DNA of 64,000 nucleotides from Patescibacteria group bacterium (GTDB taxonomy: Bacteria > Patescibacteriota > Patescibacteriia > JACRDY01), in assembly GCA_041653535.1 (NCBI GenBank), contig JBAZFH010000002.1, positions 173,011 to 237,010 of the forward strand, in the 5' to 3' direction. Positions 1 through 64,000 of this stretch are shown here, piece by piece. Positions within the stretch are counted from its first letter, which is position 1; every line of letters starts with the position of its first letter. Under the pieces are notes generated by a model. The model saw only the letters and a program-made list of their open reading frames with translations. It had not been told where the DNA came from and searched no databases. Both the position numbers and the translations under genes were made by a program.

Positions 1-368
1 AAATTATTACCCCGATACTCAATCATCACGAGGACAAACCGCCGACATTGGAGGCTGTTATTGTCAAAGTGGCCGACGCTATTTCCGGTGCCAGACCAGG
101 AGCAAGAAAAGATACTTATGAAAATTTTTTGCAGCGTTTGGAAGAACTGGAAAAAATCGCTACTTCTTTTGCCGGAGTGGAAAAAACTTATGCTATTCAG
201 GCTGGTCGTGAAATCCGCGTCTTTATCAATGCTGACGAAATAAACGATCTGCAGGCGACTAAGCTTGCTCGAGATATCGCCAATCGTATCGAAAACGAAC
301 TCAAATACCCCGGTGAAATCAAGGTCAATATTATCCGCGAAATGCGCGTGATTGAATACGCCAGATAA
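1..368 (+). CDS. rny: Ribonuclease Y, C-terminal fragment (5' end outside window)
   Basis: Frame is open from base 3 (IITPILNHHEDKPPTLEAVIVKVADAISGARPGARKD...). This is the tail of the HD domain and the conserved RNase Y C-terminus ...EIKVNIIREMRVIEYA. It is followed by ymdB, as in Firmicutes. Confidence 0.85.
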   Translation, partial: IITPILNHHEDKPPTLEAVIVKVADAISGARPGARKDTYENFLQRLEELEKIATSFAGVEKTYAIQAGREIRVFINADEINDLQATKLARDIANRIENELKYPGEIKVNIIREMRVIEYAR

Positions 369-435
369 AATCAATGATTACTAATTGGTAATTTAGAAAT
401 ATTTTTTTACCAGCCAGACGGTCACTCTATAAAAT

Positions 436-1254
436 ATGATAAAAACGAATAACCTTAAAGTTTTGTTTTTCGGCGACGTCATCGGTAAAATCGGTCGGCG
501 GGCGCTGGTTAAGGCTGTGCCGAACCTTCGCAAAAAATACGAAGCTGATTTGGTGATTGTCAATGTAGAAAATCTCGCTCACGGCAAAGGTATTACTCGT
601 AAAACCTGGAACGAGCTGATTGAAAGCGGTATTGATTTTGCTACTTCGGGAAATCACATATTCAAAAAACCAGAAGGAGTAGAAATGCTCGACGAAGATA
701 TTCCGATTATCCGTCCGGCAAATTATGCACACAAAACTCCGGGTAAGGGTTACAAGATAATCGAAACCGCCAAGGGTCCGATAATGATAGTTAATCTTCT
801 GGGTCAATTGTTTATCAAGGATGAACCGGTACCGACTAATCCTTTCACCAAATTAGCGGATATTTTAGCTAACGCCAAACCAAAAAAGGTTAAAATGGTC
901 ATCGTTGATTTTCACGCTGAAGCCACTTCGGAAAAAGTTGCCCTAGGTCGGCAATTTGACGGCGAGGTATCGGCGGTTCTTGGTACTCACACCCATATTC
1001 CTACCGCCGATATGAAAATTTTGCCAAAAGGCACCGGTTATATTACCGACGTCGGTATGGTGGGAGATAAAAATTCTATCTTGGGCGGACAGATTGAACC
1101 GATACTTGATGCTTATATGAACAAAGAACGCAGTTCACGTTTTGAAATATCGGAAAACGGCATCTGCCTGGCTAATTTTGTCTATCTGGAAATCGATACC
1201 GCCAAAGGCTTGACACGTAAAATAAAACGGTTAGACAAGGAAATTGTCGTATAG
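436..1254 (+). CDS. ymdB: YmdB-family metallophosphoesterase (2',3'-cyclic-nucleotide phosphodiesterase-like)
   Basis: 272 aa. N-terminal LFFGDVIGKIGR, then VENLAHGKGIT, GNHIF and DFHAEATSEK (calcineurin-like metallophosphoesterase motifs). Conserved rny-ymdB synteny. Confidence 0.8.
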   Translation: MIKTNNLKVLFFGDVIGKIGRRALVKAVPNLRKKYEADLVIVNVENLAHGKGITRKTWNELIESGIDFATSGNHIFKKPEGVEMLDEDIPIIRPANYAHKTPGKGYKIIETAKGPIMIVNLLGQLFIKDEPVPTNPFTKLADILANAKPKKVKMVIVDFHAEATSEKVALGRQFDGEVSAVLGTHTHIPTADMKILPKGTGYITDVGMVGDKNSILGGQIEPILDAYMNKERSSRFEISENGICLANFVYLEIDTAKGLTRKIKRLDKEIVV

Positions 1255-1260
1255 TATAAT
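1231..1260 (+). promoter_or_regulatory. Putative sigma70-type promoter for hup (TTAGAC-18 nt-TATAAT)
   Basis: TTAGAC at 1231-1236 and TATAAT at 1255-1260, about 45 nt upstream of the hup ATG. By-eye match only. Confidence 0.35.
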
Positions 1261-1304
1261 AAAAGAGGTAAAATTAGAATAAATTTAACCACAAGAAAAA
1301 CCAT

Positions 1305-1604
1305 ATGAACAAAGCTACTCTAATCGAAACCCTAGCGCAAAAAGCCAACGTCTCAAAAAAACAGGCCGAGGATTTGGTTGACGCCCTGATGCAAACTATA
1401 ATGGACACTATTAAAGACGGCGGTGAAGTTACTCTTACTGGTTTTGGTACTTTTTCCGCTCGCGTTCGTAAAGGTCGCGAAGGCATTAATCCGAGATCGA
1501 AAACTTCTATTACCATTCCTCCGACTAAAGTAGTCAAATTTAAAGCCGGTAAGGTTTTGAAAGAAACGCTCAAGTCTTCCAGCAATACTCCGGCAGCCGT
1601 ATAA
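1305..1604 (+). CDS. hup: HU/IHF-family DNA-binding protein
   Basis: 99 aa. MNKATLIETLA...GFGTFSARVRKGREGINPRSKTSITIPPTKVVKFKAG is the canonical HU arm motif. Confidence 0.9.
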   Translation: MNKATLIETLAQKANVSKKQAEDLVDALMQTIMDTIKDGGEVTLTGFGTFSARVRKGREGINPRSKTSITIPPTKVVKFKAGKVLKETLKSSSNTPAAV

Positions 1605-1621
1605 AATATAGAAAATATTTT

Positions 1622-1660
1622 TTAAAAAATACCCCGCGATAAGCGAGGTATTTTTATTTA
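1622..1660. terminator. Bidirectional intrinsic terminator between convergent hup and clpP
   Basis: Hairpin ATACCCCGC-GATAA-GCGAGGTAT (1629-1651, one mismatch). It is flanked by an A-run upstream and a T-run downstream. Confidence 0.55.
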
Positions 1661-1712
1661 GTTTATAGAAGTTAGGTTGTTTTAGACCGTAATTTTTCCG
1701 CGTAAACAAAAA

Positions 1713-2300
1713 TTATTTGCTATTGATAATAATTTTATCGATAATGCCGTATTTTTTAGCTTCTTCTGCGTCCATGAAGAAATCACGATCGCCGTCTTTT
1801 TCTATTTTAACAACCGGCTGGCCGGTATGTTTGGCTAGCAGCTTATTCATTTTTTCGTGAACCTTGATAATTCTTTCAGCGCGGATTTTGACATCAGCAG
1901 CTTGTCCTTCGGCGCCGCCCATTACTTGATGAATCATTATTTCCGAATTAGGCAGAGCGTATCTTTTTCCTTTAGTACCAGCGGCAAGTAGCGTCGCTCC
2001 CATGGAAGCTGCCTGACCAACACAAATAGTGGCAACGTCACATTTTACATACTGCATGGTATCGTAAATAGCCAGCCCGGCAGTTACGCTGCCTCCGGGG
2101 GAATTGATATAAAGCTTGATGTCTTTTTTGCTGTCTTCAGCGTCCAAAAATAAGAATTGAGCGATGACAATGTTGGCGACAACATCGTCAATAGGAGATC
2201 CTAAAAATATAATCCGGTCTTTGAGCAAACGAGAATAAATGTCGTAAGCGCGTTCGCCGAACTGGGATTTTTCAATAACAGTAGGGATAAGGTAATTCAT
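1713..2300 (-). CDS. clpP: ATP-dependent Clp protease proteolytic subunit
   Basis: 195 aa. [19 protein letters not shown], catalytic-Ser context GQAASMGA, and IMIHQ. Confidence 0.95.
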
Positions 2301-2404
2301 AAATTAAGATTTTAAGAAGTTAATTCCAAAAAGCCAGTTTTGTTTTTGGGAGATGAATAAATGGTAGCATTGATGCGGTTAATTTTCAAGAACTTTAGCT
2401 TTGT

Positions 2405-2420
2405 CTGAAAACACTGAAAA
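2405..2420. promoter_or_regulatory. Direct heptamer repeat CTGAAAA-CA-CTGAAAA upstream of clpP (possible operator)
   Basis: Two exact 7-mers 2 nt apart (2405-2411, 2414-2420) in the 175-bp nrnA-clpP spacer, about 105-120 nt upstream of the clpP start. Confidence 0.2.
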
Positions 2421-2475
2421 TTTTGGCATTTATGAAAATAATAAAAAGAAAACGGGTATAAGAAGGTTTAAATAT

Positions 2476-3468
2476 CTAATTAATAACCGTTACTTTCCAG
2501 CCCTTGCCTTCTACTTTTTCTATCCGTCCCCGTACCAAAAATCCGGCGGATTTTTTGTGCCCGCCGCCGCCATATTGACGAGCGATTTCCGACACATCGA
2601 CGTCATCACGAGTGGTGCGCAGACTGCCGCGGACAAAACCGCCATCTTCTTCTTTGAAAATGATTACTGCTTTTGCCGTACCAAGGTTGTTTAAAAAATT
2701 TGCCACGCCGGCAAAATCATCAGGTGATACTTTGTTATCCTCTAAATCTTTAAGGGTGATGGCAGTGGTGGCTATTCCTGTTTGCGGGTCTTCTTCTAGG
2801 CGCAGGAGGGCAATTCCCCAAAGATGTAAAATAGGCAGTTTTTTGTTTTGCCAAGTATTTATTGTTACTTCTTGCAGTCGTGCGCCAAAACCAAGCAGTT
2901 CAGCGCCGGTACGTAAAGCGGTAAAAGTCGTTCCTAGATTTGTGAAATTTTCCGTATCGGTGACCAGTCCTGTCAGTAAGCAAGTGGCGATATCTTTGGT
3001 TATTATTATTCCCATTTGTACAAAAAGATTGTAAACTATTTCGCAAGTAGAAGAAGCGTCGGTTATTACCAGCGAGATATCAAAAAAATTCGGTTCGGGG
3101 TTTTGGTGATGATCAATATTGATAAAAGTTGTTCCTGTTTTTTTTATTTCACGTAGCTTTTCTTCGATGCCGGAATTTTTTAGTTGACCAAAATCAACCA
3201 TGACGACCAGATCGTATTCTTTCGTATAAATTTCTTCCGGGTTGTTTTTTAAAAAATTAACTCCGGGTAAATAACTCAAGCTGGCAGGAACGGGATAAAG
3301 ATTGAAAATCGTAAAATTTTTTGTGATACTTTTTAGATAATGACCAAAAGCAAAACAAGATCCGAGGCTATCTCCGTCCGGTTTGGGAATTGAGTGCCCC
3401 AAAATCAAAATTTTTTTTGAAGTCAATATTTTATCTAAAATTTTTTGGGCTAAAAATAGATCAACCAT
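2476..3468 (-). CDS. nrnA: DHH/DHHA1-family phosphoesterase (NrnA-like oligoribonuclease/pAp phosphatase)
   Basis: 330 aa. GHSIPKPDGDSLGS, NIDHHQN (the DHH motif), and C-terminal GGGHKKSAGF (DHHA1 GGGH motif). Confidence 0.8.
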   Translation of the reverse strand: MVDLFLAQKILDKILTSKKILILGHSIPKPDGDSLGSCFAFGHYLKSITKNFTIFNLYPVPASLSYLPGVNFLKNNPEEIYTKEYDLVVMVDFGQLKNSGIEEKLREIKKTGTTFINIDHHQNPEPNFFDISLVITDASSTCEIVYNLFVQMGIIITKDIATCLLTGLVTDTENFTNLGTTFTALRTGAELLGFGARLQEVTINTWQNKKLPILHLWGIALLRLEEDPQTGIATTAITLKDLEDNKVSPDDFAGVANFLNNLGTAKAVIIFKEEDGGFVRGSLRTTRDDVDVSEIARQYGGGGHKKSAGFLVRGRIEKVEGKGWKVTVIN

Positions 3469-3518
3469 AAATTAGTGTAGAAAGGGTAAGCGTAAAATAT
3501 AGAGAGGGGTATATTTTT

Positions 3519-3866
3519 TTATTTTTTACTCTCCTGGCGGATTTGCTCAAGCAGTCTTTCTACTTCTTGTGCCGCCATCGCTCCTCGGTCAATGCGAAAA
3601 GACAGTAGTGGGGTAAATTGCCAATCCAGTTTGGCAGCCAATAAACGGCGCAATTCTTTGACGCTATCGCGCAGCTTACCATAAACAATACCAATATTTT
3701 CTTCGGGGCTGACGGTTATCCAGATTTTGGCGGAGCGCAGGTTTGGAGATATTTGCGCGCGCAAAACAGTTACCAAAGAATCTTTTGGCAATTCGATCTC
3801 TCTTGCTATGATTTCGCTTAATTTGTCGCGCAGCACTTCTCCGGCGCGTTGGGCTCTATTAGACAT
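3519..3866 (-). CDS. rbfA: Ribosome-binding factor A
   Basis: 115 aa. RAQRAGEVLRDKLSEII...VTVLRAQISPNLRSAKIWITV is the typical RbfA KH-like core. Confidence 0.85.
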   Translation of the reverse strand: MSNRAQRAGEVLRDKLSEIIAREIELPKDSLVTVLRAQISPNLRSAKIWITVSPEENIGIVYGKLRDSVKELRRLLAAKLDWQFTPLLSFRIDRGAMAAQEVERLLEQIRQESKK

Positions 3867-3991
3867 AAGTTCACTATATTATAGCACAAAATGATTTTTG
3901 TAAAGGTGCGGCAGGTAAAAGACGGAATGTATGATATAAGATTTGTAATTTTTAATCTCCAGCCGTTAGCCTTCAATCATTTATTTCCAAA

Positions 3992-4020
3992 TTGACTTTT
4001 TGTCATAAATAACGTAAACT
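3992..4020 (+). promoter_or_regulatory. Putative promoter for infB (TTGACT-17 nt-TAAACT)
   Basis: TTGACT at 3992-3997 and TAAACT at 4015-4020, 15 nt before the infB ATG. The -10 element is weak. Confidence 0.3.
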
Positions 4021-4034
4021 TTTGAATACTTGTT

Positions 4035-6041
4035 ATGAATGTTACTGAGCTAGCACGAAAACTAAGAGTAACAACAAAAGAGCTACTGGAACTTTTGCCG
4101 CAGCTTGGTTTTGATATTGGCGCGCGAGCGATAAAAGTTGATCCGCGGGTAGCGTCGCAAATTTTACGGGAATGGCCGCGTTTTTATCGTGAACATCAGG
4201 CTAAGCTTGAGGCTATTCGCAAGCAAAAATTAATCGAAGAACGTAAGCTCAAAATGCAGGACAGCGGTCCGGTAAAACTGTCGGCAGTGATGACTGTCCG
4301 TGAATTCGCGGAAAAATTGGAAGTGCCGGTCAATCAGGTGATCGCCGAACTGATGAACAATGGAATCTTGGCAACGCTTAATGAGAGAATAGACTATGAC
4401 ACCGCTGCCATCGTGGCGGAAGGTTTTGGTTTTACGGTAGAAAAGTCGGAAGATGTCGCTTCCGACGTTGATATCGATAAGGATAAAAGAATAAGAGATA
4501 TCCTTGATAGTGCTGATAAAGAAAAATTGCAAGCACGTCCGCCGGTAGTAGTGGTGATGGGTCACGTCGATCACGGCAAAACTAAATTACTCGACGCTAT
4601 TCGTAAAACAAACGTTATTGATACGGAACACGGCGGTATTACTCAACACATCGGCGCGTATCAAACCATTTTTCAGGGACGGGCGATCACTTTTATCGAC
4701 ACTCCTGGTCACGAGGCTTTTACTACTATGCGTTCCCGCGGTGCCAAGGTCGCCGATATCGCCATACTTGTAGTAGCTGCCGATGATTCGATAAAACCGC
4801 AAACCGTGGAAGTAATTCAGATTTTACAGGCGCTCAATTTGCCTTTTATCGTGGCGATAAATAAAATCGATAAACCAGATGCCAATATTGAAAAGGTAAA
4901 ACAAGATTTGGCGCAGCGAAATTTATTGCCAGAAGATTGGGGCGGCAAAGTTGTTTGTGTGCCTATTTCCGCTAAACAAGGAACTAATATTAATCAACTT
5001 CTGGAGATGATCTTGTTGATTATGGATTTGAATAAAGAAAAAACTATGGCCGATCCTACCGGTCCGGCATGCGGTACTATTATCGAAGCTCATAAAGATG
5101 CCGGCGAAGGAGCCGTGGCAACATTGTTAGTGCAAACCGGTACTTTAAAAGTAAATGATATTTTGTCTATTAATGGCGCTTTTTACGGTCGGGTGCGGGC
5201 GATGAAAGATTGGATCGGCAAAGATGTTTTTGCCGCTCCGCCGGGAATGCCGGTCAAGATTTTAGGTTGGCGGGCGGAAGCCGCGGTCGGTGATATATTA
5301 GAAGTCGTATCCGATGTCAAAAAACTAAACGAACAAAAGATAAAGAAGCAAAAACCGTCGTCTGTTTCTAGCGCCGTAGTAACGCAAACCGAAAATTCCA
5401 GCGAAGAAGACGAGGAGAAGATAAAGACTCTGAATATAGTTTTGCGCAGCGATGTACTGGGTTCGACCGAAGCGATTGTCGAATCTTTGGCTAAACTAGA
5501 AATTCCGCATGGTGTAAAGTATAAAATAGTTTCTCAAGGGCTGGGTAATATAGTTGAATCCGACGTTTTGCGTGCCGAAGGCGACAACGGCGTGGTACTC
5601 GGTTTTAACGTTCAGGTTACGCCACTGGCTAATAAAATAGCGGATGAAAAAAAGGTAGAGGTAAAAACCTATAAAATCATTTATGAGTTGCTTGATTTGG
5701 TAAGAACAAAACTAAACGCTATGATTGAAGTAGAGATTAAAGAAAACGATATCGGCAAGGTGGAAGTTTTGGCGTTATTTAGAAAAGATAAGGTTGGTCA
5801 AGTGGTTGGCGGTCGTGTTAAGTCTGGCAAGATAGAAACCGGAGCCAAGGTTCGCGTGATGCGCGAGAATCTTGATTTAGCGCGACTGAAAATTTTGGAG
5901 TTACAAACCACCAAGCAGATAGTCAAAGACGTAGAGAAAGGTTTTGAATGTGGTATTAAATTAGAAGGAAAATTTGAGGTAGCTGTTGGTGATACGCTGG
6001 AAGTCTATCAGGAAGAAATGATAGAGAGAAAAGTAAAATAA
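4035..6041 (+). CDS. infB: Translation initiation factor IF-2
   Basis: 668 aa. IF2_N helix (MNVTELARKL...), GTPase motifs GHVDHGKTKLLD, DTPGHEAF and NKID, and a conserved C-terminal beta-barrel region. Confidence 0.95.
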   Translation: MNVTELARKLRVTTKELLELLPQLGFDIGARAIKVDPRVASQILREWPRFYREHQAKLEAIRKQKLIEERKLKMQDSGPVKLSAVMTVREFAEKLEVPVNQVIAELMNNGILATLNERIDYDTAAIVAEGFGFTVEKSEDVASDVDIDKDKRIRDILDSADKEKLQARPPVVVVMGHVDHGKTKLLDAIRKTNVIDTEHGGITQHIGAYQTIFQGRAITFIDTPGHEAFTTMRSRGAKVADIAILVVAADDSIKPQTVEVIQILQALNLPFIVAINKIDKPDANIEKVKQDLAQRNLLPEDWGGKVVCVPISAKQGTNINQLLEMILLIMDLNKEKTMADPTGPACGTIIEAHKDAGEGAVATLLVQTGTLKVNDILSINGAFYGRVRAMKDWIGKDVFAAPPGMPVKILGWRAEAAVGDILEVVSDVKKLNEQKIKKQKPSSVSSAVVTQTENSSEEDEEKIKTLNIVLRSDVLGSTEAIVESLAKLEIPHGVKYKIVSQGLGNIVESDVLRAEGDNGVVLGFNVQVTPLANKIADEKKVEVKTYKIIYELLDLVRTKLNAMIEVEIKENDIGKVEVLALFRKDKVGQVVGGRVKSGKIETGAKVRVMRENLDLARLKILELQTTKQIVKDVEKGFECGIKLEGKFEVAVGDTLEVYQEEMIERKVK

Positions 6042-6067
6042 TTAATGATTAACAATTAATAATTTAT

Positions 6068-6391
6068 ATGTCTGAGATTATATTAGATGACAAAAATTTT
6101 GAGGCAGAAGTACTCGCCTCTGACGTGCCGGTGCTTGTAGATTTTTATGCCGTTTGGTGCGGTCCGTGCAAAATACAGGGGCCGATGATTGATGAATTAG
6201 CCGAGGAGATGAAGGACCAAAAAGTAAAAATCGCCAAACTGGACGTTGACAAAGCGCCGGAATTTTCCCAGAAATACGAAATTATGTCTGTTCCTACCTT
6301 GATTATTTTTAAAGGCGGGCAAATAGTCGAACGCATGACTGGGATGAGAACAAAAGAGGAATTAAAAGAAAAGTTGGAAAAGTTAATATAA
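6068..6391 (+). CDS. trxA: Thioredoxin
   Basis: 107 aa with the WCGPC active site and the VPTLIIFKGG motif. Confidence 0.95.
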   Translation: MSEIILDDKNFEAEVLASDVPVLVDFYAVWCGPCKIQGPMIDELAEEMKDQKVKIAKLDVDKAPEFSQKYEIMSVPTLIIFKGGQIVERMTGMRTKEELKEKLEKLI

Positions 6392-6414
6392 TATAATAAG
6401 TTTTTAGAATATTT

Positions 6415-6447
6415 TAAAACTCCGTTTATTGGGCGGAGTTTTTTAAT
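6415..6447. terminator. Intrinsic terminator shared by convergent trxA and the TrmB-like gene
   Basis: AAAACTCCG (6416-6424) pairs with CGGAGTTTT (6434-6442), followed by a T-run. It overlaps the last codons of the minus-strand gene. Confidence 0.5.
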
Positions 6448-7211
6448 ATTATCCCGCTAGACACGGACCACAATCCTTCAAATATCGCGAGCATGGTATC
6501 GTGAAATTCTTTTGATTGGATTAGTACTGCCGACAGTTCTTTGAGTGAAGAAATAATCAGCACTTTGTCATCGTAAATATCGATGACTGAAGAAAATTTT
6601 CCGTACATTACCGGCGGCAGGACGCGAGGGTTGCGTTCCAGGAGCTGTTGCGGGGTCATTAGTTTTTGACTTTCTTGGTATTCCCAGAGCGATCGGCTGG
6701 TAATACCTTTGGCTTGGCGGGTTTCCACGAAATATTTGGCGTAATTTTTATCAAATTCAGAAAAAAAGTTTTTAATGGGAGAAATAATATCCCAGTGTTT
6801 TGATTTGCAGTAGAGTGCGTCTTCGATTACTGTTTTTACGCCCTCGATCCCTTCATAGTGATAGACGCTGATTTTATTTTCCGGCTGTTCCATGCTTTGT
6901 AGCAGGAGCGGGATAATAGCGGAGATTTCACCTTTTTGTTTTTCTAGCATTCTAATTTTTTCTTGGAGCAGGTTTTGGATGTTTTTCGGGTCGGTGGCGG
7001 TGAAAAGTATTTTTTGTCCGGAAATTTTTTTCCCGACCAGTCCCTTGTCTGTCAAAGTGCCTAGGGCGTGATAAATTGTCGTCCGGTTAACGTTGGTTTG
7101 TTTGACCAGTTCATTTACCCCGATCGTCGAGTATTTCAAAGCAGCGAGGTATATCTTTACTTCAGTTTGCGTCAGACCTAGATTTTTTAGAGAGTCGGTG
7201 ATTTGGGACAT
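6426..7211 (-). CDS. TrmB-family transcriptional regulator
   Basis: The ORF track gives 6426..7310. I trimmed it to the ATG at 7211 (MSQITDSLKNLGLTQTEVKIYLAALKY...NRTTIYHALGTLTDKGLV, a TrmB winged helix). The 33 upstream codons are translated low-complexity leader repeat. Confidence 0.7.
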   Translation of the reverse strand: MSQITDSLKNLGLTQTEVKIYLAALKYSTIGVNELVKQTNVNRTTIYHALGTLTDKGLVGKKISGQKILFTATDPKNIQNLLQEKIRMLEKQKGEISAIIPLLLQSMEQPENKISVYHYEGIEGVKTVIEDALYCKSKHWDIISPIKNFFSEFDKNYAKYFVETRQAKGITSRSLWEYQESQKLMTPQQLLERNPRVLPPVMYGKFSSVIDIYDDKVLIISSLKELSAVLIQSKEFHDTMLAIFEGLWSVSSGIILKNSAQ

Positions 7212-7248
7212 ATTGGTAGTTGGTAGATGGTAGTTGGGGATTAGGGTC
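7212..7248. repeat. G/T-rich short-period repeat (ATTGGTAGTTGGTAGATGGTAGTTGGGGATTAGGGTC)
   Basis: Direct reading. On the minus strand it is a G-free C/A/T leader that abuts the TrmB-like ATG. It matches 25 of 37 positions with 11069-11105 in the same orientation. Confidence 0.6.
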
Positions 7249-7464
7249 AAGAGAAATAAGAAATTGGAAATGACTATTATAATAATATTAGTTATTGATG
7301 GTTTTGTCAAAGATTGTTTGTAATGAAATATATTTAAAATTAGATAAAAAATTTATTTGTTTATCAATAGTTATAAACACATATTAACACTTTTGGTATT
7401 TAGCTGTTAAATATAGGTGGAAAAAGAACATTAAAAATTGAAACAAACAAAAAGGAGGATAACG

Positions 7465-8349
7465 ATGATTATCGATGTCCATACCCATACTACTACGCAC
7501 GATCTGTGGGATTTACATACCAAAACCGCCACACTGACCGATCTGGAAGGATTGGCCGCGCAGTACGACGTCAGGAAAATCATCCTGATGGCAACGTATT
7601 TTCCGACCAAAGGCACGGGACTGCACAATTTGGATCTGCTGCGCCGAATCGGAGAAAGCAAACTTTTTGCCATGTGCGCCAGTCTAAACGCTATGACTGC
7701 TGACGGTCTACACATCGGTCTGCAGGAGATCAGCCTCTTGGCGCGAGAAAAAATGATCGTCGGGATTAAGCTCTATCCCGGTTATCAAAATTTTCACCTT
7801 TCCGATCGACGAATCGATCCACTGTATGAGCTCGCGGAAAAGTATCGTTTGCCGGTGACGGTTCATACCGGTGAGTTGCATCACTGCTGCCCGGTCAAAG
7901 ATCGGGGAGAGGGTCGCGGTCGCTGCGGTCAAGTCTGCCCGATTGACGAGTGGCAAAATTTGGCGCGACCGTCGCAGATTATCGAAGCAGCGACACGCTT
8001 TCCCGAAGTCAATTTTGTGCTGGCACATCTGGCCAATCCCTACTTCAGTGAGTTGCTGTATGACGTGATGGCAGTATTGCCAAACGTCTACACGGATATT
8101 TCCGGACAGTTTCGTTCGGGAACAGAAGAAGCGACTGAGGAATACAAAGATGAAGTGTTGGCGCAAATCAAAATGTTTATTTCGTCAGGGCAAGCCGGCA
8201 TCGATCGAGTGATGTTTGGTACAGACTTTCCTATTCAGTCTTACGCCGACACGGTTGATTTCGTGGAACGGCTGGGACTAGGTAAAGAAGACAAGGAAAA
8301 AATCTACTGGCGTAACGCCGCAAGGCTGTTTGCGTTGGATATAGGGTAA
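7465..8349 (+). CDS. Amidohydrolase-superfamily (TIM-barrel metal-dependent hydrolase) protein
   Basis: Start set at the ATG 7 nt after AAGGAGG. MIIDVHTHTTTHD (HxH metal motif), VTVHTGE, and LAHLANPY...FGTDFP. Contains a Cys-rich insert HHCCPVKDRGEGRGRCGQVCP. Confidence 0.7.
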   Translation: MIIDVHTHTTTHDLWDLHTKTATLTDLEGLAAQYDVRKIILMATYFPTKGTGLHNLDLLRRIGESKLFAMCASLNAMTADGLHIGLQEISLLAREKMIVGIKLYPGYQNFHLSDRRIDPLYELAEKYRLPVTVHTGELHHCCPVKDRGEGRGRCGQVCPIDEWQNLARPSQIIEAATRFPEVNFVLAHLANPYFSELLYDVMAVLPNVYTDISGQFRSGTEEATEEYKDEVLAQIKMFISSGQAGIDRVMFGTDFPIQSYADTVDFVERLGLGKEDKEKIYWRNAARLFALDIG

Positions 8350-8360
8350 GGAGACGGAAT

Positions 8361-9056
8361 ATGGAAAGAAAAAGAATTTTGGTTACCGCCGGGTCCACAG
8401 TAGTGCCTATTGATCAGGTGCGAGTTATTTCCAATATCTTTAAGGGCAAAACCGGAACGGCTATTGCTGCACATTTTGCAGAGCGAGGACACGGCGTGAC
8501 TTTGCTCACCTCAAATCCAGAGCTGCTTGAAGATTACCGCGAGATCAGCAATGGCTGGAATATTCAGGTGGTGAAATTCCGGACGTTCAACGACCTGGCT
8601 AGCGCAATGAAAAAGCTGATCACTGCCGGCGCATATGACATGATCGTTCATTCGGCCGCAGTCAGCGACTATCAGGTCGCTCAAGTACTGACGAAAGATG
8701 TAGGAGGTCAGTTGTTGCCACTAGACGCTGGTACAAAAGTTTCTTCTCGGCACGGCAAGCTGTATCTGGAAATGGTGCCGACAGCAAAATTGATCGACAA
8801 GATTCGGACCGATTGGGGTTTTGCCGGCTATCTGGTCAAGTTCAAACTGCAGGTGGGAATCGGCGACGGAGAGCTAGTCAATATCGCCCGTCAGAGCCGA
8901 GCTGATTCGGCATCAGACCTAATCATCGCCAACTGTCTGGAGTGGGCCGCTCAATATGCCTATGCTATTGGGTCTGATAATACGGCAGAGAAAATTTCGC
9001 GGGAAAAAATCGGCGAGACGATTGAAAGGAGGGCGGGTTGGTATGACGAAAAATAA
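8361..9056 (+). CDS. CoaB-like phosphopantothenate-cysteine ligase domain protein (stand-alone)
   Basis: 231 aa. ILVTAGSTVVPIDQVRVISNIFKGKTG and HSAAVSDYQV match the CoaB (DFP C-terminal domain) motifs. SD AAGGAG lies 7 nt upstream. Confidence 0.65.
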   Translation: MERKRILVTAGSTVVPIDQVRVISNIFKGKTGTAIAAHFAERGHGVTLLTSNPELLEDYREISNGWNIQVVKFRTFNDLASAMKKLITAGAYDMIVHSAAVSDYQVAQVLTKDVGGQLLPLDAGTKVSSRHGKLYLEMVPTAKLIDKIRTDWGFAGYLVKFKLQVGIGDGELVNIARQSRADSASDLIIANCLEWAAQYAYAIGSDNTAEKISREKIGETIERRAGWYDEK

Positions 9057-9702
9057 AGTTTTACTCGGGCTGACTGGGAGTGTAGCTTCCAAGCTCGACA
9101 GGCAAATTGTGGCAGCGCTAAAAGCAGAAGGTTGCGAGGTGATCGTTGTTCCAACTATTGCTTCGCTGTATTTCAGCTGGTCTCTCAAGCTCGAGTTTGT
9201 TAAAGCGTTGCTAGCAAGCAAGCTTGGCTTACTTGGTAGGATGTTAGCGCGGGTAATCGAGCTATTGTTTCCAAGCAAACTCGGAGCGCCGGTAGTTACC
9301 GATGCCGCCGAATGGCGCGGACTCAACTACAAAAAAAATATGCCGATCGAGCATATTGTCTTGCGCGACTGGGCTGATGTGCTGGTAATCGCGCCGCTGT
9401 CGGCTAACACGCTTGGCAAAATCGCAAACGGTCTAGCAGACAATCTACTGACTTGTATTGTCCGCGCTTGGGATCCGGCCAAACCAGTTGTGCTGGCACC
9501 GGCTATGAATACCAAGATGTGGCAGTCGTCGTTTACCGCAACGCACTTGCAAAGTTTGAAAAATATTTTTCAGCTGTGTGTAGTGCCACCGGTAAGTAAA
9601 AAGTTGGCTTGCGGCGATGAAGGAGTTGGTGCACTGGCTGCTATTACTGACATCGTCGCTGCTGTCGGCGTTGCCACAAAATCGTCTCTCGACGTTGTCT
9701 AG
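9043..9702 (+). CDS. HFCD-family flavoprotein (CoaC-like phosphopantothenoylcysteine decarboxylase)
   Basis: Start trimmed to ATG 9043 (SD AAGGAGG 9 nt upstream; 14-nt overlap with the CoaB-like gene). LGLTGSVAS, HIVLRDWADVLVIAPLSANTLGKIANGLADNLL, PAMNTKMW and LACGDEGVGAL. A roughly 40-aa insert follows the first strand. Confidence 0.7.
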   Translation: MTKNKVLLGLTGSVASKLDRQIVAALKAEGCEVIVVPTIASLYFSWSLKLEFVKALLASKLGLLGRMLARVIELLFPSKLGAPVVTDAAEWRGLNYKKNMPIEHIVLRDWADVLVIAPLSANTLGKIANGLADNLLTCIVRAWDPAKPVVLAPAMNTKMWQSSFTATHLQSLKNIFQLCVVPPVSKKLACGDEGVGALAAITDIVAAVGVATKSSLDVV

Positions 9703-9733
9703 TTGCAAATAACCTGAAAAAAAGGAGCGGTCA

Positions 9734-9991
9734 ATGGAAGCGTACAAAACAGTTTGTCCAGATTGCGGCTATGTCCGGTTTTGGACCGGTTGGAAAACCG
9801 GTTTGGGCAAGACCAAAGAACAGCTGGAACAGATGAGCCGTGATTTCAAGACATGCAAGAAATGCGGTTCGGTTAACGCCAAAACCGGTTCTGACCGTGA
9901 GTCTGAAATAGGCCGCGATTTTGCTGCCATGGACAAAGAGGCAGTGCGAGTCATTGGCGATTTTATCAAAGAACGGTTGGGGGTAAAATAG
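9734..9991 (+). CDS. Small zinc-ribbon protein (85 aa), unknown function
   Basis: CPDCG...CKKCG pair. SD AAAGGAG lies 6 nt upstream. Confidence 0.5.
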   Translation: MEAYKTVCPDCGYVRFWTGWKTGLGKTKEQLEQMSRDFKTCKKCGSVNAKTGSDRESEIGRDFAAMDKEAVRVIGDFIKERLGVK

Positions 9992-9992
9992 A

Positions 9993-10250
9993 ATGAAAGT
10001 CCGTGTTTATGGAGAAGATAAGGCAGGACTTGTCGCTGATACAACGGTGATTCAAATAACGTGTCCGCATTGCAACAGCGATCTGGACGTGACTTTTAGC
10101 GACATCAGTCGTTGTGCCGGTTTTCGTCACGATGTAGATGCTTGCGGAGTAAGGACTTGCTGCGGTGCCTGCAATCAGTATTTTCTCATTTCGCAAGACA
10201 AGATGCCAAAAAATTGGCTAAAGGCGTTATTTCCGCCTGATGAGTTTTGA
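9993..10250 (+). CDS. Small Cys-rich protein (85 aa), unknown function
   Basis: CPHC...C...C..CCGAC. The start is 1 nt after the previous stop, suggesting translational coupling. Confidence 0.5.
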   Translation: MKVRVYGEDKAGLVADTTVIQITCPHCNSDLDVTFSDISRCAGFRHDVDACGVRTCCGACNQYFLISQDKMPKNWLKALFPPDEF

Positions 10251-10260
10251 AAAAAAACAA

Positions 10261-10286
10261 AACCCCGTACCAAGTATGGGGTTTTT
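10261..10286 (+). terminator. Intrinsic terminator
   Basis: AACCCCGTA-CCAAG-TATGGGGTT (one GU pair) followed by TTT. Confidence 0.7.
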
Positions 10287-10352
10287 AAAATATTGACTTT
10301 TTTCTGTTATTATTCTAAGTTATATAGTTAAATAAAAAAGGAGGGCGTTAAC

Positions 10353-10724
10353 ATGTACAGAGACATTGAACCGGATGGACGCGTCCGCAGCGTTCTTTTC
10401 GCGGGATGGCTGGTTGTTGTGGGGTTGATGATCACCGTATTCTTTTTTCACATTTTAGGAAAGGTTGCTTGGGGGTTGTTTATTGCTCTTTATTCTTTGC
10501 CCTGGTGCATTTGGGGGTTTGTCACTATCGGCGCTTATGTTTTGCAGTTTAAAATGAACATGACGATGGGTAGTGGCAGTAAGGAAAAAAAAGAAGATTG
10601 GCGACGCGGCGGCAACAGACGGTACAGATATTCTGGTATTCCGGGGGGAAATTCCAGTGGTCTTTGGAATCAAGGTCGGGTTTGGGATCCGGAAAAAAAC
10701 CAATGGGAAGAAAAAAAGGAGTAA
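10353..10724 (+). CDS. Small membrane protein with a Gly/Arg/Trp-rich tail (123 aa)
   Basis: Two to three hydrophobic helices, then a charged tail KEKKEDWRRGGNRRYRY.... SD AAGGAGGG lies about 8 nt upstream. Confidence 0.5.
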   Translation: MYRDIEPDGRVRSVLFAGWLVVVGLMITVFFFHILGKVAWGLFIALYSLPWCIWGFVTIGAYVLQFKMNMTMGSGSKEKKEDWRRGGNRRYRYSGIPGGNSSGLWNQGRVWDPEKNQWEEKKE

Positions 10725-10758
10725 TGAGACGACTTAAATAACGCGAGGAGGGGAGAAA

Positions 10759-10983
10759 ATGAACCGCGTTAAGCAAGAGCCAAAACCCGGCAGAAAGTGC
10801 GTTCTTTGCGGTATGCCGCTGAGTATGTACAATCCAAACAATCAGTGTTTTTGTCATCAAACAGGGTTGAAAAACGACCCCTTGTTTCTACGAGTAGAAA
10901 AAACTGGTTGTTTTTCAACTGGAATTCGGGGCTTCGATTTTCGTCGGACCATGTCCGACTACGAAGGAAGATCGGTTGATTAA
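10759..10983 (+). CDS. Small putative zinc-binding protein (74 aa)
   Basis: KCVLCG...CFCH motif. SD GAGGAGGGGAG is upstream. Confidence 0.45.
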   Translation: MNRVKQEPKPGRKCVLCGMPLSMYNPNNQCFCHQTGLKNDPLFLRVEKTGCFSTGIRGFDFRRTMSDYEGRSVD

Positions 10984-10989
10984 AAATCT

Positions 10990-11026
10990 ATCCGCCCGAT
11001 ACACTAGTCGGGCGGATTTTTATTTT
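10990..11026 (+). terminator. Strong intrinsic terminator closing the SD-bearing block
   Basis: Perfect 10-bp stem ATCCGCCCGA (10990-10999) / TCGGGCGGAT (11008-11017), followed by TTTTTATTTT. Confidence 0.8.
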
Positions 11027-11068
11027 CTTGAAAAAAAAGGTTAAAAGTAGTACACTGCTACTGCTTTA

Positions 11069-11105
11069 TTTGGTAGCTGCGGATTGGTGGTTGATGATTG
11101 GGATC
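11069..11105. repeat. G/T-rich short-period repeat (TTTGGTAGCTGCGGATTGGTGGTTGATGATTGGGATC)
   Basis: Direct reading. Similar to 7212-7248. Also the 5' arm of a GU-rich pairing with 11178-11197. Confidence 0.6.
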
Positions 11106-11164
11106 TAGAAAATTTTTCTAACCATCCGCCTACGTCCGCCGCCGCGGACTTCGGCGAGGCAAGC

Positions 11165-11199
11165 TAACCATTAACCATTAATCATTAATCATTAATTAC
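11165..11199 (+). repeat. Five tandem heptamers TAACCAT/TAATCAT/TAATTAC forming a G-free trxB leader
   Basis: TAACCAT x2, TAATCAT x2, TAATTAC x1. The array ends 7 nt before the trxB ATG, and there is no G in 11165-11206. Confidence 0.85.
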
Positions 11200-11206
11200 T
11201 ATTTTT

Positions 11207-12148
11207 ATGGAAAATCAATACGATGTTGTCATCGTCGGTGGCGGTCCGGCTGGTATCGTTGCCGCTATTTATGCCGCGCGTAAACAATTAAATACCGTTA
11301 TTATCACCCCTGACCTCGGCGGTCAGATGGCGATTACCAACCATATAGAAAATTACCCCGGTTTTGAAAATATTTCCGGTCCAGAGTTGGTAAACAAATT
11401 TCGTTTGCAGGTGGAAAAGCTGGGCGGTAAATTTATTTTTGATCAAGTCGTCGGTATAGAGCCGGTTGACAGTATTTTTAAAGTCAAAACTTCTGGCAGG
11501 GAATTTATGACTCGAACAGTTGTCCTGGCTTTTGGTTTGACACCACGAGGGCTAGATGTTCCCGGAGAAGAAAAGTTTAAAGGACGCGGTATCGCTTTCT
11601 GTGCTACTTGTGACGCGCCGCTTTATAAAGGAAAAACCGTGGCAGTAGTTGGCGGTGGTAACAGCGCGATGGAAGCTATTACCGAGTTGTCTAAAATCGC
11701 TACCAAAGTTTATGCCACGCATCGCGGCGACAAATTTAGCACCGCTGATCCAGTCGAAGTAGAAAAGATTAGTGGTTACGCCAATGTCGAAGTGATGTTG
11801 AACAGTGAAATCACAGGGTTTATCGGGGATAAAAAATTAGAAAAAATTTTGGTTCATAATAATAAAAATGAAAAGCCGGATTTTGAGTTGGCGGTCGACG
11901 GCGTGTTTTTAGAAATCGGTTACGTGACTAAAACCGACTGGCTAAAAGGGTTTGTGGATATTGATGAAAAAGGACATGTATTAATCAATGAAAAGGCCGA
12001 AACTTCTCGACCCGGCGTTTATGCCGCTGGTGATGTGACCAATACGACTTATAAACAAATTGTTATTTCCGGCGGCGAGGGTGCCAAAGCCGCGTTGTCA
12101 GCTTATAAATATTTAAACAACTCCAAAACGGTTACGCCGGATTGGTAG
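11207..12148 (+). CDS. trxB: Thioredoxin-disulfide reductase
   Basis: 313 aa. GGGPAG FAD motif, redox-active CATCDA, GGGNSAMEA NADPH motif, and GDVT....KQ. Confidence 0.95.
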   Translation: MENQYDVVIVGGGPAGIVAAIYAARKQLNTVIITPDLGGQMAITNHIENYPGFENISGPELVNKFRLQVEKLGGKFIFDQVVGIEPVDSIFKVKTSGREFMTRTVVLAFGLTPRGLDVPGEEKFKGRGIAFCATCDAPLYKGKTVAVVGGGNSAMEAITELSKIATKVYATHRGDKFSTADPVEVEKISGYANVEVMLNSEITGFIGDKKLEKILVHNNKNEKPDFELAVDGVFLEIGYVTKTDWLKGFVDIDEKGHVLINEKAETSRPGVYAAGDVTNTTYKQIVISGGEGAKAALSAYKYLNNSKTVTPDW

Positions 12149-12154
12149 TGGATA

Positions 12155-12175
12155 GTCCAGAGTCCAAAGTCCAGA
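12155..12175 (+). repeat. Three tandem heptamers GTCCAGA/GTCCAAA/GTCCAGA
   Basis: Direct reading, immediately after the trxB stop. Confidence 0.8.
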
Positions 12176-12188
12176 GTTTGGGGTAAAT

Positions 12189-12236
12189 CCTCCTAACCTC
12201 CTAACCTCCTAACCTCCTAACCTTTTAACTTCCTAC
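12189..12236 (+). repeat. Tandem octamer CCTCCTAA x4 plus two degenerate units; G-free gdh leader
   Basis: Units at 12189-96, 12197-204, 12205-12 and 12213-20, then CCTTTTAA and CTTCCTAC. The array ends 4 nt before the gdh ATG. Confidence 0.9.
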
Positions 12237-12240
12237 TATT

Positions 12241-13482
12241 ATGTCTAATGCATTTTCCAACGCCATGAAGCAGCTTGACGTCGCTGCCAAATATTTGGAT
12301 TTTGAGCCAGAGATTTTGGATAAACTACGATCGCCGAAAAGAGCGTTCAATTTTTCTCTTCCGGTAAAAATGGATAATGGCACGACAAAAACTTTTGAAG
12401 GTTATCGCGTGCAATACAACGATGCCAGAGGTCCTTTTAAAGGTGGAATCCGTTTTCATCCTAAAGCCGACATGAACGAAGTAAAGGCATTGTCTTTTTG
12501 GATGACGATTAAGTGCGCTGTTGTCGGTATTCCTTTTGGTGGTGGCAAAGGCGGCGTGACAGTCGACCCCAAAAAATTGTCAGCAACTGAGCTAGAAAAT
12601 CTTTCTCGCGCTTATGCTCGCGCACTGGGTAAAAATATTGGTCCATATATTGATGTGCCGGCGCCCGATGTTTACACTACGCCGCAGATCATGGCTTGGA
12701 TGATGGATGAATACGAAAAATTGGTTGGTTGTCATGCGCCAGGAGTGATTACTGGCAAGCCTCTGTCTGTTGGCGGATCGCTAGGTCGCGACACAGCTAC
12801 GGCGCAAGGAGCTTTTTATGTTTTGCAGAGTTTGGCTAAAAAAATTAGATTAAACAAAAAAGCGAGTTTGGCAATACAGGGTTTTGGTAACGCCGGTTAC
12901 CATCTGGCGCGGTTAGCTTACGATGCCGGTTACGTTATTAAGGCGATAGCCGATTCGCGCGGCGGAATAGTGGCGCTGGACGCTAAAGGTTTTGATCCAA
13001 AAGAAGTGGTGGTTTACAAGGAAAATAATGGTGAACTGGGCAGTAATAAAACTAAGTACAAAAAAATAGTAAGTGAAAAAGTTTTGGAAGAAAAAGTGGA
13101 CGTGGTGGTTCCGGCGGCGCTAGAAAATCAAATTACCCTAAAAAATGTCGGCAAGATTAAAGCCGCGGTAGTACTGGAAGTGGCTAACGGACCGACTACT
13201 CCCGAGGCTGACGTGAAGTTGTTTAAAAAAAGCGTGGTGGTTTGCCCGGATGTTTTGACCAACGCCGGTGGCGTGACCGTTTCATACTTTGAGTGGGTGC
13301 AAAATTTGCAGGGTTATTATTGGACGGAAAAAGAAGTGTTTAGTAAGCTGCAGCCGATTATGGAGAGTTCATTTGCGGCTGTTTGGGATATTTCTCAAGA
13401 AAAAAAAGTTGATCTGCGTACTGCTAGTTTTGTTTTGGCAATCAAGCGTGTGGTGGAGGCGATGAAGGCGAGAGGGTATTAA
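12241..13482 (+). CDS. gdhA: Glu/Leu/Phe/Val-family dehydrogenase, most likely glutamate dehydrogenase
   Basis: 413 aa. The GPFKGGIRFHP...KCAVVGIPFGGGKGGV catalytic-Lys region and the GFGNAG Rossmann motif. Confidence 0.9.
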   Translation: MSNAFSNAMKQLDVAAKYLDFEPEILDKLRSPKRAFNFSLPVKMDNGTTKTFEGYRVQYNDARGPFKGGIRFHPKADMNEVKALSFWMTIKCAVVGIPFGGGKGGVTVDPKKLSATELENLSRAYARALGKNIGPYIDVPAPDVYTTPQIMAWMMDEYEKLVGCHAPGVITGKPLSVGGSLGRDTATAQGAFYVLQSLAKKIRLNKKASLAIQGFGNAGYHLARLAYDAGYVIKAIADSRGGIVALDAKGFDPKEVVVYKENNGELGSNKTKYKKIVSEKVLEEKVDVVVPAALENQITLKNVGKIKAAVVLEVANGPTTPEADVKLFKKSVVVCPDVLTNAGGVTVSYFEWVQNLQGYYWTEKEVFSKLQPIMESSFAAVWDISQEKKVDLRTASFVLAIKRVVEAMKARGY

Positions 13483-13501
13483 AAAGTAAAAAGTAAAAAA
13501 A

Positions 13502-13524
13502 CTGCGGGAGGCCGCGGTTTTTTG
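13502..13524 (+). terminator. Intrinsic terminator after gdh
   Basis: CTGCGG-GAGG-CCGCGG (one GU pair) followed by TTTTTT. Confidence 0.65.
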
Positions 13525-13651
13525 TATACTAAGTTTAGCCCCTGTATGCCGTTCCCTGCATACTTCGTTTTTATATTGACTAGCTATAGATTCCGTAGTA
13601 AGGTGTTAAATCAAGACAAAAGGTTCTTTTACGTAAAGAAGGAGTAGTCAA

Positions 13652-13879
13652 ATGAAAAGTTTTCTTTTGCGGAAGTGGCACGAGTTCATGGCTAAGAGTG
13701 ACGAGACTATTTGGTTGACGGTAATCCTTTCTGTCCTTTGCGCCGTTTGCGCGATTCTTGTCACCTTCGGGCTTGGCAACAATCCGGTGGTTTTTTTTCT
13801 CTTGGCCGTATTCTACGGCGCCCTTGCAGCAGTCCTTTTCTTTGTCACACCAAAGGTGCCATCACCACCGCCATTTTGA
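13652..13879 (+). CDS. Small two-helix membrane protein (75 aa)
   Basis: Two hydrophobic helices and a PSPPPF tail. SD GAAGGAG lies 7 nt upstream. Has its own terminator. Confidence 0.5.
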   Translation: MKSFLLRKWHEFMAKSDETIWLTVILSVLCAVCAILVTFGLGNNPVVFFLLAVFYGALAAVLFFVTPKVPSPPPF

Positions 13880-13892
13880 CCAATCACCCAAC

Positions 13893-13925
13893 GCCCTCGC
13901 GTTTCATATGACGCGGGGGTTTTTA
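13893..13925 (+). terminator. Intrinsic terminator
   Basis: CCCTCGCGT (13894-13902) pairs with ACGCGGGGG (13911-13919, one GU pair), followed by TTTTT. Confidence 0.7.
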
Positions 13926-13927
13926 AT

Positions 13928-14005
13928 TAGTATATAGTATATAGTATATACTATATAGTATAGAGTATAGAGGAAATTTACAAAAACCCTATATACTATA
14001 TACTA
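13928..14005. repeat. AGTATAT-type repeats forming a 17-bp perfect inverted repeat plus an inner 20-nt palindrome
   Basis: TAGTATATAGTATATAG (13928-13944) is the exact reverse complement of 13989-14005. There is an inner palindrome at 13938-13957. The 3' arm ends 6 nt before the rnhB ATG. Confidence 0.85.
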
Positions 14006-14011
14006 ATTTCC

Positions 14012-14629
14012 ATGATTACCCCGACTTTTAAACTTGAACAAATCGCCTTGGCTGACGGTTTCACTCTGATCGCCGGTATTGACGAAGCTGGTCGTGGACC
14101 TTGGGCTGGACCGCTCTGCGCTGCCGCAGTTATTTTGGATATCGCCAGTTTTAGCAACGACGCTGTTCGTGACTCCAAGATGTTAACGGCCAAAAAGCGT
14201 GAAGAGCTTTCTCCTTGGATTAAGGAAAACTGTATTGCTTGGTCGGCCGGTGAAGTTTCTTCCGAGGAGATCGACGCCATTGGTCTGCAAATGGGCAACA
14301 AAACCGCCATGAAGCGCGCGATAGAAAACCTCGCCACCAAGCCTGATTTTATCTTGACCGACTATGTCGGTCGGATTGAGTTTCGTACGCCTTTTAAAGT
14401 AGTAAAAATGGGCGACAAACTTTCTATTTCTATTGCCGCGGCTTCGATTATCGCCAAGGTTCATCGTGATGAGATAATGATGCGCCTAGCAGAGCAATAT
14501 CCAGAATATCGTTTTGACCTGCACAAAGGTTACGGCACGGCGCTCCACCAAGAAATGATCCAAAAATACGGACTTTGTCCGATTCATCGGCGCAGCTTTC
14601 GGCCGATCAAACAGGTTGCGAAAAGCTAA
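14012..14629 (+). CDS. rnhB: Ribonuclease HII
   Basis: 205 aa. GIDEAGRGPWAGPL and DSKMLTAKKRE motifs. Confidence 0.9.
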   Translation: MITPTFKLEQIALADGFTLIAGIDEAGRGPWAGPLCAAAVILDIASFSNDAVRDSKMLTAKKREELSPWIKENCIAWSAGEVSSEEIDAIGLQMGNKTAMKRAIENLATKPDFILTDYVGRIEFRTPFKVVKMGDKLSISIAAASIIAKVHRDEIMMRLAEQYPEYRFDLHKGYGTALHQEMIQKYGLCPIHRRSFRPIKQVAKS

Positions 14630-14645
14630 AATAGGTAGTAAAATC

Positions 14646-14680
14646 ATAAATAACTAAGCTACAGCTATTTATTTTTTTAT
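14646..14680 (+). terminator. Possible AT-rich intrinsic terminator after rnhB
   Basis: ATAAATA...TATTTAT arms with an inner AGCT-AC-AGCT, followed by a T-run. The stem is weak and AT-rich. Confidence 0.4.
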
Positions 14681-14691
14681 TTATCAAAAAT

Positions 14692-15000
14692 ATGGCAAAA
14701 GAACCATGGAGTGATGAGTCAATTACCGGTCCAAGAGTGGTGCCGTCTAACGCGGAGTTTGTTGATGTTCCCACTGACCCAAAAGTTGATGAAAAGATTT
14801 TTATCATGTCTTTGGTTTTACGTCCTGGTGAAAACCAGGTTGATACAGAAAAAATCCGTGATCGTTTTCAGAGAGTGGTAAGACATCTGGCAGCGCTAGA
14901 GGAAGAACTATTTGCCGGATTTGGCGAAGAAATGAAAAAAGCCGATTTGGAAGAGCTGCGTGACCGTTTCGAAAAATTAGTTAAAGAAAAAGCAGCCTAA
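14692..15000 (+). CDS. Hypothetical protein (102 aa, acidic, helical C-terminus)
   Basis: Clean ORF ending 9 nt before leuS. I recognise no motif. Confidence 0.4.
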   Translation: MAKEPWSDESITGPRVVPSNAEFVDVPTDPKVDEKIFIMSLVLRPGENQVDTEKIRDRFQRVVRHLAALEEELFAGFGEEMKKADLEELRDRFEKLVKEKAA

Positions 15001-15009
15001 GATAATTTT

Positions 15010-18000
15010 ATGAATGAATATAATCACCAAGAAATAGAAAAGAAATGGCAGAAGGTTTGGACAGGGCAAAATATTTATCGCACTCGAGAAGACAAGGGTA
15101 GACCCAAGTTTTACATTTTGGATATGTTTCCCTATCCCTCTGGTGTGGGACTACATGTTGGTCATCCCAAAGGATATATTGCTACTGATATTTTTGGTCG
15201 GGCTAAATCAATGCAGGGCTACAATGTGCTCCATCCCATGGGATGGGACGCTTTTGGCTTGCCGGCAGAAAACTACGCTATCCAAAACAAAGTTCATCCG
15301 CGCCAGGCGACAGAAGAAAATATCAAAACTTTCAAAAATCAGCTAGCCATACTCGGTTTCACTTACGATTGGGAAAGAGAAATCAATACTACTGACCCGG
15401 CGTATTACAAATGGACGCAGTGGGCTTTTATTCAGATGTTCAAAAAAGGTCTTGCTTACGAATCATACGAGCCGATCAACTGGTGTCCATCTTGCAAAAC
15501 CGGTCTAGCCAACGAAGATCTGGAAAACGGTCTTTGCGAACGTTGCGGTTCAGAAGTAGAACGTAAACCCATTCGACAGTGGGTGCTAAAGATTACCGAT
15601 TACGCCGACCGACTACTAAACGATTTGGAAAAATTGCCGGACTGGGAAGAGTCGATCAAAGAAATGCAGAGGAATTGGATTGGGAGGTCGGAGGGGGTAG
15701 AGATAGAATTTAAAATTAAAAATAATGGTGAGCAGCAGTATAACCCACCAATTAATTGGTGGGTTAACAGTGGTGACGGAGACGTTTGGTTTTTTGTTAC
15801 TTTCCCGACTTACAGCCGAGGTTTATTTTTTGAAGAGCAAGGTGAGGCTCAGAAAATAATCAATATTTTTGAGCAGATTGTTAAGGAAAAAAAATATCAA
15901 GTGGCAGATATCGCGGTTATGCCAGAGCACGTACACCTGCTTGTTAAACGCGGAAAAAAAGACGATTTGGAAAAGATTGTTAAAAACCTCAAAGGTATTA
16001 GTTCTCGTTTGTATGATCAAAGCGAGGAGCATTTATGGGCTAAAAGTTTTGAATACGAAACGATAGAGAACCAAGTAGATTTTGATAAGGTGATTAGTTA
16101 TTTACAAAATAATCCGATCAAGGCGGGTTTGCCAAAAGATGGTAGACTTTTATCCGAGTATCGGATGACTACGATTGGTGGGTCAGTCGACAGGATTAAG
16201 GTGTTTACTACTCGACCGGACACGCTCTATGGCGCAACTTATTTAGTATTGTCGCCGGAGTACGCGTGGTTAAACTCAGTGTCGCCGGAGTACGCGTGGT
16301 TAAACCACCAATTAATTGGTGGTTTAACCAATGCAGATGAAGTGGTGGCTTATATCGAGAAGACCAAGCAAAAAACCGATCTAGCTCGCCAGGCGGAAAA
16401 AGAAAAAACCGGCGTTGAGTTAAAAGGCATCAAAGCTATCAATCCGGTTAATGGCGACGAGCTGCCGATTTTTATTGCCGACTATGTTTTGTCCAGTTAC
16501 GGCACGGGAGCTATCATGGCAGTGCCAGCTCACGATGAAAGAGATTTTGAATTTGCCAAGAAATTTAACTTGCCGATCATTCCGGTTATTAAAGATGAGG
16601 ATAAAGATAAACGTGGAACAATTTTGGTTATTCATGGACTATGCGGAAATTCTAATGAAAATTGGTTTCCGTGGTTAAAAGATAATGCCCAAAAAATTGG
16701 TTATGAGGTTTTAGTCCCAGATCTACCAAATGCAGATGAACCAAAAATGGAAGAATGGTTGTCGGTTTTAGCTGGTCTAAAAGAAAAATTAGTTGGTGAG
16801 ATAATTGTAATTGGTCATAGTTTGGGCGCTGCAGTGGCTTGTAAATTTGTTGAAGAAAATAATTTGAAAATAAATAAGTTAATTTTAGTTGCGCCGACTG
16901 GGTCAAGTCAAGGTGAAGATAATTGGCAAGCGTTAAAAAGTGCTGGTGTAACAGATAGTGGCATTCAAGCAATTAAAGATTTTAACGGAGTGAAAATTGA
17001 TTGGAAAAATTTGCAAAGTTTAATCGAAAGTCCGTTTATTTGTATGTCAGACAATGATCCATATATTCCGTTGGAAGTTCAGAATGATTATAAAGGAATA
17101 AATCCGGCAATTAGAATATTTTCTAACTGCGGTCATTTTAATCAAAAAGCGGGTTTTATCAAGTTTCCTGAATTAATGGCGGAGATCATGGATGGGGCTT
17201 ATGTCGGCAAAGGTGGTTTGGTTAATTCAGGAGAATTTGATGGTATGGAAGTTGATGAAGCCAAGAAAAAAATTACTAAAAAAGTTGGCGGCAAACTGAC
17301 CGTCCAATACAAACTTCGCGATTGGGTGTTTTCTCGCCAGCGTTATTGGGGCGAGCCGATTCCGCTCGTCAAATGCGACAAATGCGGCTGGGTAGCAGTA
17401 CCGGAAAAAGATTTGCCGGTCGAGCTTCCTGATGTAAGATTTTACGAGCCAACCGGTACGGGTGAATCACCGCTAGCTAATATTACCGACTGGGTAAATA
17501 CCACTTGCCCGGAGTGCGGCGGACCAGCTAAACGTGAAACCAACACCATGCCACAGTGGGCTGGATCATCTTGGTATTATTTACGTTATATCGATCCGCA
17601 CAATGATACGGCGCTAGTCGACAAGAAAAAAGAAAAATATTGGTCGCCGGTTGATTTTTACGTTGGTGGAGCTGAGCACGCGACACGACATTTGATTTAC
17701 GCTAGATTTTGGCACAAATTTTTGTATGATATTGGCGCGGTAAATTATGATGAGCCGTTTAAGAGATTGCAACACGTTGGATTGATACTAGCTGAAGACG
17801 GTCGCAAGATGAGTAAGCGTTGGGGCAACGTGATAAACCCAAACGATATCGTCCGCGATTATGGCGCTGACGCCATGCGTGTTTACGAAATGTTTATGGG
17901 ACCTTTTTCGCAACCCTGCGCTTGGAGTACAGATGGGTTGGTTGGAGCTAGAAGATTTTTGGTTAAGATATGGAAATTGCAAGATAAAGTAAAGGAGACG

Positions 18001-18474
18001 GAAATTGAGAAATTAGAAATTAAGAAATTGGTTCATAAGACGATTAAAAAGGTTACCGAAGATATTGAAAACTTTAGGTTCAACACCGCTATCTCGGCGA
18101 TGATGATTTTGGTTAACGAAATGGAAAAGGAAGAAAGTATTTCAGCCGCCAATTTTCAATTTCTCATTTCTATATTATCTCCTTTTGCTCCGCATATCTG
18201 CGAAGAGTTGTGGCAAAAGCTTGGTCACATTGACAGTATTACTGTGCGGCCTTGGCCGAAATATGACGAGAAGCTGATTGTTGACGACGTTGTTAGCTTA
18301 GTCGTTCAGGTCAACGGCAAACTAAGAGAAAATATTGAAGTAGCAAAAGACATCACGGAAAAAGAAGCAACCGAGCTGGTGCTAGCAAGCGAAAAAATAC
18401 AGAAATGGCTAGAAGGGAAAACACCAAAGAAAATAATTTTTGTTCCGGGTAAATTAATTAATATAGTTGTTTAA
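15010..18474 (+). CDS. leuS: Leucine-tRNA ligase with two large in-frame insertions (1154 aa)
   Basis: HIGH motif (HVGHPKGY), CP1 editing motif TTRPDTLYGATY, AHDERDFEFA, RDWVFSRQRYWGEPIP, KMSKS motif (RKMSKRWGN), and a C-terminal anticodon-binding region, all in one frame. About 300 codons longer than the 860-aa E. coli LeuRS. Confidence 0.95.
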   Translation: MNEYNHQEIEKKWQKVWTGQNIYRTREDKGRPKFYILDMFPYPSGVGLHVGHPKGYIATDIFGRAKSMQGYNVLHPMGWDAFGLPAENYAIQNKVHPRQATEENIKTFKNQLAILGFTYDWEREINTTDPAYYKWTQWAFIQMFKKGLAYESYEPINWCPSCKTGLANEDLENGLCERCGSEVERKPIRQWVLKITDYADRLLNDLEKLPDWEESIKEMQRNWIGRSEGVEIEFKIKNNGEQQYNPPINWWVNSGDGDVWFFVTFPTYSRGLFFEEQGEAQKIINIFEQIVKEKKYQVADIAVMPEHVHLLVKRGKKDDLEKIVKNLKGISSRLYDQSEEHLWAKSFEYETIENQVDFDKVISYLQNNPIKAGLPKDGRLLSEYRMTTIGGSVDRIKVFTTRPDTLYGATYLVLSPEYAWLNSVSPEYAWLNHQLIGGLTNADEVVAYIEKTKQKTDLARQAEKEKTGVELKGIKAINPVNGDELPIFIADYVLSSYGTGAIMAVPAHDERDFEFAKKFNLPIIPVIKDEDKDKRGTILVIHGLCGNSNENWFPWLKDNAQKIGYEVLVPDLPNADEPKMEEWLSVLAGLKEKLVGEIIVIGHSLGAAVACKFVEENNLKINKLILVAPTGSSQGEDNWQALKSAGVTDSGIQAIKDFNGVKIDWKNLQSLIESPFICMSDNDPYIPLEVQNDYKGINPAIRIFSNCGHFNQKAGFIKFPELMAEIMDGAYVGKGGLVNSGEFDGMEVDEAKKKITKKVGGKLTVQYKLRDWVFSRQRYWGEPIPLVKCDKCGWVAVPEKDLPVELPDVRFYEPTGTGESPLANITDWVNTTCPECGGPAKRETNTMPQWAGSSWYYLRYIDPHNDTALVDKKKEKYWSPVDFYVGGAEHATRHLIYARFWHKFLYDIGAVNYDEPFKRLQHVGLILAEDGRKMSKRWGNVINPNDIVRDYGADAMRVYEMFMGPFSQPCAWSTDGLVGARRFLVKIWKLQDKVKETEIEKLEIKKLVHKTIKKVTEDIENFRFNTAISAMMILVNEMEKEESISAANFQFLISILSPFAPHICEELWQKLGHIDSITVRPWPKYDEKLIVDDVVSLVVQVNGKLRENIEVAKDITEKEATELVLASEKIQKWLEGKTPKKIIFVPGKLINIVV
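15741..15766. repeat. 26-nt perfect palindrome TAACCCACCAATTAATTGGTGGGTTA
   Basis: Checked base by base. The 18-nt core CCACCAATTAATTGGTGG is at 15745-15762. It is translated as NPPINWWV. Confidence 0.95.
16250..16305 (+). repeat. Tandem duplication (26-nt unit, 30-nt period) TGTCGCCGGAGTACGCGTGGTTAAAC
   Basis: 16250-16275 and 16280-16305 are identical. Together they encode SPEYAWLN-SV-SPEYAWLN. Confidence 0.95.
16298..16329. repeat. 32-nt perfect palindrome GGTTAAACCACCAATTAATTGGTGGTTTAACC
   Basis: Checked base by base. It carries the same 18-nt core at 16305-16322. It is translated in a different frame from the first copy, as LNHQLIGGLT. Confidence 0.95.
16591..17190 (+). other. Alpha/beta serine-hydrolase domain (YdeN/RBBP9-like) inserted in-frame in leuS
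   Basis: TILVIHGLCGNSNENWFPWLK...YEVLVPDLPNADEP...VIGHSLGA (Ser codon 16819-16821)...LILVAPTG...SDNDPYIP...NCGHF (His codon 17134-17136). It lies between LeuRS motifs AHDERDFEFAKKFNLPI and GGLVNSGEFDG. Confidence 0.75.
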
Positions 18475-18475
18475 T

Positions 18476-18964
18476 ATGATGGAAGGTGGTGAAATAATAG
18501 AGCAAAGAAAAACAGACGGTTCTGGAGTTAAAGAAGAGGCGGCTTTGCTTATAGAGCTTCAGGCTGCAGCGGAAAAAGAATTGTCAGATTTGATTTCCCT
18601 TTTTGAGAGAGAAATCACTGCTCCTACCAAACAATTTTCCTTATTTATAAAAAATTCCGTCGAGAGGCTGAAAAACAATCGTGACAGTGGGGGTGGTGAA
18701 ATCAAAGATGGTTTTAATGATATCTTTTCTCGTTATAATGCGGTTTATTCCAAAAGAAAAGAGGATGGAGTTTTTCGTCACAACCTTTTTGATTATTTTG
18801 TTCACGCGGTAGGCGTTTTGGATTTGTTGAAAATGGATATTGATGAAGGCAAAGACAGTAAAAAAAGAAGAAAACAGGCGTTGGAGCTCATTCGTTATGA
18901 CTATGAAAAAGCCAAGTCTTTTCTGGCGCAAAAAATAAACGGTTCTAACGGAAAAGAAGTCTAA
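18476..18964 (+). CDS. Hypothetical protein (~162 aa)
   Basis: The ORF track starts at TTG 18467, inside leuS. The first ATG (18476) is 1 nt after the leuS stop. I recognise no motif. Confidence 0.4.
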   Translation: MMEGGEIIEQRKTDGSGVKEEAALLIELQAAAEKELSDLISLFEREITAPTKQFSLFIKNSVERLKNNRDSGGGEIKDGFNDIFSRYNAVYSKRKEDGVFRHNLFDYFVHAVGVLDLLKMDIDEGKDSKKRRKQALELIRYDYEKAKSFLAQKINGSNGKEV

Positions 18965-18969
18965 GTTTT

Positions 18970-19671
18970 ATGCAAGCAGTGATACTAGCCGCCGGTCGTG
19001 GCGTACGTATGCAGCCTTTGACTTACGAAATACCAAAACCGATGCTCCGAGTGCAAGGCAAACCCATACTTGCTTACACCATAGATTTGTTGCCGGCAGA
19101 AATCGACGAAATTATTATTGTTGTTGGTTATCTCGGCGATCAGATCAAGGAATATTTCGGGCAAGACTACAACGGTAGAAAGGTTGTTTATGTCGAGCAG
19201 CAAGAACTGCTCGGTACAGGGCACGCATTGTCTTTATGTCGGGATATATTGCACGACAGATTTCTGGTTTTGATGGGAGATGATATATATTCTGCTGCCG
19301 ATATTCCGCGCTGTTTGGAGTACGAGCAAAGTATACTTGCCAAAGAAGTGACAGCCGAAGAAAAAAGAAATTACGGGGCGTTTGAAATAAACGACAAAGG
19401 AGATCTGATCGGTATTACCGAAAAAGAATTGCCGACCGGAGATAAGTTTTTGGTCAACACCGGTTTGTATGTACTAGACATGACATTTTTTGACTACGAT
19501 TTAGTCTCGATCAAAGACGGCAAAGAGTTTGGCCTACCGCAGACACTGGTGAATGTGGCCAAAGATCATCCGATCCGCATCGTGAAAACAGATTACTGGT
19601 TGCCGATAGGTTATCCTGATGATATCGAAAAAGCGGAGATATATTTGAGGAAAAATGGAGTGATTAGATAG
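18970..19671 (+). CDS. Sugar-1-phosphate nucleotidyltransferase (NTP_transferase family)
   Basis: 233 aa. MQAVILAAGRGVRMQPLTYEIPKPML matches the GxGxR signature, plus LLGTGHAL and GDD. Confidence 0.8.
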   Translation: MQAVILAAGRGVRMQPLTYEIPKPMLRVQGKPILAYTIDLLPAEIDEIIIVVGYLGDQIKEYFGQDYNGRKVVYVEQQELLGTGHALSLCRDILHDRFLVLMGDDIYSAADIPRCLEYEQSILAKEVTAEEKRNYGAFEINDKGDLIGITEKELPTGDKFLVNTGLYVLDMTFFDYDLVSIKDGKEFGLPQTLVNVAKDHPIRIVKTDYWLPIGYPDDIEKAEIYLRKNGVIR

Positions 19672-19703
19672 ATACTAGCCGCTAGCCGCTAGCGGCTAGT
19701 ATC
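19671..19703. repeat. 33-nt palindrome GATACTAGCCGCTAGC-C-GCTAGCGGCTAGTATC
   Basis: Two perfectly complementary 16-nt arms around one central base. It starts at the last base of the stop codon. Two copies of AGTATCTAGG follow (19698, 19724). Confidence 0.9.
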
Positions 19704-19761
19704 TAGGTCTTAGTATTTAGTATCTAGGGAACATTATCGCTTAATTTATAACCACCGTCCT

Positions 19762-20298
19762 ATGAACCTAGACGAAAAGATTCGCAAGATTCCCAATTGG
19801 CCAAAAGAGGGTATTTTGTTTTACGACGTGACTACGCTTTTTGAAGATCCGGCGGCGCTACGTTATACTATCGACAAAATGATCGAGCCGTATCGCGGAC
19901 AAAAAATCGACAAGATAGTAGCTATCGACGCGCGCGGATTCTTGCTCGCAACGCCAATGGCGCTAGAAATGAACACCGGAGTATCTCTAGTCCGCAAGAA
20001 AGGCAAACTACCCCACAAAACTGTGGAAGCTAGTTACGAAAAAGAATATGGTCCAGATACGATAGTCATGCACGAAGATACTATCAAACCCGGGGAAAAG
20101 GTTTTGATTGTTGACGATCTGCTTGCTACCGGCGGCACGATGCTGGCGTCAGTGGAGCTGGTACGAAAGCTTGGAGGAGAGGTAGTGGGTGCTAGCGTTT
20201 TGGTAAACCTGTCGTTTTTGCCAGGGCTGGAAAAGTTGAAAGCTGAAGGAATAAGAGTAAATTATTTGGTGGAGTATAATAATGAGGCGGTAGTGTAA
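19762..20298 (+). CDS. apt: Adenine phosphoribosyltransferase
   Basis: 178 aa. GILFYDVTTL and the PRPP motif VLIVDDLLATGGT. Confidence 0.9.
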   Translation: MNLDEKIRKIPNWPKEGILFYDVTTLFEDPAALRYTIDKMIEPYRGQKIDKIVAIDARGFLLATPMALEMNTGVSLVRKKGKLPHKTVEASYEKEYGPDTIVMHEDTIKPGEKVLIVDDLLATGGTMLASVELVRKLGGEVVGASVLVNLSFLPGLEKLKAEGIRVNYLVEYNNEAVV

Positions 20299-20324
20299 TC
20301 TAATAATGATAAAAAAGCTTGTTT

Positions 20325-21104
20325 ATGGATTTGTTTAAAAGTGCGGCAAAAGGTTATACGAAATATCGCGGAGAATATCCTAAAGAAGTAATTGAGAAAA
20401 TAATTGCTAAATTAAATTTAGATGGGTCAGGGCGTCTTTTGGATATCGGCTGTGGCGACGGCACATTAACCTTCGCATTATCGAAGTATTTTAAAGAAGT
20501 AGTTGCAGTGGATATAAGTATTGAAATGATAAATGAAGGGAAAAAAAGAGCCAAAGCATTAGGTGTTAACAATATTAATTGGATCGTAAAGAGCGCCAAT
20601 AGCTTAAATGATGATATCGGCAGATTTGATTGTATTACAATTGCTAAAGCGTTACATTGGTTTGATATAGAAAAAGTTTTATCTTTAAGCCATAAAATTT
20701 TAAAACATAATAGCGCAATTGTTATTTTAGGAGGAAAGAGTATTTGGAATTATGCACCAACAGAATGGGAGAAAAAAATAATTGAAATTATTAAAAAATA
20801 TCTTGGACCGGAAAGGATGACTATAAATGGCAAATTTCTGGTTTCACAAAAGCCCTACGAGGGTTATTTAAAGGAAGCGGGTTTTAAAAATATAAAGGTG
20901 TTTGGATATACTACGCCCAAAGGTCCTAAAACAGTTGACGAAGTTTTAGCCGAGCAGTTTTCGACTTCCTATGCGGCAAAAGAGCTTTTTGGCAATAGAT
21001 TAATCAATTTTGAACAAGAGTTGAAAAATGAATTATTAAAGATTCGTCCAGATAACAAATTTGTCAGCGAGTCTAGAGGAGATGTAATTATGGGGTTTAA
21101 ATAA
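20325..21104 (+). CDS. Class I SAM-dependent methyltransferase
   Basis: Start moved to the first ATG. LLDIGCGDGTLT (motif I) and a Methyltransf_11-like core. Noticeably AT-richer than its neighbours. Confidence 0.7.
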   Translation: MDLFKSAAKGYTKYRGEYPKEVIEKIIAKLNLDGSGRLLDIGCGDGTLTFALSKYFKEVVAVDISIEMINEGKKRAKALGVNNINWIVKSANSLNDDIGRFDCITIAKALHWFDIEKVLSLSHKILKHNSAIVILGGKSIWNYAPTEWEKKIIEIIKKYLGPERMTINGKFLVSQKPYEGYLKEAGFKNIKVFGYTTPKGPKTVDEVLAEQFSTSYAAKELFGNRLINFEQELKNELLKIRPDNKFVSESRGDVIMGFK

Positions 21105-21136
21105 TAGTTGAATGAATTAAGAATAATAAATAAAAT

Positions 21137-21868
21137 ATGAAAATCGGCATTATCGGTGGTAGTGGTCTAGATGATCCAAAGATTCTAGAAAACGCCACAG
21201 AAAAAGAAGTGGAGACACCTTATGGTATGCCTGCCAGTGCTTTGATTATTGGTAAAATTGGTAATACTGATGTAGTGGTGGCTTCACGCCATGGTAAAGA
21301 TCACACTATTACTCCAACGCACGTTCCTTTTCGCGCCAACATTTGGGCGCTCAAAGAAGAGGGCTGCACCCATATTTTGGCAACCACTGCTTGCGGCTCG
21401 CTACGCGAAGAAATTAAACCGGGCGACTTGGTTTTTATCGATCAGTTTATTGATAACACCAAACATCGGATTCTGACTTTTTTTGAAGATCGGGTAGTAC
21501 ATACGCCAATGGCCGAACCGTTTAGTCGGGAACTGCGCGACAAACTTTCAGCTGCAGCTAAAGACCTTGGCTTTGCTTATCACGATAAAGGTACGATGGT
21601 AACTATCGAAGGACCGCGCTTTTCTACCAAAGCCGAATCGCATATGTTTCGCGCTTGGGGCGCTGACGTGGTTAATATGTCGACAGTACCTGAAGTGATA
21701 CTAGCTAACGAGCTTGGCATTCCTTATCAATCAATTGCTATGGCAACAGATTATGACTGCTGGAAAGAGGATGTTGAGCCGGTAAGCTTTGAAATGATTT
21801 TGCAGCGGATGGCGGAAAACGCCGATAAAGTGAGGAAGCTGATTATCCAGGTAATAAAAAATTTTTAA
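21137..21868 (+). CDS. mtnP: S-methyl-5'-thioadenosine phosphorylase
   Basis: 243 aa. [33 protein letters not shown], and [13 protein letters not shown]...IDNTKHR. Confidence 0.85.
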
Positions 21869-21896
21869 CAATTTAATAATTTAATTAAAAAAAAGT

Positions 21897-22445
21897 ATGA
21901 AAAAAAATTGGCAAATATTTGTCGTTTTGGCAATAATAATTTTGGCAGCTGCTTCGCGCTTAGTTCATCATCCGTTTAATTTTACGCCGATCATTGCTTT
22001 GGCGTTATTTGCTGGTTGTTATTCCAAAAAACATTGGGCGATAATTTTGCCTTTGGGAGCGATGTTGGTCAGCGATTATTTTATTGGTTTTTATGACTGG
22101 CAGGTGATGGCTTCGGTCTACGTCGGTTTTGCCATCGCTTTTTATATCGGTTGGTTTTTAAAAAAACACAAAACCTGGTACGGGGTTGGTGCCGCAGCGC
22201 TTATTTCCTCGGTGGTGTTTTTTGGGGTAACCAATTTCGCAGTTTGGGGATTTTTTGAATGGTATCCGCATACTTGGGCGGGGCTGGTTTCTTGTTTCAC
22301 CTTAGCTTTGCCATTTTTTCGCAACAGCTTAGCCGGAGATCTGATTTACAGCGCCGCTTTATTCGGATTATTTGAAACAGCTATTTATTTCGTAGATAAA
22401 AAAAATTGGATAAAGCAAAACACGACTTCTCCGGAAAAGGTGTAG
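21897..22445 (+). CDS. Integral membrane protein (5-6 TM), unknown function
   Basis: 182 aa, hydrophobic throughout. No catalytic motif recognised. Confidence 0.4.
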   Translation: MKKNWQIFVVLAIIILAAASRLVHHPFNFTPIIALALFAGCYSKKHWAIILPLGAMLVSDYFIGFYDWQVMASVYVGFAIAFYIGWFLKKHKTWYGVGAAALISSVVFFGVTNFAVWGFFEWYPHTWAGLVSCFTLALPFFRNSLAGDLIYSAALFGLFETAIYFVDKKNWIKQNTTSPEKV

Positions 22446-22461
22446 TTAATGTCTAAAAAAT

Positions 22462-23421
22462 ATGGATAGTCAAAAACAAATTTCGATTGTTATTCCTCTT
22501 TACAATGAAGCAGGCAATCTCGAAAAATTATACAGCGACCTAAAAGATGTTTTAGCCAAAATTTCTTGTTCTTGTAATTATGAAATTATTTTTGTTGACG
22601 ACGGCAGTACCGATGGCAGCACCGAAATGGTTTTGCGTTTTGCTGCGAATGATCGGGCGGTAAAAGTGATAGAGTTCTCTCGTAACTTTGGTAAAGAGCT
22701 CGCTATAACCGCCGGCGTAAATAATTGCGAGGGAGATGCCTGTATTATCATGGATGCCGATTTACAGCATCCGATCGGGTTAATACCGGAGTTTGTCAAA
22801 AAATGGGAAGCAGGCGCCGAAGTGGTAGTGGGTGTTCGTGAAAAAAATAAAAACGAAGGTTTGACAAAAAAAATCGGTTCAATCCTTTTTTATAAAATTA
22901 TCGGTATGATTAGCGAGACAGAAATGGTGCCGCGTTCAACCGACTACCGTCTGCTTGACCGTAAAGTGATAAAAGAGTTTAACCGCTTTACGGAAAAAAA
23001 TCGTATTACCCGTGGATTAATTGCTTGGCTCGGTTTCAAAAAAGATTATATTTATTTTGCCGCCAACGCGCGCTATTCGGGCAGAGCCAGCTATGGATTT
23101 TTTAAACTAATCAAGCTGGCTTTATCGGCTTTCGTTACTCATAGTCTTTTTCCGCTAAAATTGGCCGGCTATGTTGGGGTTTTTATCACCATTTTTTCCG
23201 CAATAACCGGAATTTTTATCTTTACCGACAAATATATTCTCAATAATCTTTGGAACCTCAACTTTACCGGGACGGCTTTGCTAGCGGTTTTAATCATTTT
23301 TTTCGTCGGCATCATTCTTTGTTGCCTGGGATTGATCGCTCTGTATATTGCCAATATTCATGAAGAGGTTTCTCATCGGCCTCTATATATTGTCCGCCGC
23401 AGAGAAAACTTTGATAATTAG
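22462..23421 (+). CDS. GT2 polyprenyl-phosphate glycosyltransferase (GtrB/ArnC/DPM1-like)
   Basis: SIVIPLYNEAGNL, FVDDGSTDGS, DADLQHP (DXD), plus two C-terminal TM helices. This is the typical lipid-phosphate sugar synthase architecture. Confidence 0.8.
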   Translation: MDSQKQISIVIPLYNEAGNLEKLYSDLKDVLAKISCSCNYEIIFVDDGSTDGSTEMVLRFAANDRAVKVIEFSRNFGKELAITAGVNNCEGDACIIMDADLQHPIGLIPEFVKKWEAGAEVVVGVREKNKNEGLTKKIGSILFYKIIGMISETEMVPRSTDYRLLDRKVIKEFNRFTEKNRITRGLIAWLGFKKDYIYFAANARYSGRASYGFFKLIKLALSAFVTHSLFPLKLAGYVGVFITIFSAITGIFIFTDKYILNNLWNLNFTGTALLAVLIIFFVGIILCCLGLIALYIANIHEEVSHRPLYIVRRRENFDN

Positions 23422-23445
23422 CAGGCAGTTCAATTTATTTATTTT

Positions 23446-24423
23446 ATGATTAAATACAGCTTTATCATACCGGTAAAGGAAATTAACGATTATATCCAGG
23501 AAACCGTTGCTGCTATTTTGAAAATTTCTCGCGACGATTACGAAATAATTATTTATCCGGATGTCGCTACTTCTGACGTCTGGTTAAAGACAAGGCAGAT
23601 TGCCACCGGACATGTCGGTCCGGCGCAAAAAAGAAGCTTGGCGATAAATGACGCCGCTAGCGAGATATTGGTTTTTGTTGATGACGATGCTTACCCGCAG
23701 GCGGATTTTTTGGACAAACTCGATGACGATTTTTCGTCGGCAGAGGTCGTGGCTGTCGGCGGTCCGGCTATTACTCCGGCAAGCGACGGTTTTTGGCAAA
23801 AAGTTTCCGGCGCTGTTTTTTTGAGTAAACTGTCGGGCGGATTTCCCGAACGTTACGCTGCAGTTGGTGTTAAACATTTTGTTGATGACTGGCCGAGTGT
23901 TAACCTGTCAGTGCGCAAAACAGATTTTTCCGCTGTCGGCGGTTTCGATAGCGTTTATTGGCCGGGCGAGGATACTAAACTTTGTATTGATCTGATTAAA
24001 AAAGCTAAAGGTAAAATACTCTATGATCCGGCTTTGATTTGCTTTCACCATCGTCGAGATGGATTTTTCAGACACTTAAAACAAATCGGCAATTATGGAC
24101 TTCATCGTGGGTTTTTTGTCAAAAAATTTCCCCAGACATCTTTGAAGTTAAAATATTTCTTTCCCGGTTTTTTTCTTTTGTTTGTACTGGTCGGAGCGCT
24201 TTTTAGTTTATACTCGCCATTTTTTTTAAAACTATATATACTAGGTTGGCTGGTTTATGTTTTGATTTTGGTTAAAGCCCTGCTGGAAATAAGTAAATAT
24301 GAGAAAAATTGGTCGATATTGCTTAATTCTTTATACTATATATTTTTTACCCATATTTTCTACGGCATTCGTTTTATTCAAGGTCTGATTTTTACGAGAG
24401 ACTTAAAAAGCAAATTAAGGTAA
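23446..24423 (+). CDS. GT2 glycosyltransferase with C-terminal membrane helices
   Basis: FIIPVKE..., VFVDDDAYP, and GEDTKLC. Confidence 0.7.
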   Translation: MIKYSFIIPVKEINDYIQETVAAILKISRDDYEIIIYPDVATSDVWLKTRQIATGHVGPAQKRSLAINDAASEILVFVDDDAYPQADFLDKLDDDFSSAEVVAVGGPAITPASDGFWQKVSGAVFLSKLSGGFPERYAAVGVKHFVDDWPSVNLSVRKTDFSAVGGFDSVYWPGEDTKLCIDLIKKAKGKILYDPALICFHHRRDGFFRHLKQIGNYGLHRGFFVKKFPQTSLKLKYFFPGFFLLFVLVGALFSLYSPFFLKLYILGWLVYVLILVKALLEISKYEKNWSILLNSLYYIFFTHIFYGIRFIQGLIFTRDLKSKLR

Positions 24424-24427
24424 CAGC

Positions 24428-25885
24428 ATGAGAATTTCTATTTCTTATCCGCCTCTGGAATCGCCAAAAGGTACGCCGCTACTCAGCCAAAATCGGCAAT
24501 TTCAGTGGTTTAACAGTCCAACTTATATTTATCCGATGATTCCGGCTTACGCCGCGACGCTTTTGCAATCCCAAGGTCATGAGGTTTTATGGGATGACGG
24601 TATTGCCGAAGGTTTGGAATATAAAAAATGGTTAGAAAAACTATTGCATTTTTATCCTGAGTTGGTTGCTATCGAAACAAAAACTCCAGTGGTTAAAAAA
24701 CACTGGGAGATTATTAAGCAAATAAAAGACGTTATACCGAGCGGCAAGATAGTTCTGATGGGAGATCATGTTAGCGCTTTGCCGCAAGAATCGTTTGAAC
24801 AGTGTCCAGTAGATTTTGTGATTGCCGGCGGTAATTATGATTTTATTTTAGCTAATATCGCCGGATATTTGGCAAAACGGGAAAAACTGGGCGGCGGTAT
24901 TTGGTACCGCGACGGTAAAGAAATAAAAAATACCGGAGAGTACGATCCGCATGTTCATAATTTAGACGAACTGCCGATGATCGACCGCGAATTAACGCGC
25001 TTCCGTCTTTATGCTTACCAAAACGGAAATTTCAAATACACTCCCGGTTCATATATGATGAGTGGGCGTGATTGTTGGTGGGGGCGCTGCACTTTTTGTT
25101 CTTGGACAACGATTTTTCCCGGTAAAAATTTTCGCGTTCGCAGCGCGGAAAAAGCTCTAGACGAAGTCGGTAATTTGATAAAATTGGGAATCAAAGAAAT
25201 TATGGAAGATTCCGGTAGTTTGCCCGTCGGTAAATGGCTGGAGGATTTTTGTCAGGGCATGATTAAACGTGGTTACAGCAAAAAGGTGGTGATGAGTTGT
25301 AATATGCGTATCAATGGTATTAAAGATCCGGCTCTTTGGTGGTTGATGAAAGAGGCGGGTTTTCGTTTTATTTTATTTGGACTGGAGTCGGCTAACCAAG
25401 TAACTTTAGACCGAATAGAAAAAGGATTACGGGTCGAGGAAATAGAGCCGGGGTTAAAAATGTGCAAAGAAGCCGGACTTGAGCCGCACATTACGGCGAT
25501 GATCGGCTATCCTTGGGAGACTAAAACGGATGCCAAGAAAACGGTTGATCTGGCAAAAAGTTTATTTAAAAAGGGTTATGTTGATACGCTACAGGCGACG
25601 ATTGTTATACCTTATCCGGGAACTCCGTTGTATAAATATTGCAAGGAAAACAATTTACTGAATTTTGACGATTACGATCGTTTTGATCAGCGCGAGCAAG
25701 TAATGAAATCCGAGCTGACTACGACTGATGTTAAAGAATTGACTCAGGGGTTGTACAAATCATTTGTCACGCCAAAATTTTTGTTTAAAAAAATCATCAG
25801 TATTCGTAGTTTTGCCGATGTTAAATTTCTGGTTCGAGCGGCGATAAGGGTAGTTGGTCACTTGACCGACTTTAGTAAAAAATAA
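24428..25885 (+). CDS. B12-binding-domain radical SAM protein (class B), atypical CX4CX2C cluster spacing
   Basis: N-terminal Rossmann-like B12 domain, the cluster motif GRDCWWGRCTFCSW, and a downstream GLESANQ motif. Confidence 0.7.
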   Translation: MRISISYPPLESPKGTPLLSQNRQFQWFNSPTYIYPMIPAYAATLLQSQGHEVLWDDGIAEGLEYKKWLEKLLHFYPELVAIETKTPVVKKHWEIIKQIKDVIPSGKIVLMGDHVSALPQESFEQCPVDFVIAGGNYDFILANIAGYLAKREKLGGGIWYRDGKEIKNTGEYDPHVHNLDELPMIDRELTRFRLYAYQNGNFKYTPGSYMMSGRDCWWGRCTFCSWTTIFPGKNFRVRSAEKALDEVGNLIKLGIKEIMEDSGSLPVGKWLEDFCQGMIKRGYSKKVVMSCNMRINGIKDPALWWLMKEAGFRFILFGLESANQVTLDRIEKGLRVEEIEPGLKMCKEAGLEPHITAMIGYPWETKTDAKKTVDLAKSLFKKGYVDTLQATIVIPYPGTPLYKYCKENNLLNFDDYDRFDQREQVMKSELTTTDVKELTQGLYKSFVTPKFLFKKIISIRSFADVKFLVRAAIRVVGHLTDFSKK

Positions 25886-25895
25886 AATAAAAAAA

Positions 25896-27191
25896 ATGAA
25901 AAAATATATTTTGGCCTTAGCAAGCAACAGGATAGTGCGTAACAGTTCTATTCTTTTTATTGGTTCAATGATTTGTGCGGTCGGCAACTACCTTTTTCAT
26001 TTAATAACCGCTCGAATGTTGACTGTTAACGCTTATGGCGAGATGGAGTCATTGATTGCTCTGTTCTATATTATCTCCGTACCGGCTGGAACGATTATGA
26101 CCGTGATTATCAAATATTCTGCTCAATTCAGCGCCGAAGGAAGACTTGATAAAGTACATAAATTATTTACCGCTTTCAGTCATAAGCTGCTCTTGGCCGG
26201 ATTTATTTGTTTTATTGTTATTTTTTTTCTTAGTCCGTGGATTGCCAAATTTTTACAACTATCTTCAGTTTTACCCGTGATAATTTTAGGAACAATAATG
26301 ATTACGGCGCTGCTGTTGTCTTGTGGTCGTGGAGTTCTCAACGGTTTGCAAAAATTTTTTTCAACGGCGATAAATATGGTTATTGAAGTTTTAACCAAAA
26401 TTATTTTAGCCTTTGCTTTTATTTATTTCGCTTTCGGCGTTAATGGCGCAATCGGAGCAATCAGTATCGCTGCTCTAACCGCTTATCTCTTCGTTTTCAA
26501 ACCATTACGTTTTTTGCTTAAGGAAAAAATCGACGAAACAAAAATTGATTATAAAGAAATTTTTCTTTTTTCTTTGCCGACACTTTTTATTACTCTGTTT
26601 CTCAATCTTTTTTATAATGTTGACGTTTTGTTGGTCAAACATTTTTTTGATCCGAGTATGGCCGGGCAATACAGTGCATTGACGGTGCTTGGTCGGATAG
26701 TATTTTTTGTAACCATGACCATCTCGACGGTGGTTTTTCCACTGACAGCCGAAGCCCATACTAAAAACGAAAATCATAGGAAGATTTTGAATCAAGGTTT
26801 TATTTTAGTAAGTTTAATAGCTGGAACGGCTTTGTTTTTATTTTTTTCCGTCCCGGGACTGGTTATCAAAATTTTAATCGGTAGTAAATTTTTGGCAGTC
26901 GCCCCGTATCTTGGCTGGTTTGGACTGGCGATGTTTTTTTATTCTTTGGTTTATCTTTTAACTCAATATTTTTTGTCTATTGGTAAAACCAAATGTCTAT
27001 ACATTGTAACCGTCGGTGTCGCAGTGCAGGTAACGTTGATAATGTTGTTTCATAATAGTATCGTGCAGATAGTGCAGATAATGAACGTAGTAATGATTGG
27101 GACGACACTGGCTTTGCTTATTTATTATAAAAAAATCGGTAAGATATTAATGGTAGATAGGCAGCAGATACAAGAAGTAATAACGCAATAA
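25896..27191 (+). CDS. MOP-superfamily polysaccharide flippase (Wzx-like)
   Basis: 431 aa with about 12 or more TM helices. The N-terminus is typical of the polysaccharide-biosynthesis-protein family. Confidence 0.65.
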   Translation: MKKYILALASNRIVRNSSILFIGSMICAVGNYLFHLITARMLTVNAYGEMESLIALFYIISVPAGTIMTVIIKYSAQFSAEGRLDKVHKLFTAFSHKLLLAGFICFIVIFFLSPWIAKFLQLSSVLPVIILGTIMITALLLSCGRGVLNGLQKFFSTAINMVIEVLTKIILAFAFIYFAFGVNGAIGAISIAALTAYLFVFKPLRFLLKEKIDETKIDYKEIFLFSLPTLFITLFLNLFYNVDVLLVKHFFDPSMAGQYSALTVLGRIVFFVTMTISTVVFPLTAEAHTKNENHRKILNQGFILVSLIAGTALFLFFSVPGLVIKILIGSKFLAVAPYLGWFGLAMFFYSLVYLLTQYFLSIGKTKCLYIVTVGVAVQVTLIMLFHNSIVQIVQIMNVVMIGTTLALLIYYKKIGKILMVDRQQIQEVITQ

Positions 27192-27200
27192 GTAATTATT

Positions 27201-28205
27201 ATGGAGCGGTTATTTGTTTCAATTGTTATGCCGACGTTTAATTCGGCTAGAACGCTGGAGGCGGCTTTAGCGGCGATAAAAAATCAAAATTATCCGGCGG
27301 ACAAAGTTGAGATAATTATTGCTGATGCCGGATCGACCGATAAAACCAGACAGATCGCCAATAAATATACTAACTTGATTTTTGATAATCCTCTGACTAC
27401 CGGCGAAGCGGGCAAAGCCGTGGCGGTAAAAAAAGCCAAGGGCGATATTGTCGCACTAATAGATTCGGACAATATTTTACCGACTAACGATTGGTTGGAA
27501 AAAATGGTCGCGCCATTTGACGACCCGGAGATTATCGGCAGTGAACCGTTAGAATATACGTATCGTCCGACGGATCACTATATTACGCGCTACTGCGCCC
27601 TGATTGGTATGAACGACCCTCTGTGTTATTTTTTGGGCAATTATGATCGTTATAGCTTTTTAAGTAAAAAATGGAACGGACTACAAATTAAAGTCGAAGA
27701 GCAAGACGATTATCTGAAAGTCTTTTTGGAACCAGGGAAAATGCCGACGATTGGCGCCAATGGTACGATGATTAGAAAGCAGTATTTGCAAAACGTTGGT
27801 GACTATTTGATGGATATAGATATTATTTACGATTTAGTTGCTTCTGGCAAAAATAAATTTGCCAAAGTAAAAGTAGGTATCATTCATCTTTTCGGCGGCA
27901 GTCTAAAAACTTTTTACCGTAAACAAAAAAGGAGGGTGAAAGATTATTTGTATTTTAAAGACAAGGGTAACCGTAGTTATCCCTGGAAAAGTCAGTCTCG
28001 CGTTGGTTTGGTCAAATTTGTTGTTTATTGTCTTTTGATTTTTCCTTTAATTTTTCAGAGCATAATCGGATTTTGCCGCCGGCGTGATTGGGTTTGGTTT
28101 CTGCATCCGGTGTTTTGTTGGATTACTTTTTGGGTTTACGGTTGGGGGACAATCTTTAGTTTGTGGCATAAAGAGCAGATGAGTCGAGAAAAGTACGGAC
28201 AGTAG
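27201..28205 (+). CDS. GT2 glycosyltransferase
   Basis: VSIVMPTFNSARTLE, IIADAGSTDKT, LIDSDN, and C-terminal TM helices. Confidence 0.75.
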   Translation: MERLFVSIVMPTFNSARTLEAALAAIKNQNYPADKVEIIIADAGSTDKTRQIANKYTNLIFDNPLTTGEAGKAVAVKKAKGDIVALIDSDNILPTNDWLEKMVAPFDDPEIIGSEPLEYTYRPTDHYITRYCALIGMNDPLCYFLGNYDRYSFLSKKWNGLQIKVEEQDDYLKVFLEPGKMPTIGANGTMIRKQYLQNVGDYLMDIDIIYDLVASGKNKFAKVKVGIIHLFGGSLKTFYRKQKRRVKDYLYFKDKGNRSYPWKSQSRVGLVKFVVYCLLIFPLIFQSIIGFCRRRDWVWFLHPVFCWITFWVYGWGTIFSLWHKEQMSREKYGQ

Positions 28206-28219
28206 TTGATATCTTGATT

Positions 28220-28248
28220 TTGACGGTAAATAAGCATATTCTTAATAT
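28220..28248 (+). promoter_or_regulatory. Putative internal promoter (TTGACG-17 nt-TAATAT)
   Basis: Lies in one of only two gaps longer than 60 nt in the cluster, 27 nt upstream of the SDR gene. Confidence 0.4.
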
Positions 28249-28274
28249 ACGATAAATAAAGAGCTTCTTTTTTT

Positions 28275-29312
28275 ATGCAAAATTATTTGATTATCGGCGG
28301 TGCTGGTTTTATTGGCTCTAACATTGCTAGCTATCTGTGTTCTGTCGGTAAAAGCGTTACAATTCTAGACAATTTTTCTCGCCGAGGAACAGATCTCAAT
28401 CTCAAATGGCTGCAAACAAGTTATCCGGACATTAAGGTGGTAAAAGCTGATGTTCGTCATGATTTAGACAAACTTAACGAAGCCGTAGCGCAAAACGAGG
28501 TTGTCTATCATTTAGCGGCGCAGGTAGCAGTTACCACTTCGGTCAAAAATCCCAGAGAAGATTTTGAGATTAATGCGCTCGGCACGTTTAACGTTTTGGA
28601 GGCCGCCAGGCTTTCCGCTCGAAAACCGATTGTGATTTTTTCTTCCACCAATAAAGTTTATGGCGGCATGGAAGATGTTAAAATAGTTCATGACGAAAAA
28701 CGTTACAGTTACGCCGATTATCCACTTGGTATTCCCGAAGATCGCTTGCTTGATTTTCATTCTCCTTACGGTTGTTCCAAGGGTACCGGCGACCAATATG
28801 TCCGCGACTATGCCAGAATCTACGATATTCCCACTGTAGTTTTCCGCCAATCTTGTATTTATGGCACGCATCAGTTCGGTTTGGAAGACCAAGGCTGGGT
28901 AGCTTGGTTTACTATTGCCTCGCTGCTTAGTAAACCGTTGAAAATTTACGGCGACGGCAAGCAGGTTCGCGATGTGCTTTTTGTTGATGATTTAGTCAGA
29001 GCTTTTGTTAGTGCTACGGACAATATAGAAAAAACCAAAGGAAAAATTTTCAATATCGGCGGCGGGGCTAGCTATACCATGTCGCTGCTTGAGCTAGTTA
29101 GTTATCTGGAAGAATTTCTTGGTCAAAAAATCACTTATTCTTTTGCCGATTGGCGACCGGGAGATCAGCCGGTCTATATTAGCGACGTGCGCAAAGCCAA
29201 AGAAGTATTTGGCTGGCAACCGCAGATTGATGTGAAGCAAGGCGTGTCTAAGCTCGTCTTTTGGGTAAAAGAAAATCGGGCGATGATCGAAGATGTTTTC
29301 AAAGACATGTAA
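28275..29312 (+). CDS. NAD-dependent sugar-nucleotide epimerase (SDR; CDP-paratose-2-epimerase-like)
   Basis: IIGGAGFIGSN, DNFSRRGTDLNLKWL, and YGCSK (YxxxK). Confidence 0.75.
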   Translation: MQNYLIIGGAGFIGSNIASYLCSVGKSVTILDNFSRRGTDLNLKWLQTSYPDIKVVKADVRHDLDKLNEAVAQNEVVYHLAAQVAVTTSVKNPREDFEINALGTFNVLEAARLSARKPIVIFSSTNKVYGGMEDVKIVHDEKRYSYADYPLGIPEDRLLDFHSPYGCSKGTGDQYVRDYARIYDIPTVVFRQSCIYGTHQFGLEDQGWVAWFTIASLLSKPLKIYGDGKQVRDVLFVDDLVRAFVSATDNIEKTKGKIFNIGGGASYTMSLLELVSYLEEFLGQKITYSFADWRPGDQPVYISDVRKAKEVFGWQPQIDVKQGVSKLVFWVKENRAMIEDVFKDM

Positions 29313-29327
29313 AATAATTATAAAATT

Positions 29328-30431
29328 ATGAAAATTTTAGTTACCGGCGGCGCCGGATTTATTGGTTCTCATCTAGTCGACCGTCTTATCGAGCAGGGTC
29401 ACGAGGTCAGAATTTTTGATAATCTGACTGAACAAGTGCATCAAGGTAAAATTCCTGAATACCTGAACCCCAAAGCCGAGTTTATCAAAGGTGATGTTTT
29501 AGACCGCGCGGCGCTTGCCGCAGCGCTTGCAGGAATAGATGTGGTCTTTCACTTTGCTTCGGCAGTCGGAGTAGGACAGTCGCAATATCAGATTTATCAT
29601 TATGTGAATACCAATGTCGGCGGTACGGCTAACTTGCTAGATATTATTGTTAACGACAAACTGCCGATAAGAAAAGTGATTGTCGCTGCTTCTATGAGTA
29701 GCTACGGCGAAGGTCTTTATAATTGCGACAAATGCGGCGCGGTTAGACCAGAGCTACGTTCGCAAGTAGTAGATGGCGATTGGGAACCGCGTTGTCCGCT
29801 TTGTGGCGGAACAGTCAAACCGATACCGACCAATGAAAAAGCGGTGCAATATTGCAATTCTATTTACGCTTTGACTAAAAAAGCTCAAGAAGATATGGTA
29901 ACAAACATCGGTCGAACTTATAATATTCCGACTGTTGCCCTTCGTTTTTTTAATGTCTATGGTCCCAGACAGAGCCTGTCTAATCCTTACACCGGCGTAG
30001 CGGCAATTTTTATGAGTCGGATCAAAAACGGTAACTCGCCGGTGATCTATGAAGACGGGCTTCAGACACGCGATTTTGTTTCTGTTTACGATATTGCTGA
30101 TGCTAATATTGCCGCGATGAATAGTGCTAGCTCCGACTACGAAGTTTTCAATGTTGGTAGCGGCACGGCTTTACCAATTAAAGAAGTGGCGGAAATTTTG
30201 GCCAAACTCTATGGTAATGATGTTAAACCAGAAATAACTAGCCAGTTTCGCAAAGGCGATGTGCGGCATTGTTTTGCCGACATGACAAAGGCTAAAGAAA
30301 AATTGGGCTGGCAGCCAAAAATTTCTTTCGAGCAAGGTATGGCTGATCTGATCGCTTGGAGTCGTGATGCCGAGGCGGTAGACAGTCTGGATAAAGCCAT
30401 TGCCGAGATGAAGGAAAAGGGTTTAGTTTAG
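29328..30431 (+). CDS. NAD-dependent epimerase/dehydratase (SDR) with zinc-ribbon insert
   Basis: VTGGAGFIGSH and YALTKK (YxxxK). The insert is CDKCG...CPLCGG (about 29721-29810). Confidence 0.75.
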   Translation: MKILVTGGAGFIGSHLVDRLIEQGHEVRIFDNLTEQVHQGKIPEYLNPKAEFIKGDVLDRAALAAALAGIDVVFHFASAVGVGQSQYQIYHYVNTNVGGTANLLDIIVNDKLPIRKVIVAASMSSYGEGLYNCDKCGAVRPELRSQVVDGDWEPRCPLCGGTVKPIPTNEKAVQYCNSIYALTKKAQEDMVTNIGRTYNIPTVALRFFNVYGPRQSLSNPYTGVAAIFMSRIKNGNSPVIYEDGLQTRDFVSVYDIADANIAAMNSASSDYEVFNVGSGTALPIKEVAEILAKLYGNDVKPEITSQFRKGDVRHCFADMTKAKEKLGWQPKISFEQGMADLIAWSRDAEAVDSLDKAIAEMKEKGLV

Positions 30432-30441
30432 AAGAAAAAAA

Positions 30442-32766
30442 ATGAAAATATTATTTCTCAATCATAACCAGGAAAAGGTTGGTACTTATTACCGTTGTTT
30501 TTTCTTGGGAAAATATTTGTCGCAAATCGGTTACCAAATCACCATGATTTGCGCCAGCGGAAAAAGTTTTGATCTGCGGATTCGTCGGCAGAAAATTAAC
30601 GACAACTTTACTATTATTACTCTACCGCGGATCAAGTACAGCCGCTATCTTACTGGTCAGCTTTTACTTCGTTTGCCGCTGACTATTTTTTACATTTTTT
30701 CTTTATCTTACGACATTTGTCACGCCTTTACCGTCGCTCAACCGCAAATCGGTATTCCGGCTTGGGTAGCCAAAAAAATAAGAGGCAAAAAATTGATTGT
30801 CGATTGGGATGACCTGTGGGGCGGTGGTTTTGCCGACTATCATGCCTGGCCGATCAAACCGGTTTTGTCTTGGTTTGAGAATTCTGTCCCGCGACTCGGC
30901 GATCGGATAACTTATGTTTCCGAATATCTGGGTGAAAGGATAAATAAACTCGGGTTGATGGATCGCGCGGCCAAAATACCTAATGGTTCTGACCCAGAAA
31001 AAATACTGTCGCTAGATAAAGCTGTCGTTCGTCAAAAGTTGGGACTAGCTTTGGACAAAAAATATTTAGTAGCTATGGGTAATACTTATTTGGAGAGTTT
31101 TGCCCTAATGCTGACGGCTTTTGCCGAAGTGGTTAAGAAAAACAGTAATGCCTTTTTGATTCTACTTGGCAATGCCGAAATCTCTCCAGCGCTGCAAGAC
31201 CTTTTTGCCAAAATAAAAGACAATGTTATTATTGGCGGTTTTGTGCCGATTGAAAAAGCTGCGGCGTACCTCAGCGCCGCTGACGTTTTAGTGCTGCCCA
31301 TGGACAGCAATCCTATTGAGTTTGCTCGTTTTCCGATTCGTCTGGGCGACTATCTTTGCGCCGGTAGGCCGGTTGTTTCCAATGCTGTCGGCGAAGTAAA
31401 ATATTATTTGGAAAAATATAATTGTGGTTTGATCTCGGCGCCGCAAGATACCGACGCAATGGCTAATAATGTTTTGACTTTACTATCCGATCAGGAACAG
31501 TCGCAGAAGCTGGGTCTTGCCGCTCGGCAAGTGGCAGAAAATATTTTGCCGTGGAAAAAAGCCGCGTTTGAGTTATCTACGGTTTATAATGATTTAGCGA
31601 GCGAAGAGGTCAGAAACAAAAAAATATCAGGGATTATTATTTTGTCGCCGTTTTACGAACCAAACACCGGAGGAGTGGAAACTCATTTACGCGATTTATC
31701 TAAATATTTAGTTAAACAAGACTATCGCGTGGCGGTATTAACTTATCAGCCGCTTACCACCAAAGCCAAGGCCCCGATCTGGGAGCAACCAGGAGAAGGT
31801 TTCATTATCCACCGTATTCCTTGGGTTGGTCATAATCTTTTTCATAAATTAGAAGAGCATCCGTTTTTTCAATTTTTATATCTGACACCGATCCTTTTTG
31901 TTTATACGTTTTTCTTTTTATTATTTAATCGTCGCAAATACGAAGTAATTCACGCTCACGGGCTTACTTCGGCGCTGATCAGTAACTTCATGCAGAAAAT
32001 TTTTCATATCCGTTTTGTGGTTAGCATGCACGCAATCTACGGTTTTCGTCCCGACTGGTGGCTAGCCAAAGTTTGCCGGTTTATTTTAGCTCCAGCCAAA
32101 AAAATATTTTGTCTTGCTGAAGCATCGCGTGACGATATTCGACAGTTGGACCTGGAAGAAAAAAGATTGGATCTTTATATCCAGTGGGTGGATCAGGACA
32201 ATTTTAAGCCGCGAGATAAAAAAGAATGTCGAGCGACGTTAAAATTGACCGATAAATTTACTGTGCTTTTTGTTGGACGCCTAATCGAGAAAAAGGGCGC
32301 CGGTGTTTTGCTTGAGGTAGCAAAAAAACTGCCAAACATTAATTTTATTTTTATCGGCGATGGGCCAATGTATGATGATTTGAAAAAAGCGGAGGGAATA
32401 TCCGGTAATGTAATTGCTGCCGGCAAAAAAGAACAAGAAGAAGTGGCCGAATATTTTGGCGCTTGCAATGTAGTAGTGGTGCCGTCGCAGTATCCCGAAG
32501 GTTTTGCTCGAGTGGTTTTGGAAACATTGTCTAGCGGTCGGCCGATTATTGCGGCTAACGCCGGTTGTCTGCCGGAAATGATTACTGAAAAAGTAGGGGT
32601 GCTGCTAGAACCAACAGCGGAAAACATTACCAATCAGCTAGAGGATTTTTACAATAACCCAGACAAACTTTTGGCGCTGGAAGCAAATTGCCGAGAATAC
32701 GCGCTTGAACATTTCGGTGAGGCGCACGCCAAACCAATCGAAGAGTCTTACTACATAACCGAATAA
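30442..32766 (+). CDS. Fused double GT-B (GT4-type) glycosyltransferase, 774 aa
   Basis: Two successive GT4-like units. Each ends in an E(x7)E-type region (...PMDSNPIEFARFP... and ...PSQYPEGFARVVLETLSSGRP...). Confidence 0.65.
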   Translation: MKILFLNHNQEKVGTYYRCFFLGKYLSQIGYQITMICASGKSFDLRIRRQKINDNFTIITLPRIKYSRYLTGQLLLRLPLTIFYIFSLSYDICHAFTVAQPQIGIPAWVAKKIRGKKLIVDWDDLWGGGFADYHAWPIKPVLSWFENSVPRLGDRITYVSEYLGERINKLGLMDRAAKIPNGSDPEKILSLDKAVVRQKLGLALDKKYLVAMGNTYLESFALMLTAFAEVVKKNSNAFLILLGNAEISPALQDLFAKIKDNVIIGGFVPIEKAAAYLSAADVLVLPMDSNPIEFARFPIRLGDYLCAGRPVVSNAVGEVKYYLEKYNCGLISAPQDTDAMANNVLTLLSDQEQSQKLGLAARQVAENILPWKKAAFELSTVYNDLASEEVRNKKISGIIILSPFYEPNTGGVETHLRDLSKYLVKQDYRVAVLTYQPLTTKAKAPIWEQPGEGFIIHRIPWVGHNLFHKLEEHPFFQFLYLTPILFVYTFFFLLFNRRKYEVIHAHGLTSALISNFMQKIFHIRFVVSMHAIYGFRPDWWLAKVCRFILAPAKKIFCLAEASRDDIRQLDLEEKRLDLYIQWVDQDNFKPRDKKECRATLKLTDKFTVLFVGRLIEKKGAGVLLEVAKKLPNINFIFIGDGPMYDDLKKAEGISGNVIAAGKKEQEEVAEYFGACNVVVVPSQYPEGFARVVLETLSSGRPIIAANAGCLPEMITEKVGVLLEPTAENITNQLEDFYNNPDKLLALEANCREYALEHFGEAHAKPIEESYYITE

Positions 32767-32774
32767 TTTTGGCT

Positions 32775-33797
32775 ATGTCTCTTGCTACCAAGGCGTACAA
32801 TTTTATTATTTACAATCGTCTGGTCAAACGTCTTGCCGGATGGTTTTTGCGTCAGCGGTTTTTTAATCAAAATTATTTTTATCAACAGAAATACCAGCGG
32901 TTACTAAAAAATAAAATGGGAAAATATCAGCGAGTGCCTTTTCGGGTGATGATTGAGAACACCAATGCATGCAATTCCAACTGTGTTTTTTGCCCGCATC
33001 CGGCAATGAAAAGAAAAATCGGCAATATGTCGATGGAGCTTTTTCAAAAAATTGTCGATCAGTGTGTTAGCCTAGGCATTGATTATGTTACCATCTATGG
33101 CTTTGGCGAGCCGCTGCTCGACCCTGAGTTTGTCGCCAAAGTAAAATACGCCAAAAGTCGCGGTATCAAAAGAGTGACTACTAACACCAACGGCGCGCTT
33201 TTAACCGAAGAAAGAAGTAGAGCGCTTGTCGAAGCCGGCATTGATGAGATCTATATCAGCTTTGACGCAGCAACAGCTGAAACCTTTCGCAAGATTCGTC
33301 CGGCTCTTAACTTCGATAAAATAGAAAAAAATATTTTCGACTTGGCCAGGATCAGAAAAGAAATGGGATCAAAAAAACCAGAAATAGTTTTGAGTTTTGT
33401 CGAGACTGGCGACAACAAACAAGAAGTAAAAAAATATATCAAAAAATGGCAAAAAACAGTTGATCATATTTCTATTTCTTTCATCCATAACTGGACAGGT
33501 GACCTTTTTGATAAGCTAAAAATAAAACAGCGAGATTGGCTACGTGATCCGTGTCGTTTGATTTGGACCGACATGGTAATCAGCTGGGACGGCACAGTGC
33601 CGCTTTGTTGTAACGACTACGAAAATAAAATAATTTTAGGTGATATTAACAAGCAGACGGTTGCCGAGGTTTGGGGCGGAGAAAAGCTGCGGCAATTTCG
33701 TTATTATCATCAAAAAGGAGAATTTAAGAGTATTAACATTTGTGCTGATTGTGTGTATAATTGTCATCATAAGTCGCCATGGTGGGTCGGCAAATAA
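32775..33797 (+). CDS. Radical SAM protein with SPASM/twitch-type C-terminal Cys cluster
   Basis: NACNSNCVFCPH (CX3CX2C). C-terminal ...PLCCNDYENK...CADCVYNC. Start set at the first ATG after the upstream stop. Confidence 0.75.
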   Translation: MSLATKAYNFIIYNRLVKRLAGWFLRQRFFNQNYFYQQKYQRLLKNKMGKYQRVPFRVMIENTNACNSNCVFCPHPAMKRKIGNMSMELFQKIVDQCVSLGIDYVTIYGFGEPLLDPEFVAKVKYAKSRGIKRVTTNTNGALLTEERSRALVEAGIDEIYISFDAATAETFRKIRPALNFDKIEKNIFDLARIRKEMGSKKPEIVLSFVETGDNKQEVKKYIKKWQKTVDHISISFIHNWTGDLFDKLKIKQRDWLRDPCRLIWTDMVISWDGTVPLCCNDYENKIILGDINKQTVAEVWGGEKLRQFRYYHQKGEFKSINICADCVYNCHHKSPWWVGK

Positions 33798-33806
33798 ACC
33801 TTTAAT

Positions 33807-34424
33807 ATGTCAAAAAGGCAAGATCGCGCTACTATTACCAGAATAAAAAAAATATCCCGGTTGATACCAGGCGGGAAAATTTTAGATATTGGTTGCCGGG
33901 AAAATTTATTACAAGATTTTTTACCAGCAGGAACGGAATACTTCGGTTTAGAAGTGAGTAGTACCAACAGCAGCCAAAACGGGGAAAAAAATAAATTTTT
34001 GCCGCAAGGAATTTGTGATGACAAGTCGAGAGAGGTTTTTGGCGATTTGAAATTTGACGCAGTAGTTTTGGCGGAAACCCTGGAACACTTATTAGAGCCT
34101 TTTCAAGCTCTGGATAATATAAAATTTTTATTGCGCGACGGCGGTCAGCTTATTGGTAGTGTGCCGAACGCCGTTGCCTGGCGTTATTTCTTTTTTTTGG
34201 AATTATTAGGTGACGGAATGAACGATTTTGTTGCGCCGAAATGGGATGGTCATGAGCACTTTTTTGCTTTTAATAAATATATTTTAAGAACGCTTTTAAT
34301 GCGAGCAGGGTTTAAAAAAATAACGATCAAAGAGTGGGGAAGCTGGATTCCTGGTACAGGAATTTTTTTACCTTTCAATTTTCGCGGTTCGCATTTGATT
34401 TTCACGGCGGAAAAACAATCTTGA
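33807..34424 (+). CDS. Class I SAM-dependent methyltransferase
   Basis: ILDIGCRENLL and LAETLEHL motifs. Confidence 0.6.
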   Translation: MSKRQDRATITRIKKISRLIPGGKILDIGCRENLLQDFLPAGTEYFGLEVSSTNSSQNGEKNKFLPQGICDDKSREVFGDLKFDAVVLAETLEHLLEPFQALDNIKFLLRDGGQLIGSVPNAVAWRYFFFLELLGDGMNDFVAPKWDGHEHFFAFNKYILRTLLMRAGFKKITIKEWGSWIPGTGIFLPFNFRGSHLIFTAEKQS

Positions 34425-34452
34425 AGTTTTAATCAACTTAATCGTTAAAAGT

Positions 34453-35871
34453 ATGGCACAAGTGGTTTTAATTCAGGCTTCTATGGGATTTTATGGCGAT
34501 GAAGGAATAGTCGCCGACCAGACTTCTAATCCGCCGATGGGTCTTTTATATATTGCTGCTTATTTAGAAAAATACGGAGTTTCGGTCAGACTAATTGATC
34601 CTTTTCCGGAACAGCTCAATTTAGCTGATATCCTCAAAGAGATTGAATTAGAAAAACCCTTGGTTATCGGTATTTCTGCTATGACTCCGGGTATTCCTAC
34701 TGCTTACAAAATGGCGCAAGCCATTCGCGGGCGGTTTGGTCCGCGACCTTTTATAGGCGTCGGAGGTATTCATACGAGCGTTGATCCGGGTTTTATTGAT
34801 CGTTATCCAATTTTTGATTTTGAAGTCGTTGGGGAAGGGGAGGTAACTTTTTACGAAGTCCTTCAAACTGTTTTGGCTGGTAAAATACCGCAGAAAAAAT
34901 ATTTTGGTAAAATTATAGAAAATCTTGATGATTTGCCTTTTCCCGCCAGACATCTTTTGCGAGGTAGATATTTTTGTCCGCACGATGAAACAGAGGCAGA
35001 TGATCCGGAAGTAACTATTATTGCTTCACGAGGCTGTCCTTTTCACTGCATTTTTTGTTCCAAGCCGGGATTTAGGGATCGTTATCGCTATCGTTCGGCA
35101 AAAAATATTGTAGACGAAATGGAAAGAGATTATAAACTATGCAACGGCAAGTTTAATTTTGTTGACGATACCATCGGAGCCAATCAGCAGAGAGCGATAG
35201 AGTTTTGCGAAGAAATAATGTCACGAAAACTAAAGGTTCAGTTTGCCGTCCAGATGAGAGCAACTGACGCCAGCGATGTTTTTTTTAAAAAATTAGCGGC
35301 ATCAGGTTGTCGCGAAATATTTTTTGGTGTTGAATCCGGCAGTAATCGAGTGAGAAATGAAATAATCGAAAAAAGAGTCCCAGAGGAAAAATTATTTGAG
35401 GCGGTTAAACTTTGCCGTCGTTATGGCATGCAGTCAAATTTTTACCTGATGCTCGGATTTCCTACGGAAACAAAAAAAGATTTAGAAGATACGGTCAATA
35501 TCGGCGTCAGGACCAAAGTTGATTTTATCGGTTTGCATGTTACTCAGATCATTCCCGGGTCCCGTTTGTATGATTTAGCCATCAAAGAAGGTAAGATGTC
35601 TAACGATCTGTTGGATCAATATATTCGTGGCGAGTTAGGTAATAATTTTTTTGAAGTTTTTCCAAAATATATTCCCGATGGTTTGACGATTAAAGATTTA
35701 GAGGCTGCCAGAACACTTGCTTATCGTAAATTTTTTATCAATCCTGGTTGGTGGTATCGTCGCATCAGGTCTTATTTCAAACACCCCGATCGGTTGGTTA
35801 AAGATTGGAAACAATTCAGATTAGGAATTTATGTTTTAATTCACGGGCATACTAAATCGGCAGCATCTTAG
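34453..35871 (+). CDS. B12-binding-domain radical SAM protein (class B)
   Basis: N-terminal B12-like domain (LLYIAAYLEKYG...IGISAMTP), SRGCPFHCIFC, and GVESGSNRV. Confidence 0.8.
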   Translation: MAQVVLIQASMGFYGDEGIVADQTSNPPMGLLYIAAYLEKYGVSVRLIDPFPEQLNLADILKEIELEKPLVIGISAMTPGIPTAYKMAQAIRGRFGPRPFIGVGGIHTSVDPGFIDRYPIFDFEVVGEGEVTFYEVLQTVLAGKIPQKKYFGKIIENLDDLPFPARHLLRGRYFCPHDETEADDPEVTIIASRGCPFHCIFCSKPGFRDRYRYRSAKNIVDEMERDYKLCNGKFNFVDDTIGANQQRAIEFCEEIMSRKLKVQFAVQMRATDASDVFFKKLAASGCREIFFGVESGSNRVRNEIIEKRVPEEKLFEAVKLCRRYGMQSNFYLMLGFPTETKKDLEDTVNIGVRTKVDFIGLHVTQIIPGSRLYDLAIKEGKMSNDLLDQYIRGELGNNFFEVFPKYIPDGLTIKDLEAARTLAYRKFFINPGWWYRRIRSYFKHPDRLVKDWKQFRLGIYVLIHGHTKSAAS

Positions 35872-35900
35872 TTTCTCATTTTCTAAAACAGTTTTTTAAT

Positions 35901-38342
35901 ATGAAAAGACTTTTCCAGTCCAAACATTTTTGGCCGGTTTTGATTGTTGTTTTGGCCGGTTTGGCGGTTTTTACTTGGTTTAAGGGCGATTTGATTTTTA
36001 GTTATGGCGACGTGAGGTTCAATTTTTCTCCTCTGGAAACTTTTAAAAACTATTTTTATACTTGGAGCAGAGAAGATACCGGCTCGCCGGTAATACAGGC
36101 GATGCCGTTTATTTTTTACCAAATTTGTTTGGCTATTTGGGCAAAGATCGGTCTGCCATTATTTTTATTCCAACGGTTGGCTTATTATTTTTTGTTTGTT
36201 TCCGGCGGTTTGGGGGTCTATGTTTTGTTAACTACTGTTTTTCGCGGCGAACGACGTTATTTAATAGGGCTGTTAGCAGCTCTTTTTTATATGTTTAATA
36301 TTTATGCTCTAGTTATGGTTTGGGGCATGGGTATCCAGATTATTTATTTTTATCCTTTTTTGCCATGGTTGCTAACCCTTTTTATTAGGGGGATAGAGGG
36401 TGGGAAGGTGATAATCTATTTGCTTCTTTTTTCTCTGCTCAATTTTTTAGTCGCTATTGCTTACAGTAACGCTTCTTATGTGGTTTTAGTCTGGTTGCCG
36501 ATTTTTGCTTATTTTATTTTTTATTTGTTTGTTAATCGTCGTGACCGGCAAAAGGTCAGGGTCGCTTGTATTTTTACAGCTTTATTGGTGGTCGTTTGGT
36601 TATTGCTAAACCTTTATTGGTTAGTACCTTTTGTCTATGATATTTCTTCTTTTTCTTCAGCCGCTTTGAAAAATGCAGCTTATTCTCACAGTTTGGGCGA
36701 GACGGTTCGGGGTGCGAGCGTGACGGCACATTTGTCTAATGCCGTCAGACTTTTTGGCTATCAGCCTTTTGATGATAATTTTTCTTATGCGCCAGGAGAT
36801 TATTTTCATTCGTATTCGCCGGTCTATAACGGCAAAATATTTTTTACTATACTTAGCTATACTATTCCGCTGCTAGCTTTGGGAAGTTTATTATTTTTAT
36901 TTAAAGAAGAGAAAAAAGAAAAAAGGCGTTTAGTGTTTTTTTTGTTGTTTTCAGTTGCCGCTTTATTTTTGTATAAGGGATCGCAACCTCCGTTTGGAGG
37001 CTTATATGTTTGGGCAGTAAACAAGTTTTCTTTGTTTGGTGCTTTTCGTCATCCGATGGGGAAATTCGGCACGTTTCTTGTCTTGGGTTATGCTGTCTTG
37101 ATCGGCTACACTCTCAGCGAAATTTATTTGTGGTTAAAGAAGAAAATAAATGCAACTAATGCCAAAACAGTTTTGGTTGTTATTTGTGTTTTATTGTTTG
37201 TTATTTATCAGTATCCATTTTGGCAAGGAGATGTTTTTCATGAAAAAGGACTAATTTCTCGGTCAGCTTTAGTGGGCGTTCCTGATTATTATCGAGAGGC
37301 GGCTGGCTGGCTGGCGACGCAGCCGGAAAATTTTAGAATTTATCCTGTGCCTGAGACGGGTTTTTTTGGTACCGCGTTGCGTTGGGATAACGGTTACGAT
37401 GGAGCTGATCCCGCCTATCCTCTTTTATTACGATCGGTAACGCATTTGATGAATGAAAACGGAATCGAAATAAAAATTTGGGACGAAATTTCAGCCGAGA
37501 CGGTTAACGAGCAAAACGCGGCATTATTGATGGGACTGCTAAATACTAAATATGCTATGGTGAGAAAAGACGTGGCGAAAGAATATTTTAATATGCCGAA
37601 AGTCACTTTTGATCTGGCCGTGAAGCATTTGGAAAAAGAAGAAATAGCCGGCTTAAAATTCGATCGGAATATTGGTCAGTTGGATTTTTATTTGTTGGAG
37701 GATAAATATTTTTATCCTCGTATCTACGTTCCGACATTTTGCGCTCTAAGCTCCGATTGGTTGCAAGCCTTGAAATTAGTCAACACTAGACTGGAAAAAG
37801 ACAAGATAGCGATTTTTACTTCTACGGATCCGGAGAAAACCTTTGGTCAGATCCGTAAAGATTCAGCCTTTGATTTTAGTGCTACGGCGGTTTTGGACGG
37901 CAAAAAAGAATCATTGGAAAATCTGACGTTGAAAACGGCACCAGACATAAAATTTGAAAGAATAAACCCGACAAAATATCGAGTCGAAGTTAGTAATGCC
38001 CAAGGTAACTTTCTTTTGGTACTGTCAGATAGTTTTAATAATGAATGGAAAGCCTATTTAATACCTGATACAAAGCGGGTTAATAGTTTTTTTGGTCAGA
38101 TTGCCGAAACGTGGAGTTTGCAGCCGATTGCCGATGATAAGCACTTTTGGGTTAATAAATACGCTAATGCTTGGTATGTGGAGCGACCGGAACAAAAAGA
38201 GGACTTTACCATTATTTTAGAATTTTGGCCGCAGCGCCTAGTTTATTGGAGCTTGACCGCAAGTGTCGTTGCCTGGTTGGTTTTTATTATAGTATTGATT
38301 ATTGTTAGCCGAAAAAAAAGAAAGTCAATTAAAGATATTTAG
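35901..38342 (+). CDS. Large polytopic membrane protein, GT-C-like (AftD/DUF3367-like) with extracytoplasmic C-domain and C-terminal anchor
   Basis: 813 aa. N-terminal GDLIFSYGDVRFNFSP...WSREDTG loop, about 14 TM helices, a soluble C-domain, and a final TM. Paralogous to 54459-57677. Confidence 0.5.
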   Translation: MKRLFQSKHFWPVLIVVLAGLAVFTWFKGDLIFSYGDVRFNFSPLETFKNYFYTWSREDTGSPVIQAMPFIFYQICLAIWAKIGLPLFLFQRLAYYFLFVSGGLGVYVLLTTVFRGERRYLIGLLAALFYMFNIYALVMVWGMGIQIIYFYPFLPWLLTLFIRGIEGGKVIIYLLLFSLLNFLVAIAYSNASYVVLVWLPIFAYFIFYLFVNRRDRQKVRVACIFTALLVVVWLLLNLYWLVPFVYDISSFSSAALKNAAYSHSLGETVRGASVTAHLSNAVRLFGYQPFDDNFSYAPGDYFHSYSPVYNGKIFFTILSYTIPLLALGSLLFLFKEEKKEKRRLVFFLLFSVAALFLYKGSQPPFGGLYVWAVNKFSLFGAFRHPMGKFGTFLVLGYAVLIGYTLSEIYLWLKKKINATNAKTVLVVICVLLFVIYQYPFWQGDVFHEKGLISRSALVGVPDYYREAAGWLATQPENFRIYPVPETGFFGTALRWDNGYDGADPAYPLLLRSVTHLMNENGIEIKIWDEISAETVNEQNAALLMGLLNTKYAMVRKDVAKEYFNMPKVTFDLAVKHLEKEEIAGLKFDRNIGQLDFYLLEDKYFYPRIYVPTFCALSSDWLQALKLVNTRLEKDKIAIFTSTDPEKTFGQIRKDSAFDFSATAVLDGKKESLENLTLKTAPDIKFERINPTKYRVEVSNAQGNFLLVLSDSFNNEWKAYLIPDTKRVNSFFGQIAETWSLQPIADDKHFWVNKYANAWYVERPEQKEDFTIILEFWPQRLVYWSLTASVVAWLVFIIVLIIVSRKKRKSIKDI

Positions 38343-38409
38343 AAAATTGAGAAAAATTTGGCTATCTTTACAAGAAAAGTTAATGGGAGTAGACTGTAAA
38401 AACTAAAAT

Positions 38410-39567
38410 ATGTCCAAGAAAATCTACATAATAGCCAATACCATGATAGAACCGGGCATGAGCGGCGGTAATAGAATTTTTATTGAATTAGCCAAAAATT
38501 GGGTAAAAACCGGTCATCAGGTTACGGTTTTTACCTCTCCTGTTGGTAAGCAGATTTGTCAGGCTAATGATTTGATGGGCGCTCGGTATGTCACTTGGCC
38601 GGCACAAAATTTTCGCTTTTTAGGGATTTTCGGTCAATACTTTGTCGGTGTTTTTTGGGGTTTATGGAATGCGCTAAAAAGTTGGCGCGGATTTGAAAAT
38701 GTTATTGTTTGGTCAACGTCTGATTTTTGGCCGGATGCTTTATCGGGATTACTTTTTAAAATCATTAACCCCAAATGTTTCTGGATTGCTTCGGTATTTA
38801 TGTTTGCTCCGAATCCTTTCAAACAGACTAAATTTTACGTCAAAGCTTTTTTACATTTTATTACCCAGAAACCAATTTATTTTCTCAGTAAAAAAATAGC
38901 GCAGATGATTTTTGTTACCAATGACGGTGACAGAGATTTTGTTGTAGGCGATGGAGTGCCGGCCGAGCGGGTAGTATCGATCCGCGGCGGCGTTAATCTT
39001 GATTATATTCAAAGTATCAGAGCCGAAGGAAAAAAATATCTTGGTATTTTTATGGGACGGGTGCATCGCCACAAAGGAATTTTAGAGCTGCTTGATGTCT
39101 GGAGAAAGGTTTGTGATGTTATGCCGCAGGCCAAGCTAGCAGTGGTAGGAGAAGGTCCACAGGAAAAAGAAGCCAAAGAAAAAGCGGAAAAATTGGGATT
39201 AAAAAATAATGTCGTATTTTTTGGTTTTGTGGATGGTGACTACAAATATATTTTGATGAAAGAAAGTCAGATGTTTTTACATTCCTCGGTCTGGGATAGC
39301 GGCGGCATGAGTGCGGCCGAAGGCATGGCTTGCGGTTTGCCGGTAGTTGGTTATGATTTGCCGGCTTTCAAAACATATTATCCTAAAGGTATGCTCAAAG
39401 CGCCGCTTGGAGATCGGGATAAATATGCCGAATTGATTATCAGTCTAGCAAACGATGTTAGTCTTTATCAAAAGATCAGCGCTAAAGCTCTAGACTGGGC
39501 AAATGGTTGGGACTGGGCGGTAAATGCTAGTCGTATTATGCAAGCGATTGATGGAATTTTAAAATAA
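38410..39567 (+). CDS. GT4 glycosyltransferase
   Basis: GGNRIF..., GRVHRHKGI, and SVWDSGGMSAAEGMACGLPVV (EX7E region). Confidence 0.75.
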   Translation: MSKKIYIIANTMIEPGMSGGNRIFIELAKNWVKTGHQVTVFTSPVGKQICQANDLMGARYVTWPAQNFRFLGIFGQYFVGVFWGLWNALKSWRGFENVIVWSTSDFWPDALSGLLFKIINPKCFWIASVFMFAPNPFKQTKFYVKAFLHFITQKPIYFLSKKIAQMIFVTNDGDRDFVVGDGVPAERVVSIRGGVNLDYIQSIRAEGKKYLGIFMGRVHRHKGILELLDVWRKVCDVMPQAKLAVVGEGPQEKEAKEKAEKLGLKNNVVFFGFVDGDYKYILMKESQMFLHSSVWDSGGMSAAEGMACGLPVVGYDLPAFKTYYPKGMLKAPLGDRDKYAELIISLANDVSLYQKISAKALDWANGWDWAVNASRIMQAIDGILK

Positions 39568-39574
39568 TTTTTAT

Positions 39575-40240
39575 ATGTTTAATGAACAAAAAGGTTCTAA
39601 GGCTTATCCTGAATATGATCCGACTGACGAGGACTCGGAGATTTCTCGGCTTTATAAGTTAATCAAAGAACAACCGTTGGAGCAGTCAGATGCTGCTGTG
39701 TGGTTGGAGGGCGAAGCAGACGACCGCAATGTAAAGTGTATAAGGATCGTTCAGAGTGATTATGCACCCAAGCTAGTTTTATCGGGTGGCGTTGATAAGG
39801 CGCCAACGGATATTCCATCTCAAAAAATGGCCGAGGTGTTCGTTCAATCTGGAATTAGTCGTGATCAAATCATTATAGACCCTACGTCTTTGAATACGAA
39901 GGAGCAGGCAGTAAATGTTTTGCGTTTAGTTAAAGATAATGATTGGCACAAAATAATCTTAGTAGCTAATCCATATCACCAGATTAGAGTTTTTTTGACT
40001 TTTTTGGCGGAGCTTAAAAAACAAGGTATGGACAAGATGGTTAAAATCATCAATGCCCCAGCGGATTTGAATTGGTTTAGGACCACAGCTCGAGGTCGCG
40101 ATGAAGTTGATTTGTTTAACGAAGAAGAAATCCCTCGGTTGATAAAATATGGTCAGGATGGTGTTGATGGCAAAAAAGCAGACGTCGCTAAGTTATCAGA
40201 GGGCTTAGATTATATAGAATATTGGAATAATCAATTATAA
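39575..40240 (+). CDS. DUF218 (YdcF/SanA-like) domain protein
   Basis: LVLSGGV...TKEQA...ILVANPYHQIRV pattern. Confidence 0.5.
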   Translation: MFNEQKGSKAYPEYDPTDEDSEISRLYKLIKEQPLEQSDAAVWLEGEADDRNVKCIRIVQSDYAPKLVLSGGVDKAPTDIPSQKMAEVFVQSGISRDQIIIDPTSLNTKEQAVNVLRLVKDNDWHKIILVANPYHQIRVFLTFLAELKKQGMDKMVKIINAPADLNWFRTTARGRDEVDLFNEEEIPRLIKYGQDGVDGKKADVAKLSEGLDYIEYWNNQL

Positions 40241-40249
40241 ATTTATTTT

Positions 40250-41266
40250 ATGTTCAGAGGCAAAAGAATACTAGTTACCGGGGGGACGGGATCGTTTGGC
40301 CATCAAATAGTTAATGATTTGATTCCTTACGAACCGGCCGAGATACGGGTTTTTTCCCGTGATGAAAAAAAGCAGCACGACATGCGTTTGGAATATCCGG
40401 ATGTTAAGTTTTTAACTTTTGTTATTGGTGATGTTCGCGATGCTGCGTCAGTACGATCAGCAATGAGAGGAATTGATATAGTTTTCAACGCCGCGGCATT
40501 AAAACAAGTTCCTTCCTGCGAATATCATGTTATCCAGGCAGTCAAAACCAACATTCTTGGTCCGCACAACGTTATCGAAGCGGCTTTGCAAGAAGACGTT
40601 GAGAAGGTGATAACTATTTCAACAGACAAAGCGTGCGAACCGATCAACGCCATGGGTATCAGTAAGGCAATGCAAGAGCGTTTGTTTGTTTCGGCCAACC
40701 TTGAAAAAGGTAACAAAAGAACAGTCTTTGCCGGCGTTCGTTATGGCAACGTGCTTGGTTCTCGCGGGTCAGTAGTGCCGCTATTTAAACAGCTTGCCGA
40801 AGAAGGCAAGGATTTACCGATTACCGACAGACTAATGACGCGTTTTATTATTACTTTACCTCAATCAATAGAGCTAGTTTTTTATGCAGCCGAGCATGCT
40901 GTCGGTGGTGAAATGTTTGTCAAAAAAATGCCAGCGCACACCATCACTGATTTGGCAGAAATTATCTTAGCCCGACACGGCAAAAATGAAAATCAAAAGG
41001 TAGTAGAAAAAGGAATCCGTCCCGGAGAAAAGATTCATGAGAGTCTGGTTTCTCCTTCCGAGTCACTGCACTGTATTGATCAGGGCGACTACTTTGTTAT
41101 TTTGCCGCAGATATCACTACCCGATGTAGAAGCTAAATACGGTTCGTTAATAAACAATCTCCCTGGTCCGACGCAGCAAAAATCTTTCCGCTATTCTTCG
41201 GAAAATACTCAACGTCTAAGCAAAGAAGATCTTGGGGAGCTACTAAAAAATGAAGGCTGGATCTAA
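40250..41266 (+). CDS. UDP-GlcNAc 4,6-dehydratase-type SDR (PseB/CapE/FnlA/CapD-like)
   Basis: ILVTGGTGSFG, FSRDEKKQ, and ISTDKACEPINAMGISKAM. Confidence 0.8.
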   Translation: MFRGKRILVTGGTGSFGHQIVNDLIPYEPAEIRVFSRDEKKQHDMRLEYPDVKFLTFVIGDVRDAASVRSAMRGIDIVFNAAALKQVPSCEYHVIQAVKTNILGPHNVIEAALQEDVEKVITISTDKACEPINAMGISKAMQERLFVSANLEKGNKRTVFAGVRYGNVLGSRGSVVPLFKQLAEEGKDLPITDRLMTRFIITLPQSIELVFYAAEHAVGGEMFVKKMPAHTITDLAEIILARHGKNENQKVVEKGIRPGEKIHESLVSPSESLHCIDQGDYFVILPQISLPDVEAKYGSLINNLPGPTQQKSFRYSSENTQRLSKEDLGELLKNEGWI

Positions 41267-42173
41267 AATTTTAATTACTGGCGGTAGCGGCATGCTGGGT
41301 AGCAGCCTATTTTTTACGTGGCAGGAAAAAGCTGACATTTATCTTTTGTCGCGTGAGTTGCCGGCTTACGATCAGGAAAAAAGTGTTAGCGTTGATCTAA
41401 CCGACGGGCAAAAAACTCTTGAAGCGGTAAAGAAAATAAGTCCAGATATTATCGTTCACACCGCGGCAATGACTAACGTTGACTATTGTGAAGATAACCC
41501 AGAGCAAGCGCGTGCGGTTAATGTAATGGCAACAGAAAATATTGCTTTAGCTACCAAAGAGATTGGCGCCAAACTGGTTTATATTTCTACTGATTTTGTC
41601 TTTGACGGCAAAAAAGGAAATTATACCGAGGAAGATGTGCCAAATCCTCTCAGCGTCTATGCTAAAACAAAATGGGAAGGCGAAGAAGTGGTGAGAAATA
41701 TTTTAACTGACTGGTTGATTATTCGCACTACCATCTATGGCTGGAATATTTTACAAAAAAGTTGTTTTCCCGAAGCGGTAATCAATGCTTTGAGTCAAGG
41801 TAAAGAGTTTACCCCGTTTGAAGATCAATACAGCACGCCGGTTTTTACCGAAACTCTGGCCGATGTTTTATGGCAGTTGCTGGAGAAAAATAAAATCGGA
41901 ATTTATAATGTTACTTGCAATGAAATTTTGTCTAAATATCAGTGGGCGCAGATGGTTGCTGATGAGTTCGGTCTGGATCAAAGCAGCTTACGACCGGTCC
42001 CTTTTGCGTTAGCCATACTGCGAGCGCCACGTCCGGTTAACGCTTCTTTAAATAACGCCAAGTTGCTTAGTGAACTAGGTTGGGATAAAATTAGTCTGAA
42101 AGACGATATAAAGAAAATGCATCTAAGGCAAAATTTTTATGGTCAATATAAAAAATCTAGAGAAAAAAGTTGA
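41250..42173 (+). CDS. RmlD-like sugar-nucleotide 4-reductase (SDR)
   Basis: ILITGGSGMLGS, ISTDFVFDG, and YAKTKWEGE. 17-nt overlap with the upstream gene. Confidence 0.7.
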   Translation: MKAGSKILITGGSGMLGSSLFFTWQEKADIYLLSRELPAYDQEKSVSVDLTDGQKTLEAVKKISPDIIVHTAAMTNVDYCEDNPEQARAVNVMATENIALATKEIGAKLVYISTDFVFDGKKGNYTEEDVPNPLSVYAKTKWEGEEVVRNILTDWLIIRTTIYGWNILQKSCFPEAVINALSQGKEFTPFEDQYSTPVFTETLADVLWQLLEKNKIGIYNVTCNEILSKYQWAQMVADEFGLDQSSLRPVPFALAILRAPRPVNASLNNAKLLSELGWDKISLKDDIKKMHLRQNFYGQYKKSREKS

Positions 42174-42525
42174 TGATCGCGGCTGGTTAGCTGAAATAAT
42201 CCGCGCCGAAGATGTCGAGCCAAAAGAATTCGGTCAGTTTTTGATTACTACCGCCAAACCAGGGATTACCAAAGGCGGTCATTACCACAAAAGAAAAAAT
42301 GAATGGTATTGTGTCATTCGCGGTAAAGCCGAGCTTTATCTAAAAAATTTGACTAGCGGGCAGGAGGAAAACGTAATTTTGGACGAAAATAATTTGCAGT
42401 TAGTAAAAATCGAGCCAAACGTTTTTCATAGCATTAAAAATATCGGTGAAGACGAAATGTATCTCCTTGCTTATACTACGGAGGTGTTCAACTCCGAAGA
42501 TCCGGATACCTTTACTCTAAGTTAA
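42139..42525 (+). CDS. Cupin-fold sugar-nucleotide epimerase/isomerase-like protein
   Basis: 128 aa. DDRGWLAEI...KGGHYHKRKNEWYCVIRGKA...FHSIKN is a cupin His cluster. Confidence 0.55.
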   Translation: MVNIKNLEKKVDDRGWLAEIIRAEDVEPKEFGQFLITTAKPGITKGGHYHKRKNEWYCVIRGKAELYLKNLTSGQEENVILDENNLQLVKIEPNVFHSIKNIGEDEMYLLAYTTEVFNSEDPDTFTLS

Positions 42526-42531
42526 TATAAG

Positions 42532-43416
42532 ATGAAAAAAATATTTTGCCCGATCTGCGGTGAGGGTAAATACGAAGATTTTTTAGACACCCGAGATGCT
42601 AGATATAGTCAAGCGGGCGTTTTTAAATTGGTTAAATGTATCCAATGCGATATGGTTTTTTTAGCCGTTATTCCCGAGGGAGACGAGTGGAAAAAGTTTT
42701 ACCCGGATGACTATTGGGCGGAAGAAGATAGTTTTTTCAATAATTTTGTTATCAATTTTTTATTGGCTAATTTTTTGCGGCTGATAAAAAAATATAAAAA
42801 ATATGGTAGCGTTCTTGATGTCGGGTGTGGCACCGGTAGAGTTTTGGAATATTTAGCGAGTAAGGGATGGCGGGTTTGGGGTCAAGAAATATCATCAGTT
42901 GCTTGCCGCCAAGCTGAGAGAAGAATAGAAAATGTTTATTGTGGTCCGCTTAAAGCCGCGACTTATCAAGAAAAATTTTTTGACGTGATAATCCTAAATT
43001 ATGTTTTTCATCAGATGATCGATTTAGCCGAAGAGCTGGCCCAAATAAAAAAAATAATCAAAGATGATGGAATAATGGTTTTTAGTATTCCCAATGTTGA
43101 CAGTCGTCAGTTGACGATAACTCAGCGGGATTGGTTTTGTATTGATTCTCCTCGCCATATTTATTTTTTTTCCCCAAAAACGATCAAAAGATTTTTTGAA
43201 AAAGAGGGACTAGAGATTGTTGATATAAGTTTCCCGTTATTTCAATTGCCACTCGATTTTTTTCATGGTCTGACTGCAAAATATTTTGGCAATAAAAAGG
43301 GGACAAAATATTGGTTTTTGTTTTTTCCGCTTTTAGTTTTTTCGTTGTTAATAAAAGTTATACCAGCCTACCGTAGTTGTATGACAGTGGCATGTAAAAA
43401 ACAATATGTCGAATAG
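42532..43416 (+). CDS. Class I SAM methyltransferase with N-terminal zinc ribbon
   Basis: CPICG...CIQCD, then VLDVGCGTGRVL. Confidence 0.7.
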   Translation: MKKIFCPICGEGKYEDFLDTRDARYSQAGVFKLVKCIQCDMVFLAVIPEGDEWKKFYPDDYWAEEDSFFNNFVINFLLANFLRLIKKYKKYGSVLDVGCGTGRVLEYLASKGWRVWGQEISSVACRQAERRIENVYCGPLKAATYQEKFFDVIILNYVFHQMIDLAEELAQIKKIIKDDGIMVFSIPNVDSRQLTITQRDWFCIDSPRHIYFFSPKTIKRFFEKEGLEIVDISFPLFQLPLDFFHGLTAKYFGNKKGTKYWFLFFPLLVFSLLIKVIPAYRSCMTVACKKQYVE

Positions 43417-44218
43417 TGCCAGGAGAATGGTAAAAAATTTAATCTGGTTGTACAAGTATGTCTTAGAGTATTTAGGTTCTTTTTTTGTTATCGAGGGAGA
43501 TTTATCGCGGTTAGTAATCACCGTTGATGTAGAGACCGCTGTCGATTTTTGCAATTGGCAGCCAGAGGCCGTTGCGTTAAAACATGCTGAAATCTCTCGA
43601 AGTGCTATAACGGAAATGATCGCTTTGACTAGGCAGTACAATGTGCCTATTACGTGGTTTTGTACTGGGAAGACTATTTTAAAAAACGAACAAGAGCCGT
43701 TAAATTATTTTGGTGATCTAATTGATGGCTTAACCGATTCCGGAGTGGGGCACGAAATAGCTTCGCATACTTTTAGCCATCCGCATTGTTCCAAAATCAG
43801 TCGACAGGATTTTATTCAAGAGATGCAAAAATTGAAAGAAGCCTTTGTCCAAAGAGGATTGGCATTTAGCAGCCATGCTTATCCTTGGAACGAGGTTGCT
43901 TATCTCGAGGAGTTACCAAAATTTAGCGTTCAAACTGTCAGAATAAAAGAAGGACTCTTTCCAAGTGTTATAAGTCAGCCGGAAAAATCGATTGTCAATT
44001 TAGTTAAACAATCTCTTGAAGGCACGCCACTTAGTTTTTGGTTGATTAAATTTGGTCTGCATATTGCCCGGCGAAAAAAAGCCTGTTTTGTCTGGTTGCT
44101 GCACCCGGAAAATTTTTATTATCAGCAAGATAAAGAGATAATAAAAAAAGTTTTTGACTACGCCGTTTATTTGCGGAAAAAAGGAGAACTAAAAATTATT
44201 ACCGTTAAAGAAATATGA
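43406..44218 (+). CDS. Polysaccharide deacetylase (NodB-like) family protein
   Basis: ITVDVETAVDF and HEIASHTFSHP motifs. Confidence 0.6.
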   Translation: MSNSARRMVKNLIWLYKYVLEYLGSFFVIEGDLSRLVITVDVETAVDFCNWQPEAVALKHAEISRSAITEMIALTRQYNVPITWFCTGKTILKNEQEPLNYFGDLIDGLTDSGVGHEIASHTFSHPHCSKISRQDFIQEMQKLKEAFVQRGLAFSSHAYPWNEVAYLEELPKFSVQTVRIKEGLFPSVISQPEKSIVNLVKQSLEGTPLSFWLIKFGLHIARRKKACFVWLLHPENFYYQQDKEIIKKVFDYAVYLRKKGELKIITVKEI

Positions 44219-45129
44219 ATAAAGAAAAATGCATAGTTTGCGGTCAAACGCAGCTTGACAATGTTTTTGAAATCCAAAGACCGGATTTTTCTCGTCCGGT
44301 AGGGATTGTTGTTTGTCGTAACTGTGGTTTTATTTTTCAGTCAGTGGGTCTGACACAGCAGGAAACAGCTTTATATTATAATCGGGAATACTATCAGCGT
44401 CAGACGTCTTTTTTGGAAAAAATGTTGGTGCTTTTTTTAGAATGGCTGGTGGCAATAGAAATCGGCAAAAATCGTTCCGGTGGGTTGATTTTAGATATTG
44501 GTTGTGGGGAAGGAAATTTTTTAAATAGTATGAAAAGAAATGGTTGGCGAACCTTCGGTATTGACACCTCGGCTGTTGCCTGTGAGGTGGCGACTAAAAA
44601 ATTAGGCAACGATGCTGTCGTGTTAAATAAAAATCTTGAAGATTGCGGATTTGCTGATAACTATTTTGATGTCGTAACTTTGTGGCATGTTTTGGAACAT
44701 ATCGAGAATCCCGACCGGTTACTCACCGAAATACGGCGTATTCTTAAACCAAATGGTATGCTGGTTGTTGAAGTGCCAAATTTATCTAGTCCGGTTTTTA
44801 AACTCACCAAGCAGGGGTACTTTAGTTTTGACGACCCGACTCACTTGTATCATTTTAGCGCTAAGACGCTAAATAAGTTGATTGAAAAAAACGGCTTTTC
44901 TTTTAAAAAACGGGGTTGCACGACATTCAATATTGTTTTATCATTATTTACTAGCATATCGCGCCGATTGTATTATCGAGATAAAATAAATTCTAAGGTG
45001 ATAAGGAGCCTGGTTTTTGTTGTTTTGTTTCCACTTTTGACGATTTTGACCTTAATTTTTGGATTTTTGACGCTAATACGTCCGCTAGGCAGTGTTTTGC
45101 GATTTTACTACTCAAATAATCAAAAATAA
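44215..45129 (+). CDS. Class I SAM methyltransferase with N-terminal zinc ribbon
   Basis: CIVCG...CRNCG, then ILDIGCGEGNFL and LWHVLEHI. ATGA start/stop overlap. Confidence 0.7.
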   Translation: MNKEKCIVCGQTQLDNVFEIQRPDFSRPVGIVVCRNCGFIFQSVGLTQQETALYYNREYYQRQTSFLEKMLVLFLEWLVAIEIGKNRSGGLILDIGCGEGNFLNSMKRNGWRTFGIDTSAVACEVATKKLGNDAVVLNKNLEDCGFADNYFDVVTLWHVLEHIENPDRLLTEIRRILKPNGMLVVEVPNLSSPVFKLTKQGYFSFDDPTHLYHFSAKTLNKLIEKNGFSFKKRGCTTFNIVLSLFTSISRRLYYRDKINSKVIRSLVFVVLFPLLTILTLIFGFLTLIRPLGSVLRFYYSNNQK

Positions 45130-46617
45130 ATGAAGGTATTGCTTTCTAATCCTCCTTGCCGCGTTGATTCGGGTGACGGCAAAGAAAAGTTTTTTATCCG
45201 TGCTGGCTCTCGCTGGCCATTTTCTGTCACAAAGAAAAAAGAGGAGAAAGCGGACTATTTACCGTTTCCTTTTTATTTAGCCTATACCGCCGCTCTTTTA
45301 GAAAAAAAAGGTTTTGATATTGTGGTTAACGACGCGGTGACGCTAAACAAAACAGAGGAAGAGTTTCTACAAGAAATCGTGCGAGACAATCCTGATATAA
45401 TTTTATTCGAAACCTCAACGCCGACGATCAATCATGACTTAGTATTAGTTAATAAAATAAAAAAACTTTTACCTAAAATAAAAATTGCTCTTGCCGGACC
45501 TCATGTTTCAACTTTTTTTCAAGAAACCATGAAAAAATCTCCAGTTGTAGATTTTATTTTTATTCAAGAATACGAGCTGTCCTTCACTGAATTAGTCGAA
45601 CGGTTAGTACAAGGAAAGACTTTTGATGATATTACGGGGCTAGTTTGGCGTTCCGGTGAGCAGATAAAAAATAATCCACCAAAACTGATTGATCCGCTTG
45701 ATCAACTGCCGCCGCCGGCTCGTCGTTTTTTCCCTATTGATTTGTATTGGGACGGATTTTGCCAATATCGGCCGGCAGTACAGATGCATGCCACCAGAGG
45801 TTGTCCTTTTCGCTGTAATTTTTGTCTTTGGAACCAAGTAATGTACAACAATGCCAAATATCGTACATTTGGTGTTAAAAGAATCGTCGATGAAATGAAG
45901 GACTGCCAGAAAAAATACGGCGCCAAAGAAGTTTATTTTGACGACGATACTTTTACCGGCAATAAGCAATTTGTTTTAGATTTTTGTCGAGAGATAAAAA
46001 ATCGTGGTCTTAATATCCATTGGTCGTGTATGGGTGATGCCATGATCACCGACGAAGAAATGGTGGAAGCGATGGCGGATGCTGGTTGTGTTGGTATGAA
46101 ATTTGGCGTTGAGTCGGGAGATGCGGAGGTTTTAAAAAAAATTTGTAAGCCGGTGGTTCATGAAAAGATAAAAAAAGTAGCGCGACTACTAGCCAAAAAG
46201 CATATTAAGACTCATGCTACTTTTACTTTCGGTCTTTCAGGAGAAACTAAAGAGAGCATGAAAAAAACCATGGATTTTGCTAAAGAATTGGACGTTGATA
46301 GCGTGCAGTTTTCTATTAATACGCCTTTTCCGGGTACCAGGTATTACCAGGAATCTCAAGAAAAAGGTTTGTTACTAGCCAAAGATTGGTCGGACTACGA
46401 CGGGGCGACTTCTTCGATAGTTAAATTTGAAAATTTGACCAACGAGGAAGTAGAGTGGCGTTATTGCAGTGCTAGCGGTGAGTGGTTGCGTTATAAGCTA
46501 AAAAGCCCGCGTTGGGTGTTGCGACAGGTCTATAATTTTTTCCGTTTGCTGGTCGGACAAGGTACGGTTGGCGCCGGGCAAAAGTTAAAAAGGCTTTTTG
46601 AATTAATTAAATCTTAA
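45130..46617 (+). CDS. B12-binding-domain radical SAM protein (class B)
   Basis: RAGSRWPF..., TRGCPFRCNFC, and GVESGDAEV. Confidence 0.8.
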   Translation: MKVLLSNPPCRVDSGDGKEKFFIRAGSRWPFSVTKKKEEKADYLPFPFYLAYTAALLEKKGFDIVVNDAVTLNKTEEEFLQEIVRDNPDIILFETSTPTINHDLVLVNKIKKLLPKIKIALAGPHVSTFFQETMKKSPVVDFIFIQEYELSFTELVERLVQGKTFDDITGLVWRSGEQIKNNPPKLIDPLDQLPPPARRFFPIDLYWDGFCQYRPAVQMHATRGCPFRCNFCLWNQVMYNNAKYRTFGVKRIVDEMKDCQKKYGAKEVYFDDDTFTGNKQFVLDFCREIKNRGLNIHWSCMGDAMITDEEMVEAMADAGCVGMKFGVESGDAEVLKKICKPVVHEKIKKVARLLAKKHIKTHATFTFGLSGETKESMKKTMDFAKELDVDSVQFSINTPFPGTRYYQESQEKGLLLAKDWSDYDGATSSIVKFENLTNEEVEWRYCSASGEWLRYKLKSPRWVLRQVYNFFRLLVGQGTVGAGQKLKRLFELIKS

Positions 46618-46622
46618 TCAAT

Positions 46623-47765
46623 ATGAAAATCGGGGTTCTTATCGGACAGGTAGTACAGATAGGCGGTGTGTGTATTGCCGCTTTTGAAGAAGTGCGTAAT
46701 TTGCGAGCCGTTGGTCATGATGCCGAGCTGGTTATTTTGCAGGAGCGACCGGAATTTCGATTTGATGATTTTGCCGGCGATATTCCGATACGCTATATTT
46801 CTCGTGAGCTGCCGGCGTGGGCACGGATAGATTTCAAAATTCCATTTTTTTCTTTTTTTAGATTTTTTCATCTGCGCAGTTTTTTTACCGCCAAAAAAGT
46901 CATCAGAGATCAGGAGTATGATTTGCTGATTGTCCACGAAACATACAATTGTTTTGCTGCGCTATCTCTCAAGAAAGACCGTCATATTCCTTTCAAAGTT
47001 TTTTTGTGGGACCCGGCATCGTATATTTTGCCGAGAGTTTATCAAAACAGTTTTCTTGGTTTATTTTTACCGATACTTTTTCCTCTTAGCCTGCTACTTG
47101 ATAAAAAGATAATTAAAGAAGCCGAAGAGGTTATTGTTTGTTCTGATTTGCACAAAAAGTATATCGAAGGTATCGGCGGACGGGACAAAACTAAAATCGT
47201 TTATCCAGGTTGCTATCCCCTGGAAAAGTTACCAGAAGAAAAAAAACAATATCTATTAGCACTAACCAAATGGGATATCGGAAAAAATCCTTTCTTGCTT
47301 TTAGATGTTTTAAAAATATTGGTTGATAAAAATATAAAATTAATTGTTGCCGGAAATTGGGTGCAAGAAGATTATCGTCTGGAGTTTATTGATAAAATAA
47401 AGCAAGAAGGATTGGTTGATAGGGTAGGACTGATTGATAGGGTGGATGATCTGCAAAAGATACAGCTTTTTTCCGGCGCGATTGTCCTCGTTCATCCGAT
47501 TATCGAAGCTTTTGGCATGATGTGTTTAGAAGCGGCCGGTTGCGGATGTCCCAGCATTATCCCCAAAGGATCGGGGGTAACAAATATTTTTGAACACGGT
47601 ACGCAGGGTTTTTTTCCGACCGAAGGGGATATCAACGCTTACGCCGGCTATATAAACGATTTGGTAGCAGATACGGCTTTAGCGGCAAAAATGGGTAATG
47701 CAGCCTGGGAAGTGGCTAAACAAAACACCTGGGTAGAGCACGCTAAAAAGATATTGATGCAATAA
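46623..47765 (+). CDS. GT4 glycosyltransferase
   Basis: C-terminal HPIIEAFGMMCLEAAGCGCPSI (EX7E region). Confidence 0.7.
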   Translation: MKIGVLIGQVVQIGGVCIAAFEEVRNLRAVGHDAELVILQERPEFRFDDFAGDIPIRYISRELPAWARIDFKIPFFSFFRFFHLRSFFTAKKVIRDQEYDLLIVHETYNCFAALSLKKDRHIPFKVFLWDPASYILPRVYQNSFLGLFLPILFPLSLLLDKKIIKEAEEVIVCSDLHKKYIEGIGGRDKTKIVYPGCYPLEKLPEEKKQYLLALTKWDIGKNPFLLLDVLKILVDKNIKLIVAGNWVQEDYRLEFIDKIKQEGLVDRVGLIDRVDDLQKIQLFSGAIVLVHPIIEAFGMMCLEAAGCGCPSIIPKGSGVTNIFEHGTQGFFPTEGDINAYAGYINDLVADTALAAKMGNAAWEVAKQNTWVEHAKKILMQ

Positions 47766-47778
47766 ATATTCTTTAGCG

Positions 47779-48573
47779 ATGAACAAAGAACTAAACAATT
47801 CGGACGGCAATATCGGATCTTATGACCGGCAGTATTTTTTGGAGAAAGAATCCGGTCGGTACGATTTTCGTAATAAAATAATAAATCAAAGATTTAAAGA
47901 TATTTTGCGGTTGGTTGCTTTGAGTAGTAACGACAAGGTTTTAGATTTAGGGTCTGGTCGCGGCGAGATGGGTGATATTTTGCAAGGCAGTGCAGGAGAA
48001 ATTGTTTTAGCGGATTATTCTGATGAAGCGTTGGCGATAATAAGGGGGCATATTGTGGCAAATGAGAGGGTGAGGATAGAAAAGATCAACGCCAAAAGTA
48101 TTCCTTATCCCGACGAATATTTTGACAAGGTGTTCTTTTTGGAAGTTATCGAGCATCTCTATTTACCAGAAGCGGAAGATGTTTTAAGGGAAATAAAAAG
48201 AGTTTTAAAAAATGGTGGAGAGCTGATTTTATCTACTGGTCCAAACAAATATTTATCTTCTCCGCAATACTTTATCGCTCAAAAGGTTTTTAACCTAAAA
48301 ACAGAGTGGGGTAAATATCATTTAAACGAATTTTCGTATTTTTCACTTAGAAAAGCGGTCAAAAAAAATTTTAGTGATTTTAAAATATATTGTTATGAAG
48401 ATCCAGGATGGTTTTATTCGACAATAAAAAGCCAAAATCTTCCCAGACTAATCAAAGAGGTCACGCGTCTACTTAACAAAGTATATGATTTGAGTCTTTT
48501 TAGACTTCTGAGAACAAAGCTGCCGCTCAGAAAGTTTTTTGCTCACCGTTTCATATTAATAGCTAAGAAATAA
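47779..48573 (+). CDS. Class I SAM-dependent methyltransferase
   Basis: VLDLGSGRGEMG and FLEVIEHL. Confidence 0.7.
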   Translation: MNKELNNSDGNIGSYDRQYFLEKESGRYDFRNKIINQRFKDILRLVALSSNDKVLDLGSGRGEMGDILQGSAGEIVLADYSDEALAIIRGHIVANERVRIEKINAKSIPYPDEYFDKVFFLEVIEHLYLPEAEDVLREIKRVLKNGGELILSTGPNKYLSSPQYFIAQKVFNLKTEWGKYHLNEFSYFSLRKAVKKNFSDFKIYCYEDPGWFYSTIKSQNLPRLIKEVTRLLNKVYDLSLFRLLRTKLPLRKFFAHRFILIAKK

Positions 48574-48590
48574 AAAATAATTGATATTCT

Positions 48591-49253
48591 ATGTCCAGAA
48601 TAGATGATTCCCGTCAGGGTTACGACGAACTTCATAAAGATCAAGGCTTTAGCGAGGAGCCGGAGTACTATGAAGTTGTCGGCGCGTTAGTCAAGGGTAA
48701 AAAAAGCGTAGATATTGGTTGTGGCTATGGTTTTATCGAAATGTATTCTCCAGAAACAGTGGCGGTTGATTTTTCCGAAGAAGCGTTAAAAGTAGCGCAG
48801 CAAAATGGCGCGCGGCAAACAGTGAAAGCGCCAGCCGAAGAACTGCCGTTTGCCAGCGATGAGTTTGAAGTAGCGACAAGTATTGGTGTTTTGGAACACT
48901 GCGCCGATCAAAAAAAAGCAATTCAAGAAATGGTTAGGGTTTCCAAAATTCAAATTTTAGCAGTTCATGCCAAGTTGCCTTATGGTTTAGAATTAGTACG
49001 CCGTCCGCTCATTAAATTTTTTGGTCTCAAAGATCAGCCAATCGAAGACCCTCTGACTATGAAACAGATTAAGCAGCTGCTCAAAGACGCCGGCTCGCGC
49101 GTTATCGTCGAAGGTTTTTGGAACTATATTGATCTGCGCTGGCTTTGGAAAAAAATTCCTTATAGTTTGGTGAAATGGCCGTCTCATCATTTTGTCATTG
49201 CTATTAAAACACCAAACCTCGAACGTAAATTTTTAGGAGAAAATGAAAGATAA
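48591..49253 (+). CDS. Class I SAM-dependent methyltransferase
   Basis: SVDIGCGYG and IGVLEHC. Confidence 0.65.
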   Translation: MSRIDDSRQGYDELHKDQGFSEEPEYYEVVGALVKGKKSVDIGCGYGFIEMYSPETVAVDFSEEALKVAQQNGARQTVKAPAEELPFASDEFEVATSIGVLEHCADQKKAIQEMVRVSKIQILAVHAKLPYGLELVRRPLIKFFGLKDQPIEDPLTMKQIKQLLKDAGSRVIVEGFWNYIDLRWLWKKIPYSLVKWPSHHFVIAIKTPNLERKFLGENER

Positions 49254-50376
49254 TATTGGAAAGATTATCAAAACTATTGTTAACAACCCGGGCAATATAC
49301 CCTGGCGCGGTTTTCAGTTCGCCCGAAGGATTTTTCCGCTAGATTATTATTTTGCCTCCGGTCACGCTTTTCCCCCAGACATTATTACCATACTGATCAC
49401 TAGGCGTTGTAATTTTAGTTGTCCGGGTTGTTCTTCTGCTTCACCGCTGTACACCAAAGATTGCGCGGACAAAAAAGAAATGAGCTTGGAGGAAATAAAG
49501 AAACTAATTGACCAAGTCGCTTGGTTTAAACCAGCGATATATTTTAACGGTGGCGAGCCAACACTCCGTCCTGATCTGATCGAGGCGATAAAATATGCCA
49601 AAAGCAAAGGGTTGATAACGGCGCTGACCACCAACGGCAGTTTGATGGACGAAGATTTGACGGCAAAAATAGTTTCCAGCGGGCTTGATTTTTATTCTAC
49701 CTCTATCGACGGTCCAGCAGAGTATCACAATGCTCGTCGCGGTTTTACTTTTGCTTATGAAAACGCTACCAGGGGAATTATCAATCTTTTGCTTGCTAGA
49801 AAAAAGGCAGGCGTTGCCACACCGCATATTCGCATTTCTTGTATCACTAACAGTGAGAAGGTGGATTATAACTGGCACGTTTTGCACTTAGCGAACGACC
49901 TTGGCACTGACGAAGTGGCTTTTGGTAATCTAATGTTTTATTCACCAGAAGTTGAAAAAAAACAAAATGATTTTATTGCCGCGCATGGCACTGGCGGACA
50001 AGAAGTGATTGGTTTAGCCGTTAATGACGGCAAGATAGCGGTTGATGCCCCGGCATTAAAAGAGTTTTATCGCACCGCGAAGCAAAAATCCAAAATACCG
50101 GTTTACCTGGTGTTAAACGAGGGAGACGTTGATAGTTTCTATTCCTGGCGGTATCCGGCTAAAAGCCGTTGTCTTACTCCTTGGCTGGTGGCAGTGGTTT
50201 TACCAAACGGCGATGTGACGGTTTGCCAAAATTTAATACTAGGAAATATTTTGCAAGACAAATTTACAAAAATCTGGAATAACAAAAAGTTTAAATATTT
50301 TCGTTTAGCCAGAAAGAAATACCAGATGCCGGCTTGTTTTCGTTGTATCGAAGGTCAGGAAATAAAATTTGATTAA
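49243..50376 (+). CDS. Radical SAM protein with SPASM/twitch-type C-terminal Cys motifs
   Basis: TRRCNFSCPGC and FNGGEPTL. C-terminal ...RCLTPW...VCQN...CFRC. Confidence 0.75.
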   Translation: MKDNIGKIIKTIVNNPGNIPWRGFQFARRIFPLDYYFASGHAFPPDIITILITRRCNFSCPGCSSASPLYTKDCADKKEMSLEEIKKLIDQVAWFKPAIYFNGGEPTLRPDLIEAIKYAKSKGLITALTTNGSLMDEDLTAKIVSSGLDFYSTSIDGPAEYHNARRGFTFAYENATRGIINLLLARKKAGVATPHIRISCITNSEKVDYNWHVLHLANDLGTDEVAFGNLMFYSPEVEKKQNDFIAAHGTGGQEVIGLAVNDGKIAVDAPALKEFYRTAKQKSKIPVYLVLNEGDVDSFYSWRYPAKSRCLTPWLVAVVLPNGDVTVCQNLILGNILQDKFTKIWNNKKFKYFRLARKKYQMPACFRCIEGQEIKFD

Positions 50377-50377
50377 T

Positions 50378-51574
50378 ATGCGGATATGTTTTTTTAATCT
50401 TAATCGGCTTGATTACGAAGGTGGCGCCGAAAAGTATTTTGTCGAGACGGCTGCCGCGCTAAAAAGGGATGGTCAGGATGTTTTTTTTGTTTGTGATAAT
50501 TACTTTTACGTTCGGATTCGGCCAAAAATAGAAAATTTTATTTTTCGTCTGATCGGAGCGCCACTGCATCAAAATGGGATTACTTCCCGCCAGCTGGAAG
50601 AAGATCTGAAAATATTTGATAGCTACAAAATGCCGCTATTATTTCAGTTGCCGTTTTCCGCCGCACGCAGGAAAATCAAAAAATTATTAGCCCAAGCCGA
50701 CGTAATTTATTGCAAAAACGAGTTTATTGATTCTTGGTATTTGAAACGTTTAATCGGCAAAAAGGGATTTGCCAAAGTAGTGCTTGGATTACACACTGCT
50801 ATTTTTTTAGCCAATGCAGAATCTTTTCATTCGCGAGTTCATAATTTTTTGTATTTTTCGCGCGTTTACCAAAAAGTTTTGCAGCTTTGCGGCGCCGTTC
50901 ATGTGATCAACAATTCCTATAAAGATAAATTGGTCGAAAGTTTCAAGCTTGATCCGGGAAAAATTGTCTTTGTGCCAAACGGAATAAAAGAAAACGATTT
51001 GGAAAGGACGACTGCCGGCGAAAGTGACGCTTTTAAGATTTTATTCGCCGGACGCTTTACCGAACAAAAAGGCATTGATTATTTGTCGGAAATCATTGAT
51101 AATCTATCTAAAGATCCAATCTTTTCGCGAATAGAAATATTGATTGCCGGAGCGGGTCAGCGCCAGGATATTGTAGATAAATTGATAAATAAATTTAGTA
51201 ACGTCAAATATCTTGGTTTTGTCAAGGAAATGTCGAATCTTTATCGACAAGTTGATATTTGCATCGTGCCGTCACGTTGGGAAATGTTTCCGTATAATTG
51301 TCTGGAGCCGCAAGCGAAAAGTTTGCCAGTAGTGGCTTTCGACATTCCCGGAACTAAAGATATTGTTGTTAATGGCACGACCGGGTTACTTACTCCGCTT
51401 GGCGAGGCGAATTCCTTTAGCGGGGCAATAAAAAAAATGTTTGATCTAAAGGCTAATAACCGCGTCGAGTGGCAAGTGATGAAAGATGCGGCTTACAAAA
51501 ATGTTTCGGAAAGATTTACTCTGACAGCTGTGGCAAAAGAACTGGAAAAACTTTTTGAAAAAGTAAAAAAATAA
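50378..51574 (+). CDS. GT4 glycosyltransferase
   Basis: Start set at the ATG 1 nt after the upstream stop. GRFTEQKGI and PSRWEMFPYNCLEPQAKSLPVV. Confidence 0.7.
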   Translation: MRICFFNLNRLDYEGGAEKYFVETAAALKRDGQDVFFVCDNYFYVRIRPKIENFIFRLIGAPLHQNGITSRQLEEDLKIFDSYKMPLLFQLPFSAARRKIKKLLAQADVIYCKNEFIDSWYLKRLIGKKGFAKVVLGLHTAIFLANAESFHSRVHNFLYFSRVYQKVLQLCGAVHVINNSYKDKLVESFKLDPGKIVFVPNGIKENDLERTTAGESDAFKILFAGRFTEQKGIDYLSEIIDNLSKDPIFSRIEILIAGAGQRQDIVDKLINKFSNVKYLGFVKEMSNLYRQVDICIVPSRWEMFPYNCLEPQAKSLPVVAFDIPGTKDIVVNGTTGLLTPLGEANSFSGAIKKMFDLKANNRVEWQVMKDAAYKNVSERFTLTAVAKELEKLFEKVKK

Positions 51575-51575
51575 T

Positions 51576-52127
51576 ATGGTAGAGCTGCAAAAAATAAACT
51601 TTGGTTGCGGGCACAAACATTTGTCCGGTTTTATTAATGTTGATAATAACCCCAACGTCAAAGAAGCTGATGTTGTTCATGACTTAAATATCTTTCCTTA
51701 TCCTTTTGCTGATTCTTCGGTTAACGAAGTAATCATGGACCATGTTTTGGAACACTTGGACGATCCGATTCGGGTGATTGAAGAGCTATATCGAATCAGT
51801 GCTGACGGGGCGATGCTTTATATCAAGACGCCGCATTTTTCTTGCAACTGGCTGCACCCGGGGCACAAAAATGGGATTAGCACGATGCTTTTCAGCTATT
51901 TTGTTCATGACGGAGATGATTACTACGGAGATTGTTACTTTGAAGTAAAGAAAATCAAGTTAAGCTGGTTGCGTCCAGCAAACAAACATTCGGTTGCGCT
52001 CAATACGCTTTCCCGGATAATTAATTTTTTCGCCAACCTCAATATTGGTTTCTGTCAGCGAGTTTGGTGTTACTGGGTGGGGGGATTTGAAGAGTTAGAA
52101 TTTGAAACCAAAGTAATAAAAAAATAA
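51576..52127 (+). CDS. Class I SAM-dependent methyltransferase (Methyltransf_11-like)
   Basis: INFGCGHKHLSGFINVD and MDHVLEHL. Confidence 0.6.
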   Translation: MVELQKINFGCGHKHLSGFINVDNNPNVKEADVVHDLNIFPYPFADSSVNEVIMDHVLEHLDDPIRVIEELYRISADGAMLYIKTPHFSCNWLHPGHKNGISTMLFSYFVHDGDDYYGDCYFEVKKIKLSWLRPANKHSVALNTLSRIINFFANLNIGFCQRVWCYWVGGFEELEFETKVIKK

Positions 52128-52128
52128 A

Positions 52129-53346
52129 ATGACAGAGTTTTTTTTCTCGGAAATAGAAAAATATAAATATCCGGATTTTCTGATTGATATTATCCAGGAT
52201 TCTTTGAATATTTTTCTTGGTAATATCGGTGAAGACAATCTTGCCGCCGTTGTCCTTCATGGTAGCACCGCGAAGGGTAAAATTACTATTATTGGTGATC
52301 AGCTCTACAGCGATGTGGAGTTTTTTGTCTTTGTTCGCCGTAGCGTTAGCGGCGCGGCAGCAGAAAAAATAAGAAACGATTTGGTGGCGATAAAAGAAAA
52401 GTACCATCAAAAAAACCGTTTTTTTCATGTCGACTTTATTATTAAGAAAAAGTGTTTAATGCGGTTTTATCAGAGAAACCTTTTGATCTATGAGCTGAAA
52501 AACGCCGGTAAGGTTTTGTACGGTGATCTGAATATTCTTTCTAATATCCCGAAGATCGATGAAAAAAACATTAATCTGAGAGCCGTCAACGATATTATGC
52601 TTATGCGCTTGAGGGTTTTCTTGAAAGATTTTAGTTTTAATCCTGGTGACAAAGAGGATTATTATGCGTTACTAAAAAATGTTTATCAGTATTTAATGGC
52701 GGTGGTTGTTTTTAATAAAGGGATTTTGTTACCTAGCGGTTATGACAGGTATAAATATGTCGAAGCGCACCACGAGGACTATTTATTTTTGGGGGACAGA
52801 TTTTTTTCCAATTATTATTTTTCCAGTCGGATGAAATTTCCGATGCACTTTGCGGAAAACGAGAGAAACGTGTCTTTTGATAAGGGGTATTTTGATTACG
52901 CCAAAGAAGTGGTGGGCGGCATGTTTTTAGTTCTGAGACTTTTACTTCAAAAAAACAATCTGTCCCAGTCAGAGATAAATGAGGAGAACGTTTTTTCTGT
53001 TTTAGACAGATCAGCCGATATTTTTAATGACAGCTGGTTCGATGTTTATAGTCTGGCTTGTCGGGTGCGCTATCTCAAGCAAGTTGTTTTATCGGGTAAG
53101 ATTTTTTCTCTATTTAAAGCTTTTAGACCGATAAAAAAGAAATTGGTTTTGGCGTATCTGGCGCTTTGTTTTGCTCTCAAAAAACAACTAAATGGCGAAT
53201 CACCAGATTTGTATTTGCAGTTGGCGGCAAAATATACCAAGCAACTCAGTTACGAAAATACAAAGTTTTCTCTGACAGGGGACTTTAAAAAAGATTTTTA
53301 TTTCCTTAAAGCGGAGCTGCTCACTATTTATCGAATTGTTTTTTAA
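52129..53346 (+). CDS. Hypothetical protein with possible minimal nucleotidyltransferase (Pol-beta-like) N-domain
   Basis: VVLHGSTAKGK...SDVEFFVF resembles the GS...[DE]x[DE] NTase signature. The rest is helical. Weak call. Confidence 0.3.
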   Translation: MTEFFFSEIEKYKYPDFLIDIIQDSLNIFLGNIGEDNLAAVVLHGSTAKGKITIIGDQLYSDVEFFVFVRRSVSGAAAEKIRNDLVAIKEKYHQKNRFFHVDFIIKKKCLMRFYQRNLLIYELKNAGKVLYGDLNILSNIPKIDEKNINLRAVNDIMLMRLRVFLKDFSFNPGDKEDYYALLKNVYQYLMAVVVFNKGILLPSGYDRYKYVEAHHEDYLFLGDRFFSNYYFSSRMKFPMHFAENERNVSFDKGYFDYAKEVVGGMFLVLRLLLQKNNLSQSEINEENVFSVLDRSADIFNDSWFDVYSLACRVRYLKQVVLSGKIFSLFKAFRPIKKKLVLAYLALCFALKKQLNGESPDLYLQLAAKYTKQLSYENTKFSLTGDFKKDFYFLKAELLTIYRIVF

Positions 53347-53347
53347 T

Positions 53348-54454
53348 ATGGCTAATCTGGTTATCTTCATCGACGGTTTTCCTTACGATCAGCTGGCGCA
53401 GACCGATTTTTTGAATAATCTCAAAAAAAGTCGTCGTATTCCCGGTATCGGCTATAGTTTTAATCTTTATTTGGAGATGTTTGCTGGACTAGTGCCAGAT
53501 CAAAGCGGTGTGTTTTGTGAGTTTGCTTTTGAGCCGCAACGGTTGCAAAATAAAACCGTTCGTATTTTAATGCCGGTTTTGAAAATTATTGATAAACTCG
53601 GTATCTTTTCTTCTCTTTTTAAACGTTTTGTCACAGGGTATTGTGGTTTTAAGTTTCACAACGTGCCGTTTGCCTACCGATATTTTTTCACCGACGCGGG
53701 AAAACAAATCCAACGTCCTGATCTGCGGGAAAAAACTATTTTTAAGAAAATAGAAAAGTTAAGTAATGGTAAAATTTTTGATCATAGCATTTGCTGCTAT
53801 ACCGACAAAGAAAGCGTGGGTCTTTTTTATCAAAATATTGACGCCGATAATCTTTTTATTCATTTCACCGAGCTGGATGGAGCCGGTCACGCCGGATTTT
53901 TGAGCGCCGAATATTTTGCTAAGCTAAAATGGCTTGATGATAAGCTGAAAAATATCTGGCAAAAATATCAAGAGCGGCATCCGGGAGCAAATCTTATTAT
54001 TTTGTCAGATCATGGTTTTTGCTCGGTTGAGAAATTTATCCGACCGGAGTTTGAAAGAATCGGCAGCTTAAAAGCCGGTAGAGATTATTTTTATTTTGTT
54101 GATACGACTATGGTTAAGTTTTGGTTTTTATCACAAGCGGCAAAAGAAGCGGTTTTGAAATATTTAAGCGGTTTGGATTTTGGCAGGGTTTTAAGTGAAC
54201 AAGAACGTTTGGCTTCAGGAATAGCAGACAAAAAGTTTGCTGACGAGATTTTTTTACTTCAGCCCGGCATTGCCTTTTTCCCTTCTTTTTACGGTGGAAT
54301 CATTAAGGTTAAAGGAGTACACGGTTACGGTCCGGAGTGTAGCGGACATCACGGAATATTTTTGTATAATACGCCAAGGCGGGTTGAAATTGCGCCTATC
54401 ATCAATAACAAAGAAACATATCAGTGCATTTTAGATATTTTAGATTTAAAATAA
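53348..54454 (+). CDS. Alkaline-phosphatase-superfamily protein (nucleotide pyrophosphatase/phosphodiesterase-like)
   Basis: VIFIDGFPYD, ELDGAGHAG, and ILSDHGF metal-site motifs. Confidence 0.6.
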   Translation: MANLVIFIDGFPYDQLAQTDFLNNLKKSRRIPGIGYSFNLYLEMFAGLVPDQSGVFCEFAFEPQRLQNKTVRILMPVLKIIDKLGIFSSLFKRFVTGYCGFKFHNVPFAYRYFFTDAGKQIQRPDLREKTIFKKIEKLSNGKIFDHSICCYTDKESVGLFYQNIDADNLFIHFTELDGAGHAGFLSAEYFAKLKWLDDKLKNIWQKYQERHPGANLIILSDHGFCSVEKFIRPEFERIGSLKAGRDYFYFVDTTMVKFWFLSQAAKEAVLKYLSGLDFGRVLSEQERLASGIADKKFADEIFLLQPGIAFFPSFYGGIIKVKGVHGYGPECSGHHGIFLYNTPRRVEIAPIINNKETYQCILDILDLK

Positions 54455-54458
54455 TAAG

Positions 54459-57400
54459 ATGATTGTCTTGGAAAAAATAAAAAAGTATTGGCCGATTTTA
54501 TTTATTTTAGTTTTGGGTTCTTTGCCCTTGGTTTGGTTTAGAGATGGTCTGCTTATCGCCGGCGGCGACAATGATTGGTATCTTAACCCGGTAAAGCTTT
54601 TTCACGATGCCCTTTACACCTGGTCAGGGCTAAAAAGCGCTGGAGAAATAAATTTTTTGGTTTGTCATATTTTTCCATTGCCTGCTTTTTGGGCTTTATT
54701 AAAACTGGTCGGTTTGAGTTTGGTTAATATCCAGAGGCTATGGACTATTTTGATTTTCGTTACCCCGGCTCTATCGATTTATTATTTGGTTATCAGATAT
54801 TTTGGCGCAGACAAAAAGGAGGTTAAATATCAGCTCGTCGGACTGCTAGCCGCTATCCTCTATAGCTTCAATATGTTTTTGATTAATAGTCCGCTCAACT
54901 CCGTTGCTTCTCCGGTGCTGGCAATCATGCCGCTGATGCTTTGGTTCTTTATTTCGGCTTTGGAGCAAGAAAAATTTTCTTTCAAATATCCGGCGGCTAT
55001 TAGCGTGTTATCTATTTTCCTCTTTTTTTCGAACACCAATCTGGCGGAAGTTAGTATTATACCACTGGTCCTCGGTCTTTATTTGTTATTTTTTGTTGCT
55101 TTCAACTTTAAATTTTTTAAAATAGTTCATGCTTTCAAAGTAGTCGTGGCTAGTGTAGTCGCATATCTGGCGGTTAACTCCTGGTGGTTGCTGATAATAT
55201 CTTTTTCTTTTGTTGAAGCTGCTTCCAAAGCAGGAGAAATTGTAAAAAGTATCAGTTTTGTCGAACGTAGTTATTTGTTTGAAGTATTTAGATTGATGGG
55301 TTTTTGGGCTTTTAGGATCAAAACCGGCGCGGGGCTTTCAAACGTGCCGTACAGTGATTTGTATTATCAACCTTTACTTATAATCTTGACCTACCTAATT
55401 CCACTAGTGGTATTTTTCGCTTTAATTTTTCGACCGCGGGACAAGAAGATTATTTTTTTCTCCCTGATTTTTTTGCTGGGAATATTTTTAGCCAAGGGGA
55501 CCAATGAACCGTTTGGTGTCGTCTATGGTTTTTTGTTTGAAAAGATCCCTGGATTTTGGGTTTTTCGCAACCCTTACTCCAAATTTATGCCTTTGACGAT
55601 ATTTGGTTTTTCGATTTTGTATGGTTTATCTGCCGCCGATATATATTATGGAGCAAAAAAGTGGTTTGTAACCAAGATAAAAAACCGGCAAAGGGCGGTA
55701 GCGATGGCTTTGATTATCCTTGTGTTTTTGGGGTTACTGCCAATTGCGGCTGCCTGGCCAATACTGACCGGTAAATTTTTGTCCGATGCTTCCTGGTATG
55801 GTACACCTGAAAAATCAATGCATGTCCAAGTGCCGGACTACTGGCAGCAAGCAAACAAATGGTTTACAGAAAACGACCCTGAAGGTAGAGTTTTGCTTTT
55901 ACCCAAAGCAGGATATGGGCATTGTTATAAATGGTTGTCGGGAATATGCACCGGAGGATATGTTGCCAACTATCTTATACCAAATCCGATTATCAGCTAT
56001 CCCAATCTAAAAATAGATTCTCCGTACGATAACACGATTGATAGTCTTTTTTCTTACATTAAACCGCAGACCAGGGTTGATCTTGCCGAATTACTGGGTG
56101 TTTTTAATATTAAATATATCTTGCAGCAAGACGATTTACTGTGGCAAAGGGCGGGCACCGATTCTTATTCGCCGGAACAGATAAAAAATATTTTAGCGGA
56201 GCAGCCGGGGATAGAGTTTATAAAAAATTTTGGCAAGTTGAATCTTTATCAGATTAAAGGTGATTATTACGTGCAGAGAATTTTTGCCCCACGTAAAGTT
56301 AGTTATACGTCTAGCAAAGATCCCCTGGAGACAAGTCAGGCGGTTTTACTCAACAAAAAAAACGTGACGGAAGAGTCGATGTTCGAAATAAAAGATGGTT
56401 TGGATAGTTCAGACAAGGATTTGATAGCAACAAAAAGACTAGCCGATACTAACGGTTATAGTCTAGATATACCAGCGCAGGCAGAATATGATTTTTATTT
56501 GATTCAAAAACCAATCTCGCCGCAAGTTGTGGTCTGTGCCGGATGCCCGTCGGGTTTTGGTATTAGTCTTGGCGATGAATATTCGGGGAAACAATTATTT
56601 TTTACTAAAGCAATAAGTGGTGGAGTTTACTTTGATAATGACAAAAAGATTTCTTTGTCCTGGCGTCGGTCGATAAAGATTTATCCTTTAGACGTTAATG
56701 ATGTGGGTATTGATAGTCCGATAGTCGGTTGGAGTTTTATCCAAAATGTTGGGGCGGTAGATCTTTACGGGTCGCAGCTGTCGGAAAATTTTCCCGAAGA
56801 CTACAAAACGTCATCAGAAGCAAAAATATTTTTTGCCGGTTTCCGGGATGGACAGCAACTGGGCGAAGACTGGGGGGTCGAAATTTTTCCCGATTCTTTT
56901 GAAATAGGGACTATGAAGACCAGAAGGGTGGTGGTTAGTGTGCCAGCGGGAACTAGACCCGGGGAGGGCTATCGATTCGTTTATCTCAAAAAACCAAGCA
57001 TGCTTTCCGATTTAGATTTTGGGAGCAATGTCGGCACAAGCAGTGTTTTATCTGTCGGTTCTGCAAGTCTCGCTGCCGGCAATCATCGTGTTTTATTGAC
57101 CGGACTGACCAGCGAGGATTTGGATAAAATGACTTTTGTTGCCAAGAAAAAGGTGGTGGAAGGCGGAGTGGTGGTGCCAAAAATAACATTCAAAAAAATC
57201 AACCCGACAAAGTATAAAGTGATGGTTAGTGGAGCTGTAACCGATTTTTCTTTGGTTTTTTCTGAAAACTTTAATACTTTTTGGAGGGTTTATGTCTTTC
57301 CTCAAGTATTTTTAAGCCAAAGGGAACTTTCGGGCAAGCCTTTTTCGCCAGTGTCATCAAGCGGTCCGGTAGACGCTGATTTTGTAAGCGAGGAATATGG

Positions 57401-57677
57401 CGGATCCACGCAGAATAATAATCTTACGTCGCCTTTTTACAAGACATATTTTAGGTCTTCGCTTGGCGAGCACCAGCATTTTTTGGCCAATGGTTATGCT
57501 AATGGTTGGTGGATTAAGCGACCGGACTGCCTTGAACAAGGAGATAAGTGTCAGAATTTCGAAATCATTATTGAATTTTGGCCACAAAGGATTTATTATC
57601 TCGGTGGCTTGATTTCCGGTCTGTCATTTTGTTTGATATTGTTTTATTTGATCAAAAAAATACGGTCGAGGGAATAA
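54459..57677 (+). CDS. Giant polytopic membrane protein, GT-C-like (AftD/DUF3367-like), 1072 aa
   Basis: N-terminal GLLIAGGDNDWYLNP...WSGLKSAGE loop, many TM helices, a large soluble C-domain, and a C-terminal module INPTKYKV...GYANGWWI...IIEFWPQR plus a TM anchor shared with 35901-38342. Confidence 0.5.
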   Translation: MIVLEKIKKYWPILFILVLGSLPLVWFRDGLLIAGGDNDWYLNPVKLFHDALYTWSGLKSAGEINFLVCHIFPLPAFWALLKLVGLSLVNIQRLWTILIFVTPALSIYYLVIRYFGADKKEVKYQLVGLLAAILYSFNMFLINSPLNSVASPVLAIMPLMLWFFISALEQEKFSFKYPAAISVLSIFLFFSNTNLAEVSIIPLVLGLYLLFFVAFNFKFFKIVHAFKVVVASVVAYLAVNSWWLLIISFSFVEAASKAGEIVKSISFVERSYLFEVFRLMGFWAFRIKTGAGLSNVPYSDLYYQPLLIILTYLIPLVVFFALIFRPRDKKIIFFSLIFLLGIFLAKGTNEPFGVVYGFLFEKIPGFWVFRNPYSKFMPLTIFGFSILYGLSAADIYYGAKKWFVTKIKNRQRAVAMALIILVFLGLLPIAAAWPILTGKFLSDASWYGTPEKSMHVQVPDYWQQANKWFTENDPEGRVLLLPKAGYGHCYKWLSGICTGGYVANYLIPNPIISYPNLKIDSPYDNTIDSLFSYIKPQTRVDLAELLGVFNIKYILQQDDLLWQRAGTDSYSPEQIKNILAEQPGIEFIKNFGKLNLYQIKGDYYVQRIFAPRKVSYTSSKDPLETSQAVLLNKKNVTEESMFEIKDGLDSSDKDLIATKRLADTNGYSLDIPAQAEYDFYLIQKPISPQVVVCAGCPSGFGISLGDEYSGKQLFFTKAISGGVYFDNDKKISLSWRRSIKIYPLDVNDVGIDSPIVGWSFIQNVGAVDLYGSQLSENFPEDYKTSSEAKIFFAGFRDGQQLGEDWGVEIFPDSFEIGTMKTRRVVVSVPAGTRPGEGYRFVYLKKPSMLSDLDFGSNVGTSSVLSVGSASLAAGNHRVLLTGLTSEDLDKMTFVAKKKVVEGGVVVPKITFKKINPTKYKVMVSGAVTDFSLVFSENFNTFWRVYVFPQVFLSQRELSGKPFSPVSSSGPVDADFVSEEYGGSTQNNNLTSPFYKTYFRSSLGEHQHFLANGYANGWWIKRPDCLEQGDKCQNFEIIIEFWPQRIYYLGGLISGLSFCLILFYLIKKIRSRE

Positions 57678-57682
57678 AAATT

Positions 57683-59539
57683 ATGAAAAATAAAATTATT
57701 AAAATCATAAAAGCCATGTTTAGTTGGTGGTCGGCGGGAGAGCGGATAATATTTTTAGAGTACGCCGCACTGTCTATTTTTATATTATTGCCGATATTTA
57801 AACCCGGATATATTTTTGCTCTGGACTTTACCGCCGCTCCGCATTTTGATTTTCCATCCACAGTTTCTTTCGAGTACCCGTGGTTAGTTTTTTTGTGGTT
57901 ATTAAATCTGTTTATTCCGGCGGCAGTGATACAAAAGATAATTTGCTTCGCCATTCTGTTTTTAGCCGGCATCGGTGCACATTATTTTGTCGGAAAGTTT
58001 TCGTCGACTAAATGGTCAAAATATTTTGCCGGTTTGTTGTTTATCTTTAATCCGTTAGTTTATTCTCGTTTAGCTTATGGTCAGTTTCGTTTTTTGTTAG
58101 GGTACGCTCTATTGCCGTGGTTATTTTTAGCTGGCTTGCGGTTTTTGAAACAACCATTGATTAAAAAGACGTTTTATTTAGCGCTACTCCTAACGGTTTG
58201 CGGAGCAGTCAGTCTCCATATTTTGTTTATATTTTCTTTTGTTTTTATCGCGACGTGGCTGACTCGTTTTTTTCAATCAATTTATAACAGAAATTATTTG
58301 TTTGAATTTTTAAAACAAACCGTTTTTTTATTGCTATTATTTTTGTTTTTAAATAGTTATTGGTTATTACCGGTTTTTGTCAACCATTCTAGCGTCAACA
58401 ATGCTCTGTCATCTTTTGACCAGCGGGACGTCTTTGGTTTTCAGACCAATGCCGACTCTCGCTTTGGGGTTTTTGTTAACACAGCAGCGATGTATGGTTT
58501 TTGGGGTGACAGAGAGGGTCGTTATTTTTCTCAAAAAACAGTAGTCTCTTATTGGTTTGTTTTGTTTCTAGTGTTATTATTTTTTGTTTTTTGGGGCGTT
58601 GGTTTGTTGTTTTGGAAATTAATCAAGAAATATCATCAGTTCAGATTATTGACAAACCCGTCTGTTGCTCAGCTAAAAGATGAACGATTATCGGAAGATA
58701 TTTGGCTTGCCCTCCCAATATTTTTTTGTGCCGTTGTCGCTTTGTTTATGGCTGTCGGCGTGGCGCATCCATTTTCTGCGCTGATTTCTCAGTGGTTATA
58801 CCAAAACTTTTCTTTTTATAAAGGTTTTAGGGAGCCGCAAAAATGGGTAGTGGTCTTGATTTTAGCTTATACCTATTTTGCTTCATTTGGTGTTGATGAT
58901 TTGGTAAAGAAAGCCGCCCGCGGTCTTGAGTATTTGGCCAGGAGAGCCAATCAACTAAAAACAAAGAAACCGATTTTATTTTTATTGTCAGTTTTTAGAA
59001 AAGTTTTGCCCGTGATATTTCTGATCGTTCCTTTGTTCTACAGTCCGATATTATTGCTAGGGCTTGGTCGCCAGATGTGCGTTGGTTCTTATCCGGCCAG
59101 TTGGTACGAGTCTAACGAGCTGTTAAATTCTGATCAGGAAAATTTTCAGACGCTTTTTCTGCCATGGCACATGTATCTCAATCTGTCTTTTGCTTGTAAC
59201 AAGGTAGTAACAAATCCTGCCGCTGCCTTTTTTGATAAACCATTTATAGTCGGAGACAATATTGAATTTGGAAATATTTATAACCAAAATAATCGGGCTG
59301 ATTCAAAATATGTCGAAGAAAACATATTGCAAAACAAAGGGCGGTTTACTCAAAAAGACGGCGGGGGTTTAGGAGAAGTGTTGAATACGATAAACGTTAA
59401 GTATGTTGTTTGGGCAAAAGAGTCGGATTTTTTTAATTATGATTTTGTTAAATTGGCGCCGGACTTAGAATTGGTTTATGATAGAGACAGGATTCAAATT
59501 TATAAAAATTTAAAATGGCAAGATGAAAAAAATAGATAA
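57683..59539 (+). CDS. Polytopic membrane protein, possible GT-C-type glycosyltransferase (618 aa)
   Basis: Start trimmed to ATG 57683, after the upstream stop. About 12 TM helices and a soluble C-terminal domain. Confidence 0.4.
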   Translation: MKNKIIKIIKAMFSWWSAGERIIFLEYAALSIFILLPIFKPGYIFALDFTAAPHFDFPSTVSFEYPWLVFLWLLNLFIPAAVIQKIICFAILFLAGIGAHYFVGKFSSTKWSKYFAGLLFIFNPLVYSRLAYGQFRFLLGYALLPWLFLAGLRFLKQPLIKKTFYLALLLTVCGAVSLHILFIFSFVFIATWLTRFFQSIYNRNYLFEFLKQTVFLLLLFLFLNSYWLLPVFVNHSSVNNALSSFDQRDVFGFQTNADSRFGVFVNTAAMYGFWGDREGRYFSQKTVVSYWFVLFLVLLFFVFWGVGLLFWKLIKKYHQFRLLTNPSVAQLKDERLSEDIWLALPIFFCAVVALFMAVGVAHPFSALISQWLYQNFSFYKGFREPQKWVVVLILAYTYFASFGVDDLVKKAARGLEYLARRANQLKTKKPILFLLSVFRKVLPVIFLIVPLFYSPILLLGLGRQMCVGSYPASWYESNELLNSDQENFQTLFLPWHMYLNLSFACNKVVTNPAAAFFDKPFIVGDNIEFGNIYNQNNRADSKYVEENILQNKGRFTQKDGGGLGEVLNTINVKYVVWAKESDFFNYDFVKLAPDLELVYDRDRIQIYKNLKWQDEKNR

Positions 59540-60350
59540 AGAAAAAATAATTTTTGGCGTCAAGCTGATAATTTTGCTGTTAGTTGTGATTTTTAGTTTG
59601 TATAAAGACATTACCATTGTTGGTTTGTTGGTTCTGGCTTTTTCGGCATATGTTATTTTGTGGCAACAAGAGATCGCTACTAGTTTTGTAGCTGGGATTT
59701 TGTTACTGATTGTCTCACAGGTTATAACCGTATTTCGTTCAGAGGTCAGTGCGCGGTCATTGGCTGGTTATGGCTTGGTATTAATTTTAGTATCTATTTT
59801 TACTTGGTTTTTTGTTTACTTCAAAGATAAGCTTAGATTTATTCTGAGAAGATTTATTTTTAGTAAGACAGAACCATTAGTTGCGGAAGGGATTGGTAAT
59901 TATAAAAAAGCAGTGGCGAGGTTGAAAGATTCTAATAAAGGGACAAATATGTCTTTTACCAAACGAATACAGCAGCGGTGGTCGTTGATAATAATGCTGC
60001 TTTTGAGTATTTGGAAGGGTAGCCGATTTTTTGTAGTCAAAATCGCCGCCATGATTTTGTTGTTTCTGATTATACTGGTTATGACAAGTTGGTCGATTCT
60101 AAATACTTTTATTTTATTGGTGATGTTTATAGGAATTTTATTCAACATTGATGCCCGACCGGTTTTTCTATTAGGTATAATTTTGTTAATAGGGATACCG
60201 ATATTTTTGATTTTGGGTAAAGAGGGGGTAAGCGCTGTTTTAGCAATTTACGCCTATCACGCCTTAATTATTGGTTTTATATGGGACTTGGCAGGTGCAA
60301 TAAGGATCAAATATCAGGGCGCGCGACCGATCTGTGCCAGGTTTGAGTAA
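59523..60350 (+). CDS. Integral membrane protein (275 aa)
   Basis: Multiple TM helices. 17-nt overlap with the upstream gene. Confidence 0.4.
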   Translation: MKKIDKEKIIFGVKLIILLLVVIFSLYKDITIVGLLVLAFSAYVILWQQEIATSFVAGILLLIVSQVITVFRSEVSARSLAGYGLVLILVSIFTWFFVYFKDKLRFILRRFIFSKTEPLVAEGIGNYKKAVARLKDSNKGTNMSFTKRIQQRWSLIIMLLLSIWKGSRFFVVKIAAMILLFLIILVMTSWSILNTFILLVMFIGILFNIDARPVFLLGIILLIGIPIFLILGKEGVSAVLAIYAYHALIIGFIWDLAGAIRIKYQGARPICARFE

Positions 60351-60378
60351 TTGTGGATAACTGGCTTTTATTGAATTG

Positions 60379-60407
60379 TTGGCTTTTTCTATTTATTTTG
60401 GTATAAT
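60379..60407 (+). promoter_or_regulatory. Putative strong promoter (TTGGCT-17 nt-TGgTATAAT, extended -10)
   Basis: TTGGCT at 60379-84, TG at 60399-400, TATAAT at 60402-07. About 90 nt upstream of the FN3-protein ATG. Confidence 0.5.
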
Positions 60408-60497
60408 AATAACCAGTAAAAATATCTCTAATTTTAAACAAGTAGTTGGTTTTAAAATATTTAACTTAATATAAAGAAAAAAATAAAAAACCTTATT

Positions 60498-61487
60498 ATG
60501 GGTCAATTATTCAAAAATTTATCTCGCAACGAAAATTTCGTTGTAAAAGGGCTTTTAATAGCAGCTTTGCTAGTTCTAGCCGCGTCTATTTCTTCGACTG
60601 TTTATTCACAAATACAAGGATATGTTGGTTATGGTTATGGCTATAATGCCTGGGGCTATGGCTATGGTTATGGATCTTCTCTTCCGTCAGCTGTTAGCGA
60701 TCTTGCTTTGAGCACGACTACTAGTAGCGGCGAATTAAGAGCCAGTTGGACTGCGGTAACCACTTGTATGGATGAAACAAGTCTTGATAATTTTGCTTAT
60801 TACAAGGTTTACTGGGCTACTTCGTCAACAGACGCCAATAGCACGTCCCGTTTAAGTGCGATCGTTGCTACTCAGGGTAGTGGTACGATTAATGCTACTA
60901 TCAGTGGCTTAACAGCAGGAACTACTTATTATATGGCTATTTATACAGTTGATTCCATGGGAAACTGGAGCAATATTTCTAACGTTTCTTCTTTGGCAGC
61001 TGGTGCGACTAGCACTGCTGGTCAAAATGGCGGTGGCGGCGGTGGTGGATCAAGTACCACTACTAGTCCGACTACCGGTGAGTCAGTGCCTGTGGTTGTG
61101 GTTGCTCCTACCCCTGCTTTGGGAGTTGTCACCGGATTTACCACGCCAACTGTTACTGGGGTAAAGAGTGAATCTTTGAGAACTGGTAATTTCGCTTATG
61201 GCTACGCTCGCGTTGCTTCCCTGGCAGTGGAGCAGGGTCTGGCTAAATACCTAGCTACGAACCTGGAAAATAAATTCGGCAGAGCTACTTTCAACAGTTT
61301 GTTCCGCAAAGCCACAAAGACTTCTGGGCAATGGTGGTACGCTTATGTAAATGCTTATACTTATGGCGGCTACACATTAAAGGAAGTCCAACAAGGCGTG
61401 AAGTTTGGCGGTAAAACCGTTCATCCGACCATACCGGCTTCTGCTTGGAGAAATAGCGCGGATTATAAGGCTTACATCAATAAATAG
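60498..61487 (+). CDS. Secreted/anchored surface protein with Gly-Tyr repeat, FN3-like domain and Ser/Thr/Gly linker
   Basis: N-terminal hydrophobic helix, GYVGYGYGYNAWGYGYGYG, FN3-like LRASWTAV...YYKVYW...GLTAGTTYYMAIYTVDSMGNWS, then GGGGGGSSTTTSPTTG. Confidence 0.6.
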   Translation: MGQLFKNLSRNENFVVKGLLIAALLVLAASISSTVYSQIQGYVGYGYGYNAWGYGYGYGSSLPSAVSDLALSTTTSSGELRASWTAVTTCMDETSLDNFAYYKVYWATSSTDANSTSRLSAIVATQGSGTINATISGLTAGTTYYMAIYTVDSMGNWSNISNVSSLAAGATSTAGQNGGGGGGGSSTTTSPTTGESVPVVVVAPTPALGVVTGFTTPTVTGVKSESLRTGNFAYGYARVASLAVEQGLAKYLATNLENKFGRATFNSLFRKATKTSGQWWYAYVNAYTYGGYTLKEVQQGVKFGGKTVHPTIPASAWRNSADYKAYINK

Positions 61488-61509
61488 AATCTAGATAGAT
61501 AGAATAAAA

Positions 61510-61540
61510 AGACCTCGGGAAATCCGGGGTCTTTTGTATT
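61510..61540 (+). terminator. Intrinsic terminator
   Basis: GACCTCGG (61511-18) pairs with CCGGGGTC (61524-31, one GU pair), followed by TTTT. Confidence 0.7.
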
Positions 61541-61578
61541 TTAGAAATATTTAATCTTTAGAGAGTTAAAATAGCGGC

Positions 61579-62904
61579 ATGGAAGCTAGGCGTTTTAGAT
61601 TTTATTTACTGGTTATTTTATTAATAATAGCGATTGTTCGTTATTATTTATGGTTGCCGCAAAATGAGCCACGACAAGTGATTTATTACAATGGTCAAAA
61701 GCTTGATTTTAAAGCATTAGTGGTGGACGACCCCAAATACAACATTGACTCCGGTAAATTGGTCGTACAGCCAGAAAATTTGAAAGGAAAGGTTTTGGTT
61801 ACAACAGAACTTTACCCTAGATATTATTATGGTGATTTATTACAGATTAGCTGTCGTCTTGTCGCGCCAAAAGCCAAGGAGGGCTTTGCTTACGATAAAT
61901 ATTTGGCTAAGTCCGATATTTATTCTATTTGTTATCAGCCCAAAATAAACATCGTTGCCCGTGGTCAGGGCAGCAGCATCAAGCAGGCAATTTTTGCTTT
62001 TAAACAAAAGGCAATAAGGGTAATTGATCGGCAATTGCCGTCGCCGACTTCGGCGCTACTGACCGCTATTATTTTTGGTGATACTGGTAAAATACCCGCG
62101 GCGCTGGCTGATAATTTTTCTCGAACCGGAACAACGCATATTATGGCCGTATCAGGAATGAATATTACTTTATTGGTGGCGATTATGCTTAATTTTTTGG
62201 TGGCGGTCGGTCTGCGGCGTAAAACCGCTTATTATTTTATAGTTGTATTTTTATCAACTTTTGTTTTTTTGATTGGCGCGCCGGCTTCAGCGGTACGGGC
62301 GTTGATAATGGGTATACTGTGGCTGACCGCGGCGCAAATCGGGAGAATTAACAACTCCGGTTGGGCACTTACTTTAGCCGGCGCGGTGATGCTGGCGCTT
62401 AACCCGATGTTATTATTTTACGACGCTGGTTTTCAATTATCTTTTTTATCAATGTGGGGGCTGGGTAAATTTGGTGATCTGGTAAATAGATTTTTGGAAA
62501 AAGCAAAAATACCATCGGCTTTCGCTATCCGCGAGTCTCTTGCCTCTACTATCGCCGCGCAGATTGGCACTTTACCTCTCATGGTTTATAGTTTTCACAG
62601 TATTTCTATTATTTCACTGTTAGTAAACGTTTTAGTTTTGCCAGTAATACCAGTGGTGATGATTACCGGGTTGATTTTAGTTACTCTAGGCTTGGCGATT
62701 AAGGTATCGTTAATATTTTTATCATGGTTCGTATATTTATTTTTGTACTACATGGTCGGCATAATTAATTTTTTTGGAAAAGTGGATTTTGCGGCTTTAA
62801 ACATCAATATTGGCTTGTGGTCGGTCGTGGTTTACTATTTGTTGTTATTAGTAGCGCTTTATTGGAAGAAAGTAATTTTATGCTACCAAAGATTAAAAAA
62901 ATAA
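61579..62904 (+). CDS. comEC: ComEC/Rec2 DNA-uptake channel, N-terminal and membrane part
   Basis: 441 aa. DUF4131-like OB region, then the competence domain (TGTTHIMAVSGMNITLL). Confidence 0.8.
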   Translation: MEARRFRFYLLVILLIIAIVRYYLWLPQNEPRQVIYYNGQKLDFKALVVDDPKYNIDSGKLVVQPENLKGKVLVTTELYPRYYYGDLLQISCRLVAPKAKEGFAYDKYLAKSDIYSICYQPKINIVARGQGSSIKQAIFAFKQKAIRVIDRQLPSPTSALLTAIIFGDTGKIPAALADNFSRTGTTHIMAVSGMNITLLVAIMLNFLVAVGLRRKTAYYFIVVFLSTFVFLIGAPASAVRALIMGILWLTAAQIGRINNSGWALTLAGAVMLALNPMLLFYDAGFQLSFLSMWGLGKFGDLVNRFLEKAKIPSAFAIRESLASTIAAQIGTLPLMVYSFHSISIISLLVNVLVLPVIPVVMITGLILVTLGLAIKVSLIFLSWFVYLFLYYMVGIINFFGKVDFAALNINIGLWSVVVYYLLLLVALYWKKVILCYQRLKK

Positions 62905-63749
62905 TTTTGTGGTTAGTGTTGCTCGAGATGGTTTTAGTTGTACTATTTTTTTTATCTTTTCGTTTTGGTTGGTCAAGTAAAAAAATAGAAGTGGTTTTTT
63001 GTGACGTCGGTCAAGGCGACGCAATGCTAATAAAAACTTTTACCGGTCAAGACGTTCTTATTGACGGTGGACCAGGGGATGCGGTTTTGAGCTGCCTTGG
63101 TAATCATTTGCCGTTTTATGACCGTAGTCTGGATTTGGTAATACTCACACATCCGCATCAAGACCATCTGGGTGGGCTAGTCGCAGTTTTGGATAAATAT
63201 AGCGTTAATAGTATTATTGCTAGCGGTCTTGATATTGCCGTAGGTAATGCAACGGGTAAGGAACTAGGGCAAAAGATAAAGGAGAAAAATATTAAAACCA
63301 CTAGTGCTGTCGCTGGTCAGGTGGTTGATTTTGGACAAGGAATAAAGATGGAAATATTATTTCCCTTAAGTAAAAAAAATGACTCCAAAAAAGATTTGAA
63401 TGATATTTCTATAGTTAGCCGTCTGGTTTATAAAGATAATGAATTTTTATTTATGGGCGACGCCGGGATTGAGACGGAAGAAGTGATTTTGTTAAGCAAT
63501 AAAAATGTATCAAGTGACGTTTTAAAAGTTGGTCATCATGGCAGTTTTTATTCCAGTAGTGAAAATTTTTTGCAGGCAGTTTTACCAAAAGTAGCAGTTA
63601 TTTCCGTCGGTGAAAACAACAAGTTTGGTCATCCGTCTAATTTAGTCGTCAAGAGATTGGAAAGACGCGGGGTCAGGATTTTTCGTACCGACCAAGACGG
63701 CGATATTGTATTGATAAGCGATGGGGTAAAAATTTATGACAAAAATTAA
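62880..63749 (+). CDS. ComEC-type metallo-beta-lactamase-fold domain protein (separate ORF)
   Basis: Start at ATG 62880, a 25-nt overlap with the upstream ORF. A TM helix, then FCDVGQGDAMLI, THPHQDHLGG and VGHHGS. Confidence 0.8.
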   Translation: MLPKIKKIILWLVLLEMVLVVLFFLSFRFGWSSKKIEVVFCDVGQGDAMLIKTFTGQDVLIDGGPGDAVLSCLGNHLPFYDRSLDLVILTHPHQDHLGGLVAVLDKYSVNSIIASGLDIAVGNATGKELGQKIKEKNIKTTSAVAGQVVDFGQGIKMEILFPLSKKNDSKKDLNDISIVSRLVYKDNEFLFMGDAGIETEEVILLSNKNVSSDVLKVGHHGSFYSSSENFLQAVLPKVAVISVGENNKFGHPSNLVVKRLERRGVRIFRTDQDGDIVLISDGVKIYDKN

Positions 63750-63874
63750 AAGCGAGAAAGAAAATTAGACCATTTGTTGTCACATTAATTATATCGCCGT
63801 CAGTTTTTATTTTGTAACGATTATTCGTGTTGGTCCGTTTTTGGTGTGGTAGCAGGCGGTAATGTCCTGTCGCC

Positions 63875-63902
63875 TTGCCAAAAGGACGTATTTTGCTATA
63901 AT
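63875..63902 (+). promoter_or_regulatory. Putative promoter for ndk (TTGCCA-16 nt-TGcTATAAT)
   Basis: TTGCCA at 63875-80. Extended -10 with TG at 63894-95 and TATAAT at 63897-902. 33 nt upstream of the ATG. Confidence 0.5.
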
Positions 63903-63935
63903 AGAGCCAATAATTTTTTAAAAAGAAAAATCATA

Positions 63936-64000
63936 TGGAACACCCAAAAGAGGAAAAAACCCTGGTTATCATTAAACCAGACGGAGTACAAAGAACATTG
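63936..64000 (+). CDS. ndk: Nucleoside-diphosphate kinase, N-terminal fragment (runs off window)
   Basis: MEHPKEEKTLVIIKPDGVQRTL is the canonical Ndk start. Confidence 0.8.

What the first reader, a model, noticed from the sequence alone, without database searches (positions are those of the whole stretch)
7249..11026. Shine-Dalgarno-using, GC-richer gene block between trxA and trxB in an otherwise SD-less window
Seen directly:
- Seven of the eight genes concerned carry a canonical AGGAGG-type SD 6-9 nt before the ATG. They start at 7465, 8361, 9043, 9734, 10353 and 10759 in this block, plus the orphan gene at 13652. The eighth (9993) is coupled to its neighbour.
- I inspected the 20 nt upstream of about 50 other starts in the window (ymdB, hup, infB, trxA, trxB, gdh, rnhB, leuS and every gene of the 22-60 kb cluster). 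None has such a site. Their leaders are A/T/C-rich and G-poor.
- The block is also GC-richer by hand counts (roughly 48-60% per 60-nt line against about 35-45% for the neighbours).
- It ends at a perfect 10-bp-stem terminator.
- It separates trxA from trxB, which are adjacent in many bacteria.

Inference: the block is horizontally acquired from an SD-using donor (a phage, plasmid or other bacterium). No integrase or structural phage gene is present.
Basis: partly seen in the sequence, partly recalled or inferred. Interest (0 to 1): 0.6.

Follow-up and report, generated by a model that had tools for sequence, protein, structure and literature searches.

The report
Shine-Dalgarno-led CoA operon in SD-poor Patescibacterium
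The flagged block is a self-regulated accessory operon (TrmB regulator, amidohydrolase, CoaB, CoaC, small zinc-ribbon proteins) inserted between trxA and trxB of a candidate-phyla-radiation bacterium, and its ribosome-binding sites are a conserved property of this operon family across the phylum rather than a fingerprint of a foreign donor.

Summary
All 7 block genes and the orphan at 13652 have a strong Shine-Dalgarno (SD) site. None of the other 54 genes in the window does. The block is also the most compositionally deviant stretch of the window.

- **Insertion:** three relatives keep infB-trxA-trxB-gdh-rnhB without the block, so it is an insertion.
- **Unit:** the inserted unit is 6426-11026 and includes a divergent TrmB regulator with a conserved operator.
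- **Origin:** the module TrmB | amidohydrolase-CoaB-CoaC(-Zn-ribbon) recurs in many Patescibacteria in different genomic contexts. Its best homologues are Patescibacterial, not from phages, plasmids or another phylum.
- **SD pattern:** in 20 other loci the three enzyme genes keep SDs (41/60), while the adjacent TrmB gene never has one (0/8). Cassette GC3 tracks host GC3 (r=0.92).

The SDs are therefore gene-specific and under selection, not donor relics. These genomes run two kinds of translation start: G-poor A/U-rich leaders with U at -1, and canonical SD.

The likely function is conversion of 4'-phosphopantothenate to 4'-phosphopantetheine. The role of the amidohydrolase is unknown.

The parts
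6416..6442 (.). Hairpin shared by the convergent trxA and TrmB genes (bidirectional terminator-like). It marks the left edge of the inserted unit.
   Evidence: 12 pairs, T-run; sequence read
6426..7211 (-). TrmB-family HTH regulator (261 aa from the ATG at 7211). It is SD-less, with a G-poor leader ending ...ctaccaactaccaatATG.
   Evidence: Pfam TrmB E=2e-13. Homologues at 54-64% identity lie divergently next to the amidohydrolase in L066, L069, L074, L075, L084, L087 and L096. Its SD dG is +2.7, and it is never below -4.5 in 8 other loci.
7282..7310 (-). Sigma-70-like promoter for TrmB (TTGACA-17-TATTAT, 11 of 12 matches)
   Evidence: The TTGTCAA element is conserved in the intergenic regions of other loci.
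7370..7389 (+). Operator-like motif GTTATAAACACATATTAACA (GTTA-N11-TAAC) in the divergent intergenic region. Presumed TrmB binding site.
   Evidence: TAAACA-N2-TATT lies about 75-170 nt (mostly 75-115 nt) upstream of the amidohydrolase start in the window and in L066, L067, L074, L075, L087/88 and L096. Binding is inferred.
7453..7458 (+). AGGAGG Shine-Dalgarno site of the amidohydrolase gene, 6 nt before the ATG
7465..8349 (+). Amidohydro_2-family metal hydrolase (294 aa). It has the HxH, His and Asp ligands plus an invariant 4-Cys insert (C141, C142, C154, C158). Substrate unknown.
   Evidence: Pfam PF04909 E=1e-31. 21-sequence family alignment. Only remote matches to solved structures.
8361..9056 (+). 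Monofunctional CoaB-like phosphopantothenate-cysteine ligase (231 aa), SD AGGAG at 8349-8353
   Evidence: Pfam DFP E=1e-27. NCBIfam CoaB models match but score below their cut-offs. Best solved relatives are 2gk4 and human PPCS.
9043..9702 (+). Monofunctional CoaC-like phosphopantothenoylcysteine decarboxylase of the HAL3/eukaryote-like type (219 aa). It has an insert of about 30 aa. SD AGGAGG lies at 9027-9032, inside coaB.
   Evidence: Pfam Flavoprotein E=3e-28. AtHAL3a E=1e-41 and human PPCDC E=5e-40. The motifs PAMNTKMW and LACGD are present in the translation.
9734..9991 (+). Small CxxC...CxxC zinc-ribbon ORF (85 aa), SD-led. No homologue found in the fetched loci.
9993..10250 (+). Cys-rich zinc-ribbon protein (85 aa), a recurrent fourth member of the cassette
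   Evidence: Homologues in L152 (44%, after coaC) and in L074, L084 and L087/88 (between the amidohydrolase and coaB)
10256..10287 (+). Terminator-like hairpin (AAAACCCC...GGGGTTTT plus T-run) that ends operon 1
   Evidence: Read directly. The equivalent hairpin sits at the same place in L152. The consensus scan did not list it because the loop is 11 nt.
10284..10313 (+). Promoter-like site for the second small operon
   Evidence: TTTAAA-18-TATTAT with TG. The region is 69% identical at the DNA level to L152.
10353..10724 (+). Small membrane protein (123 aa), SD AGGAGG at 10339-10344. A conserved gene.
   Evidence: 55% identical homologue with the same SD in L152
10759..10983 (+). Cys-rich 74-aa ORF, SD AGGAGG at 10746-10751. 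Conservation not shown.
10990..11017 (+). Intrinsic terminator that closes the block (right edge)
13652..13879 (+). SD-led orphan gene for a 75-aa hydrophobic protein (hydrophobic stretches read from the translation, no topology prediction run). It is inserted between gdh and rnhB and has its own terminator at 13893-13920.
   Evidence: SD -8.3. gdh and rnhB are adjacent in L153. No true homologue among 1.84 billion representative proteins.

Best explanation
What it is. The segment 6426-11026 is an accessory, self-regulated gene module typical of Patescibacteria. A TrmB-family regulator is transcribed divergently from an operon and shares an intergenic region with it. That region holds a conserved operator-like motif. 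The operon encodes an Amidohydro_2 hydrolase, a monofunctional CoaB, a monofunctional HAL3-like CoaC and one or two zinc-ribbon proteins. A second small unit follows (a membrane protein plus a Cys-rich peptide).

Function (inferred from family membership and motifs). CoaB ligates cysteine to 4'-phosphopantothenate, and CoaC decarboxylates the product to 4'-phosphopantetheine, for CoA or carrier-protein cofactor supply. The amidohydrolase probably prepares or releases a substrate. This is speculative.

History. In this lineage the module was inserted into the trxA-trxB junction of a conserved, SD-less backbone (infB-trxA-trxB-gdh-rnhB). The most likely route is recombination or transfer from another, GC-richer Patescibacterium.

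The SD sites. They are not donor relics. They are kept by selection on these particular genes in every host, so the host ribosome must use them. These genomes contain two classes of translation start:
- a majority with G-poor, A/U-rich, weakly structured leaders and U at -1;
- a minority, mostly accessory or metabolic genes, with canonical SD at 6-10 nt.
The GC-richer, more structured mRNAs of the cassette may need the SD for ribosome recruitment. This is an inference.
For: Insertion:
- L155 has infB-trxA-trxB-gdh.
- L153/L154 have trxA-trxB-gdh-rnhB.
- L063 has infB-trxA-folD-trxB-(SD-led aminotransferase)-gdh.

Module conservation:
- The Amidohydro_2-DFP-Flavoprotein triad occurs in different genomic contexts in L066, L067, L069 and L070 and in about 16 further metagenome loci.
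- TrmB is divergent next to it in 8 loci.
- The operator-like motif is present in 8 loci.
- zr2 homologues lie inside cassettes.
- L152 shares coaC-zr2-hairpin-mem at 69-73% DNA identity.

SD under selection:
- 41/60 cassette enzyme genes in 20 other loci have dG<=-8, and 49/60 have dG<=-6.
- TrmB scores 0/8, and internal ATGs 2.8%.
- Cassette GC3 follows flank GC3 across 0.19-0.92 (r=0.92), which indicates long residence in the host lineages.

Two classes of start:
- In seven loci with database gene calls there are 75 SD-less genes (72% U at -1, G fraction 0.08) and 36 SD-led genes (25% U at -1). Fisher p=4e-6. Only 10 genes are intermediate.
- In the window, 78% of SD-less genes have U at -1.
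- Close relatives of the host are almost SD-free (L153 1/19, L155 1/12).

mRNA structure:
- Start regions of SD-less genes fold more weakly (-4.6 vs -6.9 kcal/mol, p=0.03).
- Block genes are more structured internally (-13.7 vs -10.0).

Enzyme identity.
Against: - No 16S rRNA is available, so the host's anti-SD is unverified. A published survey found the CCTCCT motif in only 48% of Parcubacteria (PMC9297842).
- The relatives used for synteny are distant (TrxB 54-65%), so the timing and direction of the gain are unresolved.
- No phylogenetic reconciliation was done.
- No mobility signature was found.
- SD estimates for flanking genes from my own ORF caller are noisy.
- CoaB and CoaC score below the NCBIfam equivalog cut-offs.
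- The amidohydrolase substrate is unknown.
- The link between mRNA structure and SD rests on 8 genes.
Confidence: 0.62

Rival explanations
1. The block was acquired recently from a foreign SD-using donor (phage, plasmid or another phylum), and the SDs are unameliorated donor signals.
For: - The block is GC-richer, with the most deviant codon usage and tetranucleotide content in the window.
- It is absent from the syntenic slot in relatives.
- CoaB/CoaC pairs exist on huge-phage contigs.
Against: - The best homologues are Patescibacterial.
- The phage homologues are more distant and SD-poor.
- Nothing matches in the phage or plasmid DNA collections or in PHROGs.
- TrmB in the same module is SD-less everywhere.
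- SDs are retained in cassettes whose GC3 has converged on the host's.
- There is no integrase, att site or tRNA.
Confidence: 0.12
2. Vertical inheritance. The module is ancestral in this Patescibacterial group and has only been relocated or differentially lost. Its composition and SDs reflect gene-specific selection, not transfer.
For: - Cassette GC3 tracks host GC3 (r=0.92).
- Divergence of the cassette proteins (50-57%) is similar to that of backbone proteins.
- No mobility genes are present.
- The cassette is on average GC3-richer than its flanks in 25 of 33 loci (32 other loci plus the window itself), which suggests an intrinsic offset.
Against: - The module sits in a different context in every genome examined.
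- The window's GC3 offset (+0.14) is well above the mean offset (+0.057).
- The block is the strongest compositional outlier in the 64 kb.
- Three relatives have an intact trxA-trxB junction.
Confidence: 0.2
3. A cassette circulating among hosts. The SDs are maintained only because the cassette moves frequently among Patescibacteria, some of which use SD widely. In SD-poor hosts such as this one they are unused passengers.
For: - Some cassette hosts have many SD-led genes (L066 9/14, L070 11/23).
- The genomic context of the cassette varies.
Against: - The GC3 convergence implies long residence, over which a neutral 5-6 nt motif at a fixed spacing would decay.
- SD spacing stays at 6-10 nt.
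- TrmB lacks an SD even in SD-rich hosts.
Confidence: 0.06

Closest known systems
Monofunctional PPCS/PPCDC of eukaryotes and of streptococci/enterococci (AtHAL3a 1e20, human PPCDC 1qzu, human PPCS 1p9o, S. pneumoniae 2gk4)
   Same: - The domain families are the same (DFP, Flavoprotein).
- The genes are separate rather than a fused CoaBC.
- CoaC keeps PxMNxxMW and the LACGD substrate-clamp cysteine.
- By my count, CoaC is about 58% identical to AtHAL3a over its C-terminal 126 residues.
- Fungal PPCDCs (44-49%) are as close as other Patescibacterial ones.
   Different: - A conserved Amidohydro_2 gene with a 4-Cys insert, a zinc-ribbon gene and a TrmB regulator are attached.
- CoaC has an insert of about 30 aa that it shares only with L152.
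- Scores are below the NCBIfam equivalog cut-offs.
- No activity has been tested.
Genomic islands acquired by horizontal transfer
   Same: - The composition is atypical.
- The block is inserted between neighbours that are adjacent in relatives.
- It carries accessory metabolic cargo.
   Different: - There is no integrase, tRNA target, direct repeats or conjugation or phage genes.
- The gene pool appears to be the same phylum.
- The translation signals are conserved features, not donor relics.
SD-independent initiation in Bacteroidota with a few SD-bearing genes (from my own knowledge of published work on Flavobacterium ribosomes and rpsU; not checked here)
   Same: - Most genes lack an SD and have A-rich, unstructured leaders.
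- A small set of genes keeps strong SDs, which implies a ribosome that can still pair with them.
   Different: - The phylum is different.
- The hallmark here is U at -1 with a G fraction of about 0.08.
- The SD-led set consists of accessory metabolic operons rather than a ribosomal-protein autoregulatory gene.
- The mechanism is untested.
TrmB-family transcription regulators
   Same: - The N-terminal winged-helix TrmB domain scores above the Pfam cut-off.
- The gene is arranged divergently from the operon it presumably controls, with a partly palindromic operator.
   Different: - The classic archaeal TrmB proteins are sugar sensors (about 340 aa).
- This protein is 261 aa and matches those equivalog models only weakly.
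- The effector is unknown.

Membership tests
Horizontally acquired genomic island | Composition differs from the host genome | tested here: met
   Top outlier for codon usage and tetranucleotides in the 64 kb. GC3 0.495 vs 0.395.
Horizontally acquired genomic island | Absent from the syntenic site in related genomes | tested here: met
   L155 and L153/L154 have adjacent trxA-trxB. L063 has only folD there. These relatives are distant (TrxB 54-65%).
Horizontally acquired genomic island | Mobility signature (integrase/recombinase, tRNA target, flanking direct repeats) | tested here: not met
   No tRNA, no convincing flanking repeats, and no integrase or phage family hits
Horizontally acquired genomic island | Gene phylogeny incongruent with the species phylogeny, or a foreign taxonomic profile | tested here: inconclusive
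   The named nearest homologues are all Patescibacteria, so no foreign-phylum signal appears. No tree reconciliation was possible.
Canonical Shine-Dalgarno translation start | Purine-rich motif complementary to CCUCC, 5-10 nt upstream of the start | tested here: met
   8 of 8 genes, dG -8.3 to -12.3, spacing 6-10 nt
Canonical Shine-Dalgarno translation start | The host 16S rRNA carries the complementary anti-SD tail | not testable with these tools
   No rRNA in the window or in any fetched locus
Phosphopantothenoylcysteine decarboxylase (CoaC/PPCDC, HFCD flavoprotein) | Flavoprotein domain with the PxMNxxMW motif and the substrate-clamp ACGD cysteine | tested here: met
   PF02441 at 99 bits against a cut-off of 22.7. 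PAMNTKMW and LACGD are in the translation. AtHAL3a E=1e-41.
Phosphopantothenoylcysteine decarboxylase (CoaC/PPCDC, HFCD flavoprotein) | Score above the NCBIfam equivalog cut-off | tested here: not met
   TIGR02113 at 107 against 261, and TIGR00521 at 117 against 220
Phosphopantothenate-cysteine ligase (CoaB/PPCS) | DFP C-terminal domain, with the family's conserved motifs kept | tested here: met
   PF04127 at 97.5 bits against a cut-off of 22. Invariant positions such as G11, T13, D18, R21, N25 and H97-S98-A100-S102-D103-Y104 in the 32-sequence alignment.
Phosphopantothenate-cysteine ligase (CoaB/PPCS) | Score above the NCBIfam equivalog cut-off | tested here: not met
   NF005231 at 104 against 265, and TIGR02114 at 98.5 against 217
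Prophage or phage-derived island | Phage structural, replication or integration genes, or similarity to phage genomes | tested here: not met
   PHROGs gives only two weak zr2 hits and two weak TrmB hits. No phage DNA match. Phage protein matches are <=35% in GenBank phages and 41-47% in IMG/VR huge-phage contigs.
TrmB-family regulator with a divergent operon | TrmB HTH domain, and a conserved operator in the shared intergenic region | tested here: met
   PF01978 at 50 bits against a cut-off of 25.6. The motif is conserved in 8 loci at a similar distance. Binding was not tested.

The most novel reading that the evidence does not exclude
This branch of Patescibacteria runs two parallel translation-initiation regimes. 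One is a default SD-independent mode (G-poor A/U leader, U at -1). The other is a conserved SD-dependent class that covers accessory metabolic operons. The split is maintained gene by gene, even inside one divergon (SD-less TrmB against SD-led enzymes). The SD class could then be a translational regulon whose output depends on anti-SD availability. SD status could also be used to read out the flexible genome in CPR MAGs.
Probability: 0.25. Interest if true: 0.7.

Novelty: new variant of a known kind. Interest (0 to 1): 0.5.

Why it matters
1. It cautions against using SD presence as a marker of foreign DNA in SD-poor lineages. Here SD status is conserved by gene family.
2. It gives a concrete, sequence-defined system for asking how CPR ribosomes start translation without an SD, and why some genes still need one. 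The system is one divergon with both start types, replicated across dozens of genomes.
3. It defines a widespread, uncharacterised Patescibacterial module: an amidohydrolase with a 4-Cys insert, eukaryote-like PPCS and PPCDC, a zinc-ribbon protein, and a TrmB regulator with its operator. This bears on how these reduced, host-dependent bacteria obtain 4'-phosphopantetheine and CoA.

Tried and rejected
- **Synteny from species representatives.** A TrxB scan of the genome collection gave only <=43% relatives, which is too far for synteny. Closer relatives came from the protein search plus contig look-ups instead.
- **Huge-phage lead.** CoaB/CoaC pairs lie on 435-kb and 124-kb IMG/VR contigs. I rejected these as donors because they are less similar than the Patescibacterial homologues and are SD-poor.
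- **Phage and plasmid collections.** There is no DNA match. Protein matches are <=35%. PHROGs returned nothing useful.
- **Integration signature.** There are no flanking repeats or tRNA genes.
- **My own ORF caller for flanking-gene SD use.** Start errors make it noisy. L066 gave 2/13 against about 6/9 non-cassette genes with database gene calls. I use only for pooled trends and GC3, and rely on alignment-guided starts and database gene calls.
- **An alternative rRNA-pairing motif in SD-less leaders.** Only A/T homopolymer-like k-mers are enriched.
- **16S 3' end.** It is absent from the window and from all fetched loci.
- **Structure prediction of the amidohydrolase from the family alignment.** A profile search of solved structures gave only remote Amidohydro_2 members.
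- **Orphan 13652.** The only non-self hit is a spurious match to a repeat protein.

Full report
**Source and setting.** The window comes from a 323-kb contig that NCBI labels 'Patescibacteria group bacterium'. Its TrxB is closest to proteins from unnamed Patescibacteria (65%), Falkowbacteria (57%) and Kuenen-, Buchanan- and Uhrbacteria-type MAGs (about 50%). The window holds no tRNA or Rfam RNA.

**Check of the observation.** I used a curated list of 62 genes and scored the -22..-3 region of each start against CACCUCCUUA.
- The seven block genes (7465, 8361, 9043, 9734, 9993, 10353, 10759) and the orphan at 13652 give -8.3 to -12.3 kcal/mol.
- None of the remaining 54 genes reaches -8. Their median is -0.4.
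- Only 2.8% of 322 internal in-frame ATGs reach -8.
- Block versus rest gives Mann-Whitney p=1e-5. Clustering of 7 of 8 SD genes in one run never occurred in 200,000 permutations.
- The SD cores are AGGAGG or AGGAG (UGGGGG for 9993), 6-10 nt before the ATG.
- A motif-first scan of both strands found no further ATG-started SD gene.
- GC is 0.494 for 7465-10250 against 0.401 elsewhere. GC3 is 0.495 against 0.395. The block is the strongest outlier in the window for both codon usage and tetranucleotides.
- The closing terminator at 10990-11017 is real.

The observation therefore stands. Two corrections apply. The unit includes the minus-strand TrmB gene at 6426-7211. There are also two transcription units, separated by a hairpin at about 10256-10287.

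**What the block encodes**.
- A TrmB-family regulator on the minus strand.
- An Amidohydro_2 hydrolase.
- A monofunctional CoaB (DFP domain).
- A monofunctional CoaC (Flavoprotein domain) with PAMNTKMW and LACGD.
- Two small zinc-ribbon proteins.
- After a hairpin and a promoter-like site, a 123-aa membrane protein and a 74-aa Cys-rich ORF.

CoaC is strikingly like the eukaryotic enzymes. AtHAL3a scores E=1e-41 and human PPCDC E=5e-40, while mycobacterial CoaBC scores only E=2e-12. Fungal PPCDCs at 44-49% identity are as close as most Patescibacterial homologues. The best solved relatives of CoaB are pneumococcal 2gk4 and human PPCS. The amidohydrolase family keeps the HxH, His and Asp metal ligands and adds an invariant four-cysteine insert. 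Solved structures are only remote relatives.

**Is it an insertion?** Yes, relative to a conserved backbone.
- A Falkowbacteria contig (L155) has infB-trxA-trxB-gdh with a 120-bp gap between trxA and trxB.
- L153/L154 have trxA-trxB-gdh-rnhB.
- The closest relative (L063) has infB-trxA-folD-trxB-aminotransferase-gdh, and its extra aminotransferase is SD-led.

Both the block and the orphan at 13652 (between gdh and rnhB) therefore sit in variable slots of an SD-less backbone. The orphan has no true homologue among 1.84 billion representative proteins. No integrase, tRNA or flanking repeat marks the insertion.

**Where does it come from?** It does not come from a phage, a plasmid or another phylum, as far as the data show.
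- CoaB homologues at 50-57% and CoaC homologues up to 72% are Patescibacterial wherever a source names them.
- Two IMG/VR huge-phage contigs carry CoaB/CoaC pairs. They are more distant (41-47%), and their genes lack strong SDs.
- GenBank phages and PLSDB plasmids give no DNA match and only remote protein matches.
- PHROGs gives nothing.

The core of the block is a recurrent module. Amidohydro_2-DFP-Flavoprotein occurs with different neighbours in L066, L067, L069 and L070 and in about 16 more metagenome loci. A divergent TrmB (54-64% identical) accompanies it in eight loci. The motif TAAACA-N2-TATT (GTTATAAACACATATTAACA at 7370-7389 in the window) lies roughly 75-170 nt (mostly 75-115 nt) upstream of the amidohydrolase start in eight loci. 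Homologues of the second zinc-ribbon protein occur inside other cassettes. A 1.8-kb contig (L152, GC 0.52) shares coaC, zr2, the hairpin and the membrane protein at 69-73% DNA identity, with the same SDs. zr2 and the membrane protein are therefore real genes.

**What the SDs mean.** I placed cassette starts in the other loci by alignment.
- 41 of 60 cassette enzyme genes in 20 other loci have SD dG<=-8, and 49 of 60 have dG<=-6.
- The adjacent TrmB gene never does (0 of 8).
- Several coaC SDs lie inside the variable 3' end of coaB, yet they keep their spacing.
- Cassette GC3 follows the GC3 of its flanks from 0.19 to 0.92 (r=0.92, mean offset +0.057). The cassettes have therefore been resident long enough to ameliorate, and the SDs persist all the same.

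A donor relic would also have given TrmB an SD, and it would have decayed. The SDs are therefore selected, which implies that the hosts read them.

In seven related loci with database gene calls, starts fall into two classes.
- 75 are SD-less, with 72% U at -1 and a leader G fraction of 0.08.
- 36 are SD-led, with 25% U at -1.
- Fisher p=4e-6, and only 10 genes are intermediate.

In the window, 78% of SD-less genes have U at -1. No alternative pairing motif is enriched in their leaders. The closest relatives of the host are almost SD-free (1/19 and 1/12). Other cassette hosts use SDs for a third to a half of their genes. SD-led genes are mostly accessory enzymes: an aminotransferase, an amidotransferase, an aldolase, a radical SAM enzyme, NADAR and kinases.

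Start regions of SD-less genes are less structured than those of the block genes, and the block's coding sequences are more structured. This fits the idea that GC-richer mRNAs need an SD, but it does not prove it.

A published survey reports that the anti-SD motif was detected in only 48% of Parcubacteria (PMC9297842). I could not examine this MAG's 16S rRNA.

**Verdict.** The inference of an insertion with atypical composition is supported. The inferred donor and the reading of SDs as foreign signals are not.

The best explanation is an accessory, TrmB-controlled operon for making 4'-phosphopantetheine. It belongs to a Patescibacterial gene pool and was placed in the trxA-trxB slot of this lineage, probably from a GC-richer relative. 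Its SDs are a conserved, functional feature in genomes that otherwise start translation without an SD.

The window's GC3 offset (+0.14 against a mean of +0.057) favours a fairly recent arrival. Vertical descent with relocation cannot be excluded without gene trees.

Steps shown here:
- the insertion relative to the backbone;
- conservation of the module;
- conservation of the SD / no-SD split;
- the two classes of translation start.

Steps inferred:
- the enzymatic function;
- TrmB binding to the motif;
- use of the SDs by the host ribosome;
- the link between mRNA structure and SD use.

Noticed in passing
window 15010-18474: The leucyl-tRNA synthetase gene (1154 aa) carries two extra in-frame domains: an IS200-like Y1 transposase domain (aa 263-368, E=2e-15) and a serine-hydrolase / alpha-beta-hydrolase domain (aa 538-723, E=9e-19).
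   Followed up: no
window 6039-6067 and 11170-11198: The leaders of trxA and trxB share repeats of the palindromic element TTAAT(G/C)ATTAA (83% complementary arms). This may be a common operator for the thioredoxin system, retained on both sides of the inserted block.
   Followed up: no
window, all SD-less starts; also L063, L066, L067, L069, L070, L153, L155: SD-less genes have U at position -1 in 72-78% of cases, against 25% for SD-led genes. Their leaders are A/U-rich with about 8-11% G.
   Followed up: partly
window 9043-9702: The CoaC protein is far closer to plant, human and fungal PPCDC (E about 1e-40; 44-49% identity to fungal proteins) than to typical bacterial CoaBC (E about 1e-12). 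This hints at a specific relationship between the Patescibacterial and eukaryotic enzymes.
   Followed up: partly
window 7465-8349 (aa 139-158): The cassette amidohydrolase family has an invariant HHCC...C...C insert (C141, C142, C154, C158). This insert does not fall in any stretch that aligned to a solved Amidohydro_2 structure. It may be a second metal or Fe-S site.
   Followed up: no
L061 10001-11789 (IMG/VR 435-kb contig) and L062 8179-10325 (124-kb contig): Huge-phage contigs encode a CoaB/CoaC pair. In L062 it sits next to a TANGO2-family gene, and L061 also carries a ClpP that is 42% identical to the window's ClpP.
   Followed up: partly
L063 11082-12293: In the closest relative, an SD-led aminotransferase sits between trxB and gdh, and folD sits between trxA and trxB. 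The junctions of this backbone are recurrent slots for extra genes.
   Followed up: partly
window 13652-13879: The SD-led 75-aa hydrophobic ORF has no real homologue among 1.84 billion representative proteins. The single hit is a chance match to a repeat protein.
   Followed up: yes
window 6426-7310: The database gene call for TrmB starts at the TTG at 7310 (294 aa). Homologues and the promoter-like site at 7282-7310 indicate the ATG at 7211 (261 aa).
   Followed up: yes

What the first reader, a model, noticed from the sequence alone, without database searches (positions are those of the whole stretch)
7465..9702. Amidohydrolase plus stand-alone CoaB-like ligase plus HFCD flavoprotein as one coupled operon
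Seen directly:
- Three tightly coupled genes, with an 11-nt gap and then a 14-nt overlap.
- The CoaB-like and CoaC-like halves are separate proteins. They are in the order ligase then decarboxylase, the reverse of the fused bacterial Dfp (CoaC-CoaB).
- A metal-dependent amidohydrolase with a Cys-rich insert precedes them.
- The flavoprotein has the PAMNTKMW and LACGDEGVGAL motifs and an insert of about 40 aa.

Established: CoaB activates a carboxylate with CTP and adds cysteine. HFCD enzymes decarboxylate a cysteinyl moiety, in CoA biosynthesis and also in peptide maturation by LanD/EpiD-type enzymes.

Inference: either this is a minimal acquired 4'-phosphopantetheine salvage module, which would be notable if the host lacks the rest of CoA synthesis, or it is a cysteine-ligation/decarboxylation chemistry acting on a different carboxylate substrate. 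I cannot tell which from the sequence.
Basis: partly seen in the sequence, partly recalled or inferred. Interest (0 to 1): 0.55.

Follow-up and report, generated by a model that had tools for sequence, protein, structure and literature searches.

The report
Hydrolase-coupled coenzyme A precursor operon
A tiny-genome (Patescibacteria) bacterium carries a compact, probably acquired operon in which two coenzyme A-building enzymes are always preceded by an uncharacterised hydrolase, and in sister genomes and giant phages that slot holds a homologue of human TANGO2, a disease protein of unknown function tied to coenzyme A.

Summary
Window 7465-9702 encodes an Amidohydro_2 hydrolase, a stand-alone CoaB/PPCS-like ligase and a CoaC/PPCDC-like flavoprotein, with an 11-nt gap and a 14-nt overlap.

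The two CoA enzymes look genuine:
- The ligase keeps the invariant PPCS residues, and its model matches only PPCS structures.
- The flavoprotein core is 59% identical to plant PPCDC and keeps the His, Asn and clamp Cys, so it is not LanD-like.

The hydrolase-ligase-decarboxylase order is a conserved cassette:
- 26 of 32 close hydrolase homologues in GTDB genomes have it.
- It recurs in DPANN archaea next to archaeal-type CoaBC.
- In Paceibacterota it runs on into a fused CoaD-CoaE gene.

The slot before CoaB is filled by unrelated amide hydrolases: Amidohydro_2 in 24 loci, TANGO2 in 12, an HExxH-like protein in 9 and an M23-like protein in 4. One TANGO2 operon lies behind an orthologous TrmB regulator. 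Predicted phage contigs of up to 458 kb carry the pair.

The cassette also includes a divergent TrmB gene and a conserved zinc-ribbon ORF (9993-10250), and its GC is 0.49 against 0.40 for the window.

Best reading: a CoA-precursor module whose hydrolase supplies or regenerates 4'-phosphopantothenate. That reaction is inferred, not shown. Whether the genome has a pantothenate kinase could not be checked.

The parts
6426..7211 (-). TrmB-family transcriptional regulator, divergent from the operon. The ORF runs to a TTG at 7310, but homologues start at the Met at 7211.
   Evidence: PF01978 at E 2.5e-13. Orthologues scoring more than 268 bits lie divergently upstream of the cassette in 12 other loci. 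One lies upstream of the TANGO2-type operon L166 and is 47% identical over 255 aa.
7212..7464 (.). AT-rich divergent intergenic region, presumed promoter and operator, with the ribosome-binding site AAAGGAGGA at 7451-7459
   Evidence: GC is 0.28-0.30. There are promoter-like hexamers on the minus strand. Sequence read. No Rfam family was found.
7465..8349 (+). Metal-dependent TIM-barrel hydrolase of a narrow Amidohydro_2 subfamily, with a lineage-specific HHCC..C..C insert
8361..9056 (+). Stand-alone CoaB-type phosphopantothenate-cysteine ligase (PPCS-like)
   Evidence: PF04127 at E 1e-27. Best solved relatives are 2gk4, and human PPCS in entries 7edz and 1p9o. R21, N25, D103 and K126 are invariant in the family. 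The model's top 45 PDB matches are all PPCS structures.
9043..9702 (+). Stand-alone CoaC-type phosphopantothenoylcysteine decarboxylase (PPCDC-like HFCD flavoprotein), with a loop insert of about 30 aa at residues ~45-80
   Evidence: PF02441 at E 3e-28. AtHAL3a matches at E 1e-41, with 73 of 124 residues identical; human PPCDC matches at E 5e-40. His (PIEHIVLRDWAD), PAMNTKMW and the ACGD Cys are conserved across homologues.
9734..9991 (+). Small zinc-ribbon ORF (85 aa) with its own ribosome-binding site, 31 nt after coaC. No homologue was found in other loci.
9993..10250 (+). Conserved small zinc-ribbon protein (CxxC...H...CxxC, (I/L)PxxW, acidic C-terminal tail), a fourth component of Amidohydro_2-type cassettes
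   Evidence: Homologous ORFs of 70-80 aa lie between the hydrolase and coaB, or just upstream of the hydrolase, in 10 other distinct loci. This ORF marks the end of the high-GC block.

Best explanation
This is a self-contained operon, probably acquired horizontally and regulated by TrmB, that makes the coenzyme A precursor 4'-phosphopantetheine.

Proposed steps:
1. The CoaB-like protein activates 4'-phosphopantothenate with a nucleoside triphosphate and ligates L-cysteine to it.
2. The CoaC-like flavoprotein oxidatively decarboxylates the cysteinyl moiety and, through its clamp cysteine, reduces the ene-thiol to the thiol.
3. The amidohydrolase is a dedicated third enzyme of the same process. 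Its likely role is to hydrolyse an amide of 4'-phosphopantothenate, so that the carboxylate needed by CoaB is supplied or regenerated without a pantothenate kinase. Candidate substrates are 4'-phosphopantetheine or CoA-derived species whose thiol end is blocked, oxidised or mis-made.

Shown here: the domain identities, the catalytic residues, the folds, the conservation of the gene order, the genetic link to CoaD-CoaE, and the replacement of the hydrolase by non-homologous amide hydrolases.

Inferred: the hydrolase's substrate, that it acts before CoaB, and the absence of a pantothenate kinase.
For: Enzyme identity:
- PPCS: Pfam and NCBIfam matches, solved relatives, invariant R, N, D and K residues (their roles are taken from PMC7794376), and a fold that matches only PPCS structures.
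- PPCDC: 59% identity to AtHAL3a with the His, Asn and Cys kept.

Functional coupling of the hydrolase:
- 26 of 32 close homologues in GTDB species genomes have coaB and coaC immediately downstream, often with 4-nt overlaps, in otherwise unrelated flanks.
- DPANN archaeal homologues (30-34% identical) sit directly upstream of archaeal-type CoaBC or of CoaC plus CoaB. One of these has a NUDIX gene between CoaC and CoaB.

Link to CoA synthesis:
- The order Amidohydro_2, DFP, Flavoprotein, Aldolase_II-like, MBL-fold, fused CoaD-CoaE occurs in L180. L071 and L079 are similar.
- Phage contig L168 has CoaB, CoaC and a CoaD-CoaE-like gene in a row, and L131 has a CoaD-like gene beside CoaC.

A slot for an amide hydrolase:
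- Of 60 classifiable CoaB-anchored loci, 24 have Amidohydro_2, 12 TANGO2, 9 an HExxH/DUF1570-like protein, 4 an M23-like protein and 11 none.
- L166 has the order TrmB(-), TANGO2, DFP, Flavoprotein, with a 2-nt gap and a 4-nt overlap. Its TrmB is orthologous to the window's.
- TANGO2-type loci fall in at least 3 places among Amidohydro_2-type loci in the CoaB tree.

Other points:
- No pantothenate kinase motif was found in the ORFs of the window or of the first 165 related loci.
- The hydrolase ligand pattern (HxH, Lys, His, His, Asp) is that of binuclear hydrolases.
Against: - No substrate is demonstrated. Structural neighbours of the hydrolase are only generic Amidohydro_2 lactonases and decarboxylases at 13-26% identity.
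- Both CoA enzymes score well below the NCBIfam equivalog cut-offs: 98 bits against 217, and 107 against 261.
- The CoaB loop reads NIFKG where known PPCS have N-x-S-S/T-G.
- Coupling is not obligatory. 4 of 32 close hydrolase homologues stand alone, and 11 of 60 CoaB loci have no hydrolase nearby.
- Distant hydrolase homologues in Gemmatimonadota are not next to CoaBC.
- If intact 4'-phosphopantetheine were available, CoaB and CoaC would not be needed, so the physiological source of the substrate is unclear.
- The rest of the genome could not be inspected for coaA, coaX, coaD or coaE.
Confidence: 0.45

Rival explanations
1. These are ordinary split housekeeping coaB and coaC genes, with an unrelated amidohydrolase that merely shares the transcription unit. 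The hydrolase has no role in CoA metabolism.
For: Separate CoaB and CoaC are known from streptococci and eukaryotes (NCBIfam coaB_strep and coaC_strep hits; PDB 2gk4, 1qzu and 1e20). Some hydrolase homologues occur without CoaBC, and some CoaB-CoaC pairs occur without a hydrolase.
Against: - The adjacency survives complete turnover of the flanking genes.
- It holds across bacteria and archaea and across three CoaBC architectures: split CPR-type, split archaeal-type and fused.
- Translational coupling is common.
- The slot is refilled by other hydrolase families behind the same regulator.
Confidence: 0.15
2. The three enzymes form a cysteamine-producing cycle. CoaB and CoaC build 4'-phosphopantetheine on a catalytic pool of 4'-phosphopantothenate. 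The hydrolase then cleaves it, releasing cysteamine as a low-molecular-weight thiol and regenerating the carrier.
For: It uses the same hydrolase chemistry as the best explanation. It accounts for a self-contained three-gene unit that phages can carry. In the window the cassette sits between thioredoxin and a thioredoxin-reductase-like gene. The animal precedent, cysteamine arising only from pantetheine hydrolysis, rests on established knowledge of vanin pantetheinases.
Against: Clusters that continue into CoaD-CoaE imply that 4'-phosphopantetheine goes on to CoA rather than being destroyed. The cycle costs one NTP per cysteamine. The thioredoxin neighbours are not conserved in other loci.
Confidence: 0.12
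3. The hydrolase supplies the other substrate, L-cysteine, by cleaving a cysteine-containing peptide or an N-acyl-cysteine. This would serve organisms that cannot make cysteine.
Against: General cysteine supply would not be expected to be tied specifically to CoaB-CoaC across domains and phages. Human TANGO2 is reported to bind CoA and acyl-CoA, according to Lujan et al. 2025 as cited in PMC13044924. NUDIX, MBL-fold and CoaD-CoaE neighbours point to the pantetheine side of the pathway.
Confidence: 0.08
4. This is scaffold-peptide chemistry outside CoA. The CoaB-like ligase adds cysteine to the acidic C-terminus of the small zinc-ribbon protein, the HFCD enzyme decarboxylates it, and the hydrolase releases the product, in the manner of pearlin or LanD systems.
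For: A conserved 70-85 aa zinc-ribbon protein with an acidic C-terminal tail sits inside 11 cassettes. The slot occupants include peptidase-like families. HFCD enzymes of the LanD type act on peptide C-terminal cysteines (established knowledge).
Against: - The flavoprotein is 59% identical to a bona fide PPCDC and keeps the clamp Cys, which the LanD enzymes lack (established knowledge). It matches EpiD and MrsD only at about 1e-9.
- The ligase model matches only PPCS structures.
- The small protein is absent from most cassettes, including all TANGO2-type ones.
- The pair is linked to CoaD-CoaE.
Confidence: 0.05

Closest known systems
Monofunctional type III PPCS (CoaB) of Streptococcus and Enterococcus (TIGR02114; PDB 2gk4) and eukaryotic PPCS (human 1p9o and 7edz; yeast Cab2)
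   Same: Same fold. The best sequence and structure matches are to these proteins. It has a single-Lys 'K-[IV]-S-S' loop like these enzymes, rather than the bacterial K-X-K-K. The R, N and D active-site residues are invariant. It is a stand-alone protein.
   Different: Only 26-28% identity. It scores 98 bits against the 217-bit equivalog cut-off. The phosphate-loop motif is NIFKG instead of N-x-S-S/T-G. It is encoded immediately after a hydrolase.
Eukaryotic phosphopantothenoylcysteine decarboxylase (AtHAL3a, 1e20 and 1mvl; human PPCDC, 1qzu)
   Same: 59% and 50% identity over the catalytic core. The catalytic His, the PXMNXXMW Asn and the ACGD clamp Cys are all conserved.
   Different: It is bacterial. 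The N-terminal third is divergent and carries a variable loop insert of about 30 aa. It falls below the bacterial coaC_strep cut-off.
Bifunctional bacterial and archaeal CoaBC (Dfp)
   Same: The same two reactions are expected. DPANN relatives of the hydrolase sit next to a fused CoaBC (L042).
   Different: Here the two are separate proteins in ligase-then-decarboxylase order. Similarity to CoaBC is much weaker: E 1e-12 for the CoaC part and 1e-7 for the CoaB part.
LanD-type HFCD peptidyl-cysteine decarboxylases (EpiD, MrsD, CypD)
   Same: The flavoprotein fold and the oxidative decarboxylation of a cysteinyl moiety.
   Different: Only weak matches, at about 1e-9. The clamp cysteine that completes the reduction to a thiol is present here. 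No lanthipeptide genes are nearby.
Amidohydro_2 (PF04909) enzymes: LigI and COG3618 lactonases, ACMSD, gamma-resorcylate and 5-carboxyvanillate decarboxylases, and the uncharacterised BB4693 (3irs)
   Different: 13-26% identity. The ligand set is HxH, Lys (beta4), His, His, Asp, which is typical of binuclear hydrolases rather than of the mononuclear decarboxylases or the metal-free LigI (inference). The subfamily is narrow, with 106 cluster representatives at E <= 1e-30. No member has been characterised.
TANGO2 (PF05742; human TANGO2, PDB 8sv7)
   Same: It occupies the same operon slot, in the order TrmB, hydrolase, CoaB, CoaC, in sister Patescibacteria and in predicted phage contigs. Both are predicted hydrolases of non-peptide amides. 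Human TANGO2 is clinically linked to CoA and vitamin B5 (PMC11179719, PMC13044924).
   Different: A completely different fold: a Cys N-terminal-nucleophile hydrolase against a metal-dependent TIM barrel. It is not present in this window. Its substrate is also unknown.
Pantetheinase (vanin) and PTER N-acetyltaurine amidohydrolase
   Different: Vanins are nitrilase-fold, extracellular, and act on unphosphorylated pantetheine. PTER is only a remote structural relative. Neither is known to be coupled to PPCS or PPCDC.

Membership tests
PPCS / CoaB (phosphopantothenate-cysteine ligase) | DFP (PF04127) domain and PPCS fold | tested here: met
   PF04127 at E 1e-27. The AlphaFold2 model has pLDDT 92. 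Its top 45 PDB matches are all PPCS structures, followed by a gap from E 2e-9 to 1e-3.
PPCS / CoaB (phosphopantothenate-cysteine ligase) | Active-site residues equivalent to M. smegmatis R207, N211 and D281, plus the triphosphate-binding Lys loop | tested here: met
   R21, N25, D103 (in SAAVSDY) and K126 (in K-V-S-S) are invariant in 34 family members. Their roles are taken from PMC7794376.
PPCS / CoaB (phosphopantothenate-cysteine ligase) | Score above the curated equivalog cut-off (TIGR02114, NF005231 or TIGR00521) | tested here: not met
   98, 104 and 88 bits against cut-offs of 217, 265 and 220. It is a divergent clade.
PPCS / CoaB (phosphopantothenate-cysteine ligase) | Catalyses NTP-dependent ligation of L-cysteine to 4'-phosphopantothenate | not testable with these tools
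   Needs an enzyme assay or complementation of a dfp mutant.
PPCDC / CoaC (HFCD flavoprotein) | Flavoprotein domain with the catalytic His, the PXMNXXMW Asn and the substrate-clamp Cys (ACGD) | tested here: met
   PF02441 at E 3e-28. PIEHIVLRDWAD, PAMNTKMW and LACGDEGVGAL are conserved in 15 homologues. 59% identity to AtHAL3a.
PPCDC / CoaC (HFCD flavoprotein) | Score above the curated equivalog cut-off (TIGR02113) | tested here: not met
   107 bits against 261. That model is built on the streptococcal type, and the closest relatives here are eukaryotic.
LanD-type peptidyl-Cys decarboxylase | Closest to EpiD, MrsD or CypD; no clamp Cys; encoded with precursor-peptide and lanthipeptide genes | tested here: not met
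   EpiD and MrsD match only at E 2e-9 to 1e-8, against 1e-41 for AtHAL3a. The clamp Cys is present. No such neighbours exist.
Bifunctional Dfp / CoaBC | CoaC and CoaB fused in one polypeptide, with CoaC N-terminal | tested here: not met
   Two ORFs with separate ribosome-binding sites, ligase first.
Amidohydro_2 (PF04909) metal-dependent hydrolase | (beta/alpha)8 barrel matching PF04909 above the gathering score | tested here: met
Amidohydro_2 (PF04909) metal-dependent hydrolase | Binuclear metal centre (HxH on beta1, carboxylated Lys on beta4, His on beta5, His on beta6, Asp on beta8) and hydrolytic activity | tested here: inconclusive
   All six residues are invariant and fall at the ends of the predicted strands. 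Metal content, Lys carboxylation and activity cannot be tested here.
TANGO2 (PF05742) | Cys N-terminal-nucleophile alpha-beta-beta-alpha fold, with an MC start and the NRDE motif | tested here: not met
   The window's hydrolase is a TIM-barrel Amidohydro_2. TANGO2 occurs only in sister operons (L166: PF05742, MCT...NRDE, E 3e-7 to 8sv7). The relation is analogy of position, not membership.

The most novel reading that the evidence does not exclude
The Amidohydro_2 enzyme here, and TANGO2 in the sister operons and phages, catalyse the same undescribed reaction. They hydrolyse the pantothenoyl-cysteamine amide of thiol-damaged or thiol-blocked 4'-phosphopantetheine or CoA species. PPCS, PPCDC and then CoaD-CoaE rebuild a fresh thiol end.

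This would be a CoA 'thiol-end renewal' repair and salvage cycle that bypasses pantothenate kinase. It would also name the long-sought molecular function of human TANGO2, and would explain why vitamin B5 rescues TANGO2 deficiency.
Probability: 0.2. Interest if true: 0.9.

Novelty: new variant of a known kind. Interest (0 to 1): 0.65.

Why it matters
1. It defines a three- to four-gene CoA-precursor cassette spread through Patescibacteria, DPANN archaea and predicted phage contigs of up to 458 kb. The cassette contains an enzyme step absent from the textbook five-step pathway. These organisms are thought to depend on hosts for cofactors, so it bears on what they actually scavenge.

2. Unrelated amide hydrolases, including TANGO2, fill the slot in front of PPCS and PPCDC interchangeably. 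This is a rare piece of genomic-context evidence about TANGO2. The papers read here call its function a mystery (PMC11179719, PMC13044924). Its deficiency causes a life-threatening human disease that vitamin B5 alleviates. The operon turns that open question into a short list of testable substrates.

3. Ten full-text searches of the open-access library, four of them aimed at this cassette or at a TANGO2-PPCS/PPCDC link, found no paper describing either.

Tried and rejected
- **LanD or RiPP reading.** Rejected on the PPCDC-specific clamp Cys and the 1e-41 against 1e-9 similarity contrast.
- **Decarboxylase reading of the Amidohydro_2 protein.** Many family members are decarboxylases. It is judged unlikely because the HxH, Lys, His, His, Asp pattern is hydrolase-like. 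This is inference only.
- **Riboswitch or leader search.** Nothing in 6000-11500 reached a gathering score.
- **Flanking repeats or insertion scars.** Only short matches consistent with chance.
- **Other CoA genes.**
  - A motif scan for CoaA, CoaX, CoaD and CoaE found none in the window. In the first 165 related loci it found only CoaD-like and CoaD-CoaE genes and no pantothenate kinase.
  - This is a crude regular-expression test and not proof of absence.
- **Extending beyond the window.** The look-ups returned only short Logan contigs with no CoA genes.
- **Tying CoaD-CoaE to the source contig.** A CoaD-CoaE fusion search returned a small Paceibacterota family with no contig match.
- **Literature.** Ten full-text searches found nothing on this cassette.
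- **ABC half-transporter upstream of the hydrolase.** It is confined to one Uhrbacteria-like clade, so it is treated as lineage synteny and not as a component.


Full report
**1. Observation**

- 7465-8349 is an Amidohydro_2 protein (PF04909, E 1e-31).
- 8361-9056 carries the DFP/CoaB domain (PF04127, E 1e-27).
- 9043-9702 is an HFCD Flavoprotein (PF02441, E 3e-28).

The 11-nt gap and the 14-nt overlap are exact, and each start has a Shine-Dalgarno site. The PAMNTKMW and LACGDEGVGAL motifs and the Cys-rich insert are present.

Two details need correcting. The flavoprotein insert is about 30 aa and lies in a loop that varies among homologues. The operon does not end at 9702. Two zinc-ribbon ORFs follow, at 9734-9991 and 9993-10250, with a 31-nt and a 1-nt spacer.

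**2. Source and setting**

The ligase is 100% identical to a protein of a Patescibacteria MAG on a 323-kb contig. Its neighbours are housekeeping genes: IF-2, thioredoxin, a thioredoxin-reductase-like gene, glutamate dehydrogenase, RNase HII and LeuRS. A long glycosylation cluster follows.

The block 7465-10250 has GC 0.494. The other 47 genes average 0.404 +/- 0.032. GC3 of the three enzyme genes and the first zinc-ribbon ORF is 0.52-0.55, against 0.39 +/- 0.04 elsewhere; the second zinc-ribbon ORF (9993-10250) is at 0.42, within the range of the other genes. This suggests acquisition as a unit. No flanking repeats and no Rfam element were found.

**3. The two CoA enzymes**

Ligase:
- Its best solved relatives are the S. 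pneumoniae CoaB-type protein 2gk4 and human PPCS.
- R21, N25, D103 and K126 are invariant in the family. They correspond to the residues that the M. smegmatis CoaB structure paper places in the active site (PMC7794376).
- An AlphaFold2 model (pLDDT 92) matches 45 PPCS chains and nothing else until E 1e-3.

Flavoprotein:
- It matches plant AtHAL3a at E 1e-41 (73 of 124 residues identical) and human PPCDC at 5e-40.
- It matches bacterial CoaBC at 1e-12 and EpiD and MrsD at about 1e-9.
- The catalytic His, the Asn and the clamp Cys are conserved in all 15 homologues aligned.

Both proteins fall below the NCBIfam equivalog cut-offs. They form a divergent clade, but every defining residue and fold test that could be run was met.

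**4. The hydrolase**

The family is well conserved across Patescibacteria. The following residues are invariant: D4, H6, H8, K102, H134, H188, D211 and D254. In the model (pLDDT 95.8) they fall at the C-terminal ends of strands 1, 4, 5, 6, 7 and 8. That is the pattern of binuclear amidohydrolases with a carboxylated lysine. This is my inference.

The HHCC..C..C insert follows strand 5. It is confined to the main Patescibacteria clade, so it is probably a structural or regulatory metal site rather than part of catalysis.

Only 106 of 1.84 billion 50%-identity cluster representatives reach E <= 1e-30 against the family profile. The subfamily is narrow and uncharacterised.

**5. The trio is a conserved cassette**

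Three look-ups of ligase homologues gave the order Amidohydro_2, DFP, Flavoprotein in unrelated flanks.

In one-genome-per-species GTDB data, I looked at close hydrolase homologues with at least 1.5 kb downstream.
- 26 of 32 have coaB and coaC next.
- 2 have coaC only.
- 4 have neither.

DPANN archaeal homologues (30-34% identical) sit directly upstream of a fused archaeal-type CoaBC (L042) or of CoaC plus CoaB (L043, L044). In L043 a NUDIX gene lies between the two.

A distant Paceibacterota branch has this order: Amidohydro_2, DFP, Flavoprotein, Aldolase_II-like, MBL-fold, fused CoaD-CoaE (L180, with precomputed Pfam; L071 and L079). This is the strongest evidence that the module feeds CoA synthesis.

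No pantothenate kinase motif was seen in the ORFs of the window or of the first 165 related loci. This was a crude scan.

**6. The hydrolase slot**

I anchored on the ligase family in metagenomes and IMG/VR. 60 loci could be classified:

| Hydrolase next to CoaB | Loci |
|---|---|
| Amidohydro_2 | 24 |
| TANGO2 (PF05742) | 12 |
| HExxH/DUF1570-like | 9 |
| M23-like | 4 |
| none | 11 |

L166 is a Patescibacteria contig with the order TrmB(-), TANGO2, DFP, Flavoprotein. It has a 2-nt gap and a 4-nt overlap. Its TrmB is 47% identical to the window's. Its TANGO2 starts MCT, carries the NRDE motif, and matches human TANGO2 structures at E 3e-7.

In a neighbour-joining tree of the ligases, TANGO2-type loci fall in at least three places among Amidohydro_2-type loci. 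The HExxH-type and M23-type loci each form one clade. The tree has no support values and is indicative only.

I read this as repeated non-orthologous displacement of one amide hydrolase by another within a fixed operon frame.

**7. Phages**

Ten IMG/VR contigs, of up to 458 kb, carry the ligase-decarboxylase pair. Three or four of them have TANGO2 directly upstream.
- L168 continues into a CoaD-CoaE-like gene.
- L176 has a major head protein gene 1.5 kb from the ligase gene.

**8. Extra components**

A TrmB regulator lies divergently upstream in 12 other loci. A 70-85 aa zinc-ribbon protein, homologous to window ORF 9993-10250, lies between the hydrolase and coaB, or just upstream of the hydrolase, in 10 other distinct loci.

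**9. Mechanism**

Firmly supported: PPCS and PPCDC convert a 4'-phosphopantothenate-type carboxylate plus cysteine into 4'-phosphopantetheine, and a hydrolase is functionally tied to them.

Inferred: the hydrolase cleaves an amide of 4'-phosphopantothenate and so provides CoaB's substrate. Four points favour this reading.
- All slot occupants are amide hydrolases.
- The beta-alanyl-cysteamine amide has no side chains, like the Gly-Gly bonds that M23 enzymes prefer (my reasoning).
- The NUDIX and MBL-fold neighbours could release 4'-phosphopantetheine derivatives from CoA species.
- No kinase is ever part of the cluster.

The rivals are listed with their tests: pure synteny, a cysteamine cycle, cysteine supply, and scaffold-peptide chemistry on the zinc-ribbon protein.

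**10. Relation to known systems and novelty**

The two CoA enzymes are new members of known families, of the streptococcal/eukaryotic split type. The cassette as a whole, with its obligatory and interchangeable hydrolase, was not found in ten full-text literature searches.

Papers from 2024-2026 state that TANGO2's function is unknown. They propose a Cys-Ntn hydrolase and speculate on CoA salvage because vitamin B5 rescues the deficiency (PMC11179719, PMC13044924). The operon evidence gives that question a concrete and testable form.

**11. Limits**
- No substrate has been shown.
- ORF calling in the related loci was mechanical.
- Some loci may be near-duplicates despite filtering.
- Several GTDB record titles are probably mislabelled bins.
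- The rest of the source genome could not be examined for coaA, coaX, coaD or coaE.

Noticed in passing
window 15010-18474 (+): The 1154-aa leucyl-tRNA synthetase carries two foreign domains inside it. One is an IS200-like Y1 transposase domain (PF01797, aa 263-368, E 2e-15). The other is a serine or alpha/beta hydrolase domain (PF06821, aa 538-723, E 9e-19).
   Followed up: no
L006:5363-7117, L013:11560-13314, L009:7671-9668, L023:3610-4803, L042:13234-14094, L044:10773-11879, L180:5611-7095: A class II aldolase/adducin-like domain recurs in these cassettes in bacteria and DPANN archaea. It is fused to CoaC, fused to a CoaB-like part (in L009 also to a SAM methyltransferase), or present as a separate gene. 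Its role is unknown.
   Followed up: partly
L168-L177 (IMG/VR contigs of 38-458 kb): Predicted phage genomes, some of them huge, carry the CoaB-CoaC pair. Some also carry TANGO2 or a CoaD-CoaE-like gene. L176 has a major head protein gene 1.5 kb from the ligase gene.
   Followed up: partly
L138, L140, L147, L155, L158, L160, L163-L165 (GC 0.58-0.67): In high-GC contigs the same ligase-decarboxylase clade follows a conserved block: GT1 glycosyltransferase, a Kdo/WaaP-family kinase-like protein of about 570-600 aa, and an HExxH/DUF1570-like protein. Whether the kinase-like protein relates to pantothenate phosphorylation was not examined.
   Followed up: no
L017, L019, L027, L033, L106/L120, directly upstream of the hydrolase: A fused ABC half-transporter (ABC_membrane plus ABC_tran, about 590-680 aa) precedes the cassette on the same strand in one Uhrbacteria-like clade.
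   Followed up: partly
window 9734-9991 and 10353-10983: An orphan zinc-ribbon ORF lies directly after coaC. After the cassette come a 123-aa membrane ORF and a 74-aa Cys-rich ORF, all without homologues in the related loci. A strong bidirectional terminator-like hairpin follows at 10990-11017.
   Followed up: partly
window 6068-6391 and 11207-12148: Thioredoxin and a thioredoxin-reductase-like gene flank the inserted cassette. This arrangement is not conserved in other loci, so it is probably coincidental.
   Followed up: partly
window 18970-60350: A long same-strand envelope glycosylation cluster. It includes a nucleotidyltransferase, a GT2, a radical SAM protein (24428-25885), a 774-aa double GT4/GT1, and two GT-C AftD-like proteins (35901-38342 and 54459-57677).
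   Followed up: no
L011, L012, L015, L017, L018, L025, L028, L032, L035-L037 (GTDB records): Records titled 'uncultured Gammaproteobacteria' or 'Myxococcota' carry the Patescibacteria-type hydrolase at 45-52% identity, most of them with the full cassette. The bin labels are probably wrong.
   Followed up: no
L047-L085 (Gemmatimonadota, Longimicrobium, Vicinamibacteria): Distant members of the same hydrolase subfamily (27-31% identical). The catalytic residues are conserved and the Cys insert is absent. They occur in free-living phyla and are not next to CoaBC. Their neighbours include a mechanosensitive-channel-like gene and a Ser/Thr kinase.
   Followed up: partly

What the first reader, a model, noticed from the sequence alone, without database searches (positions are those of the whole stretch)
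15721..16329. REP/RAYT-like HUH tyrosine-transposase module translated in-frame inside the essential leuS gene
Seen directly:
- LeuRS motifs RNWIGRSEGVEIEF and VFTTRPDT are only a handful of residues apart in ordinary bacterial LeuRS. Here they are separated by about 155 extra codons.
- The extra codons read VWFFVTFPTYSR / AVMPEHVHLLV / LWAKSFEYETIEN / ISYLQNNPIKAGL. That is the order and spacing of the Y1 HUH transposase fold. Compare E. coli RayT: WFFTVNL, VVLPEHMHCIW, RFWEHAIR, YIYINPVKHG.
- The HUH histidines (15928-15936) and the catalytic-Tyr context (16099) are both intact.
- A 26-nt perfect palindrome (15741-15766) lies upstream and a 32-nt perfect palindrome (16298-16329) lies downstream. 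They share the 18-nt core CCACCAATTAATTGGTGG. The downstream one lies about 110 nt past the end of the extra codons, after the native TTRPDT...SPEYAWLN segment and its duplication.
- A third half-site, ATTGGTGGGT (16174-16183), sits at the right edge of the inserted codons, just after a small hairpin (16152-16166).
- The core has a TAA in one of its three frames. The two full copies sit in the two different stop-free frames (PPINWW and HQLIGG), so the 1154-codon frame is never broken.
- Hand counts of several 60-nt lines give about 28-38% GC in the insert and about 43-55% in the LeuRS core.

Inference: hairpins on either side of a Y1 transposase is the architecture of REPtrons and IS200/IS605 elements. 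I do not know of one expressed as an internal domain of an aminoacyl-tRNA synthetase. It could be a recent in-frame invasion tolerated at the CP1 hinge, or an exapted ssDNA/RNA-binding or nicking domain.
Basis: partly seen in the sequence, partly recalled or inferred. Interest (0 to 1): 0.9.

Follow-up and report, generated by a model that had tools for sequence, protein, structure and literature searches.

The report
Transposase domain inside leucyl-tRNA synthetase
A DNA-cutting, transposase-like domain with DNA hairpins on either side is read through as part of the essential enzyme leucyl-tRNA synthetase in an uncultured Patescibacteria genome, and its closest relatives in other uncultured bacteria also sit inside or directly in front of the leuS gene, an arrangement I could not find described anywhere.

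Summary
leuS (15010-18474, 1154 codons, no stop) carries 157 extra codons (15724-16194) between RNWIGRSEG and VFTTRPDT. They are a Y1 HUH tyrosine-transposase domain:
- Pfam PF01797, 61 bits against a cut-off of 23.
- H307-V-H309 and Y364 are intact.
- A confident AlphaFold model matches ISDra2 TnpA and the REP-associated transposase 4ER8.

Two perfect palindromes (15741-15766, 16297-16330) bracket the domain.

It is not an artefact, not unique and not recent:
- Another Parcubacteria LeuRS has the same insert (about 59% identity, synonymous sites saturated), with both hairpins kept by compensatory changes.
- Two LeuRS of a distant, GC-richer lineage carry a Y1 at the same hinge behind a hairpin with the same GTTAACC foot.
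- In four further genomes of that lineage the Y1 gene lies immediately upstream of leuS, and in three of them its stop overlaps the leuS start.
- Related Y1 domains sit in-frame in IleRS and in restriction-modification proteins, with in-frame palindromes beside or inside them.
- The hairpin family is a dispersed, mostly intergenic repeat in other metagenomes.

Best reading: an ancient, selectively maintained REPtron/IS200-like module that lives as a translated passenger of leuS. Nuclease activity and mobility are inferred, not shown.

The parts
15010..18474 (+). leuS ORF (1154 codons). It hosts two in-frame domain inserts. The HVGH and KMSKR class I motifs and the TTRPDT editing motif are present.
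   Evidence: invariant columns H49, G51, H52, K933-K936, T405.
15724..16194 (+). Extra block of 157 codons relative to insert-free LeuRS. It holds the 5' hairpin, the Y1 domain and a short tail.
   Evidence: tblastn break points with P0010 and alignment A1.
15741..15766 (.). 5' hairpin: a perfect 13+13 palindrome TAACCCACCAATT/AATTGGTGGGTTA, translated as YNPPINWWVN. It lies immediately 5' of the Y1 domain.
   Evidence: The orthologous hairpin in L001 has 88% nt identity and 6/6 identical codons, against about 50% elsewhere. A hairpin with the same foot sits 5' of the Y1 in L002 and L140.
15787..16155 (+). Y1 HUH tyrosine-transposase fold (aa 260-382). The Pfam match covers aa 263-368.
   Evidence: Pfam and NCBIfam. 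AlphaFold core pLDDT above 90. Foldseek to 2xma and 4er8, E about 5e-8.
15928..15936 (+). HUH motif H307-V308-H309.
   Evidence: Read from the sequence. Both His are invariant in A2 and A3.
16099..16101 (+). Catalytic Tyr364, in SYLQNNPIKAGL.
   Evidence: Invariant in A2 and nearly invariant in A3. It lies in the predicted C-terminal helix 125-141 of the model.
16174..16183 (+). Half-site ATTGGTGGGT, identical to the 3' arm of the 5' hairpin, at the right edge of the insert. It may be a remnant of a right-end hairpin.
   Evidence: families D5 and I4. No counterpart was seen in L001. Its significance was judged after the fact.
16250..16305 (+). 26-nt perfect direct duplication (16250-16275 and 16280-16305) with a 4-nt filler. 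It adds the residues SVSPEYAWLN. Unexplained.
   Evidence: family D2. Absent from L001.
16297..16330 (.). 3' hairpin: a perfect 17+17 palindrome TGGTTAAACCACCAATT/AATTGGTGGTTTAACCA, translated as WLNHQLIGGLTN. It is embedded in CP1 sequence of native length.
   Evidence: The hairpin at the same place in L001 keeps its stem through compensatory changes.

Best explanation
What it is
- The block is a REPtron/IS200-like module made of a RAYT-like Y1 HUH nuclease plus its cognate DNA hairpins.
- It lives inside leuS as a stop-free, in-frame passenger. It has no start, stop or promoter of its own and is made only as part of LeuRS.
- It sits on the beta-ribbon that links the catalytic core to the CP1 editing domain. 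This is a permissive site: other Patescibacterial LeuRS carry quite different domains there.
- It belongs to a Y1 clade that is tied to leuS in at least two distant bacterial lineages, either in-frame at this hinge or as a gene directly upstream of leuS.

How it most likely works (inferred by analogy with IS608/ISDra2 TnpA and E. coli TnpA-REP)
- The domain binds the GTTAACC-footed hairpin in single-stranded DNA.
- It cuts beside the hairpin, using Tyr364 and the metal bound by H307/H309.
- This mobilises hairpin-bounded DNA, either solo hairpins or the whole module.
- Residence in an essential, constitutively expressed gene gives the module expression and protects it from imprecise deletion.

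Shown: the fold, the intact catalytic residues, in-frame translation under purifying selection, hairpin conservation by covariation, recurrence in other hosts, the link to leuS, and old age.

Inferred: nuclease activity, ssDNA hairpin recognition, and past or present mobility.
For: Domain identity
- Profile, motif and fold evidence.

Independent second occurrence
- L001 is a separate assembly (GCA_026395715.1). It has the same in-frame insert and both hairpins.

Purifying selection
- Y1 dN is 0.34, against 0.36-0.41 for the LeuRS catalytic halves. dS is saturated.

The hairpins are selected as nucleic acid
- Hairpin 1 is 88% nt identical with 6/6 identical codons, against about 50% elsewhere.
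- Of 15 stem pairs, 12 show changes on both sides, 92.9% of cells are paired, and 0 of 500 shuffles reach this.
- The foot is the same but the middle of the stem differs in L002 (CCGGGGG), L140 (CGCGCC) and L004 (CTACCAC).

The same architecture occurs elsewhere
- Hairpin-Y1-hairpin, all in-frame, occurs in an HsdS gene with an unrelated 28-nt hairpin (L006).
- Y1 domains with the same hairpin family occur in two IleRS (L003, L004).

The hairpin family behaves like a REP elsewhere
- There are 48 metagenome loci, many per metagenome and mostly in short open stretches.
- One solo copy is in-frame in an intact fpg gene.

Link to leuS
- Of the 10 best phmmer hits among 1.84e9 representatives, 8 have usable gene context. 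Six of those 8 are inside leuS or ileS, or directly upstream of leuS.
- L140 has both an upstream and an in-frame copy.
- None of 80 generic RAYT-like loci is next to leuS.
- NJ tree bootstraps: window+L001 100, GC-rich leuS group 100, all leuS-associated copies 63.

Sporadic distribution
- Only 2 of about 240 listed Patescibacterial LeuRS carry PF01797. The nearest relatives of each lack it.
- P0121 ranks 125th and 238th of 239 in the two catalytic halves, but 1st in aa 397-429 and about 35th-42nd in CP1.
Against: - No biochemical evidence of activity.
- There is only one Y1 copy and only the two hairpins in the 64-kb window. This genome therefore shows no dispersed repeat population and no sign of recent movement.
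- No Y1 gene was found in the 48 metagenome loci that carry the hairpin. The pairing of Y1 with this hairpin family rests on co-occurrence in 6 aaRS genes.
- The hairpins lack the GTAG or CGTC tag of classical REPs.
- The downstream hairpin lies beyond a native LeuRS segment and is missing in L002 and L140, so the ends of the module are not defined.
- Deep conservation at a fixed locus fits a host-beneficial (domesticated) role as well as a selfish one.
- The full-length model gives no information on how the domain packs against LeuRS (pLDDT 32-59 there).
- Eight of the 15 rows in the covariation test were retrieved with a palindromic pattern.
Confidence: 0.6

Rival explanations
1. A domesticated or exapted domain with a host function. 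The Y1 domain and its hairpins are no longer mobile in any sense. They are kept because they do something for the cell in partnership with LeuRS. Possible roles are processing genomic hairpins as proposed for single-copy RAYTs, binding nucleic acid near the CP1 hinge, or autoregulating leuS through its own hairpins.
For: - Catalytic residues and sequence are conserved as strongly as the LeuRS core over saturated synonymous divergence.
- The location at leuS is fixed across two distant lineages. The synteny der-Y1-leuS is conserved, and the Y1 stop overlaps the leuS start (ATGA).
- This matches the profile described for RAYTs: single copy, fixed locus, vertical inheritance (bioRxiv 10.1101/2021.07.10.451892).
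- The window holds no extra hairpin copies.
Against: - The distribution is sporadic. The closest LeuRS relatives of both P0001 and P0121 lack the insert.
- In-frame and upstream forms are interleaved in the Y1 tree, which implies relocation between the two sites.
- Related Y1 domains with hairpins are embedded in unrelated hosts, IleRS and three restriction-modification proteins. That argues against a LeuRS-specific function.
- The hairpin family is dispersed in other genomes.
Confidence: 0.25
2. The hairpins act as RNA rather than DNA. They would be structures in the leuS mRNA that pause or tune translation around the inserted domain, or stabilise the message. On this view the Y1 domain is incidental to them.
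For: - The stems are kept by compensatory changes, including one G:T (G:U) position in L001.
- Both hairpins lie in the transcribed, translated strand.
- REPs in other bacteria are often thought to act as RNA (PMC3733652).
Against: - Perfect palindromes are equally structured on both strands and as DNA.
- The same hairpin family occurs in either orientation, mostly in short open stretches that look intergenic, in other genomes.
- A hairpin always accompanies a Y1 domain even when the host gene differs.
- No Rfam family matches.
Confidence: 0.1
3. A neutral relic. An old insertion that happens to be tolerated and is slowly decaying, with no remaining activity.
For: - GC is lower than in the conserved LeuRS cores.
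- The module is a single copy with no sign of recent movement.
Against: - HUH, Tyr, and the K/S/R/W motif residues are intact in every in-frame copy.
- dN is like that of the catalytic core while dS is saturated.
- 157 stop-free codons are maintained in at least four LeuRS genes.
Confidence: 0.04
4. An assembly chimera or mis-join that places a transposase gene inside leuS.
For: - The source is a metagenome-assembled genome.
- Palindromes and a 26-nt duplication sit at the junctions.
Against: - Both junctions are in-frame.
- The same insert sits at the same codon position, with both hairpins, in an independent assembly (L001). Analogous inserts occur in L002 and L140.
- The exact protein is on a 323-kb contig held by both NCBI and JGI.
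Confidence: 0.01

Closest known systems
REPtrons: REP-associated tyrosine transposases (RAYT, E. coli TnpA-REP, PDB 4ER8) with flanking REP hairpins
   Same: - Best NCBIfam match is REP_Tyr_transpos.
- The fold match to 4ER8 has the lowest rmsd of the hits, 3.2 A.
- The domain has HUH plus a single Tyr in a Y-x-x-N-P helix.
- Short palindromes flank the gene.
- The copy is single, the chromosomal location is fixed, and conservation is deep.
   Different: - It is not a free-standing gene. It is translated as an internal domain of LeuRS, or its stop overlaps the leuS start.
- The score is below NCBI's equivalog cut-off (76.1 against 80).
- The hairpins have a GTTAACC foot, not a GTAG tag.
- The 64 kb available show no dispersed REP/REPIN population.
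- Distribution among LeuRS lineages is sporadic.
IS200/IS605 family TnpA (IS608, ISDra2)
   Same: - Same Y1 HUH fold. The best Foldseek E-value is to ISDra2 TnpA, 2xma.
- The domain has hairpins at or near both ends.
- It is compact, at about 130 aa.
   Different: - NF033573 scores 54.6 against a cut-off of 55.
- There is no ORF, promoter or stop of its own.
- It is not multi-copy.
- The palindromes are perfect rather than the imperfect subterminal hairpins of IS608.
- The left and right ends cannot be defined.
- LeuRS is a monomer, whereas IS608 TnpA works as a dimer with active sites assembled in trans (my own knowledge of the IS608 structures).
In-frame intragenic palindromic repeats: Rickettsia palindromic elements and intragenic REPs
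   Same: Short palindromic repeats are inserted in-frame, free of stops, in genes that stay functional. Many of those genes are housekeeping or repair genes (PMC3733652). Here this applies to the two leuS hairpins and to the solo copy in fpg in L098.
   Different: Those elements are non-coding passengers with no enzyme. Here the presumed mobilising enzyme is itself embedded in-frame in the host protein.
Inteins and homing-endonuclease elements in essential genes
   Same: - It is a selfish-looking enzyme domain translated within an essential protein.
- It sits between two highly conserved host motifs.
- Its phylogenetic distribution is sporadic.
- The flanking sequence has a mosaic history.
   Different: - There is no Hint or intein domain, nor any splicing motif.
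- Nothing suggests that it is removed from the protein.
- The enzyme is a single-strand HUH nuclease, not a double-strand homing endonuclease.

Membership tests
Y1 HUH transposase superfamily (Pfam PF01797) | Profile match above the curated cut-off | tested here: met
   61.5 bits for the insert alone and 57.2 bits in the full protein, against a cut-off of 23.
Y1 HUH transposase superfamily (Pfam PF01797) | His-hydrophobic-His metal-binding motif | tested here: met
   H307-V-H309. Both His are invariant in 65 aligned homologs.
Y1 HUH transposase superfamily (Pfam PF01797) | Single catalytic Tyr on the C-terminal helix | tested here: met
   Y364 is aligned and nearly invariant. It lies in predicted helix 125-141 of the model.
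Y1 HUH transposase superfamily (Pfam PF01797) | Beta-sheet plus helices fold of TnpA | tested here: met
   AlphaFold core pLDDT above 90. Foldseek gives 2xma at E 4e-8 and 4er8 at E 5e-8, and the top 30 hits are all Y1 transposases.
Y1 HUH transposase superfamily (Pfam PF01797) | ssDNA cleavage with a 5'-phosphotyrosine intermediate | not testable with these tools
   Needs biochemistry.
RAYT / REPtron | Match to NF047646 (REP_Tyr_transpos) at the equivalog cut-off | tested here: not met
   76.1 bits against a cut-off of 80. It is the best-scoring family but falls just below.
RAYT / REPtron | Gene flanked by cognate palindromic repeats | tested here: met
   Hairpins lie 5' and 3' of the domain in the window and in L001, and 5' in L002 and L140. 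Covariation supports them.
RAYT / REPtron | Genome-wide population of the same REP/REPIN, with a GTAG tag | tested here: not met
   Only the two leuS copies occur in 64 kb, and there is no GTAG tag. The rest of the genome could not be read. The family is dispersed in other metagenomes.
RAYT / REPtron | Single-copy, free-standing chromosomal gene at a fixed locus, inherited vertically | tested here: inconclusive
   Single copy in the window, with a fixed association with leuS. However, it is not free-standing here, and it is sporadic among LeuRS lineages.
IS200/IS605 insertion sequence | Match to NF033573 at the cut-off | tested here: not met
   54.6 bits against 55.
IS200/IS605 insertion sequence | Autonomous element with its own tnpA ORF and defined left and right ends, in several copies | tested here: not met
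   No start or stop of its own. One copy in the window. The ends are not definable.
In-frame intragenic palindromic elements (RPE / intragenic REP) | A palindromic repeat inserted in-frame without a stop in an otherwise intact gene | tested here: met
   Both hairpins are read through in stop-free frames. The LeuRS motifs are intact. A solo copy lies in fpg in L098.
Intein | Hint domain and splice-junction residues | tested here: not met
   No intein or Hint family appears among the Pfam hits to the full protein at E up to 1.
Group I intron / IStron | Structured self-splicing RNA around the transposase | tested here: not met
   No Rfam match at E up to 1 in 15000-18500. The block is an open reading frame under amino-acid selection.

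The most novel reading that the evidence does not exclude
A previously unrecognised class of element: a Y1 nuclease plus hairpin system that is dedicated to class Ia aminoacyl-tRNA synthetase genes, leuS above all.
- It alternates between a position directly upstream of leuS and an in-frame position at the CP1 hinge.
- It persists for very long times as a translated passenger.
- It spreads between lineages by cassette-like exchange of the hinge/CP1 region.

In effect this would be a non-splicing, intein-like lifestyle for an HUH transposase. The LeuRS fusion may also couple the nuclease to translation, or regulate leuS through its own hairpins.
Probability: 0.3. Interest if true: 0.9.

Novelty: new variant of a known kind. 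Interest (0 to 1): 0.8.

Why it matters
- Transposases are expected to disrupt genes or to sit between them. Here an intact HUH transposase-like domain is a conserved internal domain of an essential translation enzyme. Its clade is linked to that one gene in distant bacteria.
- If the domain is active, this is a new persistence strategy for a mobile element: expression and protection by embedding in an essential ORF.
- It is also a possible route by which whole enzyme domains enter proteins in streamlined Patescibacteria genomes, where LeuRS carries many foreign domains.
- It offers a compact hairpin-specific ssDNA nuclease, with its candidate target sequence given by the flanking hairpins, for direct biochemical testing.
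- For annotation: NCBI names this protein 'alpha/beta fold hydrolase' and its relative 'class I tRNA ligase family protein', so the architecture is invisible in current databases.

Tried and rejected
Searches that gave little
- The word-index homolog search with the 167-aa insert returned nothing, although the exact protein is in that database. The exhaustive phmmer search was needed.
It was swamped by generic RAYT-like genes of Acidobacteriota. It served only as a negative control for leuS adjacency.
- Viral contigs gave no Y1 relative and only 2 hairpin matches, so there is no evidence for a phage vector.
- Organism names for the GC-rich leuS-Y1 lineage could not be obtained.
- Six literature searches found intragenic REPs/RPEs and REPtrons. 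None described a Y1 domain inside, or coupled to, an aminoacyl-tRNA synthetase. A seventh search was rejected for syntax.

Analyses that were uninformative
- Full-length AlphaFold: LeuRS and the Ser-hydrolase insert are confident. The Y1 region has pLDDT 32-59 because the alignment has only two rows there, so solvent exposure could not be judged.
- dN/dS could not be properly estimated because dS is saturated.
- A recombination break at the hairpins is suggestive only. P0121 is the best match in aa 397-429, but that is 24-33 residues. CP1 shows scrambled similarity ranks for many LeuRS.

Readings considered and rejected
- Intein: no Hint domain.
- Group I intron or IStron: no Rfam hit.
- A second leuS or a second Y1 in the window: none.
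- Hairpins flanking the Ser-hydrolase insert: none.
- The small hairpin at 16152-16166 as a functional right end: z = -1.8.
Full report

The ORF 15010-18474 (+) encodes a 1154-aa LeuRS with no stop. An insert-free ortholog (P0010) aligns to 15010-15723, 16195-16590 and 17224-18471. The gene therefore holds two extra in-frame blocks: 15724-16194 (157 codons) and 16591-17223 (211 codons) (alignment A1).

The first block is the finding.
- It matches Pfam Y1_Tnp at 61.5 bits against a cut-off of 23.
- HUH is H307-V-H309 (15928-15936) and the catalytic Tyr is Y364 (16099-16101). Both histidines are invariant and the Tyr nearly invariant in 65 homologs.
- A domain-only AlphaFold model is confident (mean pLDDT 81.7, core above 90).
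- The 30 best PDB matches of that model are all Y1 transposases: ISDra2 TnpA 2xma at E 4e-8, TnpA-REP 4er8 at E 5e-8 and rmsd 3.2 A, IS608 and IS200.

The two palindromes are confirmed.
- They are perfect: 15741-15766 and 16297-16330.
- Their 18-nt core occurs only twice in 64 kb, with none expected.
- The window has just six perfect hairpins of 9 bp or more, and shuffles never exceed 10-bp arms.
- As ssDNA they fold with z = -5.6 and -5.9.

Smaller points:
- The half-site at 16174-16183 and the 26-nt duplication are real.
- The small hairpin next to the half-site is not significant.
- GC is lower in the insert (35-39% against 41-52%), but the native C-terminal domain is equally low.

IT IS NEITHER AN ARTEFACT NOR UNIQUE

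The exact protein is on a 323-kb contig of a Patescibacteria MAG.

An exhaustive phmmer search of 1.84 billion representatives gave 1131 hits.
- The best, P0121, is a Parcubacteria LeuRS from an independent assembly. It has the insert at the same position, with 58% identity by tblastn and 59% over the aligned Y1 codons.
- P0153 (L002) is a LeuRS of a distant clade with a Y1 at the same hinge.
- Further in-frame Y1 domains lie in two IleRS (P0129, P0220).
- Three more lie in restriction-modification proteins: type ISP, an Eco57I-like methylase, and HsdS.

Among about 240 listed Patescibacterial LeuRS, only P0001 and P0121 carry PF01797. The closest relatives of each lack it.

THE HAIRPINS BELONG TO THE MODULE AND ARE SELECTED AS NUCLEIC ACID

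L001 has both hairpins at the same two places.
- Upstream: GGTTAACCCACCAAT-GA-ATTGGTGGGTTAACC.
- Downstream: a 17-bp stem in which the differences from the window are compensatory.

Between the window and L001, identical amino acids use the same codon about half the time everywhere. This indicates saturation. In hairpin 1 the figures are 6/6 identical codons and 88% nt identity.

Hairpins in the other loci:
- L002 and L140 have a perfect 30-34-nt palindrome just 5' of the in-frame Y1. The foot is the same (GTTAACC...GGTTAAC) but the middle of the stem differs: CCGGGGG and CGCGCC.
- In the two IleRS the hairpin of this family lies inside the Y1 domain.
- In the HsdS gene an unrelated, identical 28-nt hairpin sits on each side of the Y1.

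On 15 aligned hairpins, 12 of 15 stem pairs change on both sides and 92.9% of cells pair. No shuffle or slid register comes close. The caveat is that 8 rows were retrieved with a palindromic pattern. The 7 aaRS rows were not.

ELSEWHERE THE HAIRPIN FAMILY BEHAVES LIKE A REP

A metagenome scan for TAAMCCACCA-N6-TGGTGGKTTA found 48 loci.
- Many come from two metagenomes, and several lie on one contig.
- They are mostly in short open stretches, which looks intergenic.
- Their GC ranges from 24% to about 50%.
- One solo copy is in-frame in an intact fpg/mutM gene.
- No Y1 gene lies in these short loci.

In the window itself there are only the two leuS copies.

THE Y1 CLADE IS TIED TO leuS

The closest apparently free-standing relatives are not free.
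- In L135, L136 and L137-139 the Y1 gene lies between der and leuS, and its stop overlaps the leuS start by 4 nt.
- These Y1 genes have hairpins at their 5' end and in their 3' tail.
- L140 has such an upstream Y1 gene. It also has a second Y1, which I estimate by eye at about 40% identity, in-frame at the leuS hinge.

Of the ten best hits, eight have usable gene context. Six of those eight are in or directly before leuS or ileS. P0128 and P0130 are not. None of 80 generic RAYT-like loci adjoins leuS.

In an NJ tree the leuS-associated copies group together. Bootstraps are 100 for window+L001, 100 for the GC-rich group and 63 for all of them. In-frame and upstream forms are interleaved.

AGE, SELECTION AND MOSAICISM

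- dS between the window and L001 is saturated.
- dN of the Y1 (0.34) equals that of the LeuRS catalytic halves (0.36-0.41).
- The insert is therefore old and under purifying selection, not a recent invasion.

P0001's catalytic halves are 81-83% identical to Y1-less orthologs but only 53-56% identical to P0121. P0121 is nevertheless the best match in aa 397-429 and among the best in CP1. This fits exchange of a hinge/CP1 cassette, but the segment is short and CP1 similarity ranks are scrambled for many LeuRS.

MECHANISM

I commit to this reading: a REPtron/IS200-like module that persists as a translated, stop-free passenger at a permissive hinge of LeuRS. Other orthologs carry Ser-hydrolase or ASCH domains at the same hinge. 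Its Y1 domain recognises and nicks its hairpins in single-stranded DNA.

- Shown: identity, integrity, selection, hairpin conservation, recurrence, and the link to leuS.
- Inferred: catalysis, the DNA target, and mobility.
- Main rival: a domesticated, host-serving RAYT-like function.

The two readings overlap, and current data cannot separate them.

COMPARISON WITH KNOWN SYSTEMS

The domain is a member of the Y1 HUH superfamily. It falls just below NCBI's cut-offs for both RAYT (76.1 against 80) and IS200 (54.6 against 55).

- Like REPtrons, it pairs a single-copy Y1 with palindromes.
- Like RPEs and intragenic REPs, its hairpins are read in-frame.
- Unlike any of these, the enzyme itself is an internal domain of an essential protein, and its clade is bound to one host gene.
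- Six literature searches found no description of this.

LIMITS

- Only 64 kb of the genome could be read.
- There are no reads, transcripts or proteomes.
- The full-length structure is uninformative for the insert.
- The taxonomy of the GC-rich lineage is unknown.
- L002's leuS may be frameshifted.
- The NJ tree is a simple one.

Noticed in passing
window 16591-17223: There is a second in-frame insert in the same leuS: a Ser_hydrolase (PF06821, alpha/beta hydrolase) domain inside the CP1 editing domain. The GHSLGA, DNDPY and CGHF triad motifs are present, and the AlphaFold model is confident there. In other Patescibacterial LeuRS the same domain sits at two other sites (the hinge, and after the Zn knuckle). 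NUDIX, ASCH, methyltransferase and other domains also occur in LeuRS.
   Followed up: partly
window 16250-16305: A 26-nt perfect direct duplication with a 4-nt filler (TCAG) abuts the 5' side of the downstream hairpin and adds SVSPEYAWLN. It is absent from L001. It is neither a flanking target-site duplication nor a clean tandem duplication, and its origin is unexplained.
   Followed up: partly
L140 3001-6588: One genome carries two diverged Y1 copies at leuS: a gene just upstream, and an in-frame domain at the hinge. Its LeuRS reads TTTADT where the editing motif TTRPDT is expected.
   Followed up: partly
L143 1606-2958 and L144 128-1480: A TatD DNase has a Ser_hydrolase domain inserted in its middle, next to a free-standing Y1 gene. 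This is another case of whole-domain insertion in what looks like a related genome.
   Followed up: no
L003 3001-6201 (P0129): An IleRS carries three foreign domains in one ORF: a Y1 domain, with a 34-nt palindrome of the same family inside it, a His_Phos_1 phosphatase, and a C-terminal GNAT acetyltransferase.
   Followed up: partly
L005 2347-6984 and L006 3001-5307: Restriction-modification proteins (type ISP, HsdS) have an in-frame Y1 domain surrounded by many copies of repeated peptides (VGQTFLSVP..., SGKTGFIPSPVPKLP..., SKDGINPIFT). These peptides are translated DNA hairpins.
   Followed up: partly
L098 1743-1772: A solo hairpin, GTTAACCCACCACTTAAGTGGTGGGTTAAC, is inserted in-frame in the N-terminal domain of an otherwise intact fpg/mutM gene.
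   Followed up: yes
window 13931-13957 and 19669-19705: There are two other long perfect palindromes, both apparently between ORFs: an AT-only 27-mer, and a 37-mer with 18-bp arms that begins at the stop codon of the nucleotidyltransferase-like gene at 18970-19671. They are unrelated in sequence to the leuS hairpins.
   Followed up: no
window 61579-62904: A ComEC competence protein is present. This is a DNA-uptake channel that would bring single-stranded DNA into the cell, which is relevant to an ssDNA-specific nuclease and to horizontal exchange.
   Followed up: no
L002 3832-3920: The Y1-bearing leuS of this locus stops after 510 codons, and the next called gene starts 88 nt downstream. This may be a frameshift, a pseudogene or an assembly error.
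   Followed up: no
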